Assembly (NCBI GenBank): GCA_016203765.1
Contig: JACQMB010000145.1
Span: 1,124-65,123, forward strand
Length of the DNA stretch: 64,000 bases
Direction of reading: 5' to 3'
Source: Deltaproteobacteria bacterium
GTDB lineage: Bacteria > UBA10199 > SPLOWO2-01-44-7
The notes below the pieces were generated by a model, which saw nothing but the letters and a program-made list of their open reading frames with translations, was not told the DNA's origin and did no database searches. The position numbers were made by a program, and so were the translations under genes. This document shows, one piece after another, positions 1 to 64,000 of the stretch; positions within the stretch are counted from its first letter, which is position 1; the number at the start of each line of letters is the position of its first letter.

Positions 1-1
1 G

Positions 2-799
2 AAAAAAGAAAGGGCAGAACTTTTGTTTGTGGGGACCGATTTTGAGATAAAGTTTATTGCTCGGCATCGGCAGATTTTAGAATCGGAAACAGGCTGTCAA
101 ATCGTTGTCAGTTCTCCCCGGGTTTCCGATGTCGCCGACGATAAATGGGAAACGCATCGGTTTCTCAAAGAAAAAGGATTTGCAACCCCTCCCTCGACCA
201 TCAGCCTGGAAGGATTGGATGATTTTATACAAGAGGTCGGCTTTCCTCTTATTGTAAAACCGAGGCGCGGTTTTCGTTCCGTAGGGGTTATGCAAGTCAA
301 CAACAGGGAGGAACTTGATTTTGCCGTGAAAAAATCTTCGTCGGAGTGGATCATCCAAAAGGCAGTTGGGTCCTCGGCGCAGGAGTATACTTGTGGCGCG
401 GTGGTTCTTCAAGGAAGGTGTCTTGGAGTTATTGTTATGCGGCGCGACCTCAGAGACGGAAATACCTATCGAGCCTACTTGGAACCTCTGCCGGCCCGCT
501 TGGAATCTTCCATTAGAGAAATGGCATTGGCGTTAAATCCTCACGGTTCAGTCAATTTCCAGGGCCGCTTGGATGGGGAGGATCTCGTTGTCTTTGAAAT
601 CAATGCTCGCTTTTCCGGAACTACGATTATTCGCGCTCTTGCCGGGTTTAATGAGGTGGAGGCAGTAGTCCGGACCTTGGTTTTAAAGGAAAAAGTTTTT
701 CTGCAAGCGAAAAAATATGGAGTGGTGTTGCGCTATTGGGAAGAATTATTTGTTCCGTGGGAAGATTACAACTCCATGGGGGCTCTTTTAAAAACATGA
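2..799 (+). CDS. ATP-grasp domain protein (5' end outside window)
   Basis: The frame is open from base 2, with no stop upstream of the TTG at 23, so the gene is truncated by the window edge. ATP-grasp hallmarks are present: DDKWETHRFLKEKGFATP, GFPLIVKPRRGFRSVGV, VVFEINARFSGTT. Confidence 0.8.
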   Translation, partial: KKERAELLFVGTDFEIKFIARHRQILESETGCQIVVSSPRVSDVADDKWETHRFLKEKGFATPPSTISLEGLDDFIQEVGFPLIVKPRRGFRSVGVMQVNNREELDFAVKKSSSEWIIQKAVGSSAQEYTCGAVVLQGRCLGVIVMRRDLRDGNTYRAYLEPLPARLESSIREMALALNPHGSVNFQGRLDGEDLVVFEINARFSGTTIIRALAGFNEVEAVVRTLVLKEKVFLQAKKYGVVLRYWEELFVPWEDYNSMGALLKT

Positions 800-1713
800 A
801 TCGTGTTTTGGTAACGGGGGCTAACGGTTTTTTTGGCCGGCATTTGGTCTCGCATCTCCTTGAGAGAGGTTATGATGTGATCGCAGGGGCGCGAAACAAA
901 GAGACGTTGGTAAAAATTTTTCCCAAAGTCATTTCTTTAAACATTCTCAATCAAGAAGAATTTCAGCATATTTCATATCCGGTCGATGTTATTATCCACG
1001 CGGCGGCACAGCGGTTGGGTCCGGAGCAAGATCCTCACTCTATTCGATCCTTGTTCAATACGAATGTTTTTGGAACACTCAACGTATTGCACTATGCCTT
1101 GGCCTTGGGCATAAAAAAAGTAATCTATTGTTCCTCTCTTTGTGTTTACACGCTCCCACAGCAGTTGCCCATTAGTGAAGAGGGGCGGACCTCTCCATTG
1201 GGGAACTTAGATAGTTATTATGGCATTTCAAAGTTGACCGGGGAACTTCTTTTGGAACAGATTCGATGTGATAAAAAATTGCATGTGACGTCCTTGCGGC
1301 TCGGACGCATTTATGGGCCGGGAGATAACTCGGGAGGTCTGTTGACGGAATGGAAAAGTAAGGCAGAGCAAGGAGAGACCATCGATGTTTATGGCAATGG
1401 GGAGCGAAGCCTCGATTTTATTTATATTGAAGACGTCGTGGAAGGGATAGAAAGTATTCTTAAAGAGGAAGGGATGGATGGCGTCATGAATTTGAGCAGT
1501 GGTGTGGAAACCACCTGGAAAACTTTGGCACAGACTTTTGTTGAAGTCTTCTCACGTCCCGAAAGGCCTTCTCTGCTCAATTACGTTTCCACGGGCAATA
1601 AAACACGTTGTTATTTGGACAATTCTAAAATAAGAAAAGCTTCGGGTTTTATCCCCCGCTATTCCTTAAAAGAAGGGTTTTTGGCCTGGAAGGAAAATTT
1701 AAAAAAAAGCTAA
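796..1713 (+). CDS. NAD-dependent sugar epimerase/dehydratase (extended SDR)
   Basis: The ATG at 796 overlaps the upstream stop (ATGA). It has the Rossmann motif VLVTGANGFFGRHL and the catalytic YGISK (YxxxK). The ORF-track start at 736 looks like an over-extension. Confidence 0.85.
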   Translation: MNRVLVTGANGFFGRHLVSHLLERGYDVIAGARNKETLVKIFPKVISLNILNQEEFQHISYPVDVIIHAAAQRLGPEQDPHSIRSLFNTNVFGTLNVLHYALALGIKKVIYCSSLCVYTLPQQLPISEEGRTSPLGNLDSYYGISKLTGELLLEQIRCDKKLHVTSLRLGRIYGPGDNSGGLLTEWKSKAEQGETIDVYGNGERSLDFIYIEDVVEGIESILKEEGMDGVMNLSSGVETTWKTLAQTFVEVFSRPERPSLLNYVSTGNKTRCYLDNSKIRKASGFIPRYSLKEGFLAWKENLKKS

Positions 1714-1722
1714 TCCTCGCTT

Positions 1723-2616
1723 GTGAAAAACAGAAGAATTATAGCTCGATTGGATATCAAGGGCCCGAACCTGGTTAAGGGGATTCAATTTGATGGTAAT
1801 CGGGCCTTGGGATTGTCCGAGGATTTTGCTTACCTTTATTATCAAGAGGGCGCCGACGAAATGATTTTTTACGATACGGTCGCCAGTTTGTATCGGAGGA
1901 ATAATTTAATCGAATTTGTGACGGCCGTTTCCAAACATATCTTTGTGCCGCTGACGGTCTCTGGCGGTATCCGCAATGTGGAGGATGTGCAAAAAATCCT
2001 GCGGGCCGGTGCGGATAAGGTGGCGATTAACACCGCGGCCATTGCCAACACTTCCTTGATAAAAATTTCGGCCGAAGCCTTCGGCTCTCAATGCGTCCTT
2101 GCTGGGATTGAAGCTAAACGGAAGGAAAATGGGGATTATGAGGCATGGGTTGATTACGGCCGCGAGCCGACGGGTGTTAATGTTGTGGAATGGGCGCAGA
2201 GAGTTGTTGACTTTGGAGCGGGGGAAATTCTTTTGACATCTATTGACCGGGAGGGAACCGGCAATGGATATGATCTCGAACTAACGGCGCGGGTTGCTCA
2301 AAGTGTTCCAGTCCCGGTTATTGCCTCGGGAGGTGCGGGTCGCAAGAGCCACGTTTTAGATGTTATTCATGAGGGGCGAGCGGATGCCGTCGCCGTTGCT
2401 TCCATGTTCCATTATTATTACGCAAAACCGTTGCAGAGAATGTATTCCTCGACCAATGCCGATGGGTTGCGTTTGGGCGCTCAAATTGACGAGGGAAATT
2501 TGGAATTTCTCAATGCACGTTATGGCGGGATTTTGGAGAGACGTTTTGATCCTATTTCTGTTAAAGGGCTTAAGAGTTTTCTCGCCGGGTCAGGAATACA
2601 GTGCAGGAATATGTGA
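1723..2616 (+). CDS. hisF: HisF-like imidazole glycerol phosphate synthase cyclase-subunit homologue (glycan-cluster paralogue)
   Basis: GTG start. HisF barrel signatures are present: IARLDIKGPNLVKGIQF, PLTVSGGIRNVEDVQKILRAGADKVAINTAA, IASGGAG. It sits next to hisH-like and WbpG-like genes. Confidence 0.85.
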   Translation: MKNRRIIARLDIKGPNLVKGIQFDGNRALGLSEDFAYLYYQEGADEMIFYDTVASLYRRNNLIEFVTAVSKHIFVPLTVSGGIRNVEDVQKILRAGADKVAINTAAIANTSLIKISAEAFGSQCVLAGIEAKRKENGDYEAWVDYGREPTGVNVVEWAQRVVDFGAGEILLTSIDREGTGNGYDLELTARVAQSVPVPVIASGGAGRKSHVLDVIHEGRADAVAVASMFHYYYAKPLQRMYSSTNADGLRLGAQIDEGNLEFLNARYGGILERRFDPISVKGLKSFLAGSGIQCRNM

Positions 2617-2632
2617 TGCCCTAGGTTGCCGT

Positions 2633-3274
2633 ATGAATAAACCGCCAACCATCGTTATTATTGATTATGGTTGTGGGAATTTATTCAGTATCCAGCGCGC
2701 TTTAACGGAACTGGATGTTCCATCAACCATCAGCAGGAATCCGGATGAAATTGCCAAGGCAGATAAAATTATTCTGCCTGGAGTAGGGGCCTTTGGAAAG
2801 GGGATGGAAAATATCCGGCGATTCGGTTTGTTGGAAGTTCTCGGTGCTTTTGTCGCATCCGGCCGTCCCGTTTTGGGCATTTGTCTTGGAATGCAGTTGT
2901 TGATGCGTGCATCGCATGAATTCGGTTATCACGAGGGGCTTCATTGGATTCCCGGGCAAGTGACCAAACTGAGGCCGGGACAACCGGGAGAGGAAACCGT
3001 TAAAATTCCTCATGTCGGTTGGAGCCCGGTTAATTTTAACTCAAATAACGACGGCCTATTTCATCGGTTACAAAACGGAACCTATATGTATTTCCTTCAT
3101 TCCTACTTTGTAACTACAGAGAACCCAATGTGTGGCATCGCGACGACAACGTATGGAAACAATGTTTTTTGTTCAGCCTGTTGCAAGGAAAATATCGTTG
3201 GCGTTCAGTTTCATCCGGAAATCAGCGGACCATCGGGGTTGCGGTTATTGCAAAATTTTGTCTTTTTAAAATGA
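2633..3274 (+). CDS. hisH: HisH-like class I glutamine amidotransferase subunit
   Basis: I used the internal ATG at 2633; the part of ORF 2360-3274 upstream of it overlaps the hisF-like gene and has odd composition. Motifs: VIIDYGCGNLFSIQRAL, GICLGMQLL (nucleophile Cys), GVQFHPE. Confidence 0.85.
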   Translation: MNKPPTIVIIDYGCGNLFSIQRALTELDVPSTISRNPDEIAKADKIILPGVGAFGKGMENIRRFGLLEVLGAFVASGRPVLGICLGMQLLMRASHEFGYHEGLHWIPGQVTKLRPGQPGEETVKIPHVGWSPVNFNSNNDGLFHRLQNGTYMYFLHSYFVTTENPMCGIATTTYGNNVFCSACCKENIVGVQFHPEISGPSGLRLLQNFVFLK

Positions 3275-3304
3275 ACAAAGAAAGAAAGGGGCGATAGAAG
3301 GGGG

Positions 3305-4519
3305 ATGCAGACATTTGACAGACAATTGTCGAAACTTCCCAAGGAAGTGCGGTTTTGCCGCAATTGTGTGGTTTCCAACCAAAGACCGCGCACCGAATTT
3401 AATGATCAGGGGATTTGCAATGCATGCCAATGGTCCTACGAGAAAGATCATGTTGTCGATTGGAAAAAAAGGGAACGCGAACTCCAGGATATTTGTAATC
3501 GTTATCGAAGCTCGGATGGCAGTTTTGACGTTGTCGTTCCTTGTTCCGGGGGAAAAGACAGCGCTTTTGTCGCCCATCAATTAAAATACCGCTACGGAAT
3601 GCATCCGTTGTGCGTTACGTGGTCTCCATTTGAGTATACGGAAATTGGCTGGGAAAATTTAAAAAATTTCACTCGTTCGGGTTTTAATAACATCCTGGGG
3701 CAACCCGATCAATGTATCCACCGCCGTCTCTCTAAACTCTGTTTTGAGTTGCTGGGGGATCCTTGGCAGCCTTTTACTTTTGGTCAAAAATTTTGGGCAT
3801 TTCATATTGCGCACAAATTCAAAATCCCGCTTATCTTTTACGGAGAAAACGGAGAGGTCGAATACGGCGGTTCGATGAAATACAAAAACTTGCCCAAGGA
3901 AAATCCGCATGATTTTGTCGAACACTATTTTAAGGGAATAACGGTGGATAATATCGTTGAAGTCGGACTGGAGCGGGGAATTTTTAAAAAGGCGGAGATC
4001 AAACCCCACACTTTTCAACTTTATAAGCCTCCGCCGCTTGACGAAGTCGTGAAGAGCGGCATTGAAATGCATTGGTACTCCTATTACAGCAAGTGGGTCC
4101 CCCAAGAAAATTTTTATTATGCCGTTGAAAATACCGGTTTTAAAACAAATCCGGCGGGCCGTTCGGAAGGGACATATACCAAATATGCTTCTTTGGATGA
4201 CAAGCTCGATGGGTTTCACTGGTACATGAGCTATATGAAGTTCGGTATGGGGCGGGCCAGCCGGGATGTCCAGCAAGACATACGAAGACATCATATTACC
4301 CGTGAAGAGGGGGTGGCGTTAGTGCAGCGATATGACGGGGAATTCCCTCAAATCTATTATGAATGGTTCAAAGACTACTGTCAGATCGACGACGGTTATT
4401 TTTGGGGCGTCTGCGATTTTTATCGCGGGATGTCCAATATTTGGTCCAAAGAGAATGGAAAGTGGGTTCTGAAAGCCGTTGTGCAAAATTTGGATGGGGA
4501 CTTTTTCAAATCCATATAA
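3305..4519 (+). CDS. N-acetyl sugar amidotransferase (WbpG/PseA/WbuX family, PP-loop)
   Basis: It has a Cys-rich N-terminus (CRNCVVSNQRP...GICNACQW) followed by the PP-loop VVVPCSGGKDSAF. It lies directly downstream of the HisF/HisH homologues, as in known acetamidino-sugar loci. Confidence 0.85.
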   Translation: MQTFDRQLSKLPKEVRFCRNCVVSNQRPRTEFNDQGICNACQWSYEKDHVVDWKKRERELQDICNRYRSSDGSFDVVVPCSGGKDSAFVAHQLKYRYGMHPLCVTWSPFEYTEIGWENLKNFTRSGFNNILGQPDQCIHRRLSKLCFELLGDPWQPFTFGQKFWAFHIAHKFKIPLIFYGENGEVEYGGSMKYKNLPKENPHDFVEHYFKGITVDNIVEVGLERGIFKKAEIKPHTFQLYKPPPLDEVVKSGIEMHWYSYYSKWVPQENFYYAVENTGFKTNPAGRSEGTYTKYASLDDKLDGFHWYMSYMKFGMGRASRDVQQDIRRHHITREEGVALVQRYDGEFPQIYYEWFKDYCQIDDGYFWGVCDFYRGMSNIWSKENGKWVLKAVVQNLDGDFFKSI

Positions 4520-5501
4520 AGTCGCAGTCGTCGGCACGGGCAGTATGGGCTTGCGTCATCTGTCCCTTTTAAAAGAAATAAAAGGGGTTATGCCGATCGC
4601 CATTCCGAAAAGAAATGACCGGAGGGTTGAACTGAATTCACAGGGATTTCAAACAGCCGCTTCCCTAAAACAGGCAGCCGAGGAAGGAACCAATCTGGCC
4701 ATTATTGCTTCCAACACCGGCCAGCATGCCGCGGATGCCCTCGAAGCGCTGGAATGCGGGATGGATCTTTTGGTGGAAAAACCGTTAAGTGTGGATGCCG
4801 AAAGCGCCCGGAGCGTTTACGAAGGTTCTAAGAGAAGGAATAAAAAATTGTTTGTCGGTTGCGTATTGCGTTGTTCGACGTCCCTCCAAACCTTCCGGGA
4901 ATGGCTTCCTAGGATCGGCAAGGTCTATGCCGTGACAGTCGAATGCCAATCTTTTTTGCCCACTTGGAGACCGAACCATCCCTATCGGCAATCCTATTCG
5001 GCCAAAACGGAAGAGGGGGGGGTGTTGCGCGATTTGATTCATGAAATTGATTACGCCACCTGGATTTTTGGGTTTCCGGAAAAGATCCAAGCGCACTTGA
5101 AAAATACCGGCCGCCTCTCCATTGAGGCTGAGGAATTCGCCCGGCTTTGGTGGGAAACAAAAGGGGGTGTCTCCGTTTCCGTGTGCCTCGATTATTTATC
5201 CAAAATTCCCAGAAGGCATGTGACCGCTTTCGGGGAAAAAGGAAATTTGGAATGGGATGGTCTGGTTCGCAAAACATCTGTTGCCATCTCGGATTATCCA
5301 AAAGAAGAGAGGGTGGAGCCGGACTTGTCCGCGATATACAAAACGCAGTTGGAAGAGTGGCTTGAGGCTTGCCGAACGCAGAATCGCGCGACTTGGTTGG
5401 CCACCGGCCTGGAAGGGATCCGGGTCTTGAGCATTTGTGATGCCGCTCGCTTGGCCTCCGAAACAAGGCGGGAGGAAACCGTCTCTTATTTGCACGGATG
5501 A
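4494..5501 (+). CDS. Gfo/Idh/MocA family oxidoreductase
   Basis: Motifs are KVAVVGTGSMGLRHL (Rossmann) and LLVEKPLS (EKP motif). The start is ambiguous (TTG 4479 or ATG 4494), and either one overlaps the upstream gene. Confidence 0.8.
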   Translation: MGTFSNPYKVAVVGTGSMGLRHLSLLKEIKGVMPIAIPKRNDRRVELNSQGFQTAASLKQAAEEGTNLAIIASNTGQHAADALEALECGMDLLVEKPLSVDAESARSVYEGSKRRNKKLFVGCVLRCSTSLQTFREWLPRIGKVYAVTVECQSFLPTWRPNHPYRQSYSAKTEEGGVLRDLIHEIDYATWIFGFPEKIQAHLKNTGRLSIEAEEFARLWWETKGGVSVSVCLDYLSKIPRRHVTAFGEKGNLEWDGLVRKTSVAISDYPKEERVEPDLSAIYKTQLEEWLEACRTQNRATWLATGLEGIRVLSICDAARLASETRREETVSYLHG

Positions 5502-6232
5502 GAAAAAATCCAAAAATGTTGGCTTTGATCCCCGCCCGTGGTGGTTCCAAGGGACTCCCCGGGAAAAATATCCTCCCCTTTTCCGGTCATCCTTTGATCG
5601 CTCATTCCATTTTTATGGCAAAAATGTGTCCTTTGATATCACGCATTGTTATCAGTACCGATGATCCCAAAATCGCGGAGATAGCCAGTGACTACGGTGC
5701 GGAGGTGCCATTTTTGCGGCCCAGGGAATTGGCAAAAGATGAAACACCGATGTGGCCGGTGGTGCGCCATGCCTTGCAAACCGTGGAGGGGAAAAATGGC
5801 GAACAATATGAGTATTTATTATTGCTCGATCCCACCTCTCCCGGCCGGATTCCGGAAGACGTTGAAAAGGCTTTTGAGCGTTTGCAAGCGGAAAAAAGGG
5901 CCGACGGCATTATCGGCGTTTCACGGCCCTCCTTCAATCCCATTTGGCATTGTGTGGTTGAAAAAGAGGGCTGGATGTCACGCCTGATGGAAGAGGGTCA
6001 CCGTTATCACCGCCGTCAAGACGTTCCATCGGTCTATCGGATCAACGCCTCCCTTTATATTTGGAGAAGAGATTTTATTTACGCCTGTGAAAGCGAATGG
6101 ACCAAAAAGGGGCGTTTTTTGATTCATGAAATTCCGGAATCGAGGGCCATTCACATTGATGATCTTCATGAATTTAAAGTGGCCGAACTGTTAGTGAAAA
6201 AAAATCTGATCATCCTCCCCTGGATTCGGTAA
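5498..6232 (+). CDS. neuA: Acylneuraminate cytidylyltransferase family (CMP-nonulosonate synthetase)
   Basis: Motifs are LALIPARGGSKGLPGKN, ISTDD and LLLDPTSPGR. The ATG at 5498 overlaps the upstream stop (ATGA); an alternative ATG lies at 5516. Confidence 0.85.
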   Translation: MRKNPKMLALIPARGGSKGLPGKNILPFSGHPLIAHSIFMAKMCPLISRIVISTDDPKIAEIASDYGAEVPFLRPRELAKDETPMWPVVRHALQTVEGKNGEQYEYLLLLDPTSPGRIPEDVEKAFERLQAEKRADGIIGVSRPSFNPIWHCVVEKEGWMSRLMEEGHRYHRRQDVPSVYRINASLYIWRRDFIYACESEWTKKGRFLIHEIPESRAIHIDDLHEFKVAELLVKKNLIILPWIR

Positions 6233-6233
6233 T

Positions 6234-6992
6234 ATGAAAACATTAAATGAACTCATGCGGTTGGATGGCAGACGGGCCCTCGTCATGGGAGGAAGCGGAC
6301 ATATTGGCCGGGTCGCTTGCGAAACACTCAAAGAATTGGGAGCCAGGGTTGCCGTTTTGGACGCGCAGCCGTCTGACGGATTATTTTTCCCTTGTGATTT
6401 AAAAGACGAGGCGGCGACAAGAAAAACAATCCGTTATGCCATTCATGAATTGAAAGGACTGGATATTTTAATTCATCTCGCGGCTTACGTCGGGACCACA
6501 AAAATTCCAGGCTGGGCCGTTCCCTTTGAGAAACAAACCGTTCAGGCCTGGGAGGAAGCGTTAAAAGTGAATCTCACATCCGTTTTTGTCGGCGTTCAGG
6601 AAAGCCGGGAGGATCTTCAAACATCCGCGCATGGTTCCGTTGTTTTGTTTTCGTCTATTTACGGAATAATTGGCCCGGACTTCCGGCTTTATGAGGGGAC
6701 GGAAATGGCCAACCCCGCCGCCTACAACGCTTCCAAAGGGGGCATTTTGCAGATGACAAAATATTTTGCGACTTTGTTGGCGCCCAAGGTGCGCGTGAAT
6801 GCCATTTCACCCGGCGGCATCCATCGAAATCAGCCCAATGCTTTCGTGGAGAGATATCGGCAAAAAACGCCTCTGGGCCGCATGGGAAGAGAGGAAGATT
6901 TGAAAGGGGCCGTCGCCTATTTAGTCGGTGATTTGTCGTGTTATGTGACTGGCCACAATTTGGTGATTGATGGAGGATTCAGCATATGGTGA
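6234..6992 (+). CDS. Short-chain dehydrogenase/reductase (SDR)
   Basis: It has the cofactor loop ALVMGGSGHIGRV, the catalytic YNASKGG and a C-terminal GHNLVIDGG. Confidence 0.8.
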   Translation: MKTLNELMRLDGRRALVMGGSGHIGRVACETLKELGARVAVLDAQPSDGLFFPCDLKDEAATRKTIRYAIHELKGLDILIHLAAYVGTTKIPGWAVPFEKQTVQAWEEALKVNLTSVFVGVQESREDLQTSAHGSVVLFSSIYGIIGPDFRLYEGTEMANPAAYNASKGGILQMTKYFATLLAPKVRVNAISPGGIHRNQPNAFVERYRQKTPLGRMGREEDLKGAVAYLVGDLSCYVTGHNLVIDGGFSIW

Positions 6993-8038
6993 AAGAAGTC
7001 GTCATTCAAAATCGAAAAATGGGCCAGGGTCATCCCTGTTTTATCATTGCCGAAGCCGGAGTGAACCATAACGGCGACGTTAAAATGGCCAAAAAATTGA
7101 TTGATGCGGCCGCCCATGCCGGCGCCGACGCGGTCAAATTTCAGACTTTTAGGGCCGATAACGTGGTGACATCGGATGCACCTAAGGCCCAATACCAGAT
7201 TCGAGCGACCGGGCGTCAGGAATCCCAACTGGAGATGCTGAAAAAATTGGAGCTTCCTTTGGAGGCCTTTCAGGAATTGCAGAATTATTGTCTCCAAAAA
7301 GGGATTCTTTTCATGTCCACCCCTTTCGACGAAGATTGCGCCGATTTTTTGGATGAGATGGGCATGCCGGTTTTCAAAATCCCTTCGGGGGAGTTGACAA
7401 ACGCCTTTTTTGTCGCTCACGTGGCCGAGAAAAAAAAACCACTGATTGTTTCAACCGGCATGGCAACGCTCGAAGAAGTGGACGCGGCTGTCAGAATAAT
7501 TTTGGATGCCAATAATACAAAATTCGTTTTACTGCACTGCGTGAGCAGTTACCCTGCCGATCCCGGAGATGTGAATCTCCGCGCGATGGATGCGCTACGA
7601 AAATTTTTCAAAGTGCCTGTCGGATTTTCAGACCATACGCGGGGGATCGAGGTAGCCTTGGCGGCAGTAGCCATGGGAGCTTGCGTTTTGGAGAAACATT
7701 TTACCCTGTGCAGAAGGATGTCGGGTCCTGATCATCAGGTTTCTCTTGAGCCGGATGAGTTGATGCAATTAGTAAAAGGAATCCGAACCGTCGAAATGGC
7801 TTTTGGGAACGGATTAAAACAACCCTGTGAAGCAGAGATCGATACTGCCAAAGTGGCCAGAAGGAGCCTTGTTGCGAACAGAGATATTGCAAAGGGGTCC
7901 CGCCTCGCATTGGAATGGGTAGCTATCAAGAGGCCGGGTACCGGTTTGGCTCCAGCCATTCTTCCCAGGCTGGTGGGACTTCAGGTGAAATCGGATATCC
8001 AAGCCGGCTCTTTTTTGACTTTGGAGATGTTTGAATAA
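6986..8038 (+). CDS. neuB: N-acetylneuraminate synthase family enzyme (NeuB/PseI/LegI-type nonulosonate synthase)
   Basis: It has PCFIIAEAGVNHNGDVKMAKKLIDAAAHAGADAVKFQTF, STPFDE and a C-terminal SAF-like segment (IAKGSRLALEWVAIKRPG). Confidence 0.9.
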   Translation: MVKEVVIQNRKMGQGHPCFIIAEAGVNHNGDVKMAKKLIDAAAHAGADAVKFQTFRADNVVTSDAPKAQYQIRATGRQESQLEMLKKLELPLEAFQELQNYCLQKGILFMSTPFDEDCADFLDEMGMPVFKIPSGELTNAFFVAHVAEKKKPLIVSTGMATLEEVDAAVRIILDANNTKFVLLHCVSSYPADPGDVNLRAMDALRKFFKVPVGFSDHTRGIEVALAAVAMGACVLEKHFTLCRRMSGPDHQVSLEPDELMQLVKGIRTVEMAFGNGLKQPCEAEIDTAKVARRSLVANRDIAKGSRLALEWVAIKRPGTGLAPAILPRLVGLQVKSDIQAGSFLTLEMFE

Positions 8039-8039
8039 C

Positions 8040-10049
8040 ATGGAGACCCATTGTTTTGTTGAACGACTTTCCCTGTTCCATTGGTTCTTTCAAGTCTTTC
8101 CATTCGCGTTAAAAGCAAGATTCAAAACCTTGTTTATTTTTGACGCCAAACCTTTTGCCTTGGATGTCGCGGAGAAAATGGGGACCTATTTTGGAATCAA
8201 AGTGGAAAAGCTGCAATTTCGCCTGGTGGATATTAGAGATGAGAATGGGATGCTCATCCGGCTTAGAATTCCCTTTCGGGATTTGAGGGACCTTGAAAAT
8301 GATTTTTTCCCCCATAGTCCTTCCCTGTTGGAGGGAAGAGTGAATGGAAACCGGTTGTGTTCCTATTTGCGAAAAGAAGTGATCTCGCCGGAAATTGTTT
8401 CCGGAGGCTCCCTGTCCCGAACACTTTTTTTGGTTCATGTTTGCCGCTGGAAAACAAAAGGGAAATGTTTTTTGTTCACCGGTTATCCGGTCTATTCAGA
8501 GGCATTAAAAAGGTACGCTTTAAAATACCAAGTTGAACTTTTTTCCCTCTGGTCGCCGTTTCGCATTCAATGGAAAAGGAACGCGGTTTTAAAATATTGG
8601 TACCATCTTTTTTTCAACTGGGTGTGGCGGATTAAATATCGGGTTGGGCCCTTTCTCAAAAGGGCTTCAGCCGCTTCAGGAAAAGATCCAAAGATCGCCA
8701 TCGATTATTATAACCTGTTGAATATAAGCCAGCCGGAAAAATATTCCGATTTTTCCTTCTACCAGCAGTCTGAAATCAAGGGGAGCGATATACTGGCCTT
8801 TCTCTATACGGCGGCGGATCCTCTGGATGAAGAGAGGCTGAGAGTTTTTGAAAAGCATCGGATGGAGGTTTTGCCCCTTCATTTTCGGGCAACCAAGGTT
8901 GCCAGCCATCCCCCCTGGATTCCAACTTGGAAGGCCATGTTGAGAGGCTCCCCCCCTGACTCGCTGGCCAGGCAGTTCCCCGAGGTGAAAAATTTGCGAG
9001 CGCTCTTTTCCTCTTATCAGTGGCTTTACACCTATTGGCGGCAACTTTTTCAGGAAACCAATGCCAAAATATATCTTTCCTGGCACAAATATAATGGGGG
9101 CCATATGGCCATTGCCGATGCAATTCAGGAAGCAGGCGGTGTCATGGGCATTTATCAGCGGGCCCTGGATGTTACCCCTTTTAGCGAATGTCGGTTGGAT
9201 GTTGACTTTGCCTTTGGGTATTCCAAAATAATGGCCGATCTGGAAAAGGAACAGATGTCGAGGATTCCCTATTTTATCGTAACAGGTTATTTGGGAGATC
9301 ATCGGTTTGCTTTGTTGCGGAATTGCGCTTCAAAGAAGAGAGAAGAAATTTTACAACGTGGCACAAAAAGGATCATTGCTTTTACCGATGAAAATTCCGC
9401 AGTCGATGACCGGTGGCACACCGGAAACCGGTTTATGCGGGAAAACTATGATTTTTTGTTGGAAAAATTACTGCAAAATCCCTGGCTGGGCTTAATTATC
9501 AAGCCCAAAGTTCCTTCGACGTTGCGATTTCGGCTGGGGCCCCTTGCGGCAACATTGAAAAGAGCGGAGGCAACGGGACGTTGTTTGGTCTATGAGGAGG
9601 GATCTTCCTTCGGTTCTTGTCCTCCTGCCCTTGCCGCCCTTTCGGCCGATGTTGCCATTCATGGACATTTGTGTGCCCCCACTGCCCCTTTTGAATGTGC
9701 CTTGGCCGGTGTGCCAACTTTGATGCTCGATAGAGAAGGTTTTCCGGTGAGCCCATTGTATGATTTGGGTGTCGGAAAAGTTGTTTTTAAAAGTTGGGAA
9801 CATTTGTGGGAGACATGTCTTGAGCATTGGCAAAACCATCAGGGAATTCAAGGATTTGGAGACTGGTCACCCATGCTGGACCATTTTGATCCGTTTCGAG
9901 ACGGCAAGGCCTCCGAAAGGATGGGCATCTTTTTGAAATGGATGCTTGAAGATTTTAAGGCCGGGTGTAATCGAGAGGCGGTGATGGCCAATGCCGCGGA
10001 ACGTTATTGCAAACAATGGGGACAGGATAAAGTGATGGCGATTCATTAA
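8040..10049 (+). CDS. Hypothetical large protein, possible GT-B-like glycosyltransferase
   Basis: This is a 669-aa ORF (ATG 8040, two nt after the neuB-like stop; the TTG at 8031 is the ORF-track start). I recognise no family motif. The C-terminal half has alternating beta/alpha-like segments (KRIIAFTDENS ... GLIIKPKVPS ... GVPTLMLDREG) resembling the proteins at 14930 and 60256. Confidence 0.55.
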   Translation: METHCFVERLSLFHWFFQVFPFALKARFKTLFIFDAKPFALDVAEKMGTYFGIKVEKLQFRLVDIRDENGMLIRLRIPFRDLRDLENDFFPHSPSLLEGRVNGNRLCSYLRKEVISPEIVSGGSLSRTLFLVHVCRWKTKGKCFLFTGYPVYSEALKRYALKYQVELFSLWSPFRIQWKRNAVLKYWYHLFFNWVWRIKYRVGPFLKRASAASGKDPKIAIDYYNLLNISQPEKYSDFSFYQQSEIKGSDILAFLYTAADPLDEERLRVFEKHRMEVLPLHFRATKVASHPPWIPTWKAMLRGSPPDSLARQFPEVKNLRALFSSYQWLYTYWRQLFQETNAKIYLSWHKYNGGHMAIADAIQEAGGVMGIYQRALDVTPFSECRLDVDFAFGYSKIMADLEKEQMSRIPYFIVTGYLGDHRFALLRNCASKKREEILQRGTKRIIAFTDENSAVDDRWHTGNRFMRENYDFLLEKLLQNPWLGLIIKPKVPSTLRFRLGPLAATLKRAEATGRCLVYEEGSSFGSCPPALAALSADVAIHGHLCAPTAPFECALAGVPTLMLDREGFPVSPLYDLGVGKVVFKSWEHLWETCLEHWQNHQGIQGFGDWSPMLDHFDPFRDGKASERMGIFLKWMLEDFKAGCNREAVMANAAERYCKQWGQDKVMAIH

Positions 10050-10052
10050 TAT

Positions 10053-11123
10053 ATGTATACCCGAACGGAAACATTTTGTATTTCAAAAAACGCCACAACT
10101 CAGGAGGCCATTGCCAAGATGAATGAGGGACGGCTCGGCATTGTGTTGGTGGTGGACGAGGACCGGCGGTTGATTGGAACCATTACCGATGGGGATATTC
10201 GGCGGGCGGTACTTGCCAAATTCCCCCTCTCCCATCTTGTTACGGCCTTGCTGGAGCAAAAGACCGGCACCGAATATGCCAAACCGCTTTATGCTTTGGC
10301 CGGACAAACAAAAAGCGAATATCTAAAAATTTTGAGACAAAATGCCCTTTCACATCTTCCAATTATCAATGGAGAAAAACAGGTGGTGGCCCTTCTGACC
10401 TCGGATGAATTTATGGTTGATTCCCTTGCCTCCATCGATGCCGTGGTGATGGCCGGGGGGAGAGGAATCAGGCTCATGCCTTTGACGGGGGATATTCCCA
10501 AACCGATGCTTCCGGTCGGCGAGAAACCGTTGTTGGAAATTATCATCCATAAGCTTAGAACCGCTGGCATTCAAAAAATAAATGTCACAACACACCACAA
10601 ACCGGAAAAGATCAAAGAATATTTCGGCGACGGCCGGGATTTCGGCATTGATTTGAATTATGTTTCCGAGGAACGTCCGTTGGGGACGGCCGGGGCTCTG
10701 GGGCTTTTGGAAAACATTCAGAAGACCACGTTGGTCATCAATGGTGATATTTTAACCGATGTCGATTTTAAGGCGATGTTTCAATTTCACCGGGAGCATA
10801 ACGCCGATTTGACGGTTGCCGTTCGCGTCTGCGAACTGGAGGTTCCTTTTGGGGTGGTTGAATGTCAGGGGGCTCAGGTGAAGGCGATCCAGGAAAAACC
10901 CAAAGTGAGTTTGATGGTCAACGCGGGCATTTATTTATTGGAACCACACGTTTATTCTTATATCCCCGCTGGCGAGCAATACCACATGACCGACCTGATT
11001 CAGCATCTGATTTCCAAAAAAATCAATGTCATCAGCTTTCCCATCCACGAATATTGGATTGATATCGGGGCCCATGCTGAATACGAAAAAGCCCAAAAAG
11101 AGATCGAGCGGTTTAATTTCTAA
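10053..11123 (+). CDS. CBS-domain sugar-phosphate nucleotidyltransferase (PtmE-like)
   Basis: It has tandem CBS segments (GIVLVVDEDRRLIGTITDGDIRRAV; LPIINGEKQVVALLTSDEF) followed by an NTP-transferase signature (VVMAGGRGIRLMPLTGDIPKPMLPVGEKPLLE). Confidence 0.85.
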   Translation: MYTRTETFCISKNATTQEAIAKMNEGRLGIVLVVDEDRRLIGTITDGDIRRAVLAKFPLSHLVTALLEQKTGTEYAKPLYALAGQTKSEYLKILRQNALSHLPIINGEKQVVALLTSDEFMVDSLASIDAVVMAGGRGIRLMPLTGDIPKPMLPVGEKPLLEIIIHKLRTAGIQKINVTTHHKPEKIKEYFGDGRDFGIDLNYVSEERPLGTAGALGLLENIQKTTLVINGDILTDVDFKAMFQFHREHNADLTVAVRVCELEVPFGVVECQGAQVKAIQEKPKVSLMVNAGIYLLEPHVYSYIPAGEQYHMTDLIQHLISKKINVISFPIHEYWIDIGAHAEYEKAQKEIERFNF

Positions 11124-11126
11124 TTT

Positions 11127-12290
11127 ATGATATCCCAAAAGATTTTGTTGTGTGAACCGTATCTTTCCGGCAGGGAATGGAAGTATGTTAAGGAGTGCCT
11201 CGATTCGGGGTGGATTGCCACTTCGGGTTCCTTCCTTGGCCGCTTTGAAAAAGAGGTGGCCCAATGCGTCGGCTCCGCCCATGCGGTGGGGGTGGCCACC
11301 GGCACGGCGGCCTTGCACCTGGCGTTATTGGCGGCGGGGGTTCAGCCGGAAGAGGAGGTTTTGGTCCCCACCATCACTTTTATTGCTCCAGTGAATGCCA
11401 TCCGCTACGCCGGGGCCCATCCGGTTTTGATGGATGTGGACCCCCTAAACTGGCAATTGGATGTGGGGAAGGTGGAGCGATTTTTGCGGGAGGCCTGTTC
11501 TTTTCATGATGGAATTGTAACAAACAAGAATACCCATCGGCGTGTCAAAGCCATTTTGGCCGTCCATCTTCTGGGCCTATGCTGCCCCATGGATCGTTTG
11601 GTTCCTCTGGCCAAAGAGTTTCAGCTGAAACTCATCGAGGATGCGGCGGAAGGGCTGGGCGTTCGTTATCGGGGCAGGCATGTGGGGACCTTTGGCGATA
11701 TCGGCACGTTGAGTTTTAACGGGAACAAACTGGTGAGCGCCGGATCGGGCGGAATGGTCCTGACGCAAAAAAGGGATTTGGCTGAAAGGGTACGCTATTT
11801 GGCGACCCAGGCGAAGGATAATCCGGATGAATTTTTTCACGGGGCTGTTGGTTTTAATTACCGCCTGACCAATCTTCACGCCGCGGTTGGTTTGGCCCAG
11901 ATGGAGGAGCTGGAGGAAAGAATTTCCAAGAAGCGCCGAATCGCCGCCTTTTACGAGAAAAGATTGGGGGAAATTCCGGGAGTATCTCTCATGCCCCAAA
12001 TTGCCCACTGTGAGCCGACCTATTGGCTTTATACCATTTTGCTTGCCAAAGGAGAAAGGCGAAAGGAAGTTTTGAAGGCTTTGCATGCGGCCGGCATTAT
12101 GGCCCGGCCTCTCTTTCATCCGATCCATGGCCTCCCCCCTTATCAAGGGACCCAGACTTTTTGCATTGAGCATGCGGAGTCCATTTATGCAAGGGCGGTT
12201 TGTCTTCCTTCCAGTTTGGGTTTGGATCAAGCAGCCCTGGAGGCAGTTGTTGCCTGTTTGGAAAAAGCGTTAATACCATGTCGATATTAA
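11127..12290 (+). CDS. DegT/DnrJ/EryC1/StrS family sugar aminotransferase (PseC/LegC/PglE-like)
   Basis: Motifs are SGWIATSGSFLGRFEKEVA, GVATGTAALHLAL and the PLP-lysine region SFNGNKLVSAGSGG. Confidence 0.9.
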   Translation: MISQKILLCEPYLSGREWKYVKECLDSGWIATSGSFLGRFEKEVAQCVGSAHAVGVATGTAALHLALLAAGVQPEEEVLVPTITFIAPVNAIRYAGAHPVLMDVDPLNWQLDVGKVERFLREACSFHDGIVTNKNTHRRVKAILAVHLLGLCCPMDRLVPLAKEFQLKLIEDAAEGLGVRYRGRHVGTFGDIGTLSFNGNKLVSAGSGGMVLTQKRDLAERVRYLATQAKDNPDEFFHGAVGFNYRLTNLHAAVGLAQMEELEERISKKRRIAAFYEKRLGEIPGVSLMPQIAHCEPTYWLYTILLAKGERRKEVLKALHAAGIMARPLFHPIHGLPPYQGTQTFCIEHAESIYARAVCLPSSLGLDQAALEAVVACLEKALIPCRY

Positions 12291-12928
12291 CTCAAACTAA
12301 AATTTTCTGTGTTATCTTGGGGGGCGGCGGTCATGCCCGCGTTGTGGTTGACTGTTTGAAAAGCTTGGGTGCGGCTCATCCTTGCGCGGTTCTCGATCAA
12401 GATCGCTCCCTTTGGGGGAAGGAGGTTTTGGGTGTTCCAATCCGTGGAGGACTCGAACTTCTGCCCAAATTGAAAGCAGAGGGGGCAACCTATTTTGTGC
12501 CGGCTGTCGGAGGGGTGGGGGATAACAACCCCCGCCGACGCATTTTTGATGCTGGTTTACAACACGGTTTGACGGCACTGACGCTTATCCACCCCTCGGC
12601 AACGGTTTCGCCCCATGCCCAGATCGGCCAAGGGACGGTCATTTTTGCGGGTGCCATTATCAATGCGGGGGTGATCATCGGCGATAATTGCATCATCAAC
12701 ACCGGCGCCATTATCGATCACGATTGCCGGATCGGGGATCATGTCCATATTGCGCCAGGCGCTGTTCTTTCCGGGGAAGTTTGTGTGGCACGGAGCGCCC
12801 ATCTCGGGACCGGAGCGAGCGTTATACAGGGCATTCATATCGGGGAGGAGGCTATCGTGGGGGCCGGCGGTGTCGTGGTCCGTAATATCTCTCCAAGGTC
12901 TGTTGTAAAGGGAGTCCCCGCGAAGTGA
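12278..12928 (+). CDS. Hexapeptide-repeat sugar N-acetyltransferase (PglD/NeuD family)
   Basis: I used the internal ATG at 12278, which overlaps the upstream stop region. It has the NeuD-type N-domain ILGGGGHARVVVDCL and left-handed beta-helix repeats IGDNCIINTGAIIDHDCRIGDHVHIAPGAVLSGEV. Confidence 0.85.
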   Translation: MSILTQTKIFCVILGGGGHARVVVDCLKSLGAAHPCAVLDQDRSLWGKEVLGVPIRGGLELLPKLKAEGATYFVPAVGGVGDNNPRRRIFDAGLQHGLTALTLIHPSATVSPHAQIGQGTVIFAGAIINAGVIIGDNCIINTGAIIDHDCRIGDHVHIAPGAVLSGEVCVARSAHLGTGASVIQGIHIGEEAIVGAGGVVVRNISPRSVVKGVPAK

Positions 12929-12970
12929 TCCTCGGCTTGAGAAACGCATTGACACAAAGGAGATCGAACT

Positions 12971-14011
12971 ATGTTTAACGATAAATCCGTATTGATCACC
13001 GGCGGAACCGGTTCCTTCGGCCAAAAAATGACTAGGGTTCTGATTCAGGAATATCGCCCGAAAAAACTGATCATCTTCAGCCGGGATGAGCTCAAACAAT
13101 TTGAAATGGCTCAAAAATGGAATCCAGCCCGGCTCCCTTTTCTGCAGTATGTCCTGGGGGATGTCAGGGATCGTGATCGTCTTATGCATGTTTTTAAAGG
13201 CGTGGATTGTGTGATTCATGCGGCGGCCTTGAAAATGGTTCCGGCCGCGGAGGGGAATCCCACCGAATATATCCAGACTAATGTGATAGGGGCGATGAAT
13301 GTGATCGATGCCGCCTTAACCAACGGGGTAGAGCGGGTTATGGCCCTCTCCACCGACAAGGCTTGTAACCCGGTCAATCTCTACGGGGCCACCAAACTTT
13401 GTTCCGACAAACTCTTTGCCGCGGCCAATGCCAGACGGGAACCATCCCGAACCCGGTTTGCTATTGTTCGCTACGGCAATGTTCTGGGATCGCGCGGTTC
13501 GGTGGTCCCTTTTTTCAGAGAGAGGGCCAAGACCGGCAAACTTCCCATTACCGACAAACGGATGACCCGTTTTTGGATTACTCTCGATCAAGCGGTCCAT
13601 TTTGTCATTTCAACCCTGGAAAAAGCAAGGGGAGGGGAAATTTTTGTGCCGCGCATCCCTTCAATGAAACTTGTCGATTTGGCGCGGGCGATTGCGCCCC
13701 ACTGTGCGCTGGAAGAAGTGGGGATGCGTCCCGGGGAAAGGATCCATGAAACATTAATAAGCGAAGACGACGCCCGCAATACGATCCGATTTAATAATTG
13801 TTATGTGATTTGTCCTCATACCCCCTCCCCGGAGGAGCTTCTGAAATCTTATGACGGTAAGGGGCAGATTTGTCCCGAAGGATTCAGCTACAGCTCCGCC
13901 GGAAACAGCGAATGGCTCGGCGTGGAAGAGTTAAAAGAAATTGTGGGACAGATCGAATCCGATTACGCCATCGAACAATCCCGATGGTCGATGGAAGATG
14001 TCCCGCAATAA
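12971..14011 (+). CDS. pseB: UDP-N-acetylglucosamine 4,6-dehydratase, PseB/FlaA1-like
   Basis: It is preceded by a good RBS (AAGGAG). The match to my recollection of PseB runs along the whole length: VLITGGTGSFG, FSRDELKQFEM, GDVRDRDRL, STDKACNPVNLYGATKLCSDKLF, VRYGNVLGSRGSVVPFF, RMTRFWITL, GGEIFVPRIPSMK. Confidence 0.85.
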   Translation: MFNDKSVLITGGTGSFGQKMTRVLIQEYRPKKLIIFSRDELKQFEMAQKWNPARLPFLQYVLGDVRDRDRLMHVFKGVDCVIHAAALKMVPAAEGNPTEYIQTNVIGAMNVIDAALTNGVERVMALSTDKACNPVNLYGATKLCSDKLFAAANARREPSRTRFAIVRYGNVLGSRGSVVPFFRERAKTGKLPITDKRMTRFWITLDQAVHFVISTLEKARGGEIFVPRIPSMKLVDLARAIAPHCALEEVGMRPGERIHETLISEDDARNTIRFNNCYVICPHTPSPEELLKSYDGKGQICPEGFSYSSAGNSEWLGVEELKEIVGQIESDYAIEQSRWSMEDVPQ

Positions 14012-14015
14012 AGAG

Positions 14016-14933
14016 ATGACCAAACCAAGGGTTCTGATTACCGGTGTCAGCGGTCTGTTGGGGAGTAACCTGGCCTGGTTGTATCGAGACCGTTATTCCG
14101 TTTTGGGCCTTTACCGCCGTCATCCGGTTTCATGGCCCGGCGTTCGGACCCTCCGGCAGGACCTTCTGGAAATTTTGAGCTTGAAAAAATGCGTTCATGA
14201 TTTTCGTCCGGATATTCTGATTCATTGTGCCGCGCTGACCGATGTGGATGCCTGTGAGCGGAACAAACAGGAGGCGGAACAAGCCAATATCGAGGCGACC
14301 CGAAAGGTGGTGGATTGTTTGAACGGCTTGCCCACGCGGCTGATCCACATATCGACCGACTCTGTTTTTGACGGTGAGAAGGGAAATTACTCGGAGACGG
14401 ACCCGGTTCATCCGGTCAATCATTATGGCTGGACAAAATGGAAGGCGGAAACGGAGTCGTTAAAACGGAAAGGGACCTTGGTGTTCAGAACGACCGTTTT
14501 CGGATGGAACGTTCAGGAAAAGGAGAGCCTGGGGGAATGGGTTTTGCATCGGATGATGCGCAAGGAAAAGATTAACGGATTTAGCGACGTTGTTTTTTCT
14601 CCCCTTTACACCATGGAGTTGGGAAGGCTGATGGAAAAAACTTGGCAAAAGGGGCTGGCCGGTCTCTATCACTGCGCCGGATCGAACGCCTGCTCCAAAT
14701 ATGATTTCGCCGTTCAACTTGCCCGTGTGTTTCATCTGGATGAAACAGCCGTGAATTCGATCTCGGTGGATGCCCTTGCCCTGCCGGCCAGGAGGCCCAA
14801 GAATCTTTCGCTGAAAACATCTAAGTTAACGGAATCATTAGGAAATTCATTGCCAAGCGTTCAGCGATCGATTCAATCCTTTTTTGATGATTTTGAGCGC
14901 GGCCTCCCCCGGAAATTAAAAGGACTTGCATGA
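14016..14933 (+). CDS. RmlD-like NAD(P)-dependent sugar reductase (dTDP-4-dehydrorhamnose reductase family)
   Basis: Motifs are VLITGVSGLLGSNL, the catalytic YGWTKWKAE and HISTDSVFDG. The start could be ATG 14016 or ATG 13998; the ORF-track start at 13941 is probably too long. Confidence 0.75.
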   Translation: MTKPRVLITGVSGLLGSNLAWLYRDRYSVLGLYRRHPVSWPGVRTLRQDLLEILSLKKCVHDFRPDILIHCAALTDVDACERNKQEAEQANIEATRKVVDCLNGLPTRLIHISTDSVFDGEKGNYSETDPVHPVNHYGWTKWKAETESLKRKGTLVFRTTVFGWNVQEKESLGEWVLHRMMRKEKINGFSDVVFSPLYTMELGRLMEKTWQKGLAGLYHCAGSNACSKYDFAVQLARVFHLDETAVNSISVDALALPARRPKNLSLKTSKLTESLGNSLPSVQRSIQSFFDDFERGLPRKLKGLA

Positions 14934-16432
14934 AAGCACTGAGCCGCCAACAACTCGACGCCCTCTTTCGTGAAATCCGCGGGCGCTATCCCCGCCTGGC
15001 CGTTTTGGCCATTCCCTGGATTTTTTCCACGATGTGGTCCTATCCTTTAAAGCCGTCTCCCGAACATGTTCAACCCTTCCCGATTTTCGTTGCCATCTTG
15101 TTTCGGGTTCCCTGGCTGGCGCTGCGCGCCATCGCGTTAAGCGGGCGTATCCTATGGCTTCGCCTTTCCTTTCGGAATGCCCTGCGCGATTATCGTTCCC
15201 GATCGTTTGAGGGGCTGGCCAAGACCTGGGCTTTTTCCATGGAAAATTCCGGGGGGGACCGAGATTTTTATTTGGGGGATTTGGCGGAACAGCTCCGCTC
15301 CAGGAATGTTCGGGTGTTGACGTTGTATGATTACGGAACGAATAAAAAAGGATGGGGGAAGAGACAAAACGGGCCGCGGCTACCGGAGCTGGCTCTTCTT
15401 TCGTTCCGGTCCGTATTGAAGATGTTGGGGGAACAATGCCGGGCGGCGCTCCTTCTCTATTTCAAGGGGTTCGGGGAGAGGGATAAAACGTTGCGGGGTT
15501 TGATCTGGCTGGCCGGCCGGGATTGCCTCCGCGCGATGACTCTGCGCAACGGGCTCTTTTATTGGATCGGCAGGGAGGCGGCCCGCCGATGGAAACCCGT
15601 TTTTTTTATAACCTTGTATGAAGGGAATGCCTGGGAAAAGTGTCTGGCCTTGGGCCTTCGCTCCGTCGATTCCCCCTGCAAACTGGTGGGCTATCAGCAT
15701 ACGGTCATTATGCCTCACGCGTATGAACTGCAACGGCCGTCCAATTCCCTCGCGGGGATCAAACCTCCGGAATTGATCCTGAGTGTCGGCACGCGGCCGA
15801 TGCAATGGTTGCAGGCAAGTCATCAGCCGTTCGGAGTCCGTTTCATTCCCTTTGGGACCTTTCGTTATTTCAATCCGGACGAAAAGAGGGGAATCCCCCG
15901 TCCGGACGTCAAAACACTTTTGGTTCTGCCGGAAGGGATTGTCTCCGAGATGATTTTTCTGTTCGACGCGGCCCTCGATTTGGCGTCCCTCTTGCCCGAT
16001 TACCGGATTTTATTTCGTTGTCATCCCGCGATCCCTTTCGAAAAAGTCCGTTCGCGGTTAAAGCGGGATCTGGGGGACTGTCCCAATGTGTCCCTCTCCG
16101 GGGCGGGCCGCATTGAGGAGGATTTCCTGGCCGCTTCCATGATTCTTTACCGCGGTTCTTCGGCCATTCTCTATGCCATTTTAAGCGGGCTGAAACCGTT
16201 TTATTTGCGCAAAAATTCCGAGGAAGAGGTGATTGATCCGCTTTTTGATCTGGCCTCCTGGCGTCAGCGGGCCGATTCGGTTTCGGAATTGGCGGGCCAG
16301 ATGAGGAGCTATTCGGAAAGCGCTTTGTCCGAAATCCAAGATGATTGGCACAAGGCGAATCGGTTTGTCGGGGAATATGTACAGCCGGTCGGACCCCGGT
16401 CTTTTGACCGTTTTTTGGAGGCGCTCCAATGA
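14930..16432 (+). CDS. Hypothetical protein, possible GT-B-like / ulosonate-transferase-like
   Basis: It starts with an ATGA overlap and has a hydrophobic N-terminal segment. The C-terminal region KTLLVLPEG...ILFRCHPAIP...ILYRGSSAILYAILSG resembles the protein at 60256. I recognise no named family with confidence. Confidence 0.55.
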   Translation: MKALSRQQLDALFREIRGRYPRLAVLAIPWIFSTMWSYPLKPSPEHVQPFPIFVAILFRVPWLALRAIALSGRILWLRLSFRNALRDYRSRSFEGLAKTWAFSMENSGGDRDFYLGDLAEQLRSRNVRVLTLYDYGTNKKGWGKRQNGPRLPELALLSFRSVLKMLGEQCRAALLLYFKGFGERDKTLRGLIWLAGRDCLRAMTLRNGLFYWIGREAARRWKPVFFITLYEGNAWEKCLALGLRSVDSPCKLVGYQHTVIMPHAYELQRPSNSLAGIKPPELILSVGTRPMQWLQASHQPFGVRFIPFGTFRYFNPDEKRGIPRPDVKTLLVLPEGIVSEMIFLFDAALDLASLLPDYRILFRCHPAIPFEKVRSRLKRDLGDCPNVSLSGAGRIEEDFLAASMILYRGSSAILYAILSGLKPFYLRKNSEEEVIDPLFDLASWRQRADSVSELAGQMRSYSESALSEIQDDWHKANRFVGEYVQPVGPRSFDRFLEALQ

Positions 16433-17430
16433 GATGCCTCGTTTTTGGCTGCGGGTATATGGGGAAAATCCGCGCGGCGGTGTTGAAAAATCATCCGGAC
16501 GTCACCCAGGTAAAAATTTACGATCCCTATGTGAATCCGGACCGTGAACCCATGGCGCCGGACCTCCTGGTCCCTTCGGAAATCCCGTGGAAAGATTTTG
16601 ACGCGGTTTTTGTCTGTACCCCCAACAACGTCAGCGCCAAACTGGCGATCGAGGGGCTTAAAAATTGCGGGCATGTCTTTTGTGAGAAACCTCCGGCCCG
16701 GAATTACGAGGAGCTGTGCGCGGTGAGGGAGGCCGCCCGGGCGCGTCCGGATCATACTTTGGTTTTCGGTTTTAACCACCGTTACCACCCGCTGGTTCAG
16801 GCGGCCAAAGACCTGGTGGGCGAGGGGGGGCTTGGCGAGGTCCTCTATCTCCGGGGGACCTACGGCAAATCGGGGGGAAAAAATTACCGTCAAAGCTGGC
16901 GCAACCAAAAGGAAATTTCCGGAGGGGGGATACTGCTGGATCAGGGCATTCATATGCTCGACCTCTTTCAATATTTTCTGGGCCCGCTGAAGCTGGTGAA
17001 CAGTCTGTTGCAAGATTCTTTTTGGAAATGCGGCGTGGAAGACAATGTCTTTGTTTTGTTGCGGTCGGCCAGGGGCGCCCCCGTTTTTCTCCATTCTTCC
17101 GCCACGCTGTGGAAACACACTTTTACCTTTGAAATCGGGTGTGAAAAGGGTTATCTCAAGGCCAACGGACTTCTCTCGCAAACCGGGAGCTATGGCCGCG
17201 AACAACTCGTAATCGGCCGAAGGCAGTTTGAGGATGAGGCTTTGGCCCTTGGCAATCCCCGGGAAGAGATCGTCTATTTCGACCGTGACGATTCCTGGCG
17301 ATTGGAGGTCAACGAATTTTTGTCCGCCGTCAAGGAAAAGAGAAAGGCCACGCACGGGACTTTGGAAGAAGCCCTGCAAGTGATGGCCTTGATCCGGGAT
17401 ATCTATGCAATCGATTCAAACCTGCTTTAA
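16429..17430 (+). CDS. Gfo/Idh/MocA family oxidoreductase
   Basis: It starts with an ATGA overlap. Motifs are MRCLVFGCGYMGKIRA (Rossmann) and VFCEKPPA (EKP motif). The 356-aa antisense ORF 16309-17379 is a shadow of this gene. Confidence 0.85.
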   Translation: MRCLVFGCGYMGKIRAAVLKNHPDVTQVKIYDPYVNPDREPMAPDLLVPSEIPWKDFDAVFVCTPNNVSAKLAIEGLKNCGHVFCEKPPARNYEELCAVREAARARPDHTLVFGFNHRYHPLVQAAKDLVGEGGLGEVLYLRGTYGKSGGKNYRQSWRNQKEISGGGILLDQGIHMLDLFQYFLGPLKLVNSLLQDSFWKCGVEDNVFVLLRSARGAPVFLHSSATLWKHTFTFEIGCEKGYLKANGLLSQTGSYGREQLVIGRRQFEDEALALGNPREEIVYFDRDDSWRLEVNEFLSAVKEKRKATHGTLEEALQVMALIRDIYAIDSNLL

Positions 17431-18361
17431 TTTTGATTTGTCGAAAGTCAAACCACTCGAGGAAGTGCTGAAATACCGGACTTTTTGCCTGGAGGCGGTC
17501 CGTCAATCCTGCCGGGGGGGGACGATACGGCGAAACCATTCTCCGGTCAGCGGGGCCCGGTTGCTTTCCTGGGGAACCGTGGACGGTTTGGAATACGGAA
17601 TTTGCCCGAAAACGGGGAGTCTTTTTCTGACGGAGATCCCTGCTCCCGCCGCGTGGGCTTCTCTGCTCGATAAGGTCAACCGGTACCGTAATGAGCAGGC
17701 CTTCGACGTTCATTTAAAACAGTCTCGTTTAACCAGCGTTTATGAACCCAAAAAGGCTTGGATTGAAGACACGCTCCGGTGGCATCACCTGGAGAGACCC
17801 AAGGTGCTTGAGGTGACGACCCCCCCCAGTGAGTTGACGGCCCTCTTGCAAACCAGTCCCCTGGTGGAGGAGGTTGTCGTCTGGAATGAGACGAACCCCC
17901 GCCCGGAAGGGCTTTGGCCGGAAGCGGCGGACGCGGCCATTCTTTTGGAATCGCTTGATCGCTCGGGGGATCCGGCGGCATTTTTAAAGCGCGTCCATGA
18001 AAGTTTGAAACCCGGCGGGCTCCTTTTTTTGACGGCCCTGCTCGCCTCCGGTTTCGACATGAAGGTGTTGGGGACAAAAAATCTCTATCTGTGCCCCCCC
18101 GACCGGACGAATTGCTTTAGCCTGAACGGATTAACGCAACTGCTGGCTCAATCCGGTTTTACCTTTATTGAGGTGAGTACTCCCGGCATCCTGGATGTGG
18201 AGATTGTCCGGGCCCATTGCTTGCAGGATCCGTCCATTCGCCTCTCTCCGTTTGAAACAACGTTGCTCGATGCCGATCCGGAAAAACTGTCGGCATTGCA
18301 AATATTTTTACAGCAGAGCAATGTAAGCTCGTTTGCCCGCGTGGTGGCCAAAAAGAACTAA
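17405..18361 (+). CDS. Putative SAM-dependent methyltransferase-like protein
   Basis: The methyltransferase-like post-I/II region AAILLESLDRSGDPAAFLKRVHESLKPGGLLFLT is present. Motif I is degenerate (VLEVTTPPSE), so the function is uncertain. Confidence 0.55.
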   Translation: MQSIQTCFNFDLSKVKPLEEVLKYRTFCLEAVRQSCRGGTIRRNHSPVSGARLLSWGTVDGLEYGICPKTGSLFLTEIPAPAAWASLLDKVNRYRNEQAFDVHLKQSRLTSVYEPKKAWIEDTLRWHHLERPKVLEVTTPPSELTALLQTSPLVEEVVVWNETNPRPEGLWPEAADAAILLESLDRSGDPAAFLKRVHESLKPGGLLFLTALLASGFDMKVLGTKNLYLCPPDRTNCFSLNGLTQLLAQSGFTFIEVSTPGILDVEIVRAHCLQDPSIRLSPFETTLLDADPEKLSALQIFLQQSNVSSFARVVAKKN

Positions 18362-18891
18362 TGGTTATTTGGGTGACAGGATTGTCCGGAGCGGGGAAAA
18401 CGACCCTTTGTCGCGCCCTCTATGACAGATTGAAAACACATATTCCTCAGCTGGTCTGGCTCGACGGGGATGTTGTGCGAAAGGCTTTTGGAAATGATTT
18501 GGGATATTCCGAAGAGGAAAGGCAGACACAATTGAAGCGTTTGCAAAATCTCGCCAAGGTTCTTTCCCATCAGGGGCTGGTTGTTTTGGTTGCCGTTTTG
18601 TATTCTCATCCCGACTTTTTAAAATGGAATCGGCAGAATTTTCCGGAGTATTTTGAAATCTATTTATCCGTGGCTCTCGATGTGTTGCGGCAAAGAGACG
18701 AGAAAGGACTTTACAACGGGTCCGTGAGAAACGTTGTCGGGCTTGATATCCCTTGGCACCCCCCCCAAACCCCGGCTTTGAAAATAAATGTTGATTATAA
18801 AATACCGCCCGAACGATTAGCGCTGGATGTTATCTCTGCTATTCCAAAACTGGCAGAATGCCTGGAAATGCCGAGGAGAAAAAGAATATGA
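18361..18891 (+). CDS. Adenylyl-sulfate (APS) kinase family protein
   Basis: It has the P-loop [11 protein letters not shown] and [21 protein letters not shown] (the LDGD motif). The usual FISP-type segment is replaced by LYSHP. It is translationally coupled to both neighbours (TAATG at the 5' end, ATGA at the 3' end). Confidence 0.75.
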
Positions 18892-20495
18892 AAAAAACGA
18901 CGCAGTTGCGGCAATTATTATTTTCAGAAAGTTTGGAATTTTTGTGCGAGGCCCACAATGGGTTGAGCGCTAAGATTGTCGAAGAAGCCGGTTTTAAAGG
19001 GATCTGGGGAAGCGGATTATCTCTCTCCGCGGCGATGGCCGTTCGAGATAATAATGAGGCCAGTTGGACGCAGATTTTGGAGACGGTGGAGTTTATGTCC
19101 GATGCCACATCCATTCCTGTCTTGCTGGATGGAGATACCGGATATGGGAATTTTAATAATGTCCGCCGCCTTGTTCAAAAACTCGAGCAAAGAGGCATCG
19201 GCGGTGTTTGCATCGAAGATAAGCTATTTCCTAAAACCAATAGTTTTCTGAGGGGGGAAAAACAGCCGCTGGCGACTCTGGAAGAATTTACGGGCAAAAT
19301 CAAAGCAGCCAAAGACTCTCAGCGAGACAGTGATTTTTGCCTGGTGGCTCGGACCGAGGCCTTTATTGCCGGGTGGGGGTTATTCGAGGCCTTGCGCCGC
19401 GCCGATGCCTATCATCGTGCCGGGGCGGATGCCATTTTGATTCATAGTAAACTTTCCAAGCCGGATGAAGTCTTGGCATTTAAGAAAGAGTGGGGTCGCC
19501 GTTCTCCGGTGGTGATTGTTCCTACGACCTATTACGCAACACCGATGGAGGTTTTCCAAGAAGCGGGTTTTAGTACCGTTATCTGGGCCAACATGATTTT
19601 GCGCAGTGCGATCACGGCCATGAAAGCCGTTGCCTCACAACTGAAAAGGGAAAATTCTCTTTTGAGTGTGGAGGATAAAATTGTGCCCGTCAAAGAAGTG
19701 TTTCGTCTCCAAGGGGATCAGGAGTTGGAAGAGGCGGAAAGACTTTATTTGCCAAGCGTCGCCTCGGAAACCAAGGCCGTTATTTTAGCCGCTTCTCGCG
19801 GGGAAGTCTTAGATGCGTTGACCCAAGAAAGACCGAAGGCCATGATCCCCGTTGGGGGAGAGCCCTTGTTATTTCGGCAGATCCGAACGCTGCAAGAGGC
19901 GGGCGTGAAAGACGTGACCGTGGTGCGGGGTTATTGCAAAGAGGTGATTGACGCCCCTGGCCTTCGCTACGTGGATAATGAGATTTATGCCTCATCCAAG
20001 GAACTGGTTTCCCTATGGAAGGGAATCCAAAATTTATCGGGGCCCGCATTTATCGCCTATGGGGACATCCTTTATAAGAAGTATGTTCCAACTTTGCTGT
20101 TGCAGGAGGAAGAGGATTTTGTCATCGCCGTCGATTCTGAATGGGAGAGGAGCGGCAATCGAAAAAGATATGCTGATTATGTCTCCTGCGACGTCCCTTA
20201 CCGGCGGACATTATTGGATCACCCCGTTTATCTGACGAGGATGGATGCAGATTTAGTGCCGGCAACCATTTGTGGAGAATGGATTGGTCTTCTGCGGGCT
20301 TCAGCGGAGGGGATAAAAATTATTCAAAAAATATTAGCCGAACTGTCTCAACAAGAAGCATTTTCAAAGATGCGTATGGCGCATCTGTTCAATGCATTGA
20401 GACAAAAAGGTTATAAGGCCAGGGTTCATTATATTCGAGGCCATTGGTTGGATGTCGATGACCTTACGGATCTCGTTACGGCACACGCCTTTTAG
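18888..20495 (+). CDS. aepX: Phosphoenolpyruvate mutase fused to a C-terminal nucleotidyltransferase domain
   Basis: The ATG at 18888 overlaps the upstream stop (ATGA). The N-terminal domain has LDGDTGYG and the PEP-mutase-discriminating [10 protein letters not shown] (EDK-X5-NS, nt 19215-19244). The C-terminal roughly 240 aa are NTP-transferase-like ([32 protein letters not shown]). Confidence 0.85.
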
Positions 20496-20503
20496 AAAAT
20501 CGC

Positions 20504-21667
20504 ATGATTCAAGCCAAAGACTTTATTGAACCGGCATTGGAGCGAGGATATCGCTTCTGGTCAGGCGTCCCTTGTTCTTTTTTAACGCCGTTTATTAACT
20601 ATGTCATCCAGAATAAAGAGCTCCGGTATGTGGGGGCCTCGAGCGAAGGGGAAGCCGTCGCGATAGCGATCGGTAGTTACCTGGCCGGCAATAAATCGGT
20701 GGCCATTTGCCAAAACTCCGGTCTAGGGAATATGGTCAATCCGTTGACAAGCCTCAATTATCCTTTTCGGATTCCTTTGCTTTTGATTGTGACGCACCGA
20801 GGAGCCCCTGGCATCCAAGATGAACCCCAGCATGTCTTGATGGGTCAAATTACGGAAAAATTGTTAGAAACGATGCGCATCCCTTACCTCCCCTTTCCTG
20901 AGGAAGGTCGGGATGTGCAAAGGACTCTGGCAGAAGTGGAAAATTATATTGAAAAAGAGAATCTGCCGTTCGCTTTGATTATGAAAAAGGATGCTGTCAC
21001 TTCCTATCCTTTAGAACAAAAAATCACGTTTCACCATTTTCCCGTCTCCCCTGTTGAGGGGAAATTTTATTGGTCCGGTGATTCCCGAATGCGCCGCTTG
21101 GAAGCGATTCAGATAATTAAGGAAACGGCATCGCAACGAGCCCTTCTGATAGCTACAACCGGAAAAACCGGTAGAGAACTGTTCGCATTGGGTCATCAAT
21201 CCAATCAAATTTATATCGTGGGCGGGATGGGATGTGCTGCCGGAATCGGGTTGGGATTGAGTCTCGGACAGCCTTCCAAAAAGGTTTTGGTTTTGGATGG
21301 AGACGGGGCGGTCTTAATGAAGATGGGCACTTTGGCAACGATAGGGCACTATCAGCCAAAAAATTTGATTCATATTGTTTTGGACAATGAGGCTCATGAA
21401 TCAACGGGGGCACAGTTTACGGTGTCGGGGAGCACAGATATCGCCTCTGTCGCCTCTGCCTGCCGCTACCGAAAGCTTTTTCGCTGCGATCAGGCAAAAG
21501 ACTTAAAAAGGTATTTGGATTTGGCCATGCAATCCGAGGGCCCTGTGATGATTCATGTCAAAATCGCCGTCGGATCGGACCCCAAGTTGGGCCGTCCCAC
21601 GTTGACGCCCCATGAAGTCAAAGATCAGTTTGTCCGCCGAATGAATAAAGAAAGGAGCGATTTATGA
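20504..21667 (+). CDS. aepY: Phosphonopyruvate decarboxylase (ThDP-dependent)
   Basis: Motifs are FWSGVPCSFLTPF, GEAVAIAIGSYLAG and the ThDP motif LDGDGAVLMKMGTLATIG...IVLDNEAHESTG. It lies immediately downstream of the PEP mutase. Confidence 0.85.
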   Translation: MIQAKDFIEPALERGYRFWSGVPCSFLTPFINYVIQNKELRYVGASSEGEAVAIAIGSYLAGNKSVAICQNSGLGNMVNPLTSLNYPFRIPLLLIVTHRGAPGIQDEPQHVLMGQITEKLLETMRIPYLPFPEEGRDVQRTLAEVENYIEKENLPFALIMKKDAVTSYPLEQKITFHHFPVSPVEGKFYWSGDSRMRRLEAIQIIKETASQRALLIATTGKTGRELFALGHQSNQIYIVGGMGCAAGIGLGLSLGQPSKKVLVLDGDGAVLMKMGTLATIGHYQPKNLIHIVLDNEAHESTGAQFTVSGSTDIASVASACRYRKLFRCDQAKDLKRYLDLAMQSEGPVMIHVKIAVGSDPKLGRPTLTPHEVKDQFVRRMNKERSDL

Positions 21668-23004
21668 TAACAAAAGACCCCACCTTTTTGAAACGCCAGG
21701 GGGCCAATTTTTTATCTCTGATCAATGATTTAAAAAGAAACCGAAAAGCGGCCGCCCAAGATTTGCAGGTTTCCCTTGAGACAATAGAGAAGATCATCGC
21801 CGGGGAAAGCGATATTCCTCCGGGATTGATTCAGAGAGCTACGGAAGTTTGGCCGGTGAATCGGCGCGATTTCATGATTATGGAAGATGATTGTCCGGAG
21901 GGGGTTTTGGTGATGCGGGGAGAGGCGTCTGAAAAAAGTTCCCGCATTTTTACCCGGGGGGGAGCGGATTATTATGAATATCGGGATACGGCCATGTCGA
22001 AAGTGGCCCCCTTTCGTCCTGAATGGATTTTGGAACTTTGCACGGTGGAGGACAATGACCCGAAAAATTCCAGTTTGCGGTGGAATAACGGCCACTTTAT
22101 GCATCAGTTTACGATGTTTGTGGGCCCGGTCAATTTTTATTATATTGAAGAGAACCAAAAAAAGGTGATGGTCGCAAACACGGGGGATTCCATGTACATT
22201 ACCCCCTTTGTCCCGCACACTTTTGCGACGAGACAAAGGCAAAAAGGTCTCATTCTGGCTTTGACCTATGGAAACAAATTGCTCGGAGACGTCCAACAGG
22301 AAATGTCGAGCCTGGGTGGAGATATTCCGGGCCAATTTCTTTTGGAAACACGAAGCCGAGACGCCTATTTTGCCTCTCTGTTACAATTGCAGATGGCCGC
22401 TTTAAGCCTCTCTGCGGAAGATTTGATTGTGCAGACCGGTTTGCCTGCCGATCGCGTTCACCGGTGGATAAAGGGTGAAGCCTTTCCAACTCCTGAAGAA
22501 TACGGGAGGTTGGCTGATCGTTTGAATGTGAATGTTTATGATTTAATGCCTCCCGACGCTTTTGATCCCGGAGTCATTGTTAGCTATTTGTCGCATTCCA
22601 AGCCTAGGCGGTATTTTAATTGCCAAATCAGAGAACTCGCTTCCATTCGCTATCTCCCTTACTCCAAGGCCCTTCTTCTGGATGTTTTGGAAAAGGCAGA
22701 GACGTTTCCCTTCAAAGTGCCCCTGCATCAATACTGCTATAATTTTGGAGATGTGTCGGTGACGCTCCGATGGGATTGGAAAGGACAGACCAGAGAAGTG
22801 GAAGTGGGTCCCAATGATTCGGTTTATGTGAAACCGTTTGTGCCTCACTCCTTTTCGCCTTGTGCGGCCAAGCCAGCTTCTTTGTTGAGTTTGCGCATCG
22901 GCGGAAAAGGCACTGGAGAGCCCCAAAGAGAACTGTCCCATATTGGAAAAAAGAATATCCAACGCATCTATCAAGAGTATTCACTTTGGTATAAGGAAGA
23001 ATAA
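21664..23004 (+). CDS. mpnS: MpnS/HEPD-family two-cupin non-haem iron oxygenase, residue pattern favouring methylphosphonate synthase
   Basis: It starts with an ATGA overlap and is 446 aa. It has two HTH-like plus cupin repeats (ANTGDSMYITPFVPHTFATR and VGPNDSVYVKPFVPHSFSP). The first cupin carries N141, H144, Q148, F158, I179 and H185. It sits between ppd and an iron ADH. The family call is stronger than the MpnS-versus-HEPD call. Confidence 0.6.
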   Translation: MITKDPTFLKRQGANFLSLINDLKRNRKAAAQDLQVSLETIEKIIAGESDIPPGLIQRATEVWPVNRRDFMIMEDDCPEGVLVMRGEASEKSSRIFTRGGADYYEYRDTAMSKVAPFRPEWILELCTVEDNDPKNSSLRWNNGHFMHQFTMFVGPVNFYYIEENQKKVMVANTGDSMYITPFVPHTFATRQRQKGLILALTYGNKLLGDVQQEMSSLGGDIPGQFLLETRSRDAYFASLLQLQMAALSLSAEDLIVQTGLPADRVHRWIKGEAFPTPEEYGRLADRLNVNVYDLMPPDAFDPGVIVSYLSHSKPRRYFNCQIRELASIRYLPYSKALLLDVLEKAETFPFKVPLHQYCYNFGDVSVTLRWDWKGQTREVEVGPNDSVYVKPFVPHSFSPCAAKPASLLSLRIGGKGTGEPQRELSHIGKKNIQRIYQEYSLWYKEE

Positions 23005-23007
23005 GCG

Positions 23008-23721
23008 ATGAAAGCCATTTTGCTCACCGCGGGACAAGGAAGCCGTTTGCTGCCCTATACGCAATCGATGCCAAAACATTTGCTCCCCCTCGGTTCCACC
23101 ACCATTATTCATCGAACAATCAAAATATTAAGGGATATCGGGATTCAAGACATTGCAATGGTCGTAGGTTATTTAAAGGAAAAATTTTATGAGGCCTTTC
23201 CTAAAGATATTCAATTTTATACCAATGAAGCTTATCCAGTCACCGACCAGGCCGCGAGTTTGGCGAAGGCAGTGGAGAAATTGGAAGATGATTTTTTGGT
23301 CATTGCAGGGGATTTATTTTGTCCCCGAAAGGTTTTTGTTCAGATATTGGAAAAACCCCATCCCATCTGTCTAGCCATTGAAAAAAGGAAAGGGCCATTT
23401 AATGACGTGACGGAAAAGGTCTGCACGAGAGGGGAGTCCATTTTTAAGATCGGGAAATTGAACGTTTTGAACGGAGAAGCCAATGGAGAATTTTTGGGAT
23501 TGACAAAGGTGAGAAAGGAAAAGGCGTCGTTTTTTCTCCGACATCTTAAAGCCGCGCTTTTAGAAAACCCCAGGAGCGCCATCATTCACGTCCATCAAAA
23601 AATAATCGATGCCGGATGTCCTCTTCCTTATATCCACTGCGGAGATTCCTGGTGTGAAATTGATGAGCCCGCCACCTGGAAAAAGGCAAAAGAGATTTTT
23701 CAAAAAACCCCTGATTACTGA
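23008..23721 (+). CDS. Nucleotidyltransferase (sugar-phosphate or phosphonate cytidylyltransferase-like)
   Basis: It has a canonical N-terminal signature: MKAILLTAGQGSRLLPYTQSMPKHLLPLG. Confidence 0.8.
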   Translation: MKAILLTAGQGSRLLPYTQSMPKHLLPLGSTTIIHRTIKILRDIGIQDIAMVVGYLKEKFYEAFPKDIQFYTNEAYPVTDQAASLAKAVEKLEDDFLVIAGDLFCPRKVFVQILEKPHPICLAIEKRKGPFNDVTEKVCTRGESIFKIGKLNVLNGEANGEFLGLTKVRKEKASFFLRHLKAALLENPRSAIIHVHQKIIDAGCPLPYIHCGDSWCEIDEPATWKKAKEIFQKTPDY

Positions 23722-23779
23722 GGAGCATGATTTAGATCATGTTGACTCTTGTTTGCATTAGTTCTAGCGGTGACCGGTT

Positions 23780-25270
23780 ATGGGAAACGTGCCTGCATGC
23801 CGGGTGCCCGTGACCCCTTCATTAGAAGCATTGTTAAATCCGGAACTCTTCAAAAAGGAACCGCTTTTCACCTCTCCTTTAAAACCGCCGCAAAAAGGGG
23901 AGAAGGTTCATCTCCTTTCAGAAGAGGACGTCAATGCCATTCGAAAACTAAGAGGGGCGGTGGTCGATCTCCATCCCGGAATGGGGGGCGTTACCCCGGA
24001 CAAGCTGATTGCCATGATCAAGAGCGGCATCCGATTGACTTCTATCGATTATATGATGACCCGGGGTTGTAATTTCGAATGCACTTGGTGTTTCGCGGGT
24101 TCGGGTCCTTTGCAAAAAGAATATCTTCCCTTTCAAAAACTAGCATCTATTACGCAAGAAGCGGCAAAGTTGGGCGTTACCCTTTTTATTTTAACGGGCG
24201 GAGAACCCCTTGTTTATCGGGACCCGGCGTTAGGGCAGCAGAAAGGCATTGGGGATCATTTTTTTAGAGTCGTGAAGATGATTCGAGATACTTACAGCCA
24301 ACAAGGCCTCTCCGCGAAAATATTGACCTTCGACGATGTCGCATTGATTTCTCCCGAGATTGCAAAGCGGTTTGCGGAATACGAAATAGGTCTCTGTACA
24401 AAAGGCGACACCCTTGCCCCCGAGCTCCAAGATTATAAAGTCAATCAGGTTGGGGCTTTTGACAAGATGCAAAGAGGTTATAAGAATCTTGTGGATGCCG
24501 GTTATGGAAGGGACCCAAGACTAAGAGTCGTCGTGAATTCTGTTTTGGATCACACCACCTTCGATGGCATGTTGGATTTGCATCTATGGGTTATGGAGAA
24601 TGGTTTTGATCATTCCATTGTCCCCGTTCATTATTGCGGCAATGCTGAAAATGAAGATCAAGAGGCAGGGGTTCACTCTCCTCATGTCAAGGTTTTGTAC
24701 GATGTTCTTTCTGAGATTGACAGGAAGCGCTTTGGCATTGAGTGGAAACCCTGGTCCGCCTTTCCTTACAATAAAACTTGCAACCGTAACCGCTCTGGGA
24801 TTCATATCCGGGCCAATGGCGATGTGACGGCTTGTTCCGAATCGCCGGGGCCTGAGCTAACTGGGCGTTACACTTTCGGTAATATTTTCGCCCCTGGTTT
24901 TTCTCTCGAAAAAGTTGTGAAGGATGAAAAGTTAGAAGCCTATCGAGAGGAGTTTAAGAGAGGATATGGGACCTTTGTTTGTTCTCCGGAGGTGTGTGAT
25001 CTGTACGCCCATGACCTTTGTTTGGGCGGGTGCGCCACCCGCTCCGCTTATTCCAAAATAGATATTCAAACGGGCCTCGTCGTTAAAAATGAAAATTTTC
25101 ACAATTACAGTGAGAAGAGAGAAGACCCCTTATGTCCTGCTTGGACTTTGTTGGCTATGCGCCAGGGGATTTTGAGAGAAGGTTTATTAGACAATATCCG
25201 GCATCGGATCATTTCCAGAAGTACAAGACTAAAAGATTTGGAAGGAATGGAACATTCCATTCCTTGTTAG
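23780..25270 (+). CDS. Radical SAM protein with C-terminal SPASM/twitch-like Cys cluster
   Basis: The CxxxCxxC motif is at residues 97-104 (RGCNFECTWCFAG). GGEPL is present. The C-terminal Cys-rich region is CSESPG...CSPEVCDLYAHDLCLGGCATRS. The start is uncertain because about 90 aa precede the cluster. Confidence 0.8.
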   Translation: MGNVPACRVPVTPSLEALLNPELFKKEPLFTSPLKPPQKGEKVHLLSEEDVNAIRKLRGAVVDLHPGMGGVTPDKLIAMIKSGIRLTSIDYMMTRGCNFECTWCFAGSGPLQKEYLPFQKLASITQEAAKLGVTLFILTGGEPLVYRDPALGQQKGIGDHFFRVVKMIRDTYSQQGLSAKILTFDDVALISPEIAKRFAEYEIGLCTKGDTLAPELQDYKVNQVGAFDKMQRGYKNLVDAGYGRDPRLRVVVNSVLDHTTFDGMLDLHLWVMENGFDHSIVPVHYCGNAENEDQEAGVHSPHVKVLYDVLSEIDRKRFGIEWKPWSAFPYNKTCNRNRSGIHIRANGDVTACSESPGPELTGRYTFGNIFAPGFSLEKVVKDEKLEAYREEFKRGYGTFVCSPEVCDLYAHDLCLGGCATRSAYSKIDIQTGLVVKNENFHNYSEKREDPLCPAWTLLAMRQGILREGLLDNIRHRIISRSTRLKDLEGMEHSIPC

Positions 25271-26425
25271 ATGTCCTCCCCTTTCTTTAATCCTGTTCAG
25301 GTTGTTTTTGCAGAAAGGCTTTCGGAAGGCTTGCCTCCTTTGCTGAAAGGAAGACGTGCGTCTGTTTTGACGACGAAAGGAATGAAGCAAAGAGAGGGAT
25401 TCAGACTTTTAGAAGAAGCCCTGGGTGGAAAAAGTTGCGGGGTTTGCACCGATGTTGTCCCGAATCCGGATGTGGAATCCATTCTTTCTTGCACGCGGCA
25501 GATTTCCTCCTTCAAACCGGAGATACTCATTGCCTTGGGAGGCGGAAGTGTTTTGGATGCAGCGAAGGTGGTCGCCATTTTGCTTGCGGCCCCTTTTTCT
25601 AAGACTGCCCTGCAAGAGATTTTGGATGGCAACATTTCTTTGCCCAAGGAAATGGATGCCTTGCCGGTGATTGCTATCCCTACCACGTCGGGGACCGGTT
25701 CGGAGGTAACTTCGTGGAGCGCCGTTTGGAATAAAAAGACAGGCCAGAAATATTCTCTGTCGCATCAGTGTATGTATCCCGAGGCCGCGCTTCTGGTTCC
25801 TGCCCTCACGGCAACCCTTTCTTATGAAAACACGCTGTTTCCCGCTTTGGACGCCCTTTCCCAAAGCATGGAAACCGTTTGGAACAGGAATGCCAATCCC
25901 GTTTCCGATGCGCTGGCCATGCAGGCAATGACCTGTCTGTTTGGAATTTTAAAGAAGGACTTTCGCCGTTCTTTTGAAGCTTTGTCCGTGCGGAAGGAGT
26001 TGCAAAAAGCCAGTCTGTTAACGGGCCTTGCCTTTAGCAACACGGAAACGGCGATCGCCCATTCCCTTTCCTATCCTTTGACAGGCAAAAAGGGGGTTCC
26101 GCACGGTTTGGCTTGTAGTTTTACCCTCCCGGAAATTTTGCGTTTTAATTATCAAGGGGCTCCGGAACGCGTAACCCTTGTTTTAAAAGCCCTAGGTTTT
26201 TCTCATGTTGAAGAAGCGATAGAAGCTTTGTATATGGTTTTTGAAGACTTAGGTATTTGGCAGTATCTTAGAAATTACATTATGGACCCTTGTGAACTGC
26301 AAGAGTTGCAACACCTTTTGGTCTCTGCTCAGCGCGCCCGGAATAATATCGTCCCCTTTTCTCAAGAAGCGGCTGTAGAGTTATTGACCGCCGCTTTTGG
26401 CCGCATCGTGGGCCGAAGATGTTAA
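25271..26425 (+). CDS. Iron-containing (group III) alcohol dehydrogenase, candidate phosphonoacetaldehyde reductase
   Basis: Motifs are ALGGGSVLDAAKVVA, IPTTSGTGSE and a His-rich metal site (AHSLSYPLTGKKGVPHGLA). The functional call comes from its position in the phosphonate sub-cluster. Confidence 0.75.
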   Translation: MSSPFFNPVQVVFAERLSEGLPPLLKGRRASVLTTKGMKQREGFRLLEEALGGKSCGVCTDVVPNPDVESILSCTRQISSFKPEILIALGGGSVLDAAKVVAILLAAPFSKTALQEILDGNISLPKEMDALPVIAIPTTSGTGSEVTSWSAVWNKKTGQKYSLSHQCMYPEAALLVPALTATLSYENTLFPALDALSQSMETVWNRNANPVSDALAMQAMTCLFGILKKDFRRSFEALSVRKELQKASLLTGLAFSNTETAIAHSLSYPLTGKKGVPHGLACSFTLPEILRFNYQGAPERVTLVLKALGFSHVEEAIEALYMVFEDLGIWQYLRNYIMDPCELQELQHLLVSAQRARNNIVPFSQEAAVELLTAAFGRIVGRRC

Positions 26426-27189
26426 AAGATCATCTCCGACATCGCAGAATAGTGTTCGGCGCTTGGACCTCTCTGGCCCATCCCCAAATTACCGAGATGT
26501 TCGCCTCCGTCATGAAGCCCGATTTCATCGGGATCGACATGGAGCATTCCACCATCAGCCAGGGGGAAGCGCAAAGGATTATCGCCGCCGGCCAGGCCTG
26601 CGGGGTTCCCGTTTTGCCGCGGCTGGCCTCCCATGATATCGAAGCGATGCGCCGCCTCTGCGATTCGGGGGCAGACGGCCTGATCGTTCCCATGGTCAAT
26701 ACGCCCGAGGAACTGGAACGGGTGGTGAAGGGGTGCAAATATCCCCCCGTGGGCCAAAGGGGCTACGGGGTGGCGCGGGCCCAGGGGCACGGTGCCCGTT
26801 TTGATGAATATATTTCCGCGTGGAATGCAAAATCGGTTCTGATCATTCAGATTGAATCCATTCAAGCCGTGGAAAATATCGACCGGCTGTTGGACAATGA
26901 GCAGGTGGATGGAGTGATGATCGGCCCCTACGACATCTCCGGCTCGCTGGGAATTCCGGGAAAGCTGATCGACCCCAAAGTTTTGCAGGCCGGCGAGCGG
27001 GTCCTTGCGGCGTGCGCGCGCCGGGGAAAGGCTTGCGGCACGCAAATTACGGAACTCCCCGACGAGAAAAAAATTAAGGAGGCCATCGATCGCGGTTATA
27101 CCGTCATTGTCCTGGCCTCCGATGTCTTTTTGATGTGGCGATGGTCGGAACAAATGAGAGGGTTGATCGCTCGTGTACGGCAGTCTTGA
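26419..27189 (+). CDS. HpcH/HpaI family class II (pyruvate-type) aldolase
   Basis: Motifs are FGAWTSLAHPQITEMFA, DFIGIDMEHS, LIIQIESIQAVENID and MIGPYDISGSLG. Confidence 0.85.
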   Translation: MLKDHLRHRRIVFGAWTSLAHPQITEMFASVMKPDFIGIDMEHSTISQGEAQRIIAAGQACGVPVLPRLASHDIEAMRRLCDSGADGLIVPMVNTPEELERVVKGCKYPPVGQRGYGVARAQGHGARFDEYISAWNAKSVLIIQIESIQAVENIDRLLDNEQVDGVMIGPYDISGSLGIPGKLIDPKVLQAGERVLAACARRGKACGTQITELPDEKKIKEAIDRGYTVIVLASDVFLMWRWSEQMRGLIARVRQS

Positions 27190-27778
27190 AACCGTTGTCC
27201 AAAGGGCAAAGGCACTGATTTTTGATTTTGACGGGACGCTGGTCGATTCCAACCCCATCAAATTGTACGCCTTCGAAAAATGTTTTTCGGATTTTGTGGA
27301 AAAACAAAGCGAGATCATGGACTATTGCCTGGCGCATCATCATGTCTCGCGCTTTGATAAATTTCGGCATGTTTTTGAAACAATCCTGCACCGACCCTAT
27401 ACGCCGGAGTGGGAGCGGAAAATGCTGAGGCGCTATGCCGAGGAGACGACGGAGCAGGTGATCGGCGCCCCCGAAATTCCAGGGGCCGTCTCCTTTGTCA
27501 AGCGTTGGAAAAAGAAGAAGGAGGTCGTTTTGCTCTCCACGACGCCGGATGAGATTTTGAAACATATTTTGGCCAGGCGGGAGATGGAACATCTCTTTTC
27601 CGTCATTCGCGGAGCCCCAGTTCATAAGGCCTCGTGGATGGACGGGTTTATGCGGGGAAGGGGTTTGGAGAAGAGGGAGGTGGTGTTCTTCGGCGATTCC
27701 GACGAAGACGCCGAGTCGGCAAAAACGGCCGGGGTGATTTTTGTGAAGGTGGAAGGAGATCAAACGTTTCGATCATGA
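27173..27778 (+). CDS. HAD-superfamily hydrolase (phosphatase)
   Basis: GTG start. It has motif I LIFDFDGTLVDS and motif IV FFGDSDEDAESA. Confidence 0.8.
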   Translation: MYGSLETVVQRAKALIFDFDGTLVDSNPIKLYAFEKCFSDFVEKQSEIMDYCLAHHHVSRFDKFRHVFETILHRPYTPEWERKMLRRYAEETTEQVIGAPEIPGAVSFVKRWKKKKEVVLLSTTPDEILKHILARREMEHLFSVIRGAPVHKASWMDGFMRGRGLEKREVVFFGDSDEDAESAKTAGVIFVKVEGDQTFRS

Positions 27779-28539
27779 TAAAGAACCAAACCATGGATCA
27801 AAGATTTTCTTTGCGGGGCAAGGCGGCGGTGGTCGTCGGCGGGGCGGGTTATCTTTGTTCCGCTTTATCGAGGGCGATGTTGGAATCGGAAATGAAGGTC
27901 GCTATTTTGGATGTTGTGAAGGAACCGCCAGCCGATTTGTCTGGAGAGGTTTTCTTTTTGCAGTGCGACGCCGCTCAAAAAGAGGCATTGTTGAAAGGCC
28001 GCGAGGCCGTTCTACAAAAATTCGGCCGTGTGGACGTTTTGTTAAACGGCGCCACCTGCAACGCCCCAACCCCCTTTTTGGAAATCAGCGAGCCGGAGAT
28101 TGACCGGATCTTGCGAGCCAATGTCTACGCCACCCTCTACGGCTGCCAGGTGTTTGGAGAGGCGATGGTTAAACAACGCAAGGGAAGCATTATCAATTTT
28201 GCCTCTGCCTCCAGCACAACGCCCCTCTCCAGGGCCTTTGTCTACTCCGCCGCCAAGGCGGGGGTTCTGAATCTGACCAAAAACCTGGCCAGGGAATGGG
28301 CCCCCTATCAGGTGCGCGTCAACGCCCTTCAACCCGGTTTTTTCCCGACCGAGTGGAGTCGGAAGCATTTTATTGACGAGGAACGCCAGGCGAAAATTTT
28401 GGGTCATACTCCGATGAGGCGCTTTGGCAAACCGGAGGAATTGACCGGGGCCGTTCTTTGGCTGGCCTCCGAAGCCGCCTCTTTCGTGACCGGCTCCGTT
28501 GTAACCATAGACGGCGGTTTTACCGCCATGACGATTTGA
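27775..28539 (+). CDS. Short-chain dehydrogenase/reductase (SDR)
   Basis: The ATG at 27775 overlaps the upstream stop (ATGA). Motifs are GKAAVVVGGAGYLCSAL, YSAAKAG and PGFFPT. The ORF-track start at 27634 is an over-extension. Confidence 0.85.
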   Translation: MIKNQTMDQRFSLRGKAAVVVGGAGYLCSALSRAMLESEMKVAILDVVKEPPADLSGEVFFLQCDAAQKEALLKGREAVLQKFGRVDVLLNGATCNAPTPFLEISEPEIDRILRANVYATLYGCQVFGEAMVKQRKGSIINFASASSTTPLSRAFVYSAAKAGVLNLTKNLAREWAPYQVRVNALQPGFFPTEWSRKHFIDEERQAKILGHTPMRRFGKPEELTGAVLWLASEAASFVTGSVVTIDGGFTAMTI

Positions 28540-28541
28540 AT

Positions 28542-29285
28542 ATGACGAAGAGTGTTGCCATCACCGGAGGCAATCGCGGCATCGGAAAGGGAATCGCCGA
28601 TTATTTTTTGGCCAAGGGGCATCGGGTGGCTGTTTGCTCCCGCTCCCCAAGAGAAAAAGGTTTGGCGAAGGCCATCCTGCACCTGCAAATAGACGTTCGT
28701 AAAAGGGAAGACCAAAAACTGTTTTTGGCGCATGTTCAAGAATCCTTTGGGGGGTTGGATGTCGTTGTCCATTGCGCCGGCGTTTCCCGGTGGAGGCCGC
28801 TCGAAGCGGCGGACGAGACTTTCGTGGAAGAGGTGATAGAGACGAATTTGCTGGGGACGTTGTGGGGTTGCCAGGCGGCCGCGCAGGTTTTGGGGCCGGG
28901 GGGGGCCATTGTCAATGTCTCCAGCCTGGCGGGCAAGCGCGGCTCCGCCAATAACAGCGTCTATTGCGCCTCCAAGTTTGCCGTCAACGGACTCACGCAG
29001 GCCTTGGCCAAGGAGCTTGGGCCGCGGGGGGTGCGCGTGAATGCGGTTTGTCCGGTTTATGTGGAAACCGATTATATTCTTCAATCCCTGAGTGAAAAAA
29101 ACTCTCCGGCGGGGGGAGGATCGGTGCGGAGTTATCTGGAAAATTTTGCCAAAACGCAGACGGCCCTGGGGCGTCTCCCCAGAGTGGACGAGATTGCCAA
29201 GACCGTTTATTTTTTTGCCAGCGACGAGGCCTCCGCCGTTACCGGACAATGTCTCAACGTGGATTGCGGAACCTTTCCCCAATAA
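28542..29285 (+). CDS. Short-chain dehydrogenase/reductase (FabG-like SDR)
   Basis: ATG at 28542. Motifs are VAITGGNRGIGKGIA, NVSSLAG, YCASKFA and NAVCPVYVETD. Confidence 0.85.
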   Translation: MTKSVAITGGNRGIGKGIADYFLAKGHRVAVCSRSPREKGLAKAILHLQIDVRKREDQKLFLAHVQESFGGLDVVVHCAGVSRWRPLEAADETFVEEVIETNLLGTLWGCQAAAQVLGPGGAIVNVSSLAGKRGSANNSVYCASKFAVNGLTQALAKELGPRGVRVNAVCPVYVETDYILQSLSEKNSPAGGGSVRSYLENFAKTQTALGRLPRVDEIAKTVYFFASDEASAVTGQCLNVDCGTFPQ

Positions 29286-30041
29286 ATGACCACAAAAATT
29301 GCCGCCGTGATTCCCGCCCGCATGGCCTCGCAGCGCCTTCCGGGCAAGCCGTTATTGGAAATCGAGGGACTGCCGATGATTGAGCACGTTCGGCGGCGCG
29401 TCCTTTTGGCCAAGGGGTTTTCCCGCGTGGTTGTCGCCACCTGTGATCCGATCATTGCCGAGACGGTTGAAGATTACGGGGGAGAGGTTTTAATGACCAG
29501 CCCCGCGCATCAGGTGGCCACCGAGCGGATCATCGAGGCGATACAACATTTGGACTGCACGCATGTGATCAATGTCCAAGGCGATGAAGTTTTGGTCTTG
29601 CCCTCCGACCTGGAAAAAATGACTTCGGCCATCCAGGCCCATCCGGAAAAGCCGGTTTGGAATGCGGTGGCGCCCCTTGAGAGCGAAGAGACGCTCAAGG
29701 ACCAATCGATCGTCAAGTGCCGGCTTTCCCCTTCCGGCCGGATTCTCTCCTTTGTACGCGAGGGATCTTCCGAGACGGGGCCGCTCTATTGGGTGATCGG
29801 CCTTTTGGCTTATCGTCGCGGCATTTTAGAGGAGTTTGCGCGGTGGAAGCGGAGCGCCTTGGAAGCGAAGGCCTCGATTGAGCAGATGCGCTTTTTGGAA
29901 AACGACGTGCCGATCGCCTCCGTTCTTTTTGCCAAGGCCTATCCCGGCATTAATGAAGAGCGGGAGGTAGGCCCGGTGAAGGATTATTTGCACGAGGACA
30001 GGCTTCAGAGATCCGTTTTGCGAAAGGTCCTTGCCTCATGA
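29286..30041 (+). CDS. kdsB: KdsB-like cytidylyltransferase (CMP-ulosonic acid synthetase family)
   Basis: Motifs are IAAVIPARMASQRLPGKPLLEIEGLPMIEHV, VVVATCD and INVQGDEVLV. The family call is solid, but the substrate need not be Kdo. Confidence 0.7.
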   Translation: MTTKIAAVIPARMASQRLPGKPLLEIEGLPMIEHVRRRVLLAKGFSRVVVATCDPIIAETVEDYGGEVLMTSPAHQVATERIIEAIQHLDCTHVINVQGDEVLVLPSDLEKMTSAIQAHPEKPVWNAVAPLESEETLKDQSIVKCRLSPSGRILSFVREGSSETGPLYWVIGLLAYRRGILEEFARWKRSALEAKASIEQMRFLENDVPIASVLFAKAYPGINEEREVGPVKDYLHEDRLQRSVLRKVLAS

Positions 30042-30982
30042 GAACCGTTTACGTCGCTTTGTCCAAGTTTTGCGAACAGGACGACGGCCCGCGCCGCGTT
30101 TTGACGGAGGCCGGACTCGATGTTTTGGAAAATAAAACGGGGAGGCGGCTTCGCGAAGAGGAGATGTACGCTTTGTTAAAAGACGTGGACGGCGTGCTGG
30201 CGGCCGTGGAGCCTTATCGGGCCGGCTTGCTGGAAAAATTGCCGAGGTTGAAATGTATCAGCCGCTGCGGCGTGGGAACCGATAACATTGATTTGGAAGC
30301 GGCCGAAAAATACGGCAAGGCGGTTTTCAACACGCCGGATGAAATCGTGGAGCCGGTGGCGCAGATGACCGTGGCGATGATTTTGAACTTGGCCCGCCGT
30401 TTAAATCGGTACGCCTCCGATTTTTGGAAAGGGGAGTGGGTCAAACGGAGCGGTTTTCTCCTTTCGGAGTGGACGGCGGGTATTATAGGCTTTGGACGCG
30501 TCGGCAAAAGGGTCGCCCATTATCTAAAACCCTTCGGGACACGCATTTTGGTTTATGATCCCGCGGTGTCTCCGGCCCAATTTCCTGAATTTTTGTTTTG
30601 CCGGTCGCTGGACGAACTTTTGAGTCAATCCGACATCGTCACCTTGCACGCGGGCCGGCCGACGCGGGAGGGAGTTTTAATGAACCTGGAGTCCTTTAGG
30701 AAAATGAAACCGGGGAGTTATTTTGTCAACACGTCGCGGGGATACCTGGTTGACGAAACGGCGCTCCATGAAATGTTGGTCTGCGGCCATTTGGCCGGCG
30801 CGGCCCTCGATGTTTTTGCCCAGGAACCCTACCAAGGGTCTTTGAACTCTCTCCTACAGGTGATAGGCACTCCCCATGCGGCGACTCTGACCCGGGCCTC
30901 CCGGTCGGCTATGGAGCTGAAGGCCGCGCAAAACCTGGCCTGTTTTTTCTCAACATGTACGAAAACCACTGGAAGCATTTGA
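30038..30982 (+). CDS. D-isomer-specific 2-hydroxyacid dehydrogenase (phosphoglycerate dehydrogenase-like)
   Basis: It starts with an ATGA overlap. It has the NAD loop GIIGFGRVGKRVAHYL, AALDVF and the catalytic His region GTPHAAT. Confidence 0.85.
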   Translation: MRTVYVALSKFCEQDDGPRRVLTEAGLDVLENKTGRRLREEEMYALLKDVDGVLAAVEPYRAGLLEKLPRLKCISRCGVGTDNIDLEAAEKYGKAVFNTPDEIVEPVAQMTVAMILNLARRLNRYASDFWKGEWVKRSGFLLSEWTAGIIGFGRVGKRVAHYLKPFGTRILVYDPAVSPAQFPEFLFCRSLDELLSQSDIVTLHAGRPTREGVLMNLESFRKMKPGSYFVNTSRGYLVDETALHEMLVCGHLAGAALDVFAQEPYQGSLNSLLQVIGTPHAATLTRASRSAMELKAAQNLACFFSTCTKTTGSI

Positions 30983-32148
30983 ACCAGCTGACCTTGGCCG
31001 CCATTGTTGTGGCCGGCGGGAGGGTGGGCTCTGATTTTATCCAAAGCCTGTTTGACGGTCATCCCGAAGTTTTGACATTTGACGGGGTTTTATCCTTTGA
31101 GGATTTTTATCAGAATGCCATCAGTCTTTGGGGGACGGCCATCCAGTTTCAAGTCCATCGCCGTTTAGAAAGGGCAGCCCCTTCCGATTTTTTTTATGAA
31201 TTTGCATGGAAACATTTATACGCCTTCAAATCCAATTACGACAACCTGGAAGGCAAACACCGATTGGGGATGTCCCGCGATGAAGCCAACCAAGTGGACA
31301 TTGAGGCCTTTGTTCGATACGGCGTTCAACTTTTAAGCGGGAGAGAATGGACAAGCCGCAACGCCTTTTTGGCTCTTTACGGAGCCTTTGGGCTGGCGAG
31401 AGGGGAGGATTTGTCAAAGAAGAAAGTGTTATTACATCATATCCATGATATGGAAAAATTGCCTCCGCTCTTGGAGGCTTTTCCGAACATAAAGGTGATC
31501 GCTGCCACCCGTGATCCGCGGGCCGGTTATCTTTCCACCATGGAGCATACCTATCGGTATTCCAAAGAAAAGGTGACGCCGAATATGCATGCCTATGTCT
31601 ATGCCCGCATTCTGCGTGAGTCGGATCCTTTGCAAGGACGGCCTGGTATGGATGTTCGCGTCAATTTATTGGAGCGCCTGCATCAAAGCCCGGAAACCGT
31701 GCTTAACAATATGTGTCAATGGTTGGGCATTCCGTTTCATCCCGTCTTGCTTTGCTCCACCTGGGGAGGAAAGGAGTGGTGGGGAGATGCCCTCTCGGAT
31801 GAGATCCGGAAGACATTTAATCCGGAAATGTATGCGGCTTCACAAAAAAAATGGGAACGAAATCTTTCTTTTCAGGATCGATTGCTCTTGGAGGTGTTGA
31901 TGCGCAAGAAACTCAGGCGGTATGGGTATGTCATCAAGTATCGGGCATCCCTTTGGCATTTATTGGCTTTTCCGTTAATTTTTTGGCCCAACCGGATAGA
32001 AAGAAAATTGCTTAGAGAAAACTTAAAGTCGTTTGGCGCGATTCGCTTGCTTCGTTGGATTCAAGGATTGGGCCGTCGTTATCGTTGTATGTTGCAGAGA
32101 TGGATTGCCGTTCTGCGTTCAGGAAAGGAATCCTTTGAGTTTTTTTAG
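30955..32148 (+). CDS. Sulfotransferase-family protein
   Basis: It has a 5'-PSB-like loop (IVVAGGRVGSDFIQSLFDGHPEV) and a 3'-PB-like segment (VIAATRDPRAGYLS). It overlaps the upstream gene by 28 nt. Confidence 0.65.
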   Translation: MYENHWKHLNQLTLAAIVVAGGRVGSDFIQSLFDGHPEVLTFDGVLSFEDFYQNAISLWGTAIQFQVHRRLERAAPSDFFYEFAWKHLYAFKSNYDNLEGKHRLGMSRDEANQVDIEAFVRYGVQLLSGREWTSRNAFLALYGAFGLARGEDLSKKKVLLHHIHDMEKLPPLLEAFPNIKVIAATRDPRAGYLSTMEHTYRYSKEKVTPNMHAYVYARILRESDPLQGRPGMDVRVNLLERLHQSPETVLNNMCQWLGIPFHPVLLCSTWGGKEWWGDALSDEIRKTFNPEMYAASQKKWERNLSFQDRLLLEVLMRKKLRRYGYVIKYRASLWHLLAFPLIFWPNRIERKLLRENLKSFGAIRLLRWIQGLGRRYRCMLQRWIAVLRSGKESFEFF

Positions 32149-33193
32149 ATTTAAAACGCACGTCGAAACAGTCCGCCGCTTGCGCAACGACAAGCGGGAC
32201 CGCCACGACCGGTTCCGCCTGGATGCCAATGAGCGGCTGGAAGGCCTGCCGGCCTCTCTGTGGAAGAAATTCAAGCGGGATTTGAGGCAGGAGGACGTTT
32301 TGTGCTATCCCGAGACGGAAAAATTTTATGAAAAACTTGCCGGCCATCTGGGCGTGGGGGTGGAAAATCTGGTTCTGACCACCGGCGTGGACGGGGCCAT
32401 CAAAAATTGTTTTGAACTGTTCGTCAAACCGGGGGACACGGTTGTTTATCCGGACCCCACTTTCGGGATGGTCGATGTTTACGCGCGGTTATTTCAGGCG
32501 CAAGCGAAAAAGATTCCTTTCGGCGGGGCGGTGGCCATCGAGGACCTGATCAAAGTCGTCGATCAGGGCGTGACCTTTGTTTTTCTCCCCAACCCCAACA
32601 GTCCCACCGGGCACTATTTTCAAAATTCCGACCTGGAAAAACTGATGGCCGCCTGTCGTGAGAAAAAAACAGGCCTGTTGATCGACGAGGCCTATTGGGG
32701 CTTTTCCCCGGGGACGGCCGTCGATATCGCTTTGCGATTTGAGAATGTGGCCGTCGCCCGCTCTTTTTCCAAGGTCTTCGGTCTGGCGGGCTTGCGGATC
32801 GGCTATCTGATTGCCCCCGCTCCCCTGGCCGCGCTTTTGTACAAATTCAGACCGATGTATGAGGTCAATCAACCGGCCTTGAAGCTGGCCTCGCTGGTTT
32901 TGGATCAATTTGACGAGGTCTTTGCGTACGGCAGGCGGACGCGGGAGGGGCGCAAATATTTTGTTGATTCGATGAGACAAAGGGGTTTTAATGCCCGCGA
33001 GACGGAGGCGAATTTCGTCTATGTCGATTTTAAAGAGAAGAGGGACGCTCTGCTGACCCATTTAAAAGAAAAGGGAGTCTTGATCAGGGGTTCTTATAAT
33101 CTGGAGGCCTTTGGAGATTGGGTTCGATTGACCGTCGGTCCGGCGGCAATCATGAAAAAACTGATTGGGCTCATTGATGAGGTCTTATGCTAA
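32135..33193 (+). CDS. Class I/II PLP aminotransferase (HisC-like)
   Basis: I propose a TTG start at 32135, preceded by AGGAAAGGAA. Motifs are RLDANERLEGLP and the PLP lysine region ARSFSKVFGLAGLRIGYLIA. The ORF-track start at 32033 lies inside the upstream gene. Confidence 0.8.
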   Translation: MSFFRFKTHVETVRRLRNDKRDRHDRFRLDANERLEGLPASLWKKFKRDLRQEDVLCYPETEKFYEKLAGHLGVGVENLVLTTGVDGAIKNCFELFVKPGDTVVYPDPTFGMVDVYARLFQAQAKKIPFGGAVAIEDLIKVVDQGVTFVFLPNPNSPTGHYFQNSDLEKLMAACREKKTGLLIDEAYWGFSPGTAVDIALRFENVAVARSFSKVFGLAGLRIGYLIAPAPLAALLYKFRPMYEVNQPALKLASLVLDQFDEVFAYGRRTREGRKYFVDSMRQRGFNARETEANFVYVDFKEKRDALLTHLKEKGVLIRGSYNLEAFGDWVRLTVGPAAIMKKLIGLIDEVLC

Positions 33194-33915
33194 GGACGAA
33201 CCGCCCCTGGGGCAATCCCTCTTCGCTCTCTTTTTTTAAAGAGCATCGGAACTCCGTCGAAGAGGCCTATCCCTCGGAACTCCATTTTTTGGAAAAGGTG
33301 GTTCCCCAGGTTCAATCGGTTTTGGACGTCGGCTGTGCCGCGGGGGGATTGTATCCGGTTTTCAAAAAGTACAACCCCCGTCTTCACTACGAAGGGGCGG
33401 ATGTCATTCCCGAAATGATCGAGAACGCCCGAAAGAAATTTCCTCGGCTCTCTTTTCACCTGGTCGGCGGCGCGGCGCTCCCCTTTGAAGACAACAGCAG
33501 GGAGATGGTCTTCAGCTCCGGTCTTTTTCACCTGATCGATCATTACGAAGCCTATCTGCAGGATTTGTACCGGGTGGCCCGGCGTTTTTTGCTGGTCGAT
33601 TTTCGCGTTCATTCGGAGGCGACCCGTTGTTCGGAAATGTGGGTTGCCTTCGGGGGGGTGGAAAGAAAAGAGGAGTTGAAGGTTCCCTATTATGTCCTGA
33701 ACATGGGCGACTATCTGCGGATGTTGACGCGGTTAAAACCGAGCCCCGGAAAAATCGATATCTACGGTTATCCGGGCAAGGTCTCCGCCAACACAAAAGA
33801 AAATATTCCCGATGTCCTTTTTCTCTTTGCCAACATTGAAAAGGGGGCGGGCCGGACGGCGTGGCCCGAAATTTCTTTGCATATCACCCCAAAACCTCAA
33901 GGGGGGGTTGGATGA
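33187..33915 (+). CDS. Class I SAM-dependent methyltransferase
   Basis: Motif I is VLDVGCAAGGLYPVF, and the fold is typical downstream (MVFSSGLFHLID). Confidence 0.8.
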   Translation: MLRTNRPWGNPSSLSFFKEHRNSVEEAYPSELHFLEKVVPQVQSVLDVGCAAGGLYPVFKKYNPRLHYEGADVIPEMIENARKKFPRLSFHLVGGAALPFEDNSREMVFSSGLFHLIDHYEAYLQDLYRVARRFLLVDFRVHSEATRCSEMWVAFGGVERKEELKVPYYVLNMGDYLRMLTRLKPSPGKIDIYGYPGKVSANTKENIPDVLFLFANIEKGAGRTAWPEISLHITPKPQGGVG

Positions 33916-34742
33916 AACACTATTCGGGAGGTCCCTGGTTCCGGCATTTGGAGGTGGATGTCTCCGGCGTCTGCAACCGGAGCTGTATTTTTTGTCCCCG
34001 GTACGATTCCAAAAACTATCCGAACGTAAAGGAATTTTTTCCGCTCGATCTTTGGGAAAAGGTCTCCGGGGAATTGGGAGGGTACGGCTACAACCACCGG
34101 ATCGCGTTTTCCGGAACGGGAGAGCCCCTGTTTCACAAACAGATCGAACGACTCATTGCCGTGGCCCGGGCCGAGATGCCTTCGGTTCAGCTTGATTTGA
34201 TCACCAACGGGGATATTCTGAAGGCCAAAAAAATGCGGTCGCTGATCGACGCGGGGTTGAGCCGGATTTTGATTTCTCTTTATGACGGGCCTTTTCAACA
34301 TGAAAAATTCGACGCCATGGCGGCCGGCGTCGGCCTGACGAGGGAGCAAGTCGTCTGCCGCGTCCGCTATCTGGCTAAAGAAGAAAATTTCGGTTTGGAA
34401 CTTTCCAACCGGGGGGGGATCGCCGACAACAAAGAGGCGGGGATGGACAAGCCCCCGGAGCCCCGCCGCCGGACCTGTTATTATCCTTTTTATTTTTCCT
34501 CGGTCGATTTCCGGGGGAATGTTCTGTTGTGTCCCCATGACTGGCCGAAACACCTGATCATCGGCAATTTGCGTCAACAGACCTTCGCCGGAATTTGGAA
34601 CTCGGAGACGATGAAAAAAGTGCGGCAAAAAATGTTCGCGGTCGACATCGATTTTCTCCCCTGTTCCACCTGCACGGTGAACGGACAGATCGACGGGAAG
34701 CAATATTTTGAGCAGTGGGCCCAACACTATGCCGGAAGGTAG
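33912..34742 (+). CDS. Radical SAM protein with C-terminal auxiliary Cys motif
   Basis: The ATG at 33912 overlaps the upstream stop (ATGA). Motifs are VSGVCNRSCIFCP (CxxxCxxC), FSGTGEPL and the C-terminal CYYPF...LLCPHDW...CSTC. Confidence 0.85.
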   Translation: MKHYSGGPWFRHLEVDVSGVCNRSCIFCPRYDSKNYPNVKEFFPLDLWEKVSGELGGYGYNHRIAFSGTGEPLFHKQIERLIAVARAEMPSVQLDLITNGDILKAKKMRSLIDAGLSRILISLYDGPFQHEKFDAMAAGVGLTREQVVCRVRYLAKEENFGLELSNRGGIADNKEAGMDKPPEPRRRTCYYPFYFSSVDFRGNVLLCPHDWPKHLIIGNLRQQTFAGIWNSETMKKVRQKMFAVDIDFLPCSTCTVNGQIDGKQYFEQWAQHYAGR

Positions 34743-35991
34743 AACCCAGCCCTATTTCCTCGGCCATTCCCTTTTTTTGGTCTCGATCACCGCCTATCTC
34801 TTCCTCCAATCCTGGAAGCCGGATATCGAGCGGGCCGTTTTCTGGGGGGAGATGTTCAGTCTCCTCCTCTTTTTTTACAGCCTTCGTTTCAACTGTCAAC
34901 ATCCCCTCCAAAAGAAAATCGTCCTGGGGGTTTCTATTTGGATTTTTTTGTTTCCCCTTTATGCCGCGGCCATTTCCTATTTTTTATATTTGGATGATCT
35001 GGAATTTTCCTATTTTTTGCGTCATCTCGCCTTTTTTTATTACGCCCTCTTTTTTTTCGCCGGTTATAAATTGGGGCCCGAAATGATTCAAAGACTTTCC
35101 CGTTATTGGATACCCATTCTGGCGGGGGTGATTTTGACCACCTGTTTTGTTGGGGGCGGCCTGGGGTCCGCCATGGCGTTGGGGTTTGTCTGGCTGGTTT
35201 GCCAGAAGGGGAGGCCGGATAAGCGGGTGTTTTATCTCTATTGGGCCGGCATGAGTTTTTTATTTTTGATGGTTTCCCACCACGGAACCAGCAAGGCCCT
35301 GCTGATCCTGCTGGTCTGCTCCGCCCCCGTTATTTATTTGTTGAAACTCTGGAACAAAACGAACGTGGCCATGTTGAACAAGGCATCGCTACGCTTTTTT
35401 TTGCTGATCGTGACCGTTTTGCTGGTGGTCGGCGCCAATCATTTGATCGATATGATGTATGCCGTGGCGGCGGCCGGGGGGAGCTTTCACGCCTTTTTTG
35501 AGGATTTTGGGTTCACCGACATGAACGGGGTCTGGAGAATCATGCTCTGGACCTATCTGTTTGACCGTTTTCTCGATCATCCCCTGGGGATCGGGCTGGG
35601 GACCCCCCTGATCGGGCGGGAATTGGCGAATTTTATGTATCTGGTCCAAAAACCGGGGGATGAATTCACCAGCGGCGCCCACAATTCCTTTCTCACCTTT
35701 TTGGTGCGGTTGGGCGTTCCGTTTTTGATTTATTTCCTTTGCATGTCCTCTTTTGCGGGGCAGTTGATACTGCGATTTCTTCGCCGGACCGGCTACCGTG
35801 TTTTGGATACGGTGGAAAAACGGTTTGTCTTTTCCACCCTGTTGACCTTTTTGATCGCTGTGATTCAGGCCTGCTTCAATGTCGTGCTGGAGTCCCCTCT
35901 GACCGCCGGCCTTTTCTGGTTTTATTTCGGCCTGTTTGTGCGCGTGACCGGTGATTTTCTGGCCGCCCCCCGGGAAAATGCTTCTTGTTAA
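34729..35991 (+). CDS. O-antigen ligase/polymerase (Wzy_C-type) polytopic membrane protein
   Basis: It has many hydrophobic helices and the Wzy_C-like loop SGAHNSFLTFLVRLGVPFLIYFL. The start could be ATG 34729 or TTG 34708. Confidence 0.7.
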   Translation: MPEGRTQPYFLGHSLFLVSITAYLFLQSWKPDIERAVFWGEMFSLLLFFYSLRFNCQHPLQKKIVLGVSIWIFLFPLYAAAISYFLYLDDLEFSYFLRHLAFFYYALFFFAGYKLGPEMIQRLSRYWIPILAGVILTTCFVGGGLGSAMALGFVWLVCQKGRPDKRVFYLYWAGMSFLFLMVSHHGTSKALLILLVCSAPVIYLLKLWNKTNVAMLNKASLRFFLLIVTVLLVVGANHLIDMMYAVAAAGGSFHAFFEDFGFTDMNGVWRIMLWTYLFDRFLDHPLGIGLGTPLIGRELANFMYLVQKPGDEFTSGAHNSFLTFLVRLGVPFLIYFLCMSSFAGQLILRFLRRTGYRVLDTVEKRFVFSTLLTFLIAVIQACFNVVLESPLTAGLFWFYFGLFVRVTGDFLAAPRENASC

Positions 35992-37942
35992 AAAACCGCT
36001 GGTCGTCTTTTTGCCGGTCACCCTTTGGCTGATCCTCGAGTATTTTATTTTGGGGCCTTATTCCTACGTTCGGATATTCGACGTCGGCAATATCCATATT
36101 CCGCAAAATATCGTTGCCGCCGCCGATTTTTGGCGGTGGGGGGCGACCTATTGGTATCCGTACTCCCTGGGCGGCATCGATTTGATGGCGGAAGGGTACC
36201 GGGCCCTCAACCTCAATTACATGAACGTTTTTTATTATTTTTTGCCGGCCTGGATGGCTTACCCCGCATTCTTGCTGGGGGTGGTTTGGACCGGGGGCTA
36301 TTTTACCTATCGGTTGGCAAGGGAACACCTGGGACTTTCCGAGGCCGGCGGTTATTTTGCCGGCGTCTCCCTGGCCTGTGTCCTCGGCGTTTGGGCCCTT
36401 TGTTTCGTGGCCTTGCTCCCTTTGGTCCTCTTTGCTTTCGATAAGATCCATGAAAAGAGCAGACGTTCCCTCTGGCACGGTTTGTGGGTTTTTCCCCTGG
36501 CGCTCCTCTTCGCCTCCGGCTCCCAGTTTGTTTTTGACCACATGGCGTTGTTGATCATTCCGGCCTGGTTTATCCTGGTGCTCCGGAAGTGGGATAGGCG
36601 ATTTTGGCTTTTATACGGATTATTTGTCGTCACCGCCCTTCTTTATTATTTTCCCACCCTCTGGGCCCAATTTGCCAACGGGCCCTATTCCCACCGCGCC
36701 GATGATCCCATGACCCTTGGGTATCATCTGGGCGTGGTCACCGGCATGCTATTAATGATTCACGATCAGACCCCGGCCCATATGGCGCTGCCTCTCCTGT
36801 GGACGCTGGGGATAGTCGCGGCCCTCTGGAAATTTCGTTTTCACAATGGGAAATTCAATGGGGTGCTGGCGTTGTTTTGTTTGCTGGCGGGAGCGGCCTA
36901 TTTGTTGAATATTTTCGCTTTTCTTGTTCAGGATAAAATCGCCTTTTTTCGCGGAATCCACTTTCATTATACCCTGCTTCCCCTGCCCGTTTTTTACGCC
37001 CTGGCCGGCGCGTTTGCGGTGGAGGCACTGCGGGCCCCGCCGCGCCCCCTCCTCGTCCGGTTCCTTTTTGTCCTGTTATTTGTCTTTAGCTTGTACCCGA
37101 AGGCGTTGAATTTGAATCGATGGCTTCACGGCGACCATTATGCTCATTTATACGGGAATCCGGTCTTGCAACGATTGGCCGGTCAAATGACCAAAGACAA
37201 TTTGTTTCGGGTGGGGGGGACGCATTGGATCACCCCCCCCATCCTAAGCGCCTACGGCCTGGAAACAGTGGGGGGATATGTCCACCTCTATCCGAAGCGC
37301 TACAAACTCTTTTTTTCCGCCCTGCTGGGGAGGGGTGAGGGTGATTGGGTCGGAAGCCGCGCCCATTTGTGGGGCGATCGATTGAATGGGAGCCTTCTCT
37401 CCCTGGCCAACACGAAATTTATCGTTTCGGAAAGGGAAACGCCGAAACCGGAGGGATTTTCGGCCAAGCTCCAATGGGCCTTAAACCGCGTGGTCCATAA
37501 TTTCGAGCCGCACGATCGTTATGCTATTGTCGAAAACCGGGACGTTTTGCCGCGCTTTTTCGTGGCGAGGAGTCCGAAATATTTCGACGCGCCGGAAGAT
37601 TTGTTCCATGCCTTAAAAAACGCGACCGACGCCTCCCTGTTCAAAGAGGCCGTTTTTTTGGAAAGGGAATTTCAGGCGGATGTCCCTTTTCATCAGGGGA
37701 ACTTTCAATTTGCCAATATTCAAGTTGAAGAGTATAGCCCGGACCGGATTCGCTTGACGGTGGAGGTCGACGGAGAGGGTGTTTTGATCGTCTCCAATTC
37801 CTACAGCCCTTTTTGGCGCGTTTTTCTGGATGGGGTGGAGCGTAAAATTCTCCCGGCCTACCTTGCCTTTTGGGGGGTGCCGTTGACAAAAGGCAATCAT
37901 GAAATCCGTTTTAGCTACGAGCCCCCCTATAGATTTTTTTAA
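35978..37942 (+). CDS. YfhO-like large polytopic membrane protein (putative glycosyl/glycan transferase)
   Basis: About 12 predicted helices are followed by a soluble C-terminal domain ending IVSNSYSPFWRVFLDGVERKILPAYLAFWGVPLTKGNHEIRFSYEPP. That ending matches my recollection of the YfhO family. The start could be ATG 35978 or GTG 35951. Confidence 0.6.
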   Translation: MLLVKKPLVVFLPVTLWLILEYFILGPYSYVRIFDVGNIHIPQNIVAAADFWRWGATYWYPYSLGGIDLMAEGYRALNLNYMNVFYYFLPAWMAYPAFLLGVVWTGGYFTYRLAREHLGLSEAGGYFAGVSLACVLGVWALCFVALLPLVLFAFDKIHEKSRRSLWHGLWVFPLALLFASGSQFVFDHMALLIIPAWFILVLRKWDRRFWLLYGLFVVTALLYYFPTLWAQFANGPYSHRADDPMTLGYHLGVVTGMLLMIHDQTPAHMALPLLWTLGIVAALWKFRFHNGKFNGVLALFCLLAGAAYLLNIFAFLVQDKIAFFRGIHFHYTLLPLPVFYALAGAFAVEALRAPPRPLLVRFLFVLLFVFSLYPKALNLNRWLHGDHYAHLYGNPVLQRLAGQMTKDNLFRVGGTHWITPPILSAYGLETVGGYVHLYPKRYKLFFSALLGRGEGDWVGSRAHLWGDRLNGSLLSLANTKFIVSERETPKPEGFSAKLQWALNRVVHNFEPHDRYAIVENRDVLPRFFVARSPKYFDAPEDLFHALKNATDASLFKEAVFLEREFQADVPFHQGNFQFANIQVEEYSPDRIRLTVEVDGEGVLIVSNSYSPFWRVFLDGVERKILPAYLAFWGVPLTKGNHEIRFSYEPPYRFF

Positions 37943-37948
37943 AAAATC

Positions 37949-39769
37949 ATGAATATCCTTGGCATTTCCGCTTTTTACCACGACAGCGCCGCTTGCCTGG
38001 TGCGCGATGGGGAGATTGTCTGCGCCGCGCAGGAGGAGCGCTTTACCCGTAAAAAACACGACGCCGCTTTTCCCAAAAACGCCGCGGCTTGGTGCCTGCG
38101 GGACGCCGGCGCGAAAATTCAGGACATCGATATTATCGCCTTTTATGACAAGCCCTGGCTCAAGTTTGAGCGGATTTTGCAGACCTATTTGACTTTTGCC
38201 CCGCGGGGGATCACCTCGTTCATGAAGGCCATTCCCCTTTGGCTCAAGGAAAAACTCTGGATGAAAGAGGCCATCCGGAAAGAACTGGAAGGGTTTGAGG
38301 GAAAGATTCTTTTCCCGGAACATCACGAGTCACATGCCGCCAGCGCTTTTTATCCTTCGCCTTACCCGGAGGCGGCCTTTTTGACCATCGACGGGGTGGG
38401 GGAGTGGGCCACGGCCAGTTACGGGGTGGGGCGGGGAAATCAAATTAAAATTTTGGAAGAGATCCATTTTCCCCATTCGCTGGGGTTGTTGTATACCGCC
38501 TTTACCTATTATCTGGGTTTCAAGGTCAATTCGGGGGAATACAAGGTCATGGGCCTGGCCCCTTACGGGGAGCCCCGCTATAAAGATTTGATTTTTAAGG
38601 AGCTGGTCGATTTAAAGGAAGACGGCTCGTTTCAACTCCATCTCAAATATTTTGATTATTGCGTCGGCCTCAAGATGATCAATAAAAAATTCGGGCAATT
38701 GTTCGGCCTGCCCGCGCGCCGGCCGGAGACAAAATTGACCCAACAACACATGGACATCGCCCGCTCCGTTCAGGAGGTGACGGAGGAGATCGTCTTGAAG
38801 ATGGGAAGGCATATCCACCGAAAAACGGGGTTGAAAAAATTGTGCATGGCGGGCGGGGTGGCCCTCAACTGCGTGGCCAACGGGCGGCTGTTGCGCGAAG
38901 GTCCCTTTGAGGATATTTGGATCCAGCCGGCGGCCGGCGACGCCGGCGGGGCATTGGGTGCGGCGTTGCTGGCTTGGCATCAATACCTTCAACGGGAACG
39001 GACGGCGGATGAAAAAAACGACGCCCAGCGGGGGTCCCTGCTGGGTCCGGCGTTTACCCGGGAGCAGATTCGGGATTATTTGGAAGCAAATCAAATTCCC
39101 TTTCGGGAATTATCGGAGGAAGAACTTCCGCAAAAAGTTTCCGGCCTGATCGCAGAGGAAAAAGTCATCGGCTGGTTTCAGGGCCGGATGGAGTTCGGGC
39201 CGCGCGCCCTGGGGGCCCGGTCGATCCTGGGCGATTCGCGCAGTTCCAAGATGCAATCGGTGATGAATCTCAAGATCAAATTTCGGGAGAGTTTCAGACC
39301 TTTTGCCCCTTCGGTCTTGAGGGAAAAGGTCAATGATTACTTTGAGATGGACAAGGAGAGTCCCTATATGCTCCTGGTGGCCCCGGTCCGGGAGGCGATC
39401 CGCCGGCCGATGACCCCGGAACAGTCAAAGCTCTTCGGCATCGAAAAACTCAACGTGGTTCGCTCTACGATTCCGGCGGTCACCCATGTGGATTATTCGG
39501 CAAGGGTGCAAACGGTGGACGGCAATTCTCATCCCCTTTATTATCAACTGCTGAAAGTTTTTGAAGAGCGGCAGGACTGCGGCGTCATTGTAAACACCTC
39601 TTTTAACGTTCGTGGCGAACCTCTGGTTTGCCGGCCGGAAGAGGCCTATCTCTGTTTTATGCGGACCGAGATGGATTATCTGGTTTTGGGAAATTTTTTG
39701 CTCGACAAGAGAGAGCAAAAACCGTTGCCCAAGGATGAAAGTTGGATGCGTGAGTTTGAATTGGATTAA
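37949..39769 (+). CDS. Carbamoyltransferase (NodU/CmcH family)
   Basis: Motifs are MNILGISAFYHDSAACLVRDGEIVCAAQEERFTRKKHD, GVALNCVANG and NTSFNVRGEPLVC. Confidence 0.9.
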   Translation: MNILGISAFYHDSAACLVRDGEIVCAAQEERFTRKKHDAAFPKNAAAWCLRDAGAKIQDIDIIAFYDKPWLKFERILQTYLTFAPRGITSFMKAIPLWLKEKLWMKEAIRKELEGFEGKILFPEHHESHAASAFYPSPYPEAAFLTIDGVGEWATASYGVGRGNQIKILEEIHFPHSLGLLYTAFTYYLGFKVNSGEYKVMGLAPYGEPRYKDLIFKELVDLKEDGSFQLHLKYFDYCVGLKMINKKFGQLFGLPARRPETKLTQQHMDIARSVQEVTEEIVLKMGRHIHRKTGLKKLCMAGGVALNCVANGRLLREGPFEDIWIQPAAGDAGGALGAALLAWHQYLQRERTADEKNDAQRGSLLGPAFTREQIRDYLEANQIPFRELSEEELPQKVSGLIAEEKVIGWFQGRMEFGPRALGARSILGDSRSSKMQSVMNLKIKFRESFRPFAPSVLREKVNDYFEMDKESPYMLLVAPVREAIRRPMTPEQSKLFGIEKLNVVRSTIPAVTHVDYSARVQTVDGNSHPLYYQLLKVFEERQDCGVIVNTSFNVRGEPLVCRPEEAYLCFMRTEMDYLVLGNFLLDKREQKPLPKDESWMREFELD

Positions 39770-39772
39770 ATC

Positions 39773-40153
39773 ATGCTGAACGAGTTCAGGGCCATCAAAA
39801 CCGAAAAGAAGCAGTTGAGGCAATTTGCTGTTTTGGCCGTTATTGTTTTCGCGGGATTGGCTTTTCGCAATACCGGGTTTGCGGTTCCGGCCTTTCTTGC
39901 CGGATTGTTGGGATGGCTGTGGCCCGCTTTTTTCAAGCCTTTTTATCTGGTTTGGATGGGGATTGCCGTTGTTTTGGGGAATATTGTTTCGCGCATTGTT
40001 TTATTTATCACTTTCTATGGCGTTGTTACGCCGATGGGTTTGCTGATGCGCCTTTTTGGAAAGGGCTTTATTCAACCCAAAGGGACTATCACTTATTGGA
40101 TTTCGAGAGATGATTTTTCATCTAAACCGGAAAAATATGAACGCCAATTTTAG
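39773..40153 (+). CDS. SxtJ-like small membrane protein
   Basis: This 126-aa protein has three hydrophobic helices. The segment SRIVLFITFYGVVTPMGLLMRLFGKGF...YW, and its position right after a carbamoyltransferase, match the SxtJ family as I recall it. Confidence 0.65.
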   Translation: MLNEFRAIKTEKKQLRQFAVLAVIVFAGLAFRNTGFAVPAFLAGLLGWLWPAFFKPFYLVWMGIAVVLGNIVSRIVLFITFYGVVTPMGLLMRLFGKGFIQPKGTITYWISRDDFSSKPEKYERQF

Positions 40154-40168
40154 GCAGAGGAGGTTAAT

Positions 40169-40330
40169 ATGTTTGCAAAATTAAGTATCTTGGGTGAGTT
40201 TATTCAGTTCCTTAAAATTCGGAAAAAATGGTGGTTGTTGCCGATCCTGATCTTTCTTTTTCTCCTCAGCGGCCTGCTGGTCTTGAGCCAGGGGTCCGTG
40301 GTGGCCCCGTTCATCTACACCCTCTTTTAA
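40169..40330 (+). CDS. DUF5989 (SxtK-like) small membrane protein, 53 aa
   Basis: It is absent from the ORF track because it is under 60 aa. The RBS GGCAGAGGAGG lies 6-8 nt upstream of the ATG at 40169. My hand translation is MFAKLSILGEFIQFLKIRKKWWLLPILIFLFLLSGLLVLSQGSVVAPFIYTLF. The RKKWWLLPI...APFIYTLF pattern matches the conserved family found after carbamoyltransferase/SxtJ genes. Confidence 0.7.
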   Translation: MFAKLSILGEFIQFLKIRKKWWLLPILIFLFLLSGLLVLSQGSVVAPFIYTLF

Positions 40331-40331
40331 T

Positions 40332-41402
40332 ATGAAACCTTTGCTTGTATTCGGGACCCGGCCCGAGGCGATCAAGCTGGCGCCGGTCTTCTTTACCTTC
40401 CAAAAAAAAGGGATTCAACCCCTGGTGTGCGTCACCTCCCAGCATCAGGAATTGCTGCGGCAGATGCTGGATCTCTTTGCCATTCGCCCCGATTACGATT
40501 TTGAATTGATGGAGGAAAATCAGGACCTGCTCGGTCTTGCCTCCAGGGCGTTGAGCCGCTTTCAATCTCTCTTCGATGACGTGCGGCCCGATTGCGTCGT
40601 CGTGCAGGGGGATACCACCACCGCCTTCATCGCCTCCCTGGCCGCCGCCTATCGCAAAATTCCGGTGGCCCACGTGGAGGCGGGCCTCCGTTCCTTTAAC
40701 CATCACAATCCGTTTCCCGAGGAGATCAATCGGACCCTGGTTGATCAGGTGGCCCGGTGGTGCTTTGCCCCCACGGAGCGCTCCAAAGAAAATCTTCTGC
40801 GGGAAGGGATCGCGCCGGAAAAAATCCATGTAACGGGCAATACCGTTGTGGACGCCTTGGAAATGATACGCGGCAAAATTGGGCCGGCACCCGGCAGGGG
40901 GAAATCGCTTATTTTAGTCACGACCCATCGCCGGGAAAGTTTCGGCAAAGATTTGCAATCGATTTGCCGGGCTTTATTGGTATTGGCCGAACGGCTTCCC
41001 GAAACGCGGTTTGTTTTGCCGGTCCATCCCAATCCCAATGTGCGTGAACCCGTCTATCGCCTGTTGTCGTCGTGTGAGCAAATCGATTTGACGGCCCCCA
41101 TGGATTACGAATCCTTTTTGCGTCTGTTGATGCGAGCCGATCTGGTCCTGACCGATTCGGGGGGCGTTCAGGAGGAGGCCCCCTCTTTTGGCGTGCCCGT
41201 GGTGGTAATGCGCAAGACCACGGAACGGCCGGAGTTGGTTGAATCGGGTTTTGGAGAACTGGTCGGAACCGAGACCGACGCCATTGTGGCCGCCGCGCAC
41301 CGCCTTTTGAAAAACCGGCCCCGTCTGGCCGGCCTGCCGAATCCTTTTGGGGATGGACAAGCCGCCCCCCGCATTGTAGAAATTCTTCTCGCGAATCGAT
41401 GA
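40332..41402 (+). CDS. wecB: UDP-N-acetylglucosamine 2-epimerase
   Basis: Motifs are LLVFGTRPEAIKLAPV, VVQGDTTTAF, HVEAGLRSF and TDSGGVQEEAPSFGVPVVVMR. I infer the non-hydrolysing type from the adjacent wecC-like gene. Confidence 0.85.
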   Translation: MKPLLVFGTRPEAIKLAPVFFTFQKKGIQPLVCVTSQHQELLRQMLDLFAIRPDYDFELMEENQDLLGLASRALSRFQSLFDDVRPDCVVVQGDTTTAFIASLAAAYRKIPVAHVEAGLRSFNHHNPFPEEINRTLVDQVARWCFAPTERSKENLLREGIAPEKIHVTGNTVVDALEMIRGKIGPAPGRGKSLILVTTHRRESFGKDLQSICRALLVLAERLPETRFVLPVHPNPNVREPVYRLLSSCEQIDLTAPMDYESFLRLLMRADLVLTDSGGVQEEAPSFGVPVVVMRKTTERPELVESGFGELVGTETDAIVAAAHRLLKNRPRLAGLPNPFGDGQAAPRIVEILLANR

Positions 41403-42619
41403 CGAGAAAAACAAACATTTGTGTTTTGGGCCTGGGATACATCGGCCTTCCCACCGCCTGCCTCTTTGCCCAGGCCGGCTTTCAAGTTTTGGGGGTTGAT
41501 ATCAATCCGGAGGTCGTTGAGGGGGTCAATGCCGGCGATTCCCATCTTGATTTGGAGCCGGATCTTAGCGAGGCCTTGGCGGGCGTGGTTCGGGAAGGAA
41601 GGCTTCAGGCCGCCTGCAAGCCCGTCCCGGCCGATTTATTTCTCATCTGCGTTCCAACTCCCTTTAAAGAGGAGCATCAGGCCGATCTGACCTATATTGA
41701 AGCCGCCTTGGATTCGATCTTGCCTTTCATCCGGCCCGGCAACACGATCGTTTTGGAAAGCACCTCTCCTCCGGGGACCACGGAAAAAGTCGTGGCCGGG
41801 GCTTTGAAAACAAAAGGTTTTACCGCGGGCAAGGATTGTTTTGTCGCCTACTGTCCGGAACGGGTTTTGCCCGGAAAAATTATGCGGGAGTTGAAGGTCA
41901 ATGCCCGTATCGTGGGGGGAGTAACCCCCGCCTGCGGCAGGCAGGCCAGCCAATTTTATAAAAAAATAGTTGACGCCGAGGTGATGGAGACGACGGCCCG
42001 CACCGCCGAGGTGGTCAAACTGGTGGAAAACAGTTTTCGCGATGTCAATATCGCCTTCGCCAACGAGATTTCAATGTTTTGCGACCGATTGCAGGTTTCT
42101 CACCGGGAAGTGATTCGGCTGGCCAACCATCATCCCCGCGTGAATATTTTGACTCCCGGCCCGGGCGTGGGGGGGCATTGCATCGCGGTCGACCCCTGGT
42201 TTTTGGTGGAGGCCCTGCCGGAACAGACGGCCCTGATCCGGACGGCCCGTAATGTCAATCTATCCAAGACGCGTTACGTCATCAGCACCATTCATCGGAA
42301 TGTGAATGAGCGATTTAAGGCCACGGGCCTTTTTCAAAAAGTTTATCTTTTTGGCATGACCTACAAGGCGGATGTGGCCGATTTTCGGGAGTCTCCGTCC
42401 ATCGATATCTATCATGGCTTGGTCAAGGAGCTGGGCAAGATGGCCCACCTCTATGTCGTGGATCCCTATCTGGATGAAGGCGGCTATGGCCTTTCCGAAA
42501 GATTGCCGGCGGTTCCTTTAGATCAAGTGCCGTCGATGGCGGCGAGTATCCTTTGGGTTCAATTGACAGCCCACCGATCTTTTCAGGGGTTGAATTTTAC
42601 GCTCAATTTCAGTTCTTAA
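41399..42619 (+). CDS. wecC: UDP-N-acetyl-D-mannosamine dehydrogenase (nucleotide-sugar dehydrogenase)
   Basis: It starts with an ATGA overlap. Motifs are ICVLGLGYIGLPTA and GPGVGGHCIAVDPWF (catalytic Cys). Confidence 0.85.
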   Translation: MTRKTNICVLGLGYIGLPTACLFAQAGFQVLGVDINPEVVEGVNAGDSHLDLEPDLSEALAGVVREGRLQAACKPVPADLFLICVPTPFKEEHQADLTYIEAALDSILPFIRPGNTIVLESTSPPGTTEKVVAGALKTKGFTAGKDCFVAYCPERVLPGKIMRELKVNARIVGGVTPACGRQASQFYKKIVDAEVMETTARTAEVVKLVENSFRDVNIAFANEISMFCDRLQVSHREVIRLANHHPRVNILTPGPGVGGHCIAVDPWFLVEALPEQTALIRTARNVNLSKTRYVISTIHRNVNERFKATGLFQKVYLFGMTYKADVADFRESPSIDIYHGLVKELGKMAHLYVVDPYLDEGGYGLSERLPAVPLDQVPSMAASILWVQLTAHRSFQGLNFTLNFSS

Positions 42620-42626
42620 TCCTCTC

Positions 42627-43703
42627 TTAATCCTCCAAAAGGGAGGCGGCCGCTTCCAGCCCGCAATAAACCCAAGCCTGCGTCCAGCGGGCAAAAACGG
42701 TTTTGTCGGCCGGCCTGCGGCCCTTCCGGTAAGCAAACCGCCCTTCGCCTAAATAGGCCTCCCGCCTCAACCAATCCACAATTTTTTCCGCCTGGTTTCG
42801 AGCCGTCTCCCGATCCAACCACCCCCCCTTAACCATTTCTCCCAACAGGATCAATCCGACGGCGGCCGAATGGGTTTCCAGGGGATAGGTTTGGTTGTCA
42901 TAGTAGCGGGGTTTTCCGTCCGTGGTAAAGGCGTGCGCCAGATAATAATTTAATCCGTTTTGAACGGCCTTTTTTATTTTCTCATTCGGCAGGGCGGAAT
43001 GGATATTCGATAAGGCGATTAAATTATAAGCGGTATGAAAATTATCACACCATTGGTGGTGGGGAAGAGTGCCGTAGGGCCAGCGGCCGGACGGTTCCTG
43101 GGCTTCCAATGAAATTTCCGCCGCCCGAAGCGCGTCGGGTTGAAAGGGGAGGTGCCGCGCCGCCGCCTCGGCTCCCAAAAGATTGGCGTTATGAACCAGG
43201 ATGGCCTCGCGCGCGACGTAGGAAAAAAACCCCTCCCGCTTTTTATAAAAACAGTCATGGAGGGCCTGGACCGATTGTTGAGGGTTGACGGAGGCCCGGT
43301 TCAAGGCCCGAAGACAAAGGGCCGACAGAACCAGGTTCGGCTCTTTCGCCTTGAGATAAAAGGCCTTGGAGGCCCAGGGGAAGGGATAACCCCAGAGATG
43401 AGTCCCCGGTGTTCGCAAATCAAGGAGGCGCGGGACGGCCCTGTCCAAAAACTCCGTTTTGCCGGCTTCCACGGCCCCCAATATCCCCGCCGCCCAGCTC
43501 ATCGGGTTTTCCTGGGGGGAAACAAAAAGCCAGGGCCGGATATTGAAGGGAAACCGTTTGACGAATTGCAAAAAGGCGACGGCCGGGAAACCCCTCCCCA
43601 AAATTTTTTGCAAAGGTGTGTTTAGGCCGTCAAAGGGGTCAAAACCCTTCCATCCGTTTGTTTCGAGCCAACCGAAAACTTCTTCTTTGATGGTTTCAAG
43701 CAT
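42627..43703 (-). CDS. Hypothetical protein, possibly alpha/alpha-toroid-like
   Basis: I prefer the ATG at 43703, an 8-nt overlap with the upstream gene. The ORF-track start at 43874 adds a Pro-rich, low-complexity 57 aa. Repeated aromatic or Gly-containing helix-pair motifs occur (WGYPFPWASKAF, WPYGTLPHHQWCDNFHTAYNL, YPLETHSAAVGLILLGE). I made no family-level assignment. Confidence 0.5.
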   Translation of the reverse strand: MLETIKEEVFGWLETNGWKGFDPFDGLNTPLQKILGRGFPAVAFLQFVKRFPFNIRPWLFVSPQENPMSWAAGILGAVEAGKTEFLDRAVPRLLDLRTPGTHLWGYPFPWASKAFYLKAKEPNLVLSALCLRALNRASVNPQQSVQALHDCFYKKREGFFSYVAREAILVHNANLLGAEAAARHLPFQPDALRAAEISLEAQEPSGRWPYGTLPHHQWCDNFHTAYNLIALSNIHSALPNEKIKKAVQNGLNYYLAHAFTTDGKPRYYDNQTYPLETHSAAVGLILLGEMVKGGWLDRETARNQAEKIVDWLRREAYLGEGRFAYRKGRRPADKTVFARWTQAWVYCGLEAAASLLED

Positions 43704-45738
43704 CAACGAGGATCGGTCTTCCTTTGCCGAGGCTTTGTCTGCACGCCAGGGTGGCGAGGGTGGTATTCCAAATGGCTTCGGCGGCGATGGGGGCCGATTT
43801 TCTGTCTCCTTGCCGGCAGGCGGCAATAAAGGCTTGCAACAATCCCGATTGCCCCTTCTCTTTTTGAAAATCATCCAGGACGGCCGATTTCCCTTCCCCG
43901 TGCACTTCCAGATATTCCTTTTCCAGGCTCGGATCCCCCGCCGCCAAATAAAGGATGGAGGCCAGGGCGCCGTTGGCGCATTCCAGCGTCACATGAAATT
44001 CCTGGTCGAAGCCTATGGCAAAGACTTTGCGAATCGGGCTTGCCGCCAGATAGCCCGCCAGGTCGATGAAGTGACAGCCCTCGCCCAGCAGTCTTCCCCC
44101 TCCGATTTCGGGAATGTGCAACCAGTGATCGGCTTTTAATTTGCCGGCGTTGATTCGGTAGATAATATGCTTGGCCCCGTCGGGAAAGAGCGATTTTATT
44201 TTTTGAATCTGCGGGGCAAAACGGCGGTTAAAACCTACGCACAAAAGACCTTTGGAATTTTGGTATTCCTCGCGGATCGCCGCGAACTCTTCCAGGCTCA
44301 AACAAAGCGGTTTTTCCACGAAGACGTTTTTGTTTTGCCTCAGGCCGGAGACGACGTATTCGGCATGACTGTCATGCCGGGTGACGATGAAGATCGTGCC
44401 GATGGTTTCCGAATGGAGAACGGCCTCCGGCGTGGCCTGTCCCTTTAATCCGGAAGCGGTGGCGATGGCTTCGATCCTCACGGCGGGAATTTTTTTCAGA
44501 TTGGGGAGGAGCTGGGAGGCGGCATAGTTGCCCATCCCGATCAAACCTATTTGGAGCGGCTCTCTTGTTTGGGCCGGAGCGACCAGACGGGCTTTGGGCG
44601 GAGCGGGGGGCCGGGGAGGCGTCTTATATTCCAGAAGAATGCCGAGGTAGGGTGTCTCGGTTCCATTCAACAGGGCAAAGGCCGCTTCGGACTTTTCAAA
44701 CGCAAAGCGATGGGTAATCAGCGGGGTTAAATCGATTCGCCGGGAGGCCAGCAGATCCAAAAAGGCCTCCATATTTCGCTGTTCGGTGAAGCGGACGTAG
44801 CCGGCCGGATAATCGAGCCCCAGTTCCTCATAGAAGGGATCGTAGCGGCCCGGCCCGTAGGAGCGGCTCAGCCGGATGTCGAGTTCCTTTTGATAGTAGA
44901 TATCACGGGGGAATTGGGTCCCCACGTTTCCCACCACCACGACCCGTCCTTTCTCCCTGCACAACAGTCCGGCCTGTTCCATCAAACCATTGGCGGATGT
45001 GGATGCGGTAATCAAAACGCCGTCCGCGCCGCGCCCCCGAGTCCACGCTTCCGCTTTTGCTTCGAGGTGAGGATCGTTGCCCAACGCGGTCTCCATGTCG
45101 TTTTTATCGGCCTGTTCCAGTTTCCAGGGATCCAGATCGGTGGCCAGGACAAAACAGCCGCATGCCTTCAAGAGCCGCGCCGTCATCTGCCCCAGCAGAC
45201 CCATCCCCAACACGACAAAACGCTCGCCCATTTTGGGATCAGCCTGACGCACGCCTTGCAGTGCGATGGCCCCGAGGGTGGTGAAGGCGGCCTGATCGAG
45301 CGGCGTGCCGGGCGGCACCTTGACCGCCAGGCGGTGCGGGACCGCGTTATATTCGGCATGATTGGCAAAACCGGCGCCGGCGCAGGCTACCGTGTCGCCG
45401 ACTTGAATCCCATCCACCCAATCCCCGACTTCCTCGACGATGCCGACCAGGGAATAACCGAGCGGGATCGGTTCTCCCAATTTCTTGCGGACGAATTGCA
45501 AGGTGGAAAACCAGCCTTCTCTTTTTGCCTTTTGCAAAACTTTTTTGACCAGATCGGGACGGGATCGGGCCTTTTGCCATAATGACATTTTGGCGACATC
45601 GACTTTCGTCTTTTCGGTTCCGGCGCTGATGGCGGAATAGAGGGTGCGCACGAGAACGGAGGAGGGACGCGTTTGGGGCATGGGAATTTCCGCCGCGTTT
45701 AATTCGCCCGTCTGATAATTTTGGACAACCTGTTTCAT
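43696..45738 (-). CDS. Bi-domain oxidoreductase (N-terminal MDR/Zn-ADH-like domain fused to C-terminal Gfo/Idh/MocA domain)
   Basis: The N-terminal half is GroES-like plus Rossmann (VVLGMGLLGQMTARLL). The C-terminal half has IGLIGMGNYAAS and VFVEKPL (EKP motif). Confidence 0.8.
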   Translation of the reverse strand: MKQVVQNYQTGELNAAEIPMPQTRPSSVLVRTLYSAISAGTEKTKVDVAKMSLWQKARSRPDLVKKVLQKAKREGWFSTLQFVRKKLGEPIPLGYSLVGIVEEVGDWVDGIQVGDTVACAGAGFANHAEYNAVPHRLAVKVPPGTPLDQAAFTTLGAIALQGVRQADPKMGERFVVLGMGLLGQMTARLLKACGCFVLATDLDPWKLEQADKNDMETALGNDPHLEAKAEAWTRGRGADGVLITASTSANGLMEQAGLLCREKGRVVVVGNVGTQFPRDIYYQKELDIRLSRSYGPGRYDPFYEELGLDYPAGYVRFTEQRNMEAFLDLLASRRIDLTPLITHRFAFEKSEAAFALLNGTETPYLGILLEYKTPPRPPAPPKARLVAPAQTREPLQIGLIGMGNYAASQLLPNLKKIPAVRIEAIATASGLKGQATPEAVLHSETIGTIFIVTRHDSHAEYVVSGLRQNKNVFVEKPLCLSLEEFAAIREEYQNSKGLLCVGFNRRFAPQIQKIKSLFPDGAKHIIYRINAGKLKADHWLHIPEIGGGRLLGEGCHFIDLAGYLAASPIRKVFAIGFDQEFHVTLECANGALASILYLAAGDPSLEKEYLEVHGEGKSAVLDDFQKEKGQSGLLQAFIAACRQGDRKSAPIAAEAIWNTTLATLACRQSLGKGRPILVDA

Positions 45739-47705
45739 CGATCGATATATTGCCGGGTCCAGAGTTCCAGCGACATCAACATCCAGATTTTGAGGGCGTG
45801 GTCTTCCTTTCCGCTGAAAAATTCCTCTTGCAACTTCAGGATCGCCGGTTTTTGAAACCAGCCCCTCTTGCCTAAACCGTTCGCCCCTAACAATTCCCTT
45901 TGCATCTCCCTTAAACCGCCGCGGAGCCAGGAACGGACCGGAGCCCCGAACCCCGCCTTCTTACGCCAAATAATCCGGCTTGGCAAGAAGGGCTCGGCGG
46001 CTTTTTTCAACAGCCATTTTCCCTCCAATTTGCCTCGGCGCCATCTCAACAAACGGTCGGGAGCTTGTTGCAAGGCGAGGCGGACCAATTCGATATCCAA
46101 AAAGGGGACGCGCACCTCGATGCCGTTGGCCATCGAGGTCTTGTCGGTGTAGGCCAAGTTGAGACAGGGGAGGTAGGTCACCAAATCGAGGAGGAGGGCC
46201 TGGCGGAGCGGAGCAATCGGTGACAACCCATTGATTTTATTGGTAATTTTTTGATGGGTAGCTTCTGTTCCGCCGGCCCCGTTTTGCCACGGGCCGTCGC
46301 CGGCCAACAGGGCCGGATGCTCGGTCGGCAAAAAATAACTCTCCATGGCGATGTAGTGTTGCAGTGAGTCCCCGTCCATCCCTTTCAAAAATTTTTTGAG
46401 GGAGCGCCCCCATTTGGCCCGGCGGCTTTTGCCGGCGCCGGGAAGGGAGTCACTGAGACACTGAATCGTTTGAGTAAAAAGCTTCGGCATTTTTCGAAAG
46501 TATTGCGCGTAGACCAGCGCCTTTTGCCGGGGATAGCCGGCGAAGAGTTCATCCCCGCCCATGCCGGAGAGCATGACGGTCAGGCCGTTTTTTTTTGCCG
46601 CTTCGCAAATCAGATACGAGGAGACGGCGGCCGGATCGCCGAGCGGTTCATCCAGATGCCAAACGACTTTGGGAAGCAGTTCGCCCACATTGGGGGACAA
46701 GAGAATTTCCTGATGAGGGATTTGGAGCGCCCGGGAGACTTGCCGGGCAAAGGGGAGGTCGTCCGGGACAATGTCAAAGGCCAAATCTTCCTTTCGATAT
46801 CCGATGGAAAATGTTTGATGCGTTTTTTGCATCAACGCGACGACGAGAGAGCTGTCGAGGCCGCCGCTTAAAAAGGCTCCCAGGGGGACATCGGAGACAA
46901 GTTCTTCCCGCACCGCGCGGGCGAGATTTTCTCTCAAAGCCGGCAGACCGCCGGCTTGGCGCTCGCCGCGGCAATCAAAGGGAGACCAGTATGTCGATTG
47001 GGACGTTTCCCCCGTGTTCAGATCGAAAGTCAATAAGGTTGCCGGCTCCAATTTAAAAATATTTTTCAATCCGGTTTGTTCCCCGGGAATCCACAAGAAC
47101 TGAAGATACTGCCGGAGGGCGTCAAAATCGGCATCGGCCTCGAAATGTTTGATGGTCAGAAAGGCCTTAAGCTCCGAGGCAAAATAAAACAGGCCGCTCC
47201 GGCGCGTATAATAAAGGGGTTTGACCCCCAGGTGATCCCGCGCCAGAAAAACCCGGTTTTTTCTTAAATCGGCCAGGGCGAAGGCGAAAATGCCGCGGAG
47301 TTTTTCCACGCATTGTATTCCCCAGGCGCGGTAGGCCTCCAGGAAAACTTCCGTGTCGGAGGCGGTTTGAAAAACGGCGCCGCCTTTTGTCAATTCTTCG
47401 CGCAGTTCGCGAAAATTGTAGATTTCGCCGTTGTAGGCGAGAAAAATTTTTCCCTTTTCACGCACCATCGGCTGGCGGGCGGCCTCGCTCAGGTCGAGAA
47501 TGCTCAAGCGCCGGTGACCGAAGGCGGCGCGGGGTCTTGCCTGGGCGTCCAACGTTTGCAAAGGTTTGGCCAAGGCCGGCCCTTCCCAAAAGTAGCCGAA
47601 ATCATCGGGTCCGCGATGCGTCAGGGCCCGATTCATCTTTTGCAGGTCTTCTCCCCACCCTTCCGGAAGGGGGGAGGGAGAGACCATTCCGACAATGCCG
47701 CACAT
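45735..47705 (-). CDS. asnB: Asparagine synthase (glutamine-hydrolysing) family amidotransferase
   Basis: I placed the start at MCGIVG (ATG 47705) because Cys2 is the obligatory Ntn nucleophile. The PP-loop FLSGGLDSSLVVALM is present. The ORF-track start at 47774 is an over-extension. Confidence 0.9.
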   Translation of the reverse strand: MCGIVGMVSPSPLPEGWGEDLQKMNRALTHRGPDDFGYFWEGPALAKPLQTLDAQARPRAAFGHRRLSILDLSEAARQPMVREKGKIFLAYNGEIYNFRELREELTKGGAVFQTASDTEVFLEAYRAWGIQCVEKLRGIFAFALADLRKNRVFLARDHLGVKPLYYTRRSGLFYFASELKAFLTIKHFEADADFDALRQYLQFLWIPGEQTGLKNIFKLEPATLLTFDLNTGETSQSTYWSPFDCRGERQAGGLPALRENLARAVREELVSDVPLGAFLSGGLDSSLVVALMQKTHQTFSIGYRKEDLAFDIVPDDLPFARQVSRALQIPHQEILLSPNVGELLPKVVWHLDEPLGDPAAVSSYLICEAAKKNGLTVMLSGMGGDELFAGYPRQKALVYAQYFRKMPKLFTQTIQCLSDSLPGAGKSRRAKWGRSLKKFLKGMDGDSLQHYIAMESYFLPTEHPALLAGDGPWQNGAGGTEATHQKITNKINGLSPIAPLRQALLLDLVTYLPCLNLAYTDKTSMANGIEVRVPFLDIELVRLALQQAPDRLLRWRRGKLEGKWLLKKAAEPFLPSRIIWRKKAGFGAPVRSWLRGGLREMQRELLGANGLGKRGWFQKPAILKLQEEFFSGKEDHALKIWMLMSLELWTRQYIDR

Positions 47706-48460
47706 TATTTTTTCCTTTTTTGGTGGAGGTATTCCTTGAAAACCATGTATACAAAGCGGCGGTTGGTTTGCCAATAGCGTTTAAAGAGGCGCCGGGGCTC
47801 CTGGGCCATGCGAAAAAACCACTCCAGACCCGTTTGCTGCAGCCATCGGGGGGCCCGTTTCGTTTTTCCCGCCAGGATGTCGAAACTCCCCCCGACCCCC
47901 ATGGAGAAGGGGACCTGCATGACCTCCCTGAACCGGCTCAAAAAAATTTCTTTTTTGGGCGTCGGCATGCCGACAAAAAGAATGTCGGCCTTGGACTCCC
48001 GGATCTGGGATGCGACTGACGCGGCCTCCTCCTCCGGGAAATAACCGTCCCTCTTTCCCGCGAGGATCAGGCCGGGATGCCGTTGTTGCAGGCGACGGCT
48101 CATTTGCTCCAAAACATTGCGCGTGCCTCCCAGGAAGAAAACCCGCCATCCTTTTTGTTCCGCCGATTTTAACAGGGCCACGATCAAATCCGACCCTGAA
48201 ACTTTTTCGGGCACCGGAATCCCAAGCAGACGGGCCGCCCAAACGACCGGCTGACCGTCAATATTGATCAGGTCGCTTTCCCGGATGCTTTGTTTCAACA
48301 GGGGATCCCTTTGCGCCAAAACGATTTTGGCCGCGTTGACCACGGTATGCCGGCAAAAGGGGGAGCGTTTTTGAACGGCGTTTTCGATCCAATCGAGCGT
48401 TTGCGTCATGGAAAGGCAGTCGATGGGGCAGTCAAGAAATGAATAACGATGCGGGCTCAC
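47705..48460 (-). CDS. WecG/TagA/CpsF family glycosyltransferase (GT26, ManNAc(A) transferase type)
   Basis: GTG start at 48460. Motifs are FLDCPIDCLSMTQTLDWI, INIDGQPVVWAARLLG and VFFLGG. Confidence 0.85.
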   Translation of the reverse strand: MSPHRYSFLDCPIDCLSMTQTLDWIENAVQKRSPFCRHTVVNAAKIVLAQRDPLLKQSIRESDLINIDGQPVVWAARLLGIPVPEKVSGSDLIVALLKSAEQKGWRVFFLGGTRNVLEQMSRRLQQRHPGLILAGKRDGYFPEEEAASVASQIRESKADILFVGMPTPKKEIFLSRFREVMQVPFSMGVGGSFDILAGKTKRAPRWLQQTGLEWFFRMAQEPRRLFKRYWQTNRRFVYMVFKEYLHQKRKK

Positions 48461-48538
48461 CGATCTACCAAAAAGGATAAATATCTTCCTGCGGATTTTT
48501 TTTGGTGAAAAGACAACGGATCCTGAAAAAAAACACCT

Positions 48539-49453
48539 TCAGTTTTTTAAACAGCATATGCATTCCATTTCTCCGGAATTGCGTAACACAGCCCACTGCA
48601 GAAAGACAAGGGGGGAAAAAAGGGCCGTGGCGGGGAGAAAAAACCAGGCCTGGCGGGGCGGGGTCTTCAATTTTAAGCGGTGGCTGAGCCAGTTGCAAAA
48701 GGAGACCGAAAAGTCGCCGGGGTCAAAAATGCGGTTGTAGCGGTTCATCCGTAAACCGGCCCGCTCCAGGAGTCGTCCCAGGGAACGGTGGGTCGGAAAA
48801 ATTTGATGACGCGGAATTTGAAGCCCCGACCAATGCCGGGGAAAGACAAAACGCCAGAGGGAATTCCAATTCGGAACTTCCATGACCAAGAGGCCCTTTG
48901 GTTTTAGCAGGCGGGACAAGAGGGACAAGGCCTCCAAGGGGCGGGGGAGGTGCTCCAGAACGCTGTAGAGCGTAATGACGTCATACGATTTTTTAAAGGG
49001 AAACCGCAGAAAGTCGCCTTCCATCCAGTCCACTCCGGAAAGAGTGGCTTGGCCGGGCGGCGGTTTAAAATCGATGCCGGCCAATTGACAACGCTCCCCC
49101 CACTTCTCCTTTAAGTAGGCCAGAAAGGCGCCGTCGCCGTAGCCGACCTCCAATAAAGAAGAGGGGATCCCTTGGCAGGCGTTTTGGATTCTCCGCCGGC
49201 GGAACAGGTAGCGGGGCCGGTACAATTGTTGAGACAACCCTGACCGTCGTCCTTTTAACTGCGTATAGTAATGGGCGGGATAACGGTCGGGCAGGTTTTC
49301 TTCCGCCGGCCGGGGAGAGAGGTAGATAAAATGACAATCGAGACATTGGGCGACGCTGAATCGGCCGCCGGTGCCCGCCTCCACGTCGGTCAGATCGGCG
49401 CGCAATATTTTTTTTTGTGACTTGCCGCAGAAAAGGCAATTTTCGATGTTCAT
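48539..49453 (-). CDS. Class I SAM-dependent methyltransferase with N-terminal Cys4 zinc-ribbon-like segment
   Basis: The ATG at 49453 overlaps the upstream stop (ATGA). It has CLFCGKS...CLDCHFIYLSP followed by motif I LLEVGYGDGAFLAYL. Confidence 0.8.
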   Translation of the reverse strand: MNIENCLFCGKSQKKILRADLTDVEAGTGGRFSVAQCLDCHFIYLSPRPAEENLPDRYPAHYYTQLKGRRSGLSQQLYRPRYLFRRRRIQNACQGIPSSLLEVGYGDGAFLAYLKEKWGERCQLAGIDFKPPPGQATLSGVDWMEGDFLRFPFKKSYDVITLYSVLEHLPRPLEALSLLSRLLKPKGLLVMEVPNWNSLWRFVFPRHWSGLQIPRHQIFPTHRSLGRLLERAGLRMNRYNRIFDPGDFSVSFCNWLSHRLKLKTPPRQAWFFLPATALFSPLVFLQWAVLRNSGEMECICCLKN

Positions 49454-50037
49454 CGGGTCTTGGCGAAAATCATGATGTTTTGAACTCCCCAAAAATGCAT
49501 CGTCTCGGCCTGAACCACGTCGCAATGATCCCTCACGATGGACAACTCCTCCTCTTTGCTTCGGATAAAATTTCCGCGATCGAGGGCGGTCAGCATTCTC
49601 CCCCAGAGATTGATCCGGTTTTGCCGGAGGGGGTCGGTGAGGATGATGTGTCCGGAGACGATTCGGGTAAGGGAGGCCAGGAGGTTGTGAAAGTCCGCTT
49701 TCGGCAAATGATGGGATAAATCGATCAACAGGGCGGCGTCGAATTTTTTTTCCGCGAGATCAATCTGTTGCAAGGCGCGGCATTTAAATTGTCTTTTGGG
49801 AGCGCGGTATTTCCGGGAGGCGCTTTGGATGTAACCGGGGTCCATGTCGATCCCCAAATAATCCCCGTCGGTTATTTGTGAATACTGCCCCGTGCCGCAG
49901 CCGACATCCAGCACGGAGGCGCAAGGGGAGATGCCGAATTCCCGGATCAGGGCAAACCGCCGTTGATAGAGGTTGCCGAACAGGTCCAGCATCCTTCGAA
50001 ACTGGCTCCAAACAAAAACATTTTCCAGGATATGCAT
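49450..50037 (-). CDS. Class I SAM-dependent methyltransferase
   Basis: I prefer the ATG at 50037, which overlaps the upstream stop as TGATG. Motif I is VLDVGCGTGQYSQ. Confidence 0.8.
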   Translation of the reverse strand: MHILENVFVWSQFRRMLDLFGNLYQRRFALIREFGISPCASVLDVGCGTGQYSQITDGDYLGIDMDPGYIQSASRKYRAPKRQFKCRALQQIDLAEKKFDAALLIDLSHHLPKADFHNLLASLTRIVSGHIILTDPLRQNRINLWGRMLTALDRGNFIRSKEEELSIVRDHCDVVQAETMHFWGVQNIMIFAKTR

Positions 50038-51254
50038 CAGCGCAAGACCCTCGCGTACGCTTTTTTGAGGTAAGCCTCCGGGGAGGCCGCTATGTAAGCA
50101 CAACATTCCGTTTCAGTCATCCTGCCGTTTAACAATCGATGCAGGAGATCGATGTAAACCTCCCCTTCGAAATGGCGGTCCGATCGGAGCAGGGTGACCG
50201 TCGACGCCGACTCATCCGCCAGAACCCCTTCCCAGACGAAATCTTCCTTCGGAACCTGAAAGGCATCGGGGTGGACCTTGAAGCGCGGCGCGATCTTCTC
50301 GGAGGAGGCCGGAATATCTGAGTTGATGGCCATCAGCCACAATTTTTGAATGAGGGGGGATTGGGAGTCGATGGCCGCCTCGATGGCGCGCAATTCTTCC
50401 ACGAGCCAGGCCATTTTAAAATCACTCAGCCAATGGGCCAATTTCCGCTGGGGAAAATGTTTCAGGAGGGAACGGTTGCTGTTGCGATCCGCCTCCTCCC
50501 AAAAAAAATCCCATTGTTCGGAAAGATGAAGGCGCTCAACCGAGTCGGCCTTTTCCTCCTCAAACAGCATCCCCTCAAAATCGACCCCCCCCGGAAACAA
50601 CAAGGCCGATTCGGCGTCACGCCAGATCAGTTTAAGGCCCGGCCCCTTTAAAATTCGAGTCCAGGCGGCCGGCGGCTCTTCACGGTGGAGATAGGCGAGG
50701 TAGGGGACCGTCAGATTATCCGTTATTGGAATCGTCAAAATCGGCGACCGGTGGGTGCCCTGGCAGAAAAAAGGGGACTTGGGGATGATGCCTTGAACGG
50801 TTTCATCATAGCGTTCGGGATGAATGAAGATGGCCTGAAGGCCGTGTTCCACCAGCGTTTCGATTTGCTGGTTGCGGATCATCAACTCGTTTTGCAGAAA
50901 GGCGGGGACCGTGTTTTTTAAATGTTCTTTGATCGTTTTCAAACCGTATTCCAAATTGAGCTGAAATCCTTCGTGATTGCGCAGGGGGGACAAGTCATGC
51001 GCGAAAGGGCGGGCCAGGATTTGAAAAATTTCGGGGTGGGCGTTGATTAAATCCAGGGCCTCGGGATTGAAAACACTCAGGTCCTTGATGGTCGCTCCGG
51101 TCAAACCGATATTGACCTTGCGCCGGTTCCGAACATAGTTATTCAACAGGCGGCAAAGGCGGGAATTTTTTCCCCCTTCCAAAGAGCGAAGCCATTTATT
51201 GGAGGGAAGGCAGGAGGCGTCGGCGTTCAAATTGACGATATCCATCAGGGCCAT
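50037..51254 (-). CDS. Hypothetical protein
   Basis: This 405-aa ORF has normal composition and is co-linear with flanking genes. I could not identify any diagnostic motif. Confidence 0.5.
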   Translation of the reverse strand: MALMDIVNLNADASCLPSNKWLRSLEGGKNSRLCRLLNNYVRNRRKVNIGLTGATIKDLSVFNPEALDLINAHPEIFQILARPFAHDLSPLRNHEGFQLNLEYGLKTIKEHLKNTVPAFLQNELMIRNQQIETLVEHGLQAIFIHPERYDETVQGIIPKSPFFCQGTHRSPILTIPITDNLTVPYLAYLHREEPPAAWTRILKGPGLKLIWRDAESALLFPGGVDFEGMLFEEEKADSVERLHLSEQWDFFWEEADRNSNRSLLKHFPQRKLAHWLSDFKMAWLVEELRAIEAAIDSQSPLIQKLWLMAINSDIPASSEKIAPRFKVHPDAFQVPKEDFVWEGVLADESASTVTLLRSDRHFEGEVYIDLLHRLLNGRMTETECCAYIAASPEAYLKKAYARVLR

Positions 51255-51258
51255 GATA

Positions 51259-52002
51259 TCACCACCATTCCCCGCCGTTCACGTTCAGCGTCTCTGCCGT
51301 GATAAAACCCGCTTCCGGCGAGGCCAAAAAGAGGGCCGCCTCGGCAATTTCTTCATAAGTCCCCAGACGACCCAAAAGGATGTTGCGCAGACGGGTTTCG
51401 CGCAGGGACGCCGGCATGGTCTGATCGGTCATTGCCGACGCGACGATACCCGGCGAAAGGCAATTGACCGTAATCTTGCGGGGGGCTGTAAAGCGAGCCA
51501 GGCAGTGGGTCAGCGCCATGACACCCGCCTTGGCCGCGGCATAGGCGGGGGAGCGGGGTCCCCCAAGCTGGCCCGAGACCGAACCGATATTAATGATGCG
51601 CCCCCCCTCCGGGATATGGGGGAGGGCGGCTTGACAGCAGAGGAATACGCCGGTCAGATTGACCGCCAAGACTTCGTTCCATTCCTCCAGTGTTTGTTTG
51701 TCGAAATCGTTGACCCGGTTCATTCCGGCGTTGTTCACCAAAATATCGATGGAGCCGAAGTGCCGGGCCGTCTCCGCAATCGCTTGTTTGATTTGATCGG
51801 GTTCGGAAACGTCGAGGGGAAGTAGTGCGGCCTCGCCCCCCTGATCGCAAATTTGGCGGACCACTTTTTCGGCCGCTTCTTTTTGCCGCCGGTAGGTAAC
51901 GGCAATTTTGGCCCCCTCACGGGCAAACGCCAAGGCAATGGCCCGCCCAATGCCGCGGCTGGATCCGGTAATGAGCGCGCTCTTGCCTTTTAATCGCTTC
52001 AC
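51259..52002 (-). CDS. Short-chain dehydrogenase/reductase (FabG-like SDR)
   Basis: The GTG start overlaps the upstream stop (GTGA). Motifs are SALITGSSRGIGRAIA, NNAG and YAAAKAG. Confidence 0.85.
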   Translation of the reverse strand: MKRLKGKSALITGSSRGIGRAIALAFAREGAKIAVTYRRQKEAAEKVVRQICDQGGEAALLPLDVSEPDQIKQAIAETARHFGSIDILVNNAGMNRVNDFDKQTLEEWNEVLAVNLTGVFLCCQAALPHIPEGGRIINIGSVSGQLGGPRSPAYAAAKAGVMALTHCLARFTAPRKITVNCLSPGIVASAMTDQTMPASLRETRLRNILLGRLGTYEEIAEAALFLASPEAGFITAETLNVNGGEWW

Positions 52003-52664
52003 GAGGGGACCTTCAAGCCTTTCTCGTCGAAGGCGGCATCAAACGCCGCCCGGTCTTCCTCGACCAGGGGAGAGGACAAAACCATCTGATAGACATCAAG
52101 GGGTGCGGTGACGATATCGGAACCCGCGGCGACGGCCTCCGACAAGTCGGCGGGGGTTTTGATCGAGGCGGCCAGAATTTTTGCCCGGGATCGGCGCTGG
52201 GCAAGAGACTCGATGACTTGTTTCCAATCATGGCCGGCCTGCCGCAGGCGCCCGCAGAATACCGATAGGACCATGTCGCCGTCAGGGAGATGATTCAAAA
52301 GGGCCATGGAGATCAAACCTTGGGCCGGGGACTTGACGATGGTCATGTTCAAGGGGATTTCCTTCAGCAGTTGCGAGGCCGCCTGGAGGCCTTCCATCGT
52401 TGTGGGGAGTTTCACGCGCACCCGCTTGTCCCAGGAGGCCAAAACCTTGGCCTGCGCGATCATCGCTTCGGCTCCGCCGGAGCGGACCTCCAAACTGACG
52501 TCCCAGCCCTTGTCCGCGATTTCCAACAGGGCCAGGGCGTGGGATTTATAATCGAGGGACTCTTTGGCCATCAAAACCGGATTAACGGTCACTCCCGAAA
52601 TGAAACCCCAGCTCCTCGCCGTGCGAATTTGCTCCAGATTGGCCGTGTCGACAAAAAACTTCAT
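51999..52664 (-). CDS. Transaldolase family protein, fructose-6-phosphate-aldolase (FSA/TalC)-like, divergent
   Basis: This 221-aa protein starts MKFFVDTANLEQIRTARSWGFISGVTVNP. The Schiff-base Lys region is RVKLPTT. The central region differs from my recollection of canonical FSA. Confidence 0.75.
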   Translation of the reverse strand: MKFFVDTANLEQIRTARSWGFISGVTVNPVLMAKESLDYKSHALALLEIADKGWDVSLEVRSGGAEAMIAQAKVLASWDKRVRVKLPTTMEGLQAASQLLKEIPLNMTIVKSPAQGLISMALLNHLPDGDMVLSVFCGRLRQAGHDWKQVIESLAQRRSRAKILAASIKTPADLSEAVAAGSDIVTAPLDVYQMVLSSPLVEEDRAAFDAAFDEKGLKVPS

Positions 52665-53689
52665 GGTTGTGAAACCCCCAGACGCTCCGCCAGATCTCTT
52701 AATTCAGCCCATGTCTTTTCGTCAAGCGGGATTCCGGTTTCCCTCCGAATCCGTTCGCTTCGGAATTCCGGCTCTCCGGGGAGGAGAACCTCTTCCACCC
52801 CCTTTGCCCGTTCGGCTTTTTTGATCGCTTTTTGCATCCGTTCCATGTCATCCAGGAAAGGGTCCAACCCCTCACGAAAAATTTTGGGGTCCAGGACAAT
52901 AAACAAAACCCCATTGCCGATGTCGCGGTCCGCGAAGGCGGGACTGCCGGCACCCGTCAAAAATCCCCCCAGGATTTCAATCATCAGGCTGAGGGCCGAC
53001 CCCTTATGCCGGCCGATCGGGAGGAGCGCGCCTCCGTCATAAAAATCGTCCGGGCTGGTGGTCTCCTCCCCCCGCCGATTGATAGCCGTCTCCTTTTCAA
53101 GCCGTTGACCGGTGTTTCTGGCGACCCTCACCTTGCCCTCGGTGGCGAGGCTCGTGGCCAGATCGATCAGAATCGGGTTGCCGTCGCGGGAGGGGGCGGC
53201 GCACGCGATGGGGTTTGTCCCGAAGACCCGTTGGATGGCTCCAAAGGGAGCGACATTCGGCGTGCAGCCGTTGCAAAAACCGACTCCCACCATCTTCGCC
53301 TCGGCCGCCTTCAAAACGTATTCTCCGACTCTTCCGATGTGATGGGTCCGTCGCAAGCCGACCACGCCGATGCCGGTTGACCGGGCTTTTTCCATCGCGA
53401 TTTCAATGCCGTAAACGGCGATGACTTGGCCGAACCCGTGATGGCCGTCGACCATGGCAAGGGAGGGATGATCGACGACCACCGTCGGCCCCGCCTTGGG
53501 GTCGAGCTCGCCTTTTTGAATGAAACCAACGTACTGGGCTACTCTCACCACGCCGTGGGAATCGATGCCCGCCAGGTTTGCCCCCACCAGGGACTCGCTC
53601 ACTCTTTGGGCGGCCTTAGGGGGGGCCCCCGCGGCTTGAAAAATCTTTCGGGCCAAATCGGTTAAGGCCGCGGCTTGAAAAATAGGCAC
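52661..53689 (-). CDS. Ldh_2 family (malate/L-lactate/sulfolactate dehydrogenase type 2) oxidoreductase
   Basis: I propose a GTG start at 53689, preceded by AAGGAG with a 7-nt spacer. Motifs are GIDSHGVVRVAQYV and HHIGRVGEY. The ORF-track start at 53821 would run through the upstream gene's 3' end. Confidence 0.8.
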   Translation of the reverse strand: MPIFQAAALTDLARKIFQAAGAPPKAAQRVSESLVGANLAGIDSHGVVRVAQYVGFIQKGELDPKAGPTVVVDHPSLAMVDGHHGFGQVIAVYGIEIAMEKARSTGIGVVGLRRTHHIGRVGEYVLKAAEAKMVGVGFCNGCTPNVAPFGAIQRVFGTNPIACAAPSRDGNPILIDLATSLATEGKVRVARNTGQRLEKETAINRRGEETTSPDDFYDGGALLPIGRHKGSALSLMIEILGGFLTGAGSPAFADRDIGNGVLFIVLDPKIFREGLDPFLDDMERMQKAIKKAERAKGVEEVLLPGEPEFRSERIRRETGIPLDEKTWAELRDLAERLGVSQP

Positions 53690-53693
53690 GTCT

Positions 53694-54446
53694 TCACTCC
53701 TTAATGTTTTTTTCAAAAGTTTTGCGCAGGTTGTTCCAATCGTTGACACGTTCCTGCGCCAAAGCGGCCGCCGCCGGGTGCGTATCGATGAAACGAATAA
53801 TAGCTTGCAATGGAAAACCACAGCCGGGGGAATAGAGGGTTTCCAATACCGCCTTGAAAAATTGAAAATCCTCGAGATAATCCATGGTCATGCGCAGCTC
53901 GGGCCGGCGGAGTTCTTCGGCGACGGGGACGCGCTCGACCCGGTATCGCTTGTTTTTTAAAAAATACAAATCCCAGCCGTGATCCGTTTTCCCCTGATGA
54001 TTCCGGTGGCAGGTCTCCAGGGCGGAGACCTTGACCGCGTAGGGGCTGGCGCCCAACGGAAGGTCGGGACAATAGAGAAAATCGGCCCCGGTCTTTTCGT
54101 ATTGATCAATCAGGAGATCGACGTGGCAAGGATCGACAAAGATATTGTCGCTCCCCACGGTAACGAGGAAATCGACCCCGTGGGCCTGGGCGCCATGGAG
54201 CATTCGTTCAATCAGATCCTCGACACTGCCTCGGTAGAGGGCAAGCCCTTCCGCGCGTGCCAGATCGGCCAAGACGTCGTCTTCCGCCAACGGGGTGGTG
54301 GCAAGGATAAAGCATTCCGTTTTTTTTGCGTTTTTGAGGCGCTCGATTTGATACGACAAAATAGGCCGTCCCATGACCTCCAGGAGCACTTTTCCGGGAA
54401 GACGGTAGGAGTTGGTGCGGGCATACGTCAGCAGACCTGTTTTCAT
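53694..54446 (-). CDS. SpsF-like cytidylyltransferase (CTP_transf_3 family)
   Basis: The ATG at 54446 overlaps the upstream stop (ATGA). Motifs are MKTGLLTYARTNSYRLPGKVLLEVMGRPILSYQIERL and ATT...DD. Confidence 0.8.
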   Translation of the reverse strand: MKTGLLTYARTNSYRLPGKVLLEVMGRPILSYQIERLKNAKKTECFILATTPLAEDDVLADLARAEGLALYRGSVEDLIERMLHGAQAHGVDFLVTVGSDNIFVDPCHVDLLIDQYEKTGADFLYCPDLPLGASPYAVKVSALETCHRNHQGKTDHGWDLYFLKNKRYRVERVPVAEELRRPELRMTMDYLEDFQFFKAVLETLYSPGCGFPLQAIIRFIDTHPAAAALAQERVNDWNNLRKTFEKNIKE

Positions 54447-55060
54447 ACTCTGGGCCGGGAGCATCTGGCCAGGCTGAAATGGGCCGGCGAGATGCGATAA
54501 TCCTTGGGAGAATCAAAAACGACCTCCTCGAAACACGGCGTGAGAAAATTTCGGAATTCATCCGAAGTAAATTCCTTGACATGAAATTCCGTACGGGGAG
54601 CGTCTTGCTTGATAGGTGTGGTGATCAGTAATCGTCCGTCGCAAGACAGTCGTTTTAAAACACCCGCCAAAAATCTATTTTGCCGTTCCTCGGTGATGTG
54701 TTCAATCGCTTCGATACAGACGATCACATCGAATTTTTCATATTTTAGATCGCAGAAGCCTATTTGGGACAGGTCGCCTTGTTTGTAATCAATCCCTTTT
54801 TTGCCGTTTAATTTGTCTTTGGCATAGTCGATCGCCTCCTCGCTGATGTCCATCCCCACCACGGCCTTACAGCGTTTTTTTAGCAAAAGGCTTCCGTATC
54901 CGCTGCCGCACGCGGCGTCGAGAACGGTATCCGTTGGTTTGAGATGGGATTGGGCCCACAGATAGCGGCGGATATGCCTTTCGACCATATCCGTTCCGTA
55001 GTGATCGGCATATTCGATATAGATCCGCTCCGCCGTCAGGTTCGGTCTTGGCAATTCCAT
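54443..55060 (-). CDS. Class I SAM-dependent methyltransferase
   Basis: Motif I is VLDAACGSGYGSLLL, followed by DVIVCIEAIEHI. Confidence 0.85.
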   Translation of the reverse strand: MELPRPNLTAERIYIEYADHYGTDMVERHIRRYLWAQSHLKPTDTVLDAACGSGYGSLLLKKRCKAVVGMDISEEAIDYAKDKLNGKKGIDYKQGDLSQIGFCDLKYEKFDVIVCIEAIEHITEERQNRFLAGVLKRLSCDGRLLITTPIKQDAPRTEFHVKEFTSDEFRNFLTPCFEEVVFDSPKDYRISPAHFSLARCSRPRV

Positions 55061-55069
55061 CGGAGGGGT

Positions 55070-56821
55070 TTACATATCCAAGATTTTATAGATTTGTCCA
55101 GAGGCAATATGCTCTCTCGCCCGCAAGAACTGATCCATCGGCATTTTCCCGAAGTTCAGGGGTTGGCCGCTTTGGTCGTGCATGACCTTCGTCGCGTCAT
55201 CCAGCTCCAGGACATAATAATGCAAGTTCTCGTCGCAAATGGGATTGTTTTCCTCGTCATAGGCAATTCCGAAGTTTTCATGAAGCTGTTTTTTCACGGC
55301 GGGGTGGCCGAACATCTCCGTTCCCGGGTAGGCGGTCGCCACAAACATGTTTTTATTCACCGAGTCCGGGCGGTCCCCAAATTGGGAGTAAAACTCTTCC
55401 TGCCATTTGATGAAAGCCACGCTCGTTTTAAGCATCTCTAATGTTTCCCCCGGATAACCCATAATCCAGGTGCAGTTGGCGTGGATGCCGGCATGTTTGG
55501 TGTTTTTAATCCCCTCGATCATGGTCACGGGAAATTCCCATCCGTTGATTTTCTCCGTTCCATTGGCGAGGATGAATCCCCCCTTTCCCATGTATTCCAA
55601 AGACCGTTTGTCCGCCGATTCGGCCCCGAATCCGATGTAGACACAACCGGCCTGGGCCATTTGATCGACGCGAAGGGTGTTGTGTTTGACCGATTTGCCG
55701 TTTCCATTCGGCCGCAGATCGGCCGCCTCGTCCAAGCGTCCGTGGGTTCCCCACCGCAGGCCGGACCGTTCGACAAAACCTTTTAATTCGCCGGGGAGTT
55801 GCGCGATGCGATTTCTCTGCACCAAAAAGTTGTCATCCAGGATGCCCACGAAATCGACGCCGTACTTGGTGTGATAGAACTCCAGCTCCGCGCCTAAACG
55901 GTCCGCGGCCCGGACGCCGTAATTTCTCTCCCCGGTTGCCCCCCGGTAACAGTATTTGCAGGCGTAGGGACATCCTCGGCTGGAGATCGTATTGATGCTC
56001 CGGCGCATGGTGAAAGGGGTGGCCGAAGAGTTGTTGGCCGTGATTCCCCATATTTCATTTTGAAGGTAGTTTTCCAGAACCGGATAGCCGTTGATATCCT
56101 CTCTCAAAAGTTCATAGTCGGGGAGGGGAACGTCGTCCAAAGAGGAGGGCCTTCCCCCGTCGTAAATAAAACGGTGCCGGCCCAGATGCTCCCCAATATG
56201 GTAAGGTTCCAGGCATCCCCGTTGAAGGGCAGTTTGAAATCCGTGTTCTTTGATCTTTGCCGCGTCAAAAGCGATTTTGATAATGGAGAGGTCTCCCTCC
56301 GAGTGTCCCACCCCATCCAGTTCCGGAATCCAGTTGAAAAGCCCTCCCTTAAATTCAGTGGCCAGGCCGTTGCCGGAAACGAGAAAGGCATGGGGTTGAT
56401 GGCGTCTGATAAATTTAGCCGCCCTCTCTTGCCATTTTAACGTCGTGATCATGCCGGAGAGGAGAATCAAGTCCTGATCGCCGTATTTGCTGAAATATTT
56501 CATCAGGAGTTTCTGCATCTCCTCTTCGGAAAGACCTCTCTGCCGTCCGTTTTCCTTGAGGCGGTAGGCGTTCAGGTCGACGATAAGAGGTTCCACGTTA
56601 TATTTTTCGAGTTGGGCGGCCAGGAGACAAACCCCATTCGGCAGACAATTGGGCCGGGCCGATTCCCGAAGGGGCATGTTGATAAACAGAACTTTTAAAC
56701 CGGCCAGATCCTTCGCTGCAATTTTGCCGACGACCGTTTGCGGGTGGACATAGGGTTTTAGGGGCTTGGGAGTTATCATTGGGTTCATAAATTCACAAGA
56801 GGCTAATAAAGTACTCTCCAT
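55070..56821 (-). CDS. B12-binding-domain radical SAM protein (class B-like)
   Basis: The N-terminal domain is Rossmann-like and cobalamin-type (LKVLFINMPL...DLILLSGMITT). The radical SAM cluster is SSRGCPYACKYCYRG. The start is ambiguous (56821, 56788 or 56779), and none has a clear RBS. Confidence 0.8.
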   Translation of the reverse strand: MESTLLASCEFMNPMITPKPLKPYVHPQTVVGKIAAKDLAGLKVLFINMPLRESARPNCLPNGVCLLAAQLEKYNVEPLIVDLNAYRLKENGRQRGLSEEEMQKLLMKYFSKYGDQDLILLSGMITTLKWQERAAKFIRRHQPHAFLVSGNGLATEFKGGLFNWIPELDGVGHSEGDLSIIKIAFDAAKIKEHGFQTALQRGCLEPYHIGEHLGRHRFIYDGGRPSSLDDVPLPDYELLREDINGYPVLENYLQNEIWGITANNSSATPFTMRRSINTISSRGCPYACKYCYRGATGERNYGVRAADRLGAELEFYHTKYGVDFVGILDDNFLVQRNRIAQLPGELKGFVERSGLRWGTHGRLDEAADLRPNGNGKSVKHNTLRVDQMAQAGCVYIGFGAESADKRSLEYMGKGGFILANGTEKINGWEFPVTMIEGIKNTKHAGIHANCTWIMGYPGETLEMLKTSVAFIKWQEEFYSQFGDRPDSVNKNMFVATAYPGTEMFGHPAVKKQLHENFGIAYDEENNPICDENLHYYVLELDDATKVMHDQSGQPLNFGKMPMDQFLRAREHIASGQIYKILDM

Positions 56822-56921
56822 TAGTCAAGCGGATGCTAAGAGAAATATGCGGACATCAGGAATGGCATGCTGTGTCCTAAATGCTTGTAATTTTCTTCCA
56901 TTATTGTATAGATTACTCCCG
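56822..56921. promoter_or_regulatory. AT-rich divergent intergenic region between two head-to-head B12-radical SAM genes, with a candidate sigma70-like promoter
   Basis: This is the only sizeable non-coding gap at a strand switch. On the plus strand, TTGTAA (56885-56890), a 16-nt spacer and TATAGA (56907-56912) place a putative start site within about 10 nt of the ATG at 56922, which would give a near-leaderless transcript. This is pattern-matching only. Confidence 0.3.
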
Positions 56922-58985
56922 ATGCGTAAAGTTAAAATATATTTTGGAGACTTAGTCCATACTTGGGAAAAAACAAGTATTTGGACCATGCCGTTAAATA
57001 TCGGGTTTATTGCGGAATATGCAAAAAAGCATATTGAAAATGAATTAGAAATTCGCCTTTTTAAATGTCCCACAAAGATGATAGACGCCATTAAAGGTGA
57101 CGCGCCGGATGTGGTTGCGCTTAGTCATTATGTGTGGAATACAAGCTTAAATAAATTAGTTTTTCAAATAGCAAAACAACAAAATCAAAATACTTTGACA
57201 GTAGGGGGCGGTCCATCCTTTACCAATCTAAATGCGATTCCAGAAGTGGCGGCACCCTTTTTTAAACACCACAAGTACTGTGATGCATGGGTTCTCAACC
57301 AAGGAGAGCTGGGTTTTGTTGGTTTAATGAAATCTTTTATAAATTCAGGGCTAAATACTCCAAAAATCAAATCCAACCCCATTGATGGTTGTTTTACCGT
57401 TGATGGAAAGGATAGCAGTGAGACGACCATTGGAAAAGTTTTGAACTCTATTCTCAATCTTGACGAAATCCCCTCGCCATATCTCAGTGGATTGTTTGAC
57501 GAGTTTTTTGATGGGTCGATCACTCCTATTTTGGAATCCAATCGTTCTTGTCCCTATAGATGTACGTTTTGTGCTTTTGGAATTGGAACGCAAAAGCTGG
57601 CTAGATTTAGCGAAGAACGGATTTACGCTGAAATTGACTACATAACGGATCGGTGTGCCAAGGGAGCTACAATTATTTTTTCCGATGCGAATTTCTCGAT
57701 TTTAGAGCGGGATGTGCAAATTGCAAGATATCTTTACCAAAGCCATGTTAAGAAAGGAACTCCGGGGCACGTTTTTGTTTATTGGAATAAATCAAATCCT
57801 GAACGTGTGTTGCGCACCGCCAAGGAATTTCAAGGTATTTCTCAGGTTGGGGCTTCTATGCAAACATTCCATCCGGATACTCTGACGGCAATTAAACGGC
57901 GCAATCTCCCCATCGATTCCGTTGTTCGCATGGCTGAAGAACTTTTAAACTTTAAAAAGGATATCCATTTGTACTCCGACCTTATTGTTGGGTTGCCAAT
58001 GGAGACTTGGGAAAGTCATCTTGAAGCGAATAAAAAGCTTATGGATCTTGGATTTGAAGTTTTAAACTTCAATCTACATCTTATTCCTGGAACAGAAATG
58101 GAAAGTAAATCGCATCGGCAACAATATATTAGAAAAACAGGCTGGCGATTACATGACAATGCATTTGGAATATATGACGATCAAAAAGTTTTTGAGTGTC
58201 AAGAAGTGGTTTTGGAAACAACTACAATGACCCGGACGGAACTTCATTCTTTTCGCTTTCTTCACTATTTGTTTCAGTTTATGTGGGGCAGACGATGGTA
58301 TTATGACTATTTAATGTATGTTAAAAGTCTGGGCATTCATCCTGCCGATATGATGGTTAAAATGGCAAAAGAAGCCCAATATCAATCGGGACCGGTCGGA
58401 AAGCTCTATGCTAATTTTAATCGTGACCATAGCTACGAACAATTTGATACCTCTGAAGAACTCATTGAATTTTGGTCGCAACCGGAAAATTTTTTAAGAC
58501 TAAAGACAAGCGATTATGGAAAGTTAAATTACCATTATTCCTATGTTGCCATTTTGGAATGTCCCGAAGAGTTTACGAATTTTATACTCGCAGTCACCCA
58601 GAGCGTCTTGGAGAAGAAAAAAGACGGTCATTTCGAAACCAAATTAAATCAATGCCGTGAGGTGTTGCAATTTTGTTTAGATAAGAGAGTAAAATTTACC
58701 CGGCAGCTTGAACCTCTTCGCATGCAAACAATCAACTATGCCAATAATTGGGTGGATTGGAAAAATGCTAAATGCTTGGGAGAGGTAAAAAGAGAAGGGA
58801 CTCAAGTGGAATTTTATCTTCCGGAAAAACAAGAAAGGCTGTTAAAATATCAACTGAACCAATATAAGTCTAATAATAAATATCTTACGCTCAGGAAAAT
58901 GAGTGAATATACCAGTCCTGAGCAGTTTTTTTATAAGGCTCGCATTTTTTCATCGGCCAAGAGTACTCAAATGGAAGCGGCATAA
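56922..58985 (+). CDS. B12-binding-domain radical SAM protein (class B-like), low-GC
   Basis: I prefer the ATG at 56922; the ORF-track start at 56766 lies inside the divergent gene. The N-terminal domain reads KVKIYFGDL...DVVALSHYVWN, and the cluster is SNRSCPYRCTFCAFG. Confidence 0.8.
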   Translation: MRKVKIYFGDLVHTWEKTSIWTMPLNIGFIAEYAKKHIENELEIRLFKCPTKMIDAIKGDAPDVVALSHYVWNTSLNKLVFQIAKQQNQNTLTVGGGPSFTNLNAIPEVAAPFFKHHKYCDAWVLNQGELGFVGLMKSFINSGLNTPKIKSNPIDGCFTVDGKDSSETTIGKVLNSILNLDEIPSPYLSGLFDEFFDGSITPILESNRSCPYRCTFCAFGIGTQKLARFSEERIYAEIDYITDRCAKGATIIFSDANFSILERDVQIARYLYQSHVKKGTPGHVFVYWNKSNPERVLRTAKEFQGISQVGASMQTFHPDTLTAIKRRNLPIDSVVRMAEELLNFKKDIHLYSDLIVGLPMETWESHLEANKKLMDLGFEVLNFNLHLIPGTEMESKSHRQQYIRKTGWRLHDNAFGIYDDQKVFECQEVVLETTTMTRTELHSFRFLHYLFQFMWGRRWYYDYLMYVKSLGIHPADMMVKMAKEAQYQSGPVGKLYANFNRDHSYEQFDTSEELIEFWSQPENFLRLKTSDYGKLNYHYSYVAILECPEEFTNFILAVTQSVLEKKKDGHFETKLNQCREVLQFCLDKRVKFTRQLEPLRMQTINYANNWVDWKNAKCLGEVKREGTQVEFYLPEKQERLLKYQLNQYKSNNKYLTLRKMSEYTSPEQFFYKARIFSSAKSTQMEAA

Positions 58986-59015
58986 AAGTAGGAATTTTCT
59001 GAGAGGGAAGGGCCA

Positions 59016-60218
59016 GTGGAGTTTCCCGGCGTGAGTTGGTTTGAAAACAATCCAAAGAAGAGTTTTTTGATATTTTTTTTGGCAGTGTTTTTGTTGGCAG
59101 AATGTGTATTGCAAGCGGTTTATTTTTTTATTGAAAAGAAGAATGAAATTTATAAACCAATCCCATTACGTAGTTCCCGTTTAACATATACTGAATACAT
59201 TCCAAATATTAGCTTTGTCAGATTTCTTCCATCTGATCACCATCCTCCGGTTTTCAGCCATGTTAACGCAATGGGTATTCGGGTAGGAAAGAGGGCAGAA
59301 CGGCTTAATAGCAAAAAAAACTATAGAGTTCTGAATGTTGGGGACTCTTTTGTGCAGTCTGAACAAATTCCTTTTGAGCAGACTTTTGGAGAGCTTTTAA
59401 ATCATCATTTTGGGTACGATATTGAATTTGTCTCTCATGGCATAAGGCGGTGGGCTCCAACCGTTGAATTTGCATGGGTTTACCATGTGGGAGTGCATTT
59501 AGATCCCGACGAAGTGAATCTGTTTTTGTGCATTAATGATTTTCCACGGAAACGACACTACCACTTTACAGACCAGACTTATCGAGAGACGGCCATTTAT
59601 AATGGTTCTGTTCCCGTTGGGTTTGAAATGCAAGAGGGAGTAGAAGTCAATGATAGGGATAGAACATTCAAATCAAAGATAATAAATAATATTCGAATAG
59701 TATCTTTGCTTTATCATGGTACTTATCAACCACTAAAGAAATGGTTGGGAAAAAAGCTCAGAAAAGATGAAAATTCGGATCTGTCGGGATTCGGGAATGA
59801 AGCGATCCTTCTTTCACAACCTGTCACGCAATGGCCGAAGGATTTGAAGGAGAATGTAGATGAAACAATGGAGGTTGTAAAAAATCTTCATGCTTTTCTT
59901 GTAAAAAGGGGCATCCGTTTAAATGTATTGATGGTTGCCGTTGGGTTTGGTTGGAAAGATGAAGCGGGCCCCGGCAAAGAAGCTTATGGTTGGAACAAAG
60001 ATGCTACTCTTTCTCAAGAAGGGATTGAAAAATACTTACAAGAGTTTTTAAAACAGGCAAATATTCCTTTTATTGATATCCGCAGTGCGTTTGAAAAATA
60101 TAAACGTTTAAATCCGCACAAAGCGCTTTTTTTTCCGCTGGACGGCCATTGGAATGAAGAGGGGCATTCAGTTGTTTTTGATGTTCTTAGAAAGCATTAC
60201 GAGCAAGAGCGGAAATAA
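59016..60218 (+). CDS. SGNH/AlgX-AlgJ-like putative polysaccharide O-acyltransferase or esterase with an N-terminal TM helix
   Basis: The GTG start is preceded by GAGAGGGAAGG. It has an N-terminal hydrophobic helix, the block I motif LNVGDSFVQSE and a DxHW-type motif near the C-terminus (FPLDGHWNEEGH). Confidence 0.6.
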   Translation: MEFPGVSWFENNPKKSFLIFFLAVFLLAECVLQAVYFFIEKKNEIYKPIPLRSSRLTYTEYIPNISFVRFLPSDHHPPVFSHVNAMGIRVGKRAERLNSKKNYRVLNVGDSFVQSEQIPFEQTFGELLNHHFGYDIEFVSHGIRRWAPTVEFAWVYHVGVHLDPDEVNLFLCINDFPRKRHYHFTDQTYRETAIYNGSVPVGFEMQEGVEVNDRDRTFKSKIINNIRIVSLLYHGTYQPLKKWLGKKLRKDENSDLSGFGNEAILLSQPVTQWPKDLKENVDETMEVVKNLHAFLVKRGIRLNVLMVAVGFGWKDEAGPGKEAYGWNKDATLSQEGIEKYLQEFLKQANIPFIDIRSAFEKYKRLNPHKALFFPLDGHWNEEGHSVVFDVLRKHYEQERK

Positions 60219-60255
60219 AAGAGTTAAAAAAACAGTCCTGGAGGGGAAGGCGCGC

Positions 60256-61524
60256 GTGAAAAAGAAATTATTGATTTCGTGGGGGAGCCCCTATCAATTT
60301 CACGGATTGATTATCCCCCTTATCCCTAAATTGGCCGAGGTGTTTTCCGTTTATGTCGTTTTTTCCGATTTTAACACGCCTGCTTTGTTGCGCGCCCGTT
60401 TGGAGGCGATGGCCCGTCAAAAGCAGATCGAAAAATATTGGCTCCTCCCCGATTTTTCCGGATCGTTTCGCCTGAAAGATCTTCTGAAACATCATGCCGC
60501 CGTTCGCCACAACCTAAAAACATGGAAACAGCTCAATTTTGATGTTTTGCTGGCTTGCGATGATTTGACCACTTATCAGAGATATCTCTCCGAATGTGCA
60601 GTTTCAAATGAGTGTATGCATGTTTGCTGGATTGCCGGAAGGACACATCTGATGATAGGAAAAAAAAGAAACGAAACAGGTTTGCTCAAAAGGGGGCTTG
60701 TCAAAATCGGGGAAGCGGGTTCGCTCGCGGACGTTTTCAAGAAAGGCATTCGGGTATCCAGCCGCACCATCCACCGTTTCAAAAAGCAAGGCATCCATTT
60801 TTTGGATCATATCCTTTTGCCGGCGTTATTAGCCGGCAAAGTTTTTCCACCCGGTCCTTACGACCATTTGACCCAAACCGGTCCGGGAAACTGCGATGCA
60901 ATGATCTTTTGCGATGAAGCCACAGCCTCGGCCCACAAGCCTTTTTGCAAGACCGATGCGATTTTCATGGCCGGCTACCCCACGCAGGGTCTTTGCCGCT
61001 GCCGGGAGAGAGAAAATGACAAAAAGACCCTTTTGGTCTTTGTGGGATACGGCCATGAAATCGGTGAAGATTTTTTGGCGCTCTATTATCGGGATCTTCA
61101 AACGATGCTCAAGGGAACAGGGGCCCAAAAAATTCATTTACGGCCCCATCCCCGTTCACCCAAGGAAACCCCCTTTGGTTTGAGCCGCTACCTTCAGGAG
61201 CGCGGCATTGACGCCCAACCGGTGGGTTGTGAGAAGCCGATTTGGGAAATTGTCTGTGATTACGAGGGAGTAGTCGGCCCCATATCAGAGGCCTTGCGTG
61301 ACGCGCGAACCACTTGTGATTACATACCGGTGGTTTGTCTTATATCCATCTCCGATCCCCGCTACGAAAACCCCCGCGTTTCCTTTGGCAATCACACAAT
61401 GATCGGCTGGATTGAAAAAGACGGTTCCTATGATCCCGCCATTTTTGAGAGGCGAAGGGCCGAACGTCCCAGGCGAAAATCAGTCCCTGAAATCCTCCTG
61501 GAGCTCTCCTCAACAAACCCTTGA
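60256..61524 (+). CDS. Hypothetical protein, related to the 14930-16432 product (possible GT-B-like)
   Basis: I propose a GTG start at 60256, preceded by GGAGGGGAAGG; the ATG at 60154 would overlap the upstream gene by 65 nt. The segment KTLLVFVGYG...KIHLRPHPRSP parallels KTLLVLPEG...ILFRCHPAIP in the 14930 protein. Confidence 0.5.
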   Translation: MKKKLLISWGSPYQFHGLIIPLIPKLAEVFSVYVVFSDFNTPALLRARLEAMARQKQIEKYWLLPDFSGSFRLKDLLKHHAAVRHNLKTWKQLNFDVLLACDDLTTYQRYLSECAVSNECMHVCWIAGRTHLMIGKKRNETGLLKRGLVKIGEAGSLADVFKKGIRVSSRTIHRFKKQGIHFLDHILLPALLAGKVFPPGPYDHLTQTGPGNCDAMIFCDEATASAHKPFCKTDAIFMAGYPTQGLCRCRERENDKKTLLVFVGYGHEIGEDFLALYYRDLQTMLKGTGAQKIHLRPHPRSPKETPFGLSRYLQERGIDAQPVGCEKPIWEIVCDYEGVVGPISEALRDARTTCDYIPVVCLISISDPRYENPRVSFGNHTMIGWIEKDGSYDPAIFERRRAERPRRKSVPEILLELSSTNP

Positions 61525-61560
61525 CAAGCGGGCTTTTGTTAAGCCTAAGATGCCCCGCCC

Positions 61561-62376
61561 ATGCCTTTTCCAACACTCGACTTGACCGCCAAAACGCTCC
61601 GCGGCGCCGTGGTGGAGATGTCCCACCGGGCGGGGGCCCCCCATTTGGCCTCTTCACTCTCTTGTATTGATATTTTGACGGTCCTTTATTGGAAAATTCT
61701 TCGGTTGGACCCCAAAAAACCCCAAGACCCCGACCGGGATCGGTTTATTTTGAGCAAGGGGCACGCGGCCGCCGCCCTTTATGCCGCGCTGGCCCATCGC
61801 GGTTTTTATCCCGCGGAGGATTTGAAAAAGTATGTCGTCAATGAAAGCCGTTTTCCCGAACACCCGCCCGCCGTCGGCCTTCCCGGCGTGGAGGCGGCGA
61901 CCGGCTCCCTGGGCCACGGCCTTCCCATGGGTTTGGGAATGGCGCTCGCCGCGAGGATTCTGAAGAAGAAATACCGTGTCTTTGTTTTGTTGAGCGACGG
62001 GGAGTGCAACGAAGGTTCCAATTGGGAAGCGGCCATGTTTGCGGCGGGACAAAAACTGTCGAACGTCTGCGTCCTCGTCGATTATAACAAATGGCAGGCG
62101 ACCGGACGGAGCCGGGACATCCTGGCCATTCATCCCCTCGACAAAAAATGGGAGGCCTGCGGCTGGTCCACCCTCGAGATCGACGGCCATGATCACTCCG
62201 GGTTGACCGAAGTCCTTTCCGCCTTGCCCCGGGAAGATGGGAAACCGACCGCCATTATCGCCCACACGATCAAGGGAAAAGGAATTTCATTTATGGAAGA
62301 CGACAACAACTGGCACTATAAAATCCCTTCTGTTGCGGAGGTGGCGGCGGCCAAAAAAGAACTCGGATTGATATGA
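61561..62376 (+). CDS. Transketolase, N-terminal (ThDP pyrophosphate-binding) subunit
   Basis: Motifs are SCIDILTVLYW, DRFILSKGHAAAALYA, GSLGHGLPMGLGMA and LLSDGECNEGSNWEA. Confidence 0.9.
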   Translation: MPFPTLDLTAKTLRGAVVEMSHRAGAPHLASSLSCIDILTVLYWKILRLDPKKPQDPDRDRFILSKGHAAAALYAALAHRGFYPAEDLKKYVVNESRFPEHPPAVGLPGVEAATGSLGHGLPMGLGMALAARILKKKYRVFVLLSDGECNEGSNWEAAMFAAGQKLSNVCVLVDYNKWQATGRSRDILAIHPLDKKWEACGWSTLEIDGHDHSGLTEVLSALPREDGKPTAIIAHTIKGKGISFMEDDNNWHYKIPSVAEVAAAKKELGLI

Positions 62377-63293
62377 GAAACGCGTTTGCGCAAGAATTAA
62401 CGGCCCTGGCCAAAGAAGAATCCCGGCTCGTTTTTCTCTCCGGGGATATCGGCAACAAACTCTTTGACGCCTTCAAGGCCGAATGCCCGAATCGATTTTA
62501 CAACTGCGGGGTGGCCGAGCAAAACATGATGGGGGTGGCGGCGGGCCTGGCCAAGTCGGGGCTAAGGCCGATCGTCTATACCATCACCCCCTTCGTCACC
62601 ACCCGCTGTTACGAGCAAATCCGTGTCGATGTTTGTTATCACAACCTTCCCGTTATTATTGCCGGGGTGGGAAGCGGTTTGAGCTATGCCACGCTGGGGC
62701 CGACGCATCATTCCCTGGAGGATATCGCCTTTTTGAGGGCCTTGCCGGAGATGACCGTGCTTTGCCCGGGGGATGCGATGGAGGTGCGCGCTTGTCTGCG
62801 GGCCGCGTTGAAACACTCCGGACCCGTCTATCTCCGCCTGGGCAAAAAGGGCGAACCGGTGATTCACAAAGAGGTTCCAAAGGTTACCATCGGCCGGGCT
62901 TTGGAAATCCAACGGGGAAAAGATATTTGTTTATTGAGCACCGGAAATATTTTGCCTTTGGCCGTGGATGCGGCCAACTCCTTGGCCGACTCTCGATTGA
63001 GCGTGCAGGTTTTTAGCTTCCATACGGTCAAACCGCTGGACACGGGTGTGTTGGAGGAGGTCTTGGCAAAATACCCTTTGGTCGTGACCCTGGAGGAACA
63101 CGGCCTTTTGGGCGGCTTCGGTTCCGCCGTGGCCGAGTGGAGGGCCGACCACCCTGAATCGAAAGCCCGTTTGCTTCGTTTTGGCACCCGGGATGAATTC
63201 ATGCACAGCAACGGCGATCAAGACTTCGCCCGCGCCTATTTCGGGCTCACCCGTGAAAATATTTGCAAGAAAATTATGGAGGTCTACAAATAA
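62373..63293 (+). CDS. Transketolase, C-terminal (pyrimidine-binding) subunit
   Basis: It starts with an ATGA overlap. Motifs are FYNCGVAEQNMMGVAAGLA, GPTHHSLEDIAFLRALP and TLEEHGLLGGFGS. Confidence 0.9.
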   Translation: MRNAFAQELTALAKEESRLVFLSGDIGNKLFDAFKAECPNRFYNCGVAEQNMMGVAAGLAKSGLRPIVYTITPFVTTRCYEQIRVDVCYHNLPVIIAGVGSGLSYATLGPTHHSLEDIAFLRALPEMTVLCPGDAMEVRACLRAALKHSGPVYLRLGKKGEPVIHKEVPKVTIGRALEIQRGKDICLLSTGNILPLAVDAANSLADSRLSVQVFSFHTVKPLDTGVLEEVLAKYPLVVTLEEHGLLGGFGSAVAEWRADHPESKARLLRFGTRDEFMHSNGDQDFARAYFGLTRENICKKIMEVYK

Positions 63294-64000
63294 TGAAAAC
63301 CAAAGCGGCCGTTTTGATTCAAACCAGGGAACCGCTGGCGGTTGTCGATTTGGGCATCCCCCCGTTAAAAGAGGGACAGGTTTTGGTTGAGGTGGCTTAC
63401 AGCGGCGTTTGCCATACCCAATTATTGGAGTGCCGGGGCTATCGGGGTGAGGATAAATTTCTTCCCCATTGCCTGGGGCATGAAGCCAGCGGAGTGGTCA
63501 GGGAAATCGGACCCGGCGTGACCAAAGTTAGACCGGAACAGAAGGTGATTCTCTCCTGGATGAAAGGCTCCGGCAAAAATGTGCCGGGGACGACCTATGA
63601 TTGGAACGGGACCGCGGTCAACGCGGGGGCGGTGACGACCTTCAGTCGAAGCACGGTCGTCAGCGAAAACAGGCTGACGCCGGTGGCGGACGATTTCGAT
63701 TTGAAAAGCGCGGCCCTGTTGGGTTGCGCGGCGGCCACCGGTTTGGGATCCGTTTTGAATGTGGCCCAACCGAAGGCCGGCCAGAGCCTGGCCGTTTTCG
63801 GCGCGGGGGGAATAGGGCTTTGCGCGGTGGCGGGGGCGCGGATCGCCGGTTGCCGGCCGGTCATTGCCATTGACCTTCTTGAAGAGAGATTGGCCTTGGC
63901 GAAGGCGATGGGGGCTACCGAATGCCGGTTGGCGGGCAAGGAGGGTGCTAAGCTCGAGGGACTCGACTTTGCCGTGGAGGCCACGGGCGTTCCGGAGGTG
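63293..64000 (+). CDS. Zinc-dependent (MDR) alcohol dehydrogenase, 3' end outside window
   Basis: It is absent from the ORF track because there is no stop inside the window. I hand-translated from the ATG at 63293, which overlaps the upstream stop as TAATG: MKTKAAVLIQTREPLAVVDLGIPPLKEGQVLVEVAYSGVCHTQLLE...CLGHEASGVV...VFGAGGIGLCAVAGARIAG. The frame stays open to base 64000. Confidence 0.85.
   Translation, partial: MKTKAAVLIQTREPLAVVDLGIPPLKEGQVLVEVAYSGVCHTQLLECRGYRGEDKFLPHCLGHEASGVVREIGPGVTKVRPEQKVILSWMKGSGKNVPGTTYDWNGTAVNAGAVTTFSRSTVVSENRLTPVADDFDLKSAALLGCAAATGLGSVLNVAQPKAGQSLAVFGAGGIGLCAVAGARIAGCRPVIAIDLLEERLALAKAMGATECRLAGKEGAKLEGLDFAVEATGVPEV

Follow-up and report, generated by a model that had tools for sequence, protein, structure and literature searches.

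A candidate MpnS-type methylphosphonate synthase within a surface-glycan island of a groundwater deltaproteobacterium

[quoted passage not shown] C-P lyase frees methane from methylphosphonate in oxygenated water, and nearly all organisms known to make methylphosphonate live in the sea (Nitrosopumilus, SAR11, and some Prochlorococcus). Work on a large lake turned up no mpnS at all (PMC10734540), and a groundwater study, which detected the gene in three samples only, asked about the origin of methylphosphonate in that setting (PMC11978286). The stretch of DNA that was analyzed, 64,000 nucleotides in length and hereafter called the window, contains a candidate mpnS gene amid a phosphonate cassette and a larger set of glycan genes (Table 1).

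Table 1. Features of the window, with the evidence for each assignment.
Feature	Position	Strand	Evidence
WbuX-type N-acetyl sugar amidotransferase	3305..4519	+	TIGR03573, 327 bits, above cut-off
NeuB-family nonulosonic acid synthase	6986..8038	+	PF03102, 330 bits
PseB, UDP-GlcNAc 4,6-dehydratase (inverting)	12971..14011	+	TIGR03589, 474 bits (cut-off 408)
APS-kinase-family P-loop kinase	18361..18891	+	PF01583, 113 bits; NF004041, 135 bits, above cut-off
PEP mutase (Ppm, ~1-295) fused to MobA-like nucleotidyltransferase (PF12804, ~305-430)	18858..20495	+	TIGR02320, 371 bits (cut-off 320)
Phosphonopyruvate decarboxylase (Ppd)	20504..21667	+	TIGR03297, 423 bits (cut-off 312)
mpnS, methylphosphonate synthase candidate, 446 aa, (HTH + cupin) x 2	21664..23004	+	homology, residues, model
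First-cupin active-site segment: N141, H144, Q148 (iron ligand), F158, I179, H185	22084..22218	+	equivalents in MpnS
Stand-alone LicC/PntC-like nucleotidyltransferase, candidate phosphonate-activating	23008..23721	+	PF12804/PF00483; 3 nt after mpnS
Radical SAM/SPASM enzyme, uncharacterized	23780..25270	+	PF04055 and PF13186; between nucleotidyltransferase and Fe-ADH
Iron alcohol dehydrogenase (Fe-ADH), probable phosphonoacetaldehyde reductase (to 2-HEP)	25271..26425	+	TIGR03405 (Phn_Fe-ADH) best NCBIfam match
Sulfotransferase-like protein (Sulfotransfer_3)	30955..32148	+	PF13469, 32 bits
Wzy_C / O-antigen ligase-polymerase family membrane protein	34708..35991	+	PF04932; six hydrophobic segments

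The coordinates and translation of the candidate gene agree with those of the initial annotation of this DNA. The list of open reading frames starts the gene at an ATG, which lies 7 nt downstream of an AAGGAG Shine-Dalgarno sequence and shares 4 nt with the stop codon of the Ppd gene. The protein is identical to NCBI entry MBI4125592.1, which belongs to a Deltaproteobacteria MAG from groundwater and is annotated there as hypothetical, and 12 proteins of a sibling contig (L082) are 100% identical to those of the window. The two HTH-plus-cupin repeats that had been described are visible as a duplication in the predicted secondary structure, with helices at residues 6-70, strands at 81-202, helices again at 209-294, and strands again at 304-412.

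Comparison with solved structures places the protein closest to the methylphosphonate synthase of Nitrosopumilus maritimus SCM1, which shares its length and its doubled architecture. The match to that enzyme (PDB 6B9S) runs end to end, covering residues 4-444 with an E-value of 3.9e-132 and 444 bits, as against 278 bits for the class II 2-hydroxyethylphosphonate dioxygenase (HEPD) of Streptomyces albus (6B9R); BLASTP identities to the two are 48.5% and 38.2%, respectively. Similarly, the best Foldseek matches of the AlphaFold model (pLDDT 91.2) are MpnS structures 6B9T and 6B9S, with a TM score of 0.93 and 48% identity in the structural alignment, while S. albus HEPD follows at 0.90 and 36%. 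The proposal that the protein is of the MpnS rather than the HEPD type is thus borne out by bit score, TM score, and identity. PhpD (3G7D, class I HEPD) and HppE (1ZZ8) are likewise cupin-based non-heme iron enzymes acting on hydroxyalkylphosphonates, yet in Foldseek alignments they share only 17-22% identity with the query, and by sequence score they are remote (21 and 34 bits). PhpD, which has a 2-His-1-Glu site, was rejected at 20.7 bits, a TM score of 0.69, and 17% identity, the query having Gln in the ligand column. HppE, a single HTH-plus-cupin unit of ~198 aa, was rejected as a counterpart of the 446-aa double unit, of which it matches the first cupin only.

The active-site residues N141, H144, Q148, F158, I179, and H185 lie on the translation exactly where the initial annotation had put them, the codon of N141 occupying 22084-22086 and that of H185 occupying 22216-22218, and the reported C-terminal Trp is W442, which four residues follow. 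Alignment with N. maritimus MpnS makes the six equivalent to N145, H148, Q152, F162, I184, and H190. The spacings that had been claimed (+4/+10/+21/+6, against +4/+10/+22/+6 in MpnS) are confirmed by the N. maritimus sequence; between F158 and I179 the query is one residue shorter. A 2-His-1-Gln triad accompanied by Phe and Ile has been used by others to assign MpnS (PMC11978286). In the query, H144, Q148, and H185 align with the triad H148/Q152/H190, and F158 and I179 fall in the columns where S. albus HEPD has Tyr and Gly; the signature of the query, like that of MpnS, is therefore H/Q/F/I/H, whereas that of the HEPD is H/Q/Y/G/H. A Glu ligand is likewise absent from the query, in which I179 presumably corresponds to the position of the PhpD glutamate.

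Furthermore, K24, R98, Y106, N141, and W442 correspond to K28, R102, Y110, N145, and W449 of N. maritimus MpnS, which we take to be its pocket for 2-hydroxyethylphosphonate (2-HEP). These five positions are invariant in both alignments (A1 and A2), and together with H144, Q148, F158, I179, and H185 they show no variation among 68 MpnS-type sequences. In the first cupin, the iron would be expected to be bound by H144, Q148, and H185. In MpnS, the Phe and Ile reportedly pack on the Gln, hold it on the metal, and divert the intermediate to methylphosphonate, a rule that is based on few characterized enzymes. By the same arrangement, F158 and I179 would pack on Q148 and keep it on the metal, with methylphosphonate rather than hydroxymethylphosphonate and formate as the predicted outcome.

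One competing reading, given the fold, substrate, and H/Q/H ligands in common with S. albus HEPD, is a class II HEPD that would convert 2-HEP to hydroxymethylphosphonate and formate, the products of the S. albus enzyme. Its Tyr and Gly beside the Gln ligand are, however, replaced by Phe and Ile in the query, which rejects membership of that class as it is defined by these residues, and the query is nearer to MpnS by score, identity, and tree. The tree, a neighbor-joining tree of 100 bootstraps without an outgroup, contains a split that holds the query and N. maritimus MpnS and is free of Tyr/Gly sequences in 90 of 100 replicates, with S. albus HEPD in a separate Tyr/Gly clade; the phylogenetic placement that had been called for thus turned out in favor of MpnS. 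Deeper in the tree the backbone is poorly supported, only 21 of 100 replicates recovering the MpnS superclade in its drawn form, and in places the Tyr/Gly and Phe/Ile types are intermixed, which lends the HEPD reading some support. Because of this weak backbone and interleaving, it is the residues more than the phylogeny that support assignment to MpnS, and on balance a HEPD activity appears highly improbable.

Within the tree, the query lies in a clade of groundwater-type bacteria that is separate from N. maritimus MpnS and recovered in all 100 replicates, its closest relatives (57-76% identity) coming from Elusimicrobiota and Omnitrophota. JGI already labels some of these relatives methylphosphonate synthase, and sequences with the H/Q/F/I/H signature are plentiful in public data, the family as a whole amounting to 431 clusters at 50% identity. 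The query is therefore a further member of the known MpnS family, and the enzyme chemistry itself is not new. Other homologs are named by JGI as transcriptional regulators with an XRE-family HTH domain, and Pfam matches only the second HTH and second cupin of the query (HTH_31/HTH_3 and Cupin_2), as would befit an XRE regulator with sensory cupin domains. Yet MpnS, HEPD, and HppE themselves contain such HTH-like domains as structural elements, the residues for metal and substrate do not vary, and translational coupling ties the gene into a biosynthetic operon, so that a regulatory role can be set aside with near certainty. On the strength of its homology, residue signature, predicted fold, and position in the tree, together with the co-located pathway genes and the synteny in relatives, all of which the analysis shows, the gene can almost certainly be taken to encode a methylphosphonate synthase.

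The surroundings of the gene are those expected of such an enzyme. The Ppm and Ppd genes directly upstream, which the initial annotation had recognized, match their families above the cut-offs, and the PEP mutase carries its EDKx5NS motif at residue 120. The iron alcohol dehydrogenase is indeed the third gene downstream. Its score against TIGR03405, 325 bits, lies under the 424-bit cut-off of that phosphonate-associated model, which counts against the MpnS pathway reading. These three enzymes, which would supply 2-HEP, are all encoded less than 4 kb from mpnS on the same strand, and in 52 MpnS-family loci Ppm is found 47 times, Ppd 44, and Fe-ADH 48 (85-92%). The order Ppm-nucleotidyltransferase, Ppd, MpnS, nucleotidyltransferase, Fe-ADH is retained in three other loci (L081, L001, and L028), and Ppm, Ppd, Fe-ADH, and a nucleotidyltransferase also lie near mpnS in N. 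maritimus. Unlike N. maritimus, however, the query locus has the Ppm-nucleotidyltransferase fusion, an APS-kinase-like gene, a radical SAM gene, and an island of the pseudaminic-acid type. Promoter and terminator scans over 14-33 kb returned no more sites than shuffled sequence and no tRNA genes were found, so the limits of the operon are set by gene overlaps only.

In vitro reconstitution of the route, with four enzymes converting PEP to methylphosphonate, has been achieved (PMC12619172). In the present locus, the four enzymes would be encoded together, in a single cassette whose genes share one direction and overlap in part: PEP mutase would convert PEP to phosphonopyruvate, the decarboxylase would yield phosphonoacetaldehyde, the dehydrogenase would reduce this to 2-HEP, and the MpnS-type enzyme would convert 2-HEP and O2 to methylphosphonate and CO2 or bicarbonate. 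It is very likely that the open reading frame specifies a non-heme Fe(II) oxygenase of the MpnS type, the last enzyme of this route, whose product would be nucleotide-activated and then bound to a glycan. The MpnS reaction requires O2. The groundwater MAG as host and the radical SAM proteins encoded in the window, of which there are at least four, hint at a low-oxygen lifestyle, and this counts against the MpnS reading.

One of these radical SAM proteins is the most unexpected neighbor of mpnS. This radical SAM/SPASM enzyme has its CxxxCxxC motif at C97/C101/C104, belongs to a family with a mean column identity of 62%, and is 66-71% identical to the products of mpnS-adjacent genes in archaeal MAGs. 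In 25 loci anchored on it, Fe-ADH occurs in 21 and Ppm in 17; it is highly conserved and tracks hydroxyethylphosphonate clusters in bacteria and archaea. A sequence search for a close solved relative found none, the best match being MoaA at 33 bits, and a Foldseek search returned only generic SPASM relatives (anSME and SuiB; TM score ~0.5, 14-17% identity). A literature search on radical SAM/SPASM enzymes in phosphonate clusters likewise returned nothing relevant.

The presence of this enzyme, together with two nucleotidyltransferases and SAM methyltransferases in or beside the cassette, raises the possibility that the MpnS-fold oxygenase acts on another or a derivatized substrate, such as nucleotide- or glycan-linked hydroxyethylphosphonate or a C-methylated analog, and that its product is not free methylphosphonate. 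There is a precedent in fosfomycin biosynthesis, where the following enzyme in fact acts on CMP-HEP (PMC6697681). Conversely, all equivalents of the 2-HEP-binding residues of MpnS are invariant, the radical SAM gene is present in only two of the 52 MpnS-family loci, and N. maritimus MpnS uses free 2-HEP (PMC12619172). An altered substrate is accordingly considered highly improbable, and free 2-HEP is preferred as the substrate of the query.

As to the fate of the product, the cassette offers two LicC/PntC-type nucleotidyltransferases, one fused to Ppm and one following mpnS, which would probably convert methylphosphonate to a nucleotide conjugate. The solved structures near the stand-alone enzyme include LicC (1JYK) and the nucleotidyltransferase/aminotransferase of T. 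denticola (6PD1), and Ppm-PF12804 is the most frequent type of Ppm fusion (PMC6697681). Such a fusion with a second nucleotidyltransferase, in a cell-surface glycan context, recalls the phosphonyl tailoring (Pnt) pathway, in which fusion of the PntC cytidylyltransferase to Ppm is frequent (Rice et al. 2019, PMC6697681). The characterized PntC enzymes of that pathway, however, activate 2-aminoethylphosphonate (AEP) (PMC6697681), while the present cassette is without an AEP transaminase and its candidate phosphonate is methylphosphonate or 2-HEP.

From this conjugate, methylphosphonate would pass by esterification to a surface glycan of the pseudaminic-acid type, which the surrounding ~42-kb island would produce. 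The Wzy_C protein identifies this island, judged by its family match, as one of surface-glycan assembly, and PseB suggests a pathway of the pseudaminic-acid type; in L001 and L028, too, NeuB homologs are encoded at a distance of 6-9 kb from mpnS, and HisF/HisH-like genes (His_biosynth and GATase matches) at 1723-3274 accompany the WbuX-type gene. It had been anticipated that this context would tell what methylphosphonate is attached to. The context does point to nucleotide activation and to a pseudaminic-acid-type surface glycan; the transferase and the acceptor were not identified. In the search for a phosphonyl transferase, a 500-aa protein (14930-16432) and a 672-aa protein (8031-10049) gave no Pfam match even at E = 5, BLASTP detected no resemblance between them and the Glyphos_transf proteins that neighbor the cassette in L081 and L085, and the 500-aa protein gave weak NCBIfam matches only, to surface carbohydrate biosynthesis.

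The APS-kinase-like gene overlaps the start of the Ppm-nucleotidyltransferase gene by 34 nt. In four further loci (L001, L028, L084, and L085), an APS-kinase gene and a nucleotidyltransferase gene are likewise no more than about 1 kb apart. The product of the gene in the window resembles ordinary APS kinases, those in the PDB matching at ~95 bits, and since a sulfotransferase-like gene is present, plain PAPS-dependent sulfation is the simpler reading. Homologs of the sulfotransferase-like protein occur in the APS-kinase-containing phosphonate loci L085, L103, L105, L115, and L116.

A broader reading, which is possible although doubtful, is that these genes form a phosphonoglycan pathway, not described so far, of bacteria and archaea from non-marine, low-oxygen settings, in which hydroxyethyl- or methylphosphonate is nucleotide-activated, processed by the radical SAM/SPASM enzyme, and then placed on a pseudaminic-acid-type surface glycan. 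It holds that the radical SAM/SPASM enzyme may occur almost only in hydroxyethylphosphonate clusters. Were it true, the hosts would supply methylphosphonate for the oxic methane reported from groundwater and lakes, where mpnS is hard to find. By analogy with the phosphoramidate donor of Campylobacter, the APS-kinase-like enzyme could produce the donor in the form of a 3'-phosphorylated nucleotide-phosphonate. In the O-methyl phosphoramidate pathway of Campylobacter jejuni (Cj1415-Cj1418), whose product is CDP-phosphoramidate 3'-phosphate, a nucleotidyltransferase gene also lies beside an APS-kinase-family gene (Cj1415, as we take it) in a capsule or glycan locus. This is an analogy only: unlike the C. 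jejuni pathway, the mpnS locus is without a glutamine kinase or amidase, and it has the sulfotransferase-like gene.

Activation of methylphosphonate and its attachment to surface polymers are known in outline only, even for N. maritimus. The syntenic island provides testable leads on both steps, in its nucleotidyltransferase, APS-kinase-like, sulfotransferase-like, radical SAM, and pseudaminic-acid genes. The MpnS clade of groundwater-type bacteria, comprising the Deltaproteobacteria MAG, Elusimicrobiota, and Omnitrophota, likewise provides concrete candidates for the source of methylphosphonate in groundwater.

A search of the 446-residue protein against all PDB chains places it closest to the methylphosphonate synthase (MpnS) of Nitrosopumilus maritimus (6B9S/6B9T; E 3.9e-132, 444 bits), with residues 4-444 aligned to residues 8-451 of that enzyme. 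The class II 2-hydroxyethylphosphonate dioxygenase (HEPD) of S. albus (6B9R) scores 278 bits, hydroxypropylphosphonate epoxidase (HppE) 34 bits and the class I HEPD PhpD 21 bits, and BLASTP identity is 48.5% to MpnS versus 38.2% to the S. albus HEPD. An AlphaFold2 model built on an alignment of 68 MpnS-type sequences is confident (pLDDT 91.2, pTM 0.85), and with it Foldseek ranks MpnS chains first (TM 0.93, 48% identity), followed by the S. albus HEPD (TM 0.90, 36%) and PhpD (TM 0.69, 17%); HppE is matched over one half only.

The initial annotation had proposed an MpnS-type rather than a HEPD-type enzyme, and both its reading frame and its quoted sequence strings are present in the translation. 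N141, H144, Q148, F158, I179, H185 and W442 all lie where it had placed them, N141 to H185 spanning nt 22084-22218, and these residues, together with K24, R98 and Y106, are invariant in the 68 MpnS-type sequences, which are 46-78% identical. In the PDB-chain search alignments, the protein reads HQFTMFVGPVNFYY...MYITPF, N. maritimus MpnS HQFTYFIGEVNFYY...MYITPF and the S. albus HEPD YQFTYFVGPVNYYF...VWGLPF. Because of this printed alignment, Q148, F158 and I179 can be equated with MpnS Q152, F162 and I184, a numbering that the N. maritimus sequence confirms. The protein therefore carries the Phe/Ile pair of MpnS, whereas the HEPD has Tyr/Gly in the same columns beside its Gln; neither Tyr/Gly nor a Glu ligand occupies these positions in the protein.

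Among 1.84 billion cluster representatives, 431 clusters match at E <= 1e-3. When 231 full-length sequences were aligned, the signature H/Q/F/I/H was present in 199 and H/Q/Y/G/H in 20, the S. albus HEPD being one of the latter. In a neighbour-joining tree the protein falls in a clade of sequences 57-76% identical to it (100/100 bootstrap), which joins a group with N. maritimus MpnS, and the Tyr/Gly HEPD sequences form a separate group. It thus clusters with MpnS and not with the Tyr/Gly HEPD sequences, sharing with N. maritimus MpnS a split free of any Tyr/Gly sequence in 90/100 replicates; deeper in the tree support is weak, and the drawn superclade recurs in only 21/100. Given this weakness and the few Tyr/Gly sequences nested among those with Phe/Ile, the residue signature outweighs the tree as an argument, and others have identified MpnS in groundwater metagenomes by this very combination of 2-His-1-Gln with Phe and Ile (PMC11978286). 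Together, scores, identity, residues, model and tree support the MpnS rather than the HEPD interpretation, and the protein very probably has MpnS activity. It is a further member of a known family and no new kind of enzyme.

This family, whose 431 clusters at 50% identity extend down to about 28% identity to the protein, is itself varied. Its H/Q/F/I/H sequences cover a far wider range than the marine MpnS clade does, Tyr/Gly types occur at more than one place of the tree, a few members show F/L, L/F, V/M or H/T, and several are 560-950 aa long, apparently with extra N-terminal regions fused. Two related loci (L166, 7758-8996; L167, 7748-8965) encode short members (405-412 aa) without the second HTH region, directly upstream of a radical SAM gene; that of L167 keeps Phe/Ile, and that of L166 has Ala/His there but keeps K/R/Y/N/H/Q/H/W. 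In the complete Elusimicrobiota genome CP096137.1 (locus L028, 9983-11327), the mpnS homologue is split, its frame stopping near 10900 and the match resuming in another, which reflects either an assembly frameshift or a pseudogene.

The identical protein is deposited at NCBI as MBI4125592.1 ('hypothetical protein HY466_06670', Deltaproteobacteria bacterium MAG, 145-kb contig) and in part as MBI4223728.1, and a sibling contig (GCA_016206415.1, JACQRO010000099.1) shows 100% identity over twelve consecutive proteins. The closest GTDB species representatives are Elusimicrobiota (62% and 58%) and a groundwater Omnitrophota MAG (59%), and identity falls to 44-49% for Nitrosopumilus and other marine sequences. 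That this clade has non-marine hosts from groundwater bears on where the methylphosphonate of lakes and groundwater comes from, for which an explanation is lacking (PMC10734540, PMC11978286). Current annotation pipelines already recognise this kind of protein, since two near-clade members bear the JGI label 'methylphosphonate synthase'; other relatives are called 'XRE-family transcriptional regulator'. No NCBIfam model matches the protein, so that pipeline leaves MpnS unnamed.

Features of the phosphonate cassette and its surroundings
Feature	Position	Strand	Remarks
No-Pfam protein	8031-10049	+	672 aa
No-Pfam protein	14930-16432	+	500 aa
APS-kinase-like gene	18361-18891	+	overlaps start of Ppm-NT
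PEP mutase (Ppm) with fused MobA-like nucleotidyltransferase (NT) domain	18858-20495	+	TIGR02320, 371 bits, above cut-off
Phosphonopyruvate decarboxylase (Ppd)	20504-21667	+	TIGR03297, 423 bits
mpnS candidate	21664-23004	+	446 codons, ATG start
Radical SAM/SPASM protein	23780-25270	+	496 aa
Iron alcohol dehydrogenase (Fe-ADH)	25271-26425	+	third gene downstream of mpnS
Aldolase/cytidylyltransferase module	26419-30982	+	
Sulfotransferase-like protein	30955-32148	+	
Large radical SAM protein	55070-56821	-	
Large radical SAM protein	56766-58985	+	
AlgX-like SGNH protein	59016-60218	+	

The neighbours are also as first described, with Ppm and Ppd before mpnS and Fe-ADH three genes on. The cassette (18361-26425) runs APS-kinase-like, Ppm-NT, Ppd, MpnS, NT, radical SAM/SPASM, Fe-ADH, and all genes from 23 to 42619 share the + strand and either overlap or follow one another closely; the mpnS ATG overlaps the preceding stop codon by 4 nt and has the ribosome-binding site AAGGAG 7 nt before it. 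Over the cassette (18000-26000) the G+C content is 46-50%, versus 53-57% in the flanks, a pattern suggestive of a mosaic insertion. A 75%-identical relative (locus L081) and two Elusimicrobiota loci (L001, L028) keep the order Ppm-NT, Ppd, MpnS, NT, Fe-ADH, and of 52 MpnS-family loci whose flanks are long enough, 47 have Ppm, 44 Ppd and 48 Fe-ADH. The PEP mutase contains, at residue 120, the diagnostic EDKx5NS motif, a criterion for this enzyme (PMC6697681; Acker et al. preprint). A reconstitution with four enzymes from these families has achieved the conversion of PEP to methylphosphonate (PMC12619172). All four families are encoded in the cassette, where Ppm, Ppd, Fe-ADH and MpnS would in turn convert PEP to phosphonopyruvate, phosphonoacetaldehyde, 2-hydroxyethylphosphonate and methylphosphonate. 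MpnS requires O2, and a caveat is that such an enzyme sits in an island rich in radical SAM enzymes.

The surroundings had been expected to reveal what methylphosphonate is attached to, which is borne out as far as surface-glycan genes of pseudaminic-acid type are present, but not as to a transferase, none being found in the window. The sugar genes comprise PseB (above cut-off), a DegT aminotransferase, a PglD-like acetyltransferase, NeuB and a PseF-like cytidylyltransferase, accompanied by WbuX with HisH/HisF-like partners, a second, KdsB-like cytidylyltransferase with an HpcH aldolase/HAD/SDR module, a sulfotransferase-like protein, a carbamoyltransferase, and Wzy_C and YfhO-like membrane proteins. 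Two Elusimicrobiota loci have NeuB, WbuX and HisH/HisF homologues 6-9 kb from mpnS. Ppm-PF12804 is the commonest Ppm fusion, and PntC-type enzymes cytidylylate phosphonates for cell-surface tailoring (PMC6697681); the Ppm described here carries the PF12804 fusion, and the closest solved relatives of the stand-alone NT include LicC and the T. denticola nucleotidyltransferase/aminotransferase 6PD1. Judged from this indirect evidence, the most likely reading is that methylphosphonate would be esterified to a pseudaminic-acid-type surface glycan, and the syntenic context opens its activation and attachment to tests.

The phosphonate clusters of loci L081, L085 and L167 contain, or have close by, a TagF-like Glyphos_transf gene, of which no counterpart could be detected in the window. 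The 672-aa and 500-aa proteins, for which Pfam gives nothing even at an E of 5, are candidates for glycosyl or phosphonyl transferases and are conserved in syntenic L081 (48% and 35%); the latter lies directly 3' of Fe-ADH there and gives weak NCBIfam 'surface carbohydrate biosynthesis' matches. The module behind Fe-ADH (HpcH/HpaI aldolase, HAD hydrolase, two SDRs, KdsB-like cytidylyltransferase, 2-hydroxyacid dehydrogenase) is conserved in L081 (17626-21359; five genes matched by tblastn, 56-76% identity), and looks like a putative pathway, separate from the PseB/NeuB route, that would yield another CMP-activated keto-deoxy sugar acid.

An APS-kinase gene adjoins an NT gene, or lies at most one gene (about 1 kb) away, in the window, in L001/L028, in L084, in L085 and in a marine group ordered APSK-NT-FeADH-rSAM, which makes five different arrangements. 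The donor for capsule modification in C. jejuni, CDP-phosphoramidate 3'-phosphate, is the product of a cytidylyltransferase and a kinase (PMC11800397), and by analogy a 3'-phospho-nucleotide-phosphonate donor is conceivable. However, because the kinase resembles ordinary APS kinases and sulfotransferase-like genes accompany it, the simpler explanation is that this glycan is sulfated in the ordinary way, as a sulfated phosphonoglycan. Kinase/NT proximity was seen in L001, L028, L084, L085 and L102-L116, often with a sulfotransferase-like gene close by.

The radical SAM/SPASM protein is 66-71% identical to mpnS-adjacent genes in three archaeal MAG loci, in which MpnS is only 46-48% identical. 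Its family (55-78% identity) spans Woesearchaeota, Patescibacteria, Omnitrophica, Acidobacteria, Proteobacteria and a likely archaeal contig, an unusually strong conservation. Neither sequence comparison nor predicted fold allows a reaction to be assigned, and no description of the enzyme was found in the literature; its conservation makes it a further point of interest. When loci were anchored on this gene, 25 had 5 kb or more to either side, and among these Fe-ADH occurs in 21, Ppm in 17, Ppd in 15 and an MpnS-family gene in 8; some, such as L085, combine the 2-hydroxyethylphosphonate (HEP) pathway with the radical SAM gene but lack MpnS, and one, L083, has the radical SAM gene without any phosphonate genes. 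Since the gene is thus common with Fe-ADH and Ppm and rare in MpnS loci (2/52), it looks like an accessory enzyme of HEP-type clusters and not MpnS-specific. Loci that carry it are the window, L005, L012, L017, L084, L085, L166 and L167. Far downstream, G+C falls to 38-44% at 56000-60000, where a large radical SAM protein, adjoined by another on the opposite strand, is followed by the AlgX-like SGNH protein.

Follow-up and report, generated by a model that had tools for sequence, protein, structure and literature searches.

The window analysed here is a stretch of 64,000 nucleotides from a Deltaproteobacteria metagenome-assembled genome, in which ten genes at positions 26419–34742 had been described in a first-pass annotation as overlapping members of named enzyme families. 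All ten open reading frames were confirmed on the plus strand, and each one obtained a family match in profile searches. Neighbouring genes overlap by 1 to 28 nt or abut, with the exception of two gaps, one of 2 nt between SDR 1 and SDR 2 and one of 31 nt ahead of the aminotransferase gene. As E-values range from 1e-11 to 1e-53 and the synteny is kept elsewhere, chance open reading frames are ruled out. The start codons of both SDR genes were corrected, and the aminotransferase starts later than its open reading frame, since the called protein (P0201) has 337 amino acids.

Only the first six genes (26419–30982) form a conserved cassette, and the other four lie outside of it. The cassette consists of an HpcH/HpaI class II (metal-dependent) pyruvate aldolase (26419–27189; PF03328 HpcH_HpaI, 102 bits), a HAD-IA phosphatase with a DFDGT motif (27173–27778), SDR 1 (27775–28539; SDR family, 161 bits), SDR 2 (28542–29285; SDR family, 181 bits), a KdsB-like cytidylyltransferase (29286–30041; CTP_transf_3, 124 bits), and a D-2-hydroxyacid dehydrogenase of the 2-Hacid_dh family (30038–30982), which is nearest to PGDH and glyoxylate reductase. 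The usual partners of this cassette are displaced upstream in the window to positions 14930–18361, likewise on the plus strand, and comprise a 500-aa protein with a GT-B fold (14930–16432), a GFO/IDH/MocA oxidoreductase (16429–17430), and a Methyltransf_23 methyltransferase (17405–18361), the latter two assigned by Pfam. The 500-aa protein had no match in Pfam, NCBIfam, or PDB sequences; its AF2 model (pLDDT 93) was matched by Foldseek to GT-B glycosyltransferases and UDP-GlcNAc 2-epimerases, and a fusion to a GT2 domain occurs in one relative. It is probably the transferase for the cassette product.

Between these partners and the cassette lies a block (18858–26425) predicted to be a complete, separate, inserted methylphosphonate pathway. 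On the plus strand, it encodes a PepM::nucleotidyltransferase fusion (18858–20495; TIGR02320, 371 bits, above cutoff, PepM motif present), Ppd (20504–21667; TIGR03297, 423 bits, above cutoff), a genuine MPnS (21664–23004; 444 bits to 6B9S, marker residues F162/I184), an NTP transferase (23008–23721), an rSAM/SPASM protein (23780–25270), and an Fe-ADH phosphonoacetaldehyde reductase (25271–26425). The 5' end of the aldolase gene at 26419 overlaps the stop of this last gene by 7 nt, just as had been noticed before. All four enzymes of the methylphosphonate pathway of Nitrosopumilus maritimus (PepM, Ppd, Pdh, MPnS) are present in the block, and the window MPnS shares the iron ligands and the F162/I184 markers with the N. 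maritimus enzyme, to which it scores 444.5 bits compared with 277.6 bits to HEPD. Unlike in N. maritimus, PepM forms a fusion with a nucleotidyltransferase, and the block sits inside an aldolase cassette of a deltaproteobacterium. As the set is complete, phosphonoacetaldehyde would be processed by the block's own reductase and MPnS. In relatives, SIS_2 and transaldolase genes occupy the place of this block, and phosphonate genes were found in only three of 84 related loci, with PepM lacking in the remaining 81. In L072 and L086, phosphonate genes are inserted inside the cassette as well, but at another site, after the HAD gene.

The last four of the ten genes are lineage-specific tailoring genes on the plus strand. 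The sulfotransferase (30955–32148; Sulfotransfer_3 PF13469, a Pfam score of only 32 bits) carries a GGRVGS loop and an RDPR motif, which we take to be PAPS-binding motifs, and is predicted to form a pair with an APS kinase (18361–18891, plus strand; NCBIfam NF004041, 135 bits versus a cutoff of 127) that would supply it with PAPS; in two other loci, L005 and L045, homologues of the sulfotransferase are accompanied by genes for PAPS synthesis, APS kinase included. A HisC-like class I/II aminotransferase (32180–33193; TIGR01141, 231 bits, under cutoff), a SAM methyltransferase (33187–33915; assigned by family match), and a radical SAM/SPASM protein with a CX3CX2C motif (33912–34742; homologues in L060, L087, and L089) appear to be a separate tailoring unit that elsewhere accompanies NeuA-type synthetases. 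Relatives of the aminotransferase are grouped with rSAM/SPASM, methyltransferase, 2-Hacid_dh, and HAD genes and lie next to NeuA-type CTP_transf_3 genes, and one (P0306) is itself fused to a NeuA-type CTP_transf_3 domain. A methyltransferase homologue follows the aminotransferase in L088 (352 bits), and 2-Hacid_dh and HAD genes accompany the trio in L087, where the aldolase is lacking. Upstream in the same locus, the window holds a complete legionaminic-type gene set and a NeuB (6986–8038) with its own adjoining NeuA-type synthetase. The ten genes are thus a composite of cassette and tailoring genes, with the partners placed apart, and not the single self-contained pathway that had been suggested.

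The six-gene cassette was found in the same order in 83 non-duplicate loci, spread over about 15 phyla of bacteria and three lineages of archaea, including Omnitrophota, Planctomycetes, Chloroflexi, Elusimicrobia, CPR, Deltaproteobacteria, Methanomicrobia, Nitrososphaerales, and others. The fuller order that is kept reads GFO, MT23, [SIS_2, transaldolase], HpcH, HAD, SDR, SDR, KdsB-like, 2-Hacid_dh. Nine loci lack the SDR pair. Among 55 loci with full flanks, the aldolase is constantly paired with the KdsB-like gene (49 loci), the phosphatase directly follows the aldolase in 38, each SDR gene was found in 44, and the 2-Hacid_dh gene is directly 3' of the KdsB-like gene in 34. The GT-B protein and the GFO oxidoreductase (median position −3.5 kb from the aldolase) each occur in 42 of these loci and the methyltransferase in 41. 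In the main class of 39 loci, the aldolase has SIS_2 (phosphoheptose-isomerase-like) and a true transaldolase-type gene directly in front of it and HAD behind it (32 to 38 of 39), whereas kdsA was found within 10 kb in none and neuB in one. The window as a whole is devoid of kdsA, and SIS_2 and transaldolase genes are missing in the window and its nearest relatives; thus, no acceptor supply is encoded in the window's cassette. The neighbourhood search proposed earlier bore out the pairing of an HpcH aldolase with a KdsB-like CMP-transferase in a module devoid of KdsA and NeuB. In the searchable literature, the cassette is undescribed and no paper joining the aldolase and the KdsB-like gene was found, in line with the first-pass remark that no described pathway is organised in this way. 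The cassette is widespread and so far uncharacterised.

The aldolase is the most conserved cassette gene, and residues H43, R68, Q144, E146, and D172 are invariant in an alignment of 84 orthologues. It shares the fold and the catalytic His, Arg, Glu, and Asp with the catabolic HpcH-family aldolases (98–107 bits to the solved HpaI, GarL, and RhmA/YfaU structures) but remains well under the equivalog cutoffs for HpaI (129 vs 369), GarL (115 vs 393), and RhmA (113 vs 441). The catabolic enzymes belong to operons for degradation of aromatics or sugar acids, whereas the window aldolase is found in glycan biosynthesis loci. The KdsB-like protein, clearly homologous to KdsB, passes the NCBIfam KdsB subfamily model NF003952 (198 vs a cutoff of 193) and stays under equivalog cutoffs; among solved structures, it matches E. 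coli KpsU best (123.5 bits, 34% identity), and all its solved-structure relatives above E = 1e-6 are Kdo cytidylyltransferases. Cassette KdsB-like proteins of different classes are 37–42% identical to each other and 32–40% to canonical KdsB, and as they are no closer within the cassette than to canonical KdsB, a non-Kdo specificity is not demonstrated. SDR 1 is nearest to sugar-acid dehydrogenases of the D-mannonate, gluconate-5, and KduD types (NF006132, 234 bits; NF006070, 170 bits; KduD, 147 bits).

In 13 loci, a bona fide kdsA (NF003543, 328 bits vs a cutoff of 242) lies immediately upstream of the aldolase together with the SDR pair and the KdsB-like gene, and some of these loci also contain kdsC. 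The canonical kdsA/kdsC genes, which had been named as a possible refutation of the aldolase reading, hence accompany one subclass and count in part against that reading. With kdsA present, the aldolase is not needed as a synthase in these 13 loci, and its role may be remodelling of the sugar instead of its synthesis. Its pocket is the same as in the other class, and four positions differ, all of them conservatively.

KdsA and NeuB are absent from the surroundings of most loci, which is in favour of a route to a CMP-ulosonic acid by way of a pyruvate aldolase, and it is likely that the aldolase replaces KdsA. Our tentative reading, to which we give a little less than an even chance, is that the cassette and its displaced partners synthesise, for use in a surface glycan, a Kdo-type 2-keto-3-deoxy sugar acid activated with CMP. 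The Mg2+-dependent HpcH aldolase would join pyruvate and an aldose or aldose phosphate in a reversible aldol reaction, the HAD phosphatase would remove the terminal phosphate, the SDR pair would re-tailor a secondary alcohol via a keto intermediate, the KdsB-like enzyme would couple the ulosonic acid to CMP, and the GT-B protein would attach the sugar to the glycan. Sugar tailoring or precursor supply might be the task of the GFO oxidoreductase, the methyltransferase, and the 2-hydroxyacid dehydrogenase. In the kdsA loci, the reversible aldolase might use what KdsA makes as its substrate and, for instance, re-set C4 in a retro-aldol step followed by an aldol step. The aldolase reaction would correspond to the chemistry of Kdo aldolase (EC 4.1.2.23) and would make the C3–C4 bond for which KdsA/NeuB usually draw on PEP; a link of that activity to the HpcH gene family is a proposal. 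Since 1966, Kdo aldolase has been on record as an activity that reversibly converts Kdo to pyruvate and D-arabinose in a pyruvate-dependent manner (Ghalambor and Heath 1966, cited in PMC12199768); it was described as catabolic, and a 2007 survey still placed it in a table of orphan activities for which no sequence was found (PMC1940265).

Several rival explanations were weighed against this route. It is unlikely, though to be taken seriously, that the ulosonic acid is made elsewhere and the HpcH aldolase remodels this 2-keto acid ahead of CMP activation. The acid could come from KdsA/KdsC, from NeuB, or from an oxidative route in which GFO and 2-hydroxyacid dehydrogenase would turn aldose-P into aldonate-P and then 2-keto-aldonate-P before HAD acts, and the aldolase could epimerise C4 by retro-aldol and aldol reactions, use C3 of the acid as nucleophile, or extend the oxidised chain. 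The mutually exclusive gene sets of the two classes (KdsA and CBS vs GFO, MT23, SIS_2, transaldolase, HAD, and 2-Hacid_dh), combined with common aldolase, SDR, KdsB-like, and GT-B genes, do look like alternative supply modules feeding shared downstream steps, and the identical pocket as well as the NeuB in a window that lacks SIS_2 and transaldolase fit in. However, such a role is not known for any HpcH-family enzyme, the oxidative route is hypothetical with 2-Hacid_dh absent in nine of 39 main-class loci, and the window NeuB already has its NeuA-type synthetase; moreover, the two supply routes would yield different acids (3-hydroxy vs 3-deoxy), which is at odds with an invariant aldolase pocket. 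It is improbable that the aldolase, with or without the SDRs, makes a short C4 to C6 4-hydroxy-2-oxo or dihydroxy acid from pyruvate and a small aldehyde, to be used as an acyl, ether, or ketal substituent on a glycan sugar or as a CMP-activated unit, with no long-chain ulosonic acid involved. In its favour, tailoring enzymes abound in the locus, which adjoins a legionaminic-acid pathway, hydroxy acids are common as N-acyl groups of such sugars, the matched characterised HpcH enzymes make C6–C7 acids, and the gene arrangement in L087 would agree with it. Against it stand the lack of a conserved acyl-activating enzyme or acyl carrier in the cassette, the constant KdsB-type partner with its Kdo-specific structural relatives, and the sugar-phosphate supply genes and phosphatase that flank the aldolase in most loci.

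We give very little weight to the ordinary explanation that the KdsB-like protein is an extra CMP-Kdo synthetase, as kpsU in E. coli capsule loci, with the aldolase and dehydrogenases as unrelated neighbours. The subfamily cutoff that is passed, the equally high identities to canonical KdsB and to cassette proteins of other classes, and the kdsA and kdsC genes of the kdsA loci speak for it, but strict order and adjacency in 83 bacterial and archaeal loci exclude coincidence, and the carriers, with no kdsA nearby in the main class, include archaea, Chloroflexi, and CPR bacteria, which to our knowledge have no LPS. Hardly credible is a rhizocticin-like reading, proposed earlier as an alternative, in which pyruvate or oxaloacetate would be added to phosphonoacetaldehyde by the aldolase and the product converted to an amino-phosphonate by the aminotransferase. 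The overlap with the reductase gene is kept in a close relative (L090), the block occupies the acceptor-supply slot, phosphonate genes lie within the cassette in L072 and L086, and in the rhizocticin/plumbemycin APPA pathway (RhiG) an aldolase likewise adjoins PepM and Ppd with an aminotransferase in the operon. RhiG, however, belongs to another aldolase family (HMGL/DmpG type), the same aldolase with its invariant pocket occurs without phosphonate genes in 81 of 84 loci, so that this reading is not supported, and the insertion site differs in L072 and L086. The window block ends in MPnS and would use phosphonoacetaldehyde by reduction, and members of the aminotransferase family co-occur with NeuA-type synthetases and not with PepM.

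As in the Kdo pathway (KdsD, KdsA, KdsC, KdsB), the preferred pyruvate-aldolase route would yield a 2-keto-3-deoxy acid by C3 + Cn condensation and employ a phosphatase and a KdsB-type CMP-transferase, and most relatives encode a sugar-phosphate isomerase as well; the main-class layout of SIS_2, aldolase, and HAD mirrors KdsD/KdsA/KdsC as isomerase, condensing enzyme, and phosphatase. The Kdo pathway, however, relies on a PEP-dependent condensing enzyme (DAHP_synth_1) and a HAD-IIIA phosphatase (KdsC), whereas the cassette has the metal-dependent pyruvate aldolase (PF03328) and a HAD-IA phosphatase and adds two SDRs, a GFO oxidoreductase, a methyltransferase, and a 2-hydroxyacid dehydrogenase. 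Like the nonulosonic acid pathways (NeuB/NeuA, LegI/LegF), the cassette would supply a surface glycan with a 2-keto-3-deoxy acid sugar activated by CMP, but those pathways use NeuB and a NeuA-type synthetase instead of a KdsB-type cytidylyltransferase. Some cassette-carrying lineages have a single membrane, and unlike the Kdo pathway, the cassette occurs in these lineages and in archaea as well. The product may have a chain length of C8 or C10, and in the window the glycan might be further decorated by sulfation (APS kinase and sulfotransferase), by the aminotransferase, methyltransferase, and radical SAM trio, and by methylphosphonate from the inserted block.

The ten genes under study lie within a single long gene array on the plus strand (window approximately 23 to 42619), and all of them were confirmed to be present with strong family matches, apart from a weak Pfam score for the sulfotransferase. 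They encode an HpcH_HpaI aldolase (26419-27189), a HAD-IA phosphatase (27173-27778), SDR1 (27775-28539) and SDR2 (28542-29285), both with corrected start codons, a KdsB-like CTP_transf_3 protein (29286-30041), a PGDH-like 2-hydroxyacid dehydrogenase (30038-30982), a sulfotransferase with an RDPR motif (30955-32148), a HisC-like aminotransferase (true start at about 32180; 337 aa in the called protein P0201), a methyltransferase (33187-33915) and a radical SAM/SPASM protein (33912-34742). These genes abut or overlap, except for a gap of 2 nt between SDR1 and SDR2 and one of 31 nt before the aminotransferase, and the stop of the preceding Fe-ADH gene is overlapped by 7 nt by the aldolase gene. 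Upstream in the same operon array lies the full set for a legionaminic-acid-type nonulosonic acid pathway (23-14933), holding genes for ATP-grasp, HisF/HisH-like (amidotransferase), GFO oxidoreductase, SDR and NeuA/LegF-type CTP_transf_3 (5498-6232) proteins as well as NeuB (6986-8038), a PtmE-like CBS-nucleotidyltransferase, DegT, PglD and a LegB-like dehydratase. It is followed by three plus-strand genes at 14930-18361, for a 500-aa protein without a Pfam family, a GFO/IDH/MocA oxidoreductase and a Methyltransf_23 enzyme, and by an APS kinase and a phosphonate block (18361-26425, plus strand). Downstream of the ten genes, Wzy, a YfhO-like protein, a carbamoyltransferase, a UDP-GlcNAc 2-epimerase and a UDP-sugar dehydrogenase are encoded. 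The region as a whole is a surface-glycan locus.

The aldolase has close homologues (at least 50% identity) in large numbers; 157 species encode one, according to a pattern scan in which each GTDB species was represented by one genome. When 83 non-duplicate loci were compared with all window proteins and the remaining ORFs were clustered, a recurrent order emerged: (500-aa GT-B protein), GFO, Methyltransf_23, (SIS_2, transaldolase), HpcH aldolase, HAD phosphatase, SDR1, SDR2, KdsB-like protein and 2-hydroxyacid dehydrogenase. Among the 55 loci having at least 6 kb on both sides, the SDR pair was present in 44, the GT-B protein and GFO in 42 each, the methyltransferase in 41, the HAD phosphatase in 38 and the 2-hydroxyacid dehydrogenase in 34. 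The KdsB-like gene is kept in 49 of the 55, so that the neighbourhood search for the two enzymes together, proposed in the first-pass annotation, bore out their association. Among the carriers are Omnitrophota, Planctomycetes, Chloroflexi, Elusimicrobia, Bacteroidetes, Gamma- and Alphaproteobacteria, Nitrospirae, Leptospira noguchii, Prochlorococcus and CPR Uhrbacteria, and also Methanoregula, Methanomicrobiaceae and Nitrososphaerales. Cultured carriers include Leptospira noguchii serovar Panama CZ214, Aquirufa sp. 1-SAACH-A3 and Methanoregula, whose aldolase orthologue is on CP112999.1. We conclude that the real unit consists of the first six of the ten genes together with the three genes at 14930-18361, instead of ten genes forming a self-contained pathway. 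The main idea of the first-pass annotation, an HpcH aldolase and a KdsB-like enzyme making a CMP-activated acid sugar, is thus partly supported by a conserved cassette, and its ten-gene extent is given up. No description of the cassette was found in the searchable literature, nor a paper linking HpcH-family aldolases to CMP-sugar synthesis, in agreement with the earlier remark that no described ulosonic acid pathway is organised in this way; it is an undescribed cassette of wide distribution, with conservation across domains.

The last four genes have other partners elsewhere, which makes the ten-gene module a composite. The sulfotransferase recurs only in two other loci (L005 and L045), both with PAPS-synthesis genes, and pairs with the APS kinase of the window. 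In aldolase-free loci, for example L087 and L089 (Leptospira levettii), the HisC-like aminotransferase family accompanies radical SAM/SPASM proteins, a methyltransferase of about 250 aa, a 2-hydroxyacid dehydrogenase and a HAD phosphatase. These four genes are a separate tailoring set, which probably serves the nonulosonic acid portion of the glycan. In L087 a fusion of a CTP_transf_3 domain with a HisC-like aminotransferase (P0306, 8001-9809 of that locus) is flanked by radical SAM/SPASM, 2-hydroxyacid dehydrogenase and HAD genes. Its CTP_transf_3 domain is NeuA/LegF-like, with 33% identity to the NeuA-type gene of the window versus 25% over 61 residues to the KdsB-like one, and the fusion suggests an undescribed amination or tailoring step on a CMP-nonulosonic acid. 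A place for the aminotransferase in the aldolase pathway was rejected as the main reading, the fusion partner in P0306 being NeuA-type and not KdsB-like.

Two further parts of the window were noted. A 672-aa protein (8031-10049) without a Pfam or NCBIfam match recurs, some 8 kb upstream of the aldolase gene, in 11 of the 55 cassette loci. At the corresponding position, L087 encodes a 679-aa protein that matches no window protein and has Glyphos_transf and Epimerase_2 matches, which would suggest a TagF-like transferase. On the minus strand, a third CTP_transf_3 gene (53694-54464) lies within a group at 48539-56821 together with an Ldh_2-family dehydrogenase (52661-53821), a TAL_FSA aldolase (51999-52664), a FabG-like SDR, a B12-radical SAM protein and methyltransferases. 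This group is possibly a further module for a CMP-activated acid, with a different aldolase at its core.

The aldolase matches the PF03328 domain with 102 bits against a cutoff of 25. Its residues H43, R68, E146 and D172 and the catalytic Gln line up with those of HpaI and YfaU, and all 84 orthologues keep them unchanged; from sequence it is probably a catalytically competent class II pyruvate aldolase of the HpcH/HpaI type. The catabolic HpaI, GarL and RhmA groups have these catalytic residues in common with it, but none of their equivalog cutoffs was reached (score/cutoff 129/369, 115/393, 112/407 and 113/441) and its neighbours are glycan genes, not a catabolic operon, in every locus examined. 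These scores place it outside the catabolic groups. A reversible pyruvate-dependent Kdo aldolase is cited as a known activity in PMC12199768, and the activity was listed as a sequence orphan in 2007 (PMC1940265).

For the KdsB-like protein, the nearest solved relatives are all Kdo cytidylyltransferases, with 34% identity to Escherichia coli KpsU and 40% to Yersinia KdsB. It scored above the cutoff of the subfamily model NF003952 (198 vs 193) and below those of the other KdsB models (NF009905, 208 vs 255; NF003948, 157 vs 281; TIGR00466, 120 vs 155). Across locus classes, the KdsB-like proteins of the cassette are as distant from one another (37-42% identity) as from canonical KdsB (32-40%), so this comparison does not mark them as specific for a sugar other than Kdo. 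The nearest families of SDR1 are oxidisers of sugar acids (D-mannonate, gluconate-5, KduD). Two defining features of the canonical Kdo pathway, KdsA and a KdsC-type phosphatase, are missing in the window: a tblastn search of the 64 kb with a KdsA query found no kdsA (best E = 0.5), and the window phosphatase matches only HAD-IA and phosphoglycolate-phosphatase models, with no match to the KdsC-type HAD-IIIA. In 32 to 38 of the 39 cassette loci that form the main class, the aldolase gene comes directly after genes for a phosphoheptose-isomerase-like SIS_2 protein and a true transaldolase-type protein and before that for the HAD phosphatase; neuB was found near only one of the 39 loci and kdsA within 10 kb of none. 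The main class thus has the isomerase, condensation and phosphatase logic of the Kdo pathway in common, and this gene order with kdsA and neuB absent nearby points to a pyruvate aldolase in the place of KdsA. The transaldolase is nearest to those of Thermoplasma and Thermotoga and has Phe in an SPFVGR-type motif. An ADP-heptose pathway served by SIS_2 and HAD was rejected because an HldE-like kinase/adenylyltransferase is present in just one locus. Several carriers belong to archaea, Chloroflexi or CPR bacteria, in which, to our knowledge, there is no Kdo pathway.

The 500-aa partner (14930-16432) is annotated as hypothetical everywhere and has no Pfam model, and sequence profiles found nothing for it in PDB or Pfam. 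Its AF2 model (pLDDT 93, pTM 0.92) has two Rossmann-like domains and an N-terminal helical extension. A fold search with the model gave 265 PDB matches at E <= 0.001, and GT-B glycosyltransferases and UDP-GlcNAc 2-epimerases headed them, the target-normalised TM being about 0.59; sialyl- or Kdo-transferases were not singled out. A GT-B fold is thereby predicted with high confidence. The conserved residues of the family include E231-G232, E236, H257 and R363-x-H365-P366, and its conserved E-G and H-P motifs presumably resemble sialyltransferase motifs. A fusion to a GT2 domain occurs in one member of the family, and together with the predicted fold it would fit a role as the transferase for the cassette product.

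A different reading, also raised in the first-pass annotation, assigned the aldolase to a rhizocticin-type phosphonate pathway, for which the adjoining Fe-ADH gene offered a physical link. The adjacent block (18858-26425, plus strand) contains a PepM::nucleotidyltransferase fusion, a phosphonopyruvate decarboxylase (Ppd), a 446-aa cupin protein (21664-23004), a second nucleotidyltransferase, a radical SAM/SPASM protein and a phosphonate-type Fe-ADH. The cupin protein scored 444 bits against the Nitrosopumilus maritimus methylphosphonate synthase (MPnS) 6B9S and 277 bits against the HEPD 6B9R, and it keeps the 2-His-1-Gln iron ligands H148, Q152 and H190 of the 6B9S alignment. It carries Phe162 and Ile184, where 6B9R has Tyr and Gly, and the residue numbering agrees with the alignment; these are the positions that Born et al. 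in 2017 reportedly found to separate MPnS from HEPD. PepM (TIGR02320) and Ppd (TIGR03297) are above equivalog cutoffs, and PepM contains the EDK(X)5NS motif ([10 protein letters not shown] at residue 120), which serves as an authenticity test (10.1101/2020.11.04.368217). The block is a complete methylphosphonate pathway of PepM, Ppd, Fe-ADH and a genuine MPnS, within the surface-glycan locus of a Deltaproteobacteria MAG, and with this set complete it encodes its own phosphonoacetaldehyde route by Fe-ADH reduction and then MPnS. A rhizocticin-type aldolase would be expected always beside PepM and Ppd and acting on phosphonoacetaldehyde. The cassette aldolase co-occurs with PepM in only 3 of 84 related loci besides the window (L072, L086 and L090), and the phosphonate reading is not supported. 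L090 is a close relative with the same phosphonate block and the same Fe-ADH/aldolase junction. The block occupies the SIS_2/transaldolase slot of most relatives, a slot that is empty in the nearest ones (L001 and L008), and this position and the scarcity of phosphonate genes in other loci mark it as an insertion. A KdnB-like Kdo-8 oxidase role for Fe-ADH was rejected, since the phosphonate-type Fe-ADH model matches it best (325 bits), it adjoins MPnS and MPnS needs its product. Several side observations concern these genes. In L072 (Omnitrophota MAG, 12241-19840) and L086 (Planctomycetia MAG), a different block lies between the HAD and SDR1 genes and holds Glyphos_transf, HTH-nucleotidyltransferase, a 242-aa HTH-cupin (HppE-like), PepM::NTP, Fe-ADH and a sulfatase-family protein, with no Ppd detected in it; phosphonate genes thus lie inside the cassette at more than one position. 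The 496-aa radical SAM/SPASM protein of the window block (23780-25270) is absent from the otherwise equivalent block of L090. MPnS is reported to be rare in marine genomes (<1%, mostly SAR11; 10.1101/2020.11.04.368217).

The chief rival to aldolase-driven synthesis is that the aldolase purely remodels a sugar everywhere, the class-specific gene sets being alternative supply modules. It draws on a second class of 13 loci, from carriers including Leptospira noguchii, Legionella, Methylobacter, Flavobacteria and Prochlorococcus, which are without GFO, Methyltransf_23, SIS_2, transaldolase, HAD and 2-hydroxyacid dehydrogenase genes. Here a bona fide kdsA (NF003543, 328 bits, cutoff 242; TIGR01362, 316 bits, cutoff 314) and a KpsF-type CBS gene are paired immediately upstream of the aldolase, SDR, SDR, KdsB-like and GT-B genes. 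Some of these loci also hold a true kdsC and a NanM-like O-methyltransferase, and true KdsC was seen only in this class (e.g. L082; TIGR01670, 149 bits vs cutoff 107). With kdsA beside it, the aldolase is not needed there to build the sugar, and its pocket is identical in both classes, only four conservative positions being different. An ordinary kdsA/kdsC supply for the KdsB-like enzyme, which the first-pass annotation had set against its own idea, therefore applies in part: kdsA adjoins the aldolase in the second class, and the main class and the window have none nearby. A reversible Kdo-type aldolase would fit both classes, acting as the net synthase where KdsA is absent and remodelling the KdsA product where it is present, for example by C4 equilibration through retro-aldol and aldol steps.

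Our best model, a tentative one, is that a Kdo-type acid sugar is made by way of a pyruvate aldolase and activated with CMP, the cassette being a variant within CMP-ulosonic acid biosynthesis. In it, an isomerase-like SIS_2 protein would act before the aldolase and the HAD phosphatase after it, and the GT-B partner would transfer the product. The phosphoheptose-isomerase-like and transaldolase pair suggests heptose-7-P as acceptor, giving C10, and the kdsA-carrying class points to a chain length of C8. A SugarBase preprint described unassigned CMP-linked C10 keto acids in Magnetospirillum, with no matching genes given. The most far-reaching form of the proposal is put forward tentatively, our doubts somewhat outweighing our confidence: a PEP-independent route to CMP-ulosonic acids, distributed widely across bacteria and archaea with LPS-free lineages among them, in which an HpcH-family pyruvate aldolase performs the condensation and represents the long-missing Kdo-aldolase-type gene family, the acceptor in most carriers comes from the transaldolase and phosphoheptose-isomerase-like pair, the product is possibly a ten-carbon 3-deoxy-ulosonic acid rather than Kdo, and the glycan is methylphosphonate-esterified in some lineages.

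PEP-dependent synthases produce Kdo and the nonulosonic acids; they serve as drug targets and as markers for predicting these sugars from genomes. If a second, pyruvate-aldolase route is real, an entire class of acid sugars escapes genome surveys, the carriers including Omnitrophota, Planctomycetes, Chloroflexi, CPR bacteria, methanogens and ammonia-oxidising archaea. It would also provide a candidate gene family for the orphan Kdo aldolase activity and enzymes for the synthesis of unusual ulosonic acids. The phosphonate insertions in the cassette point to a kind of glycan bearing methylphosphonate, a precursor of aerobic methane.
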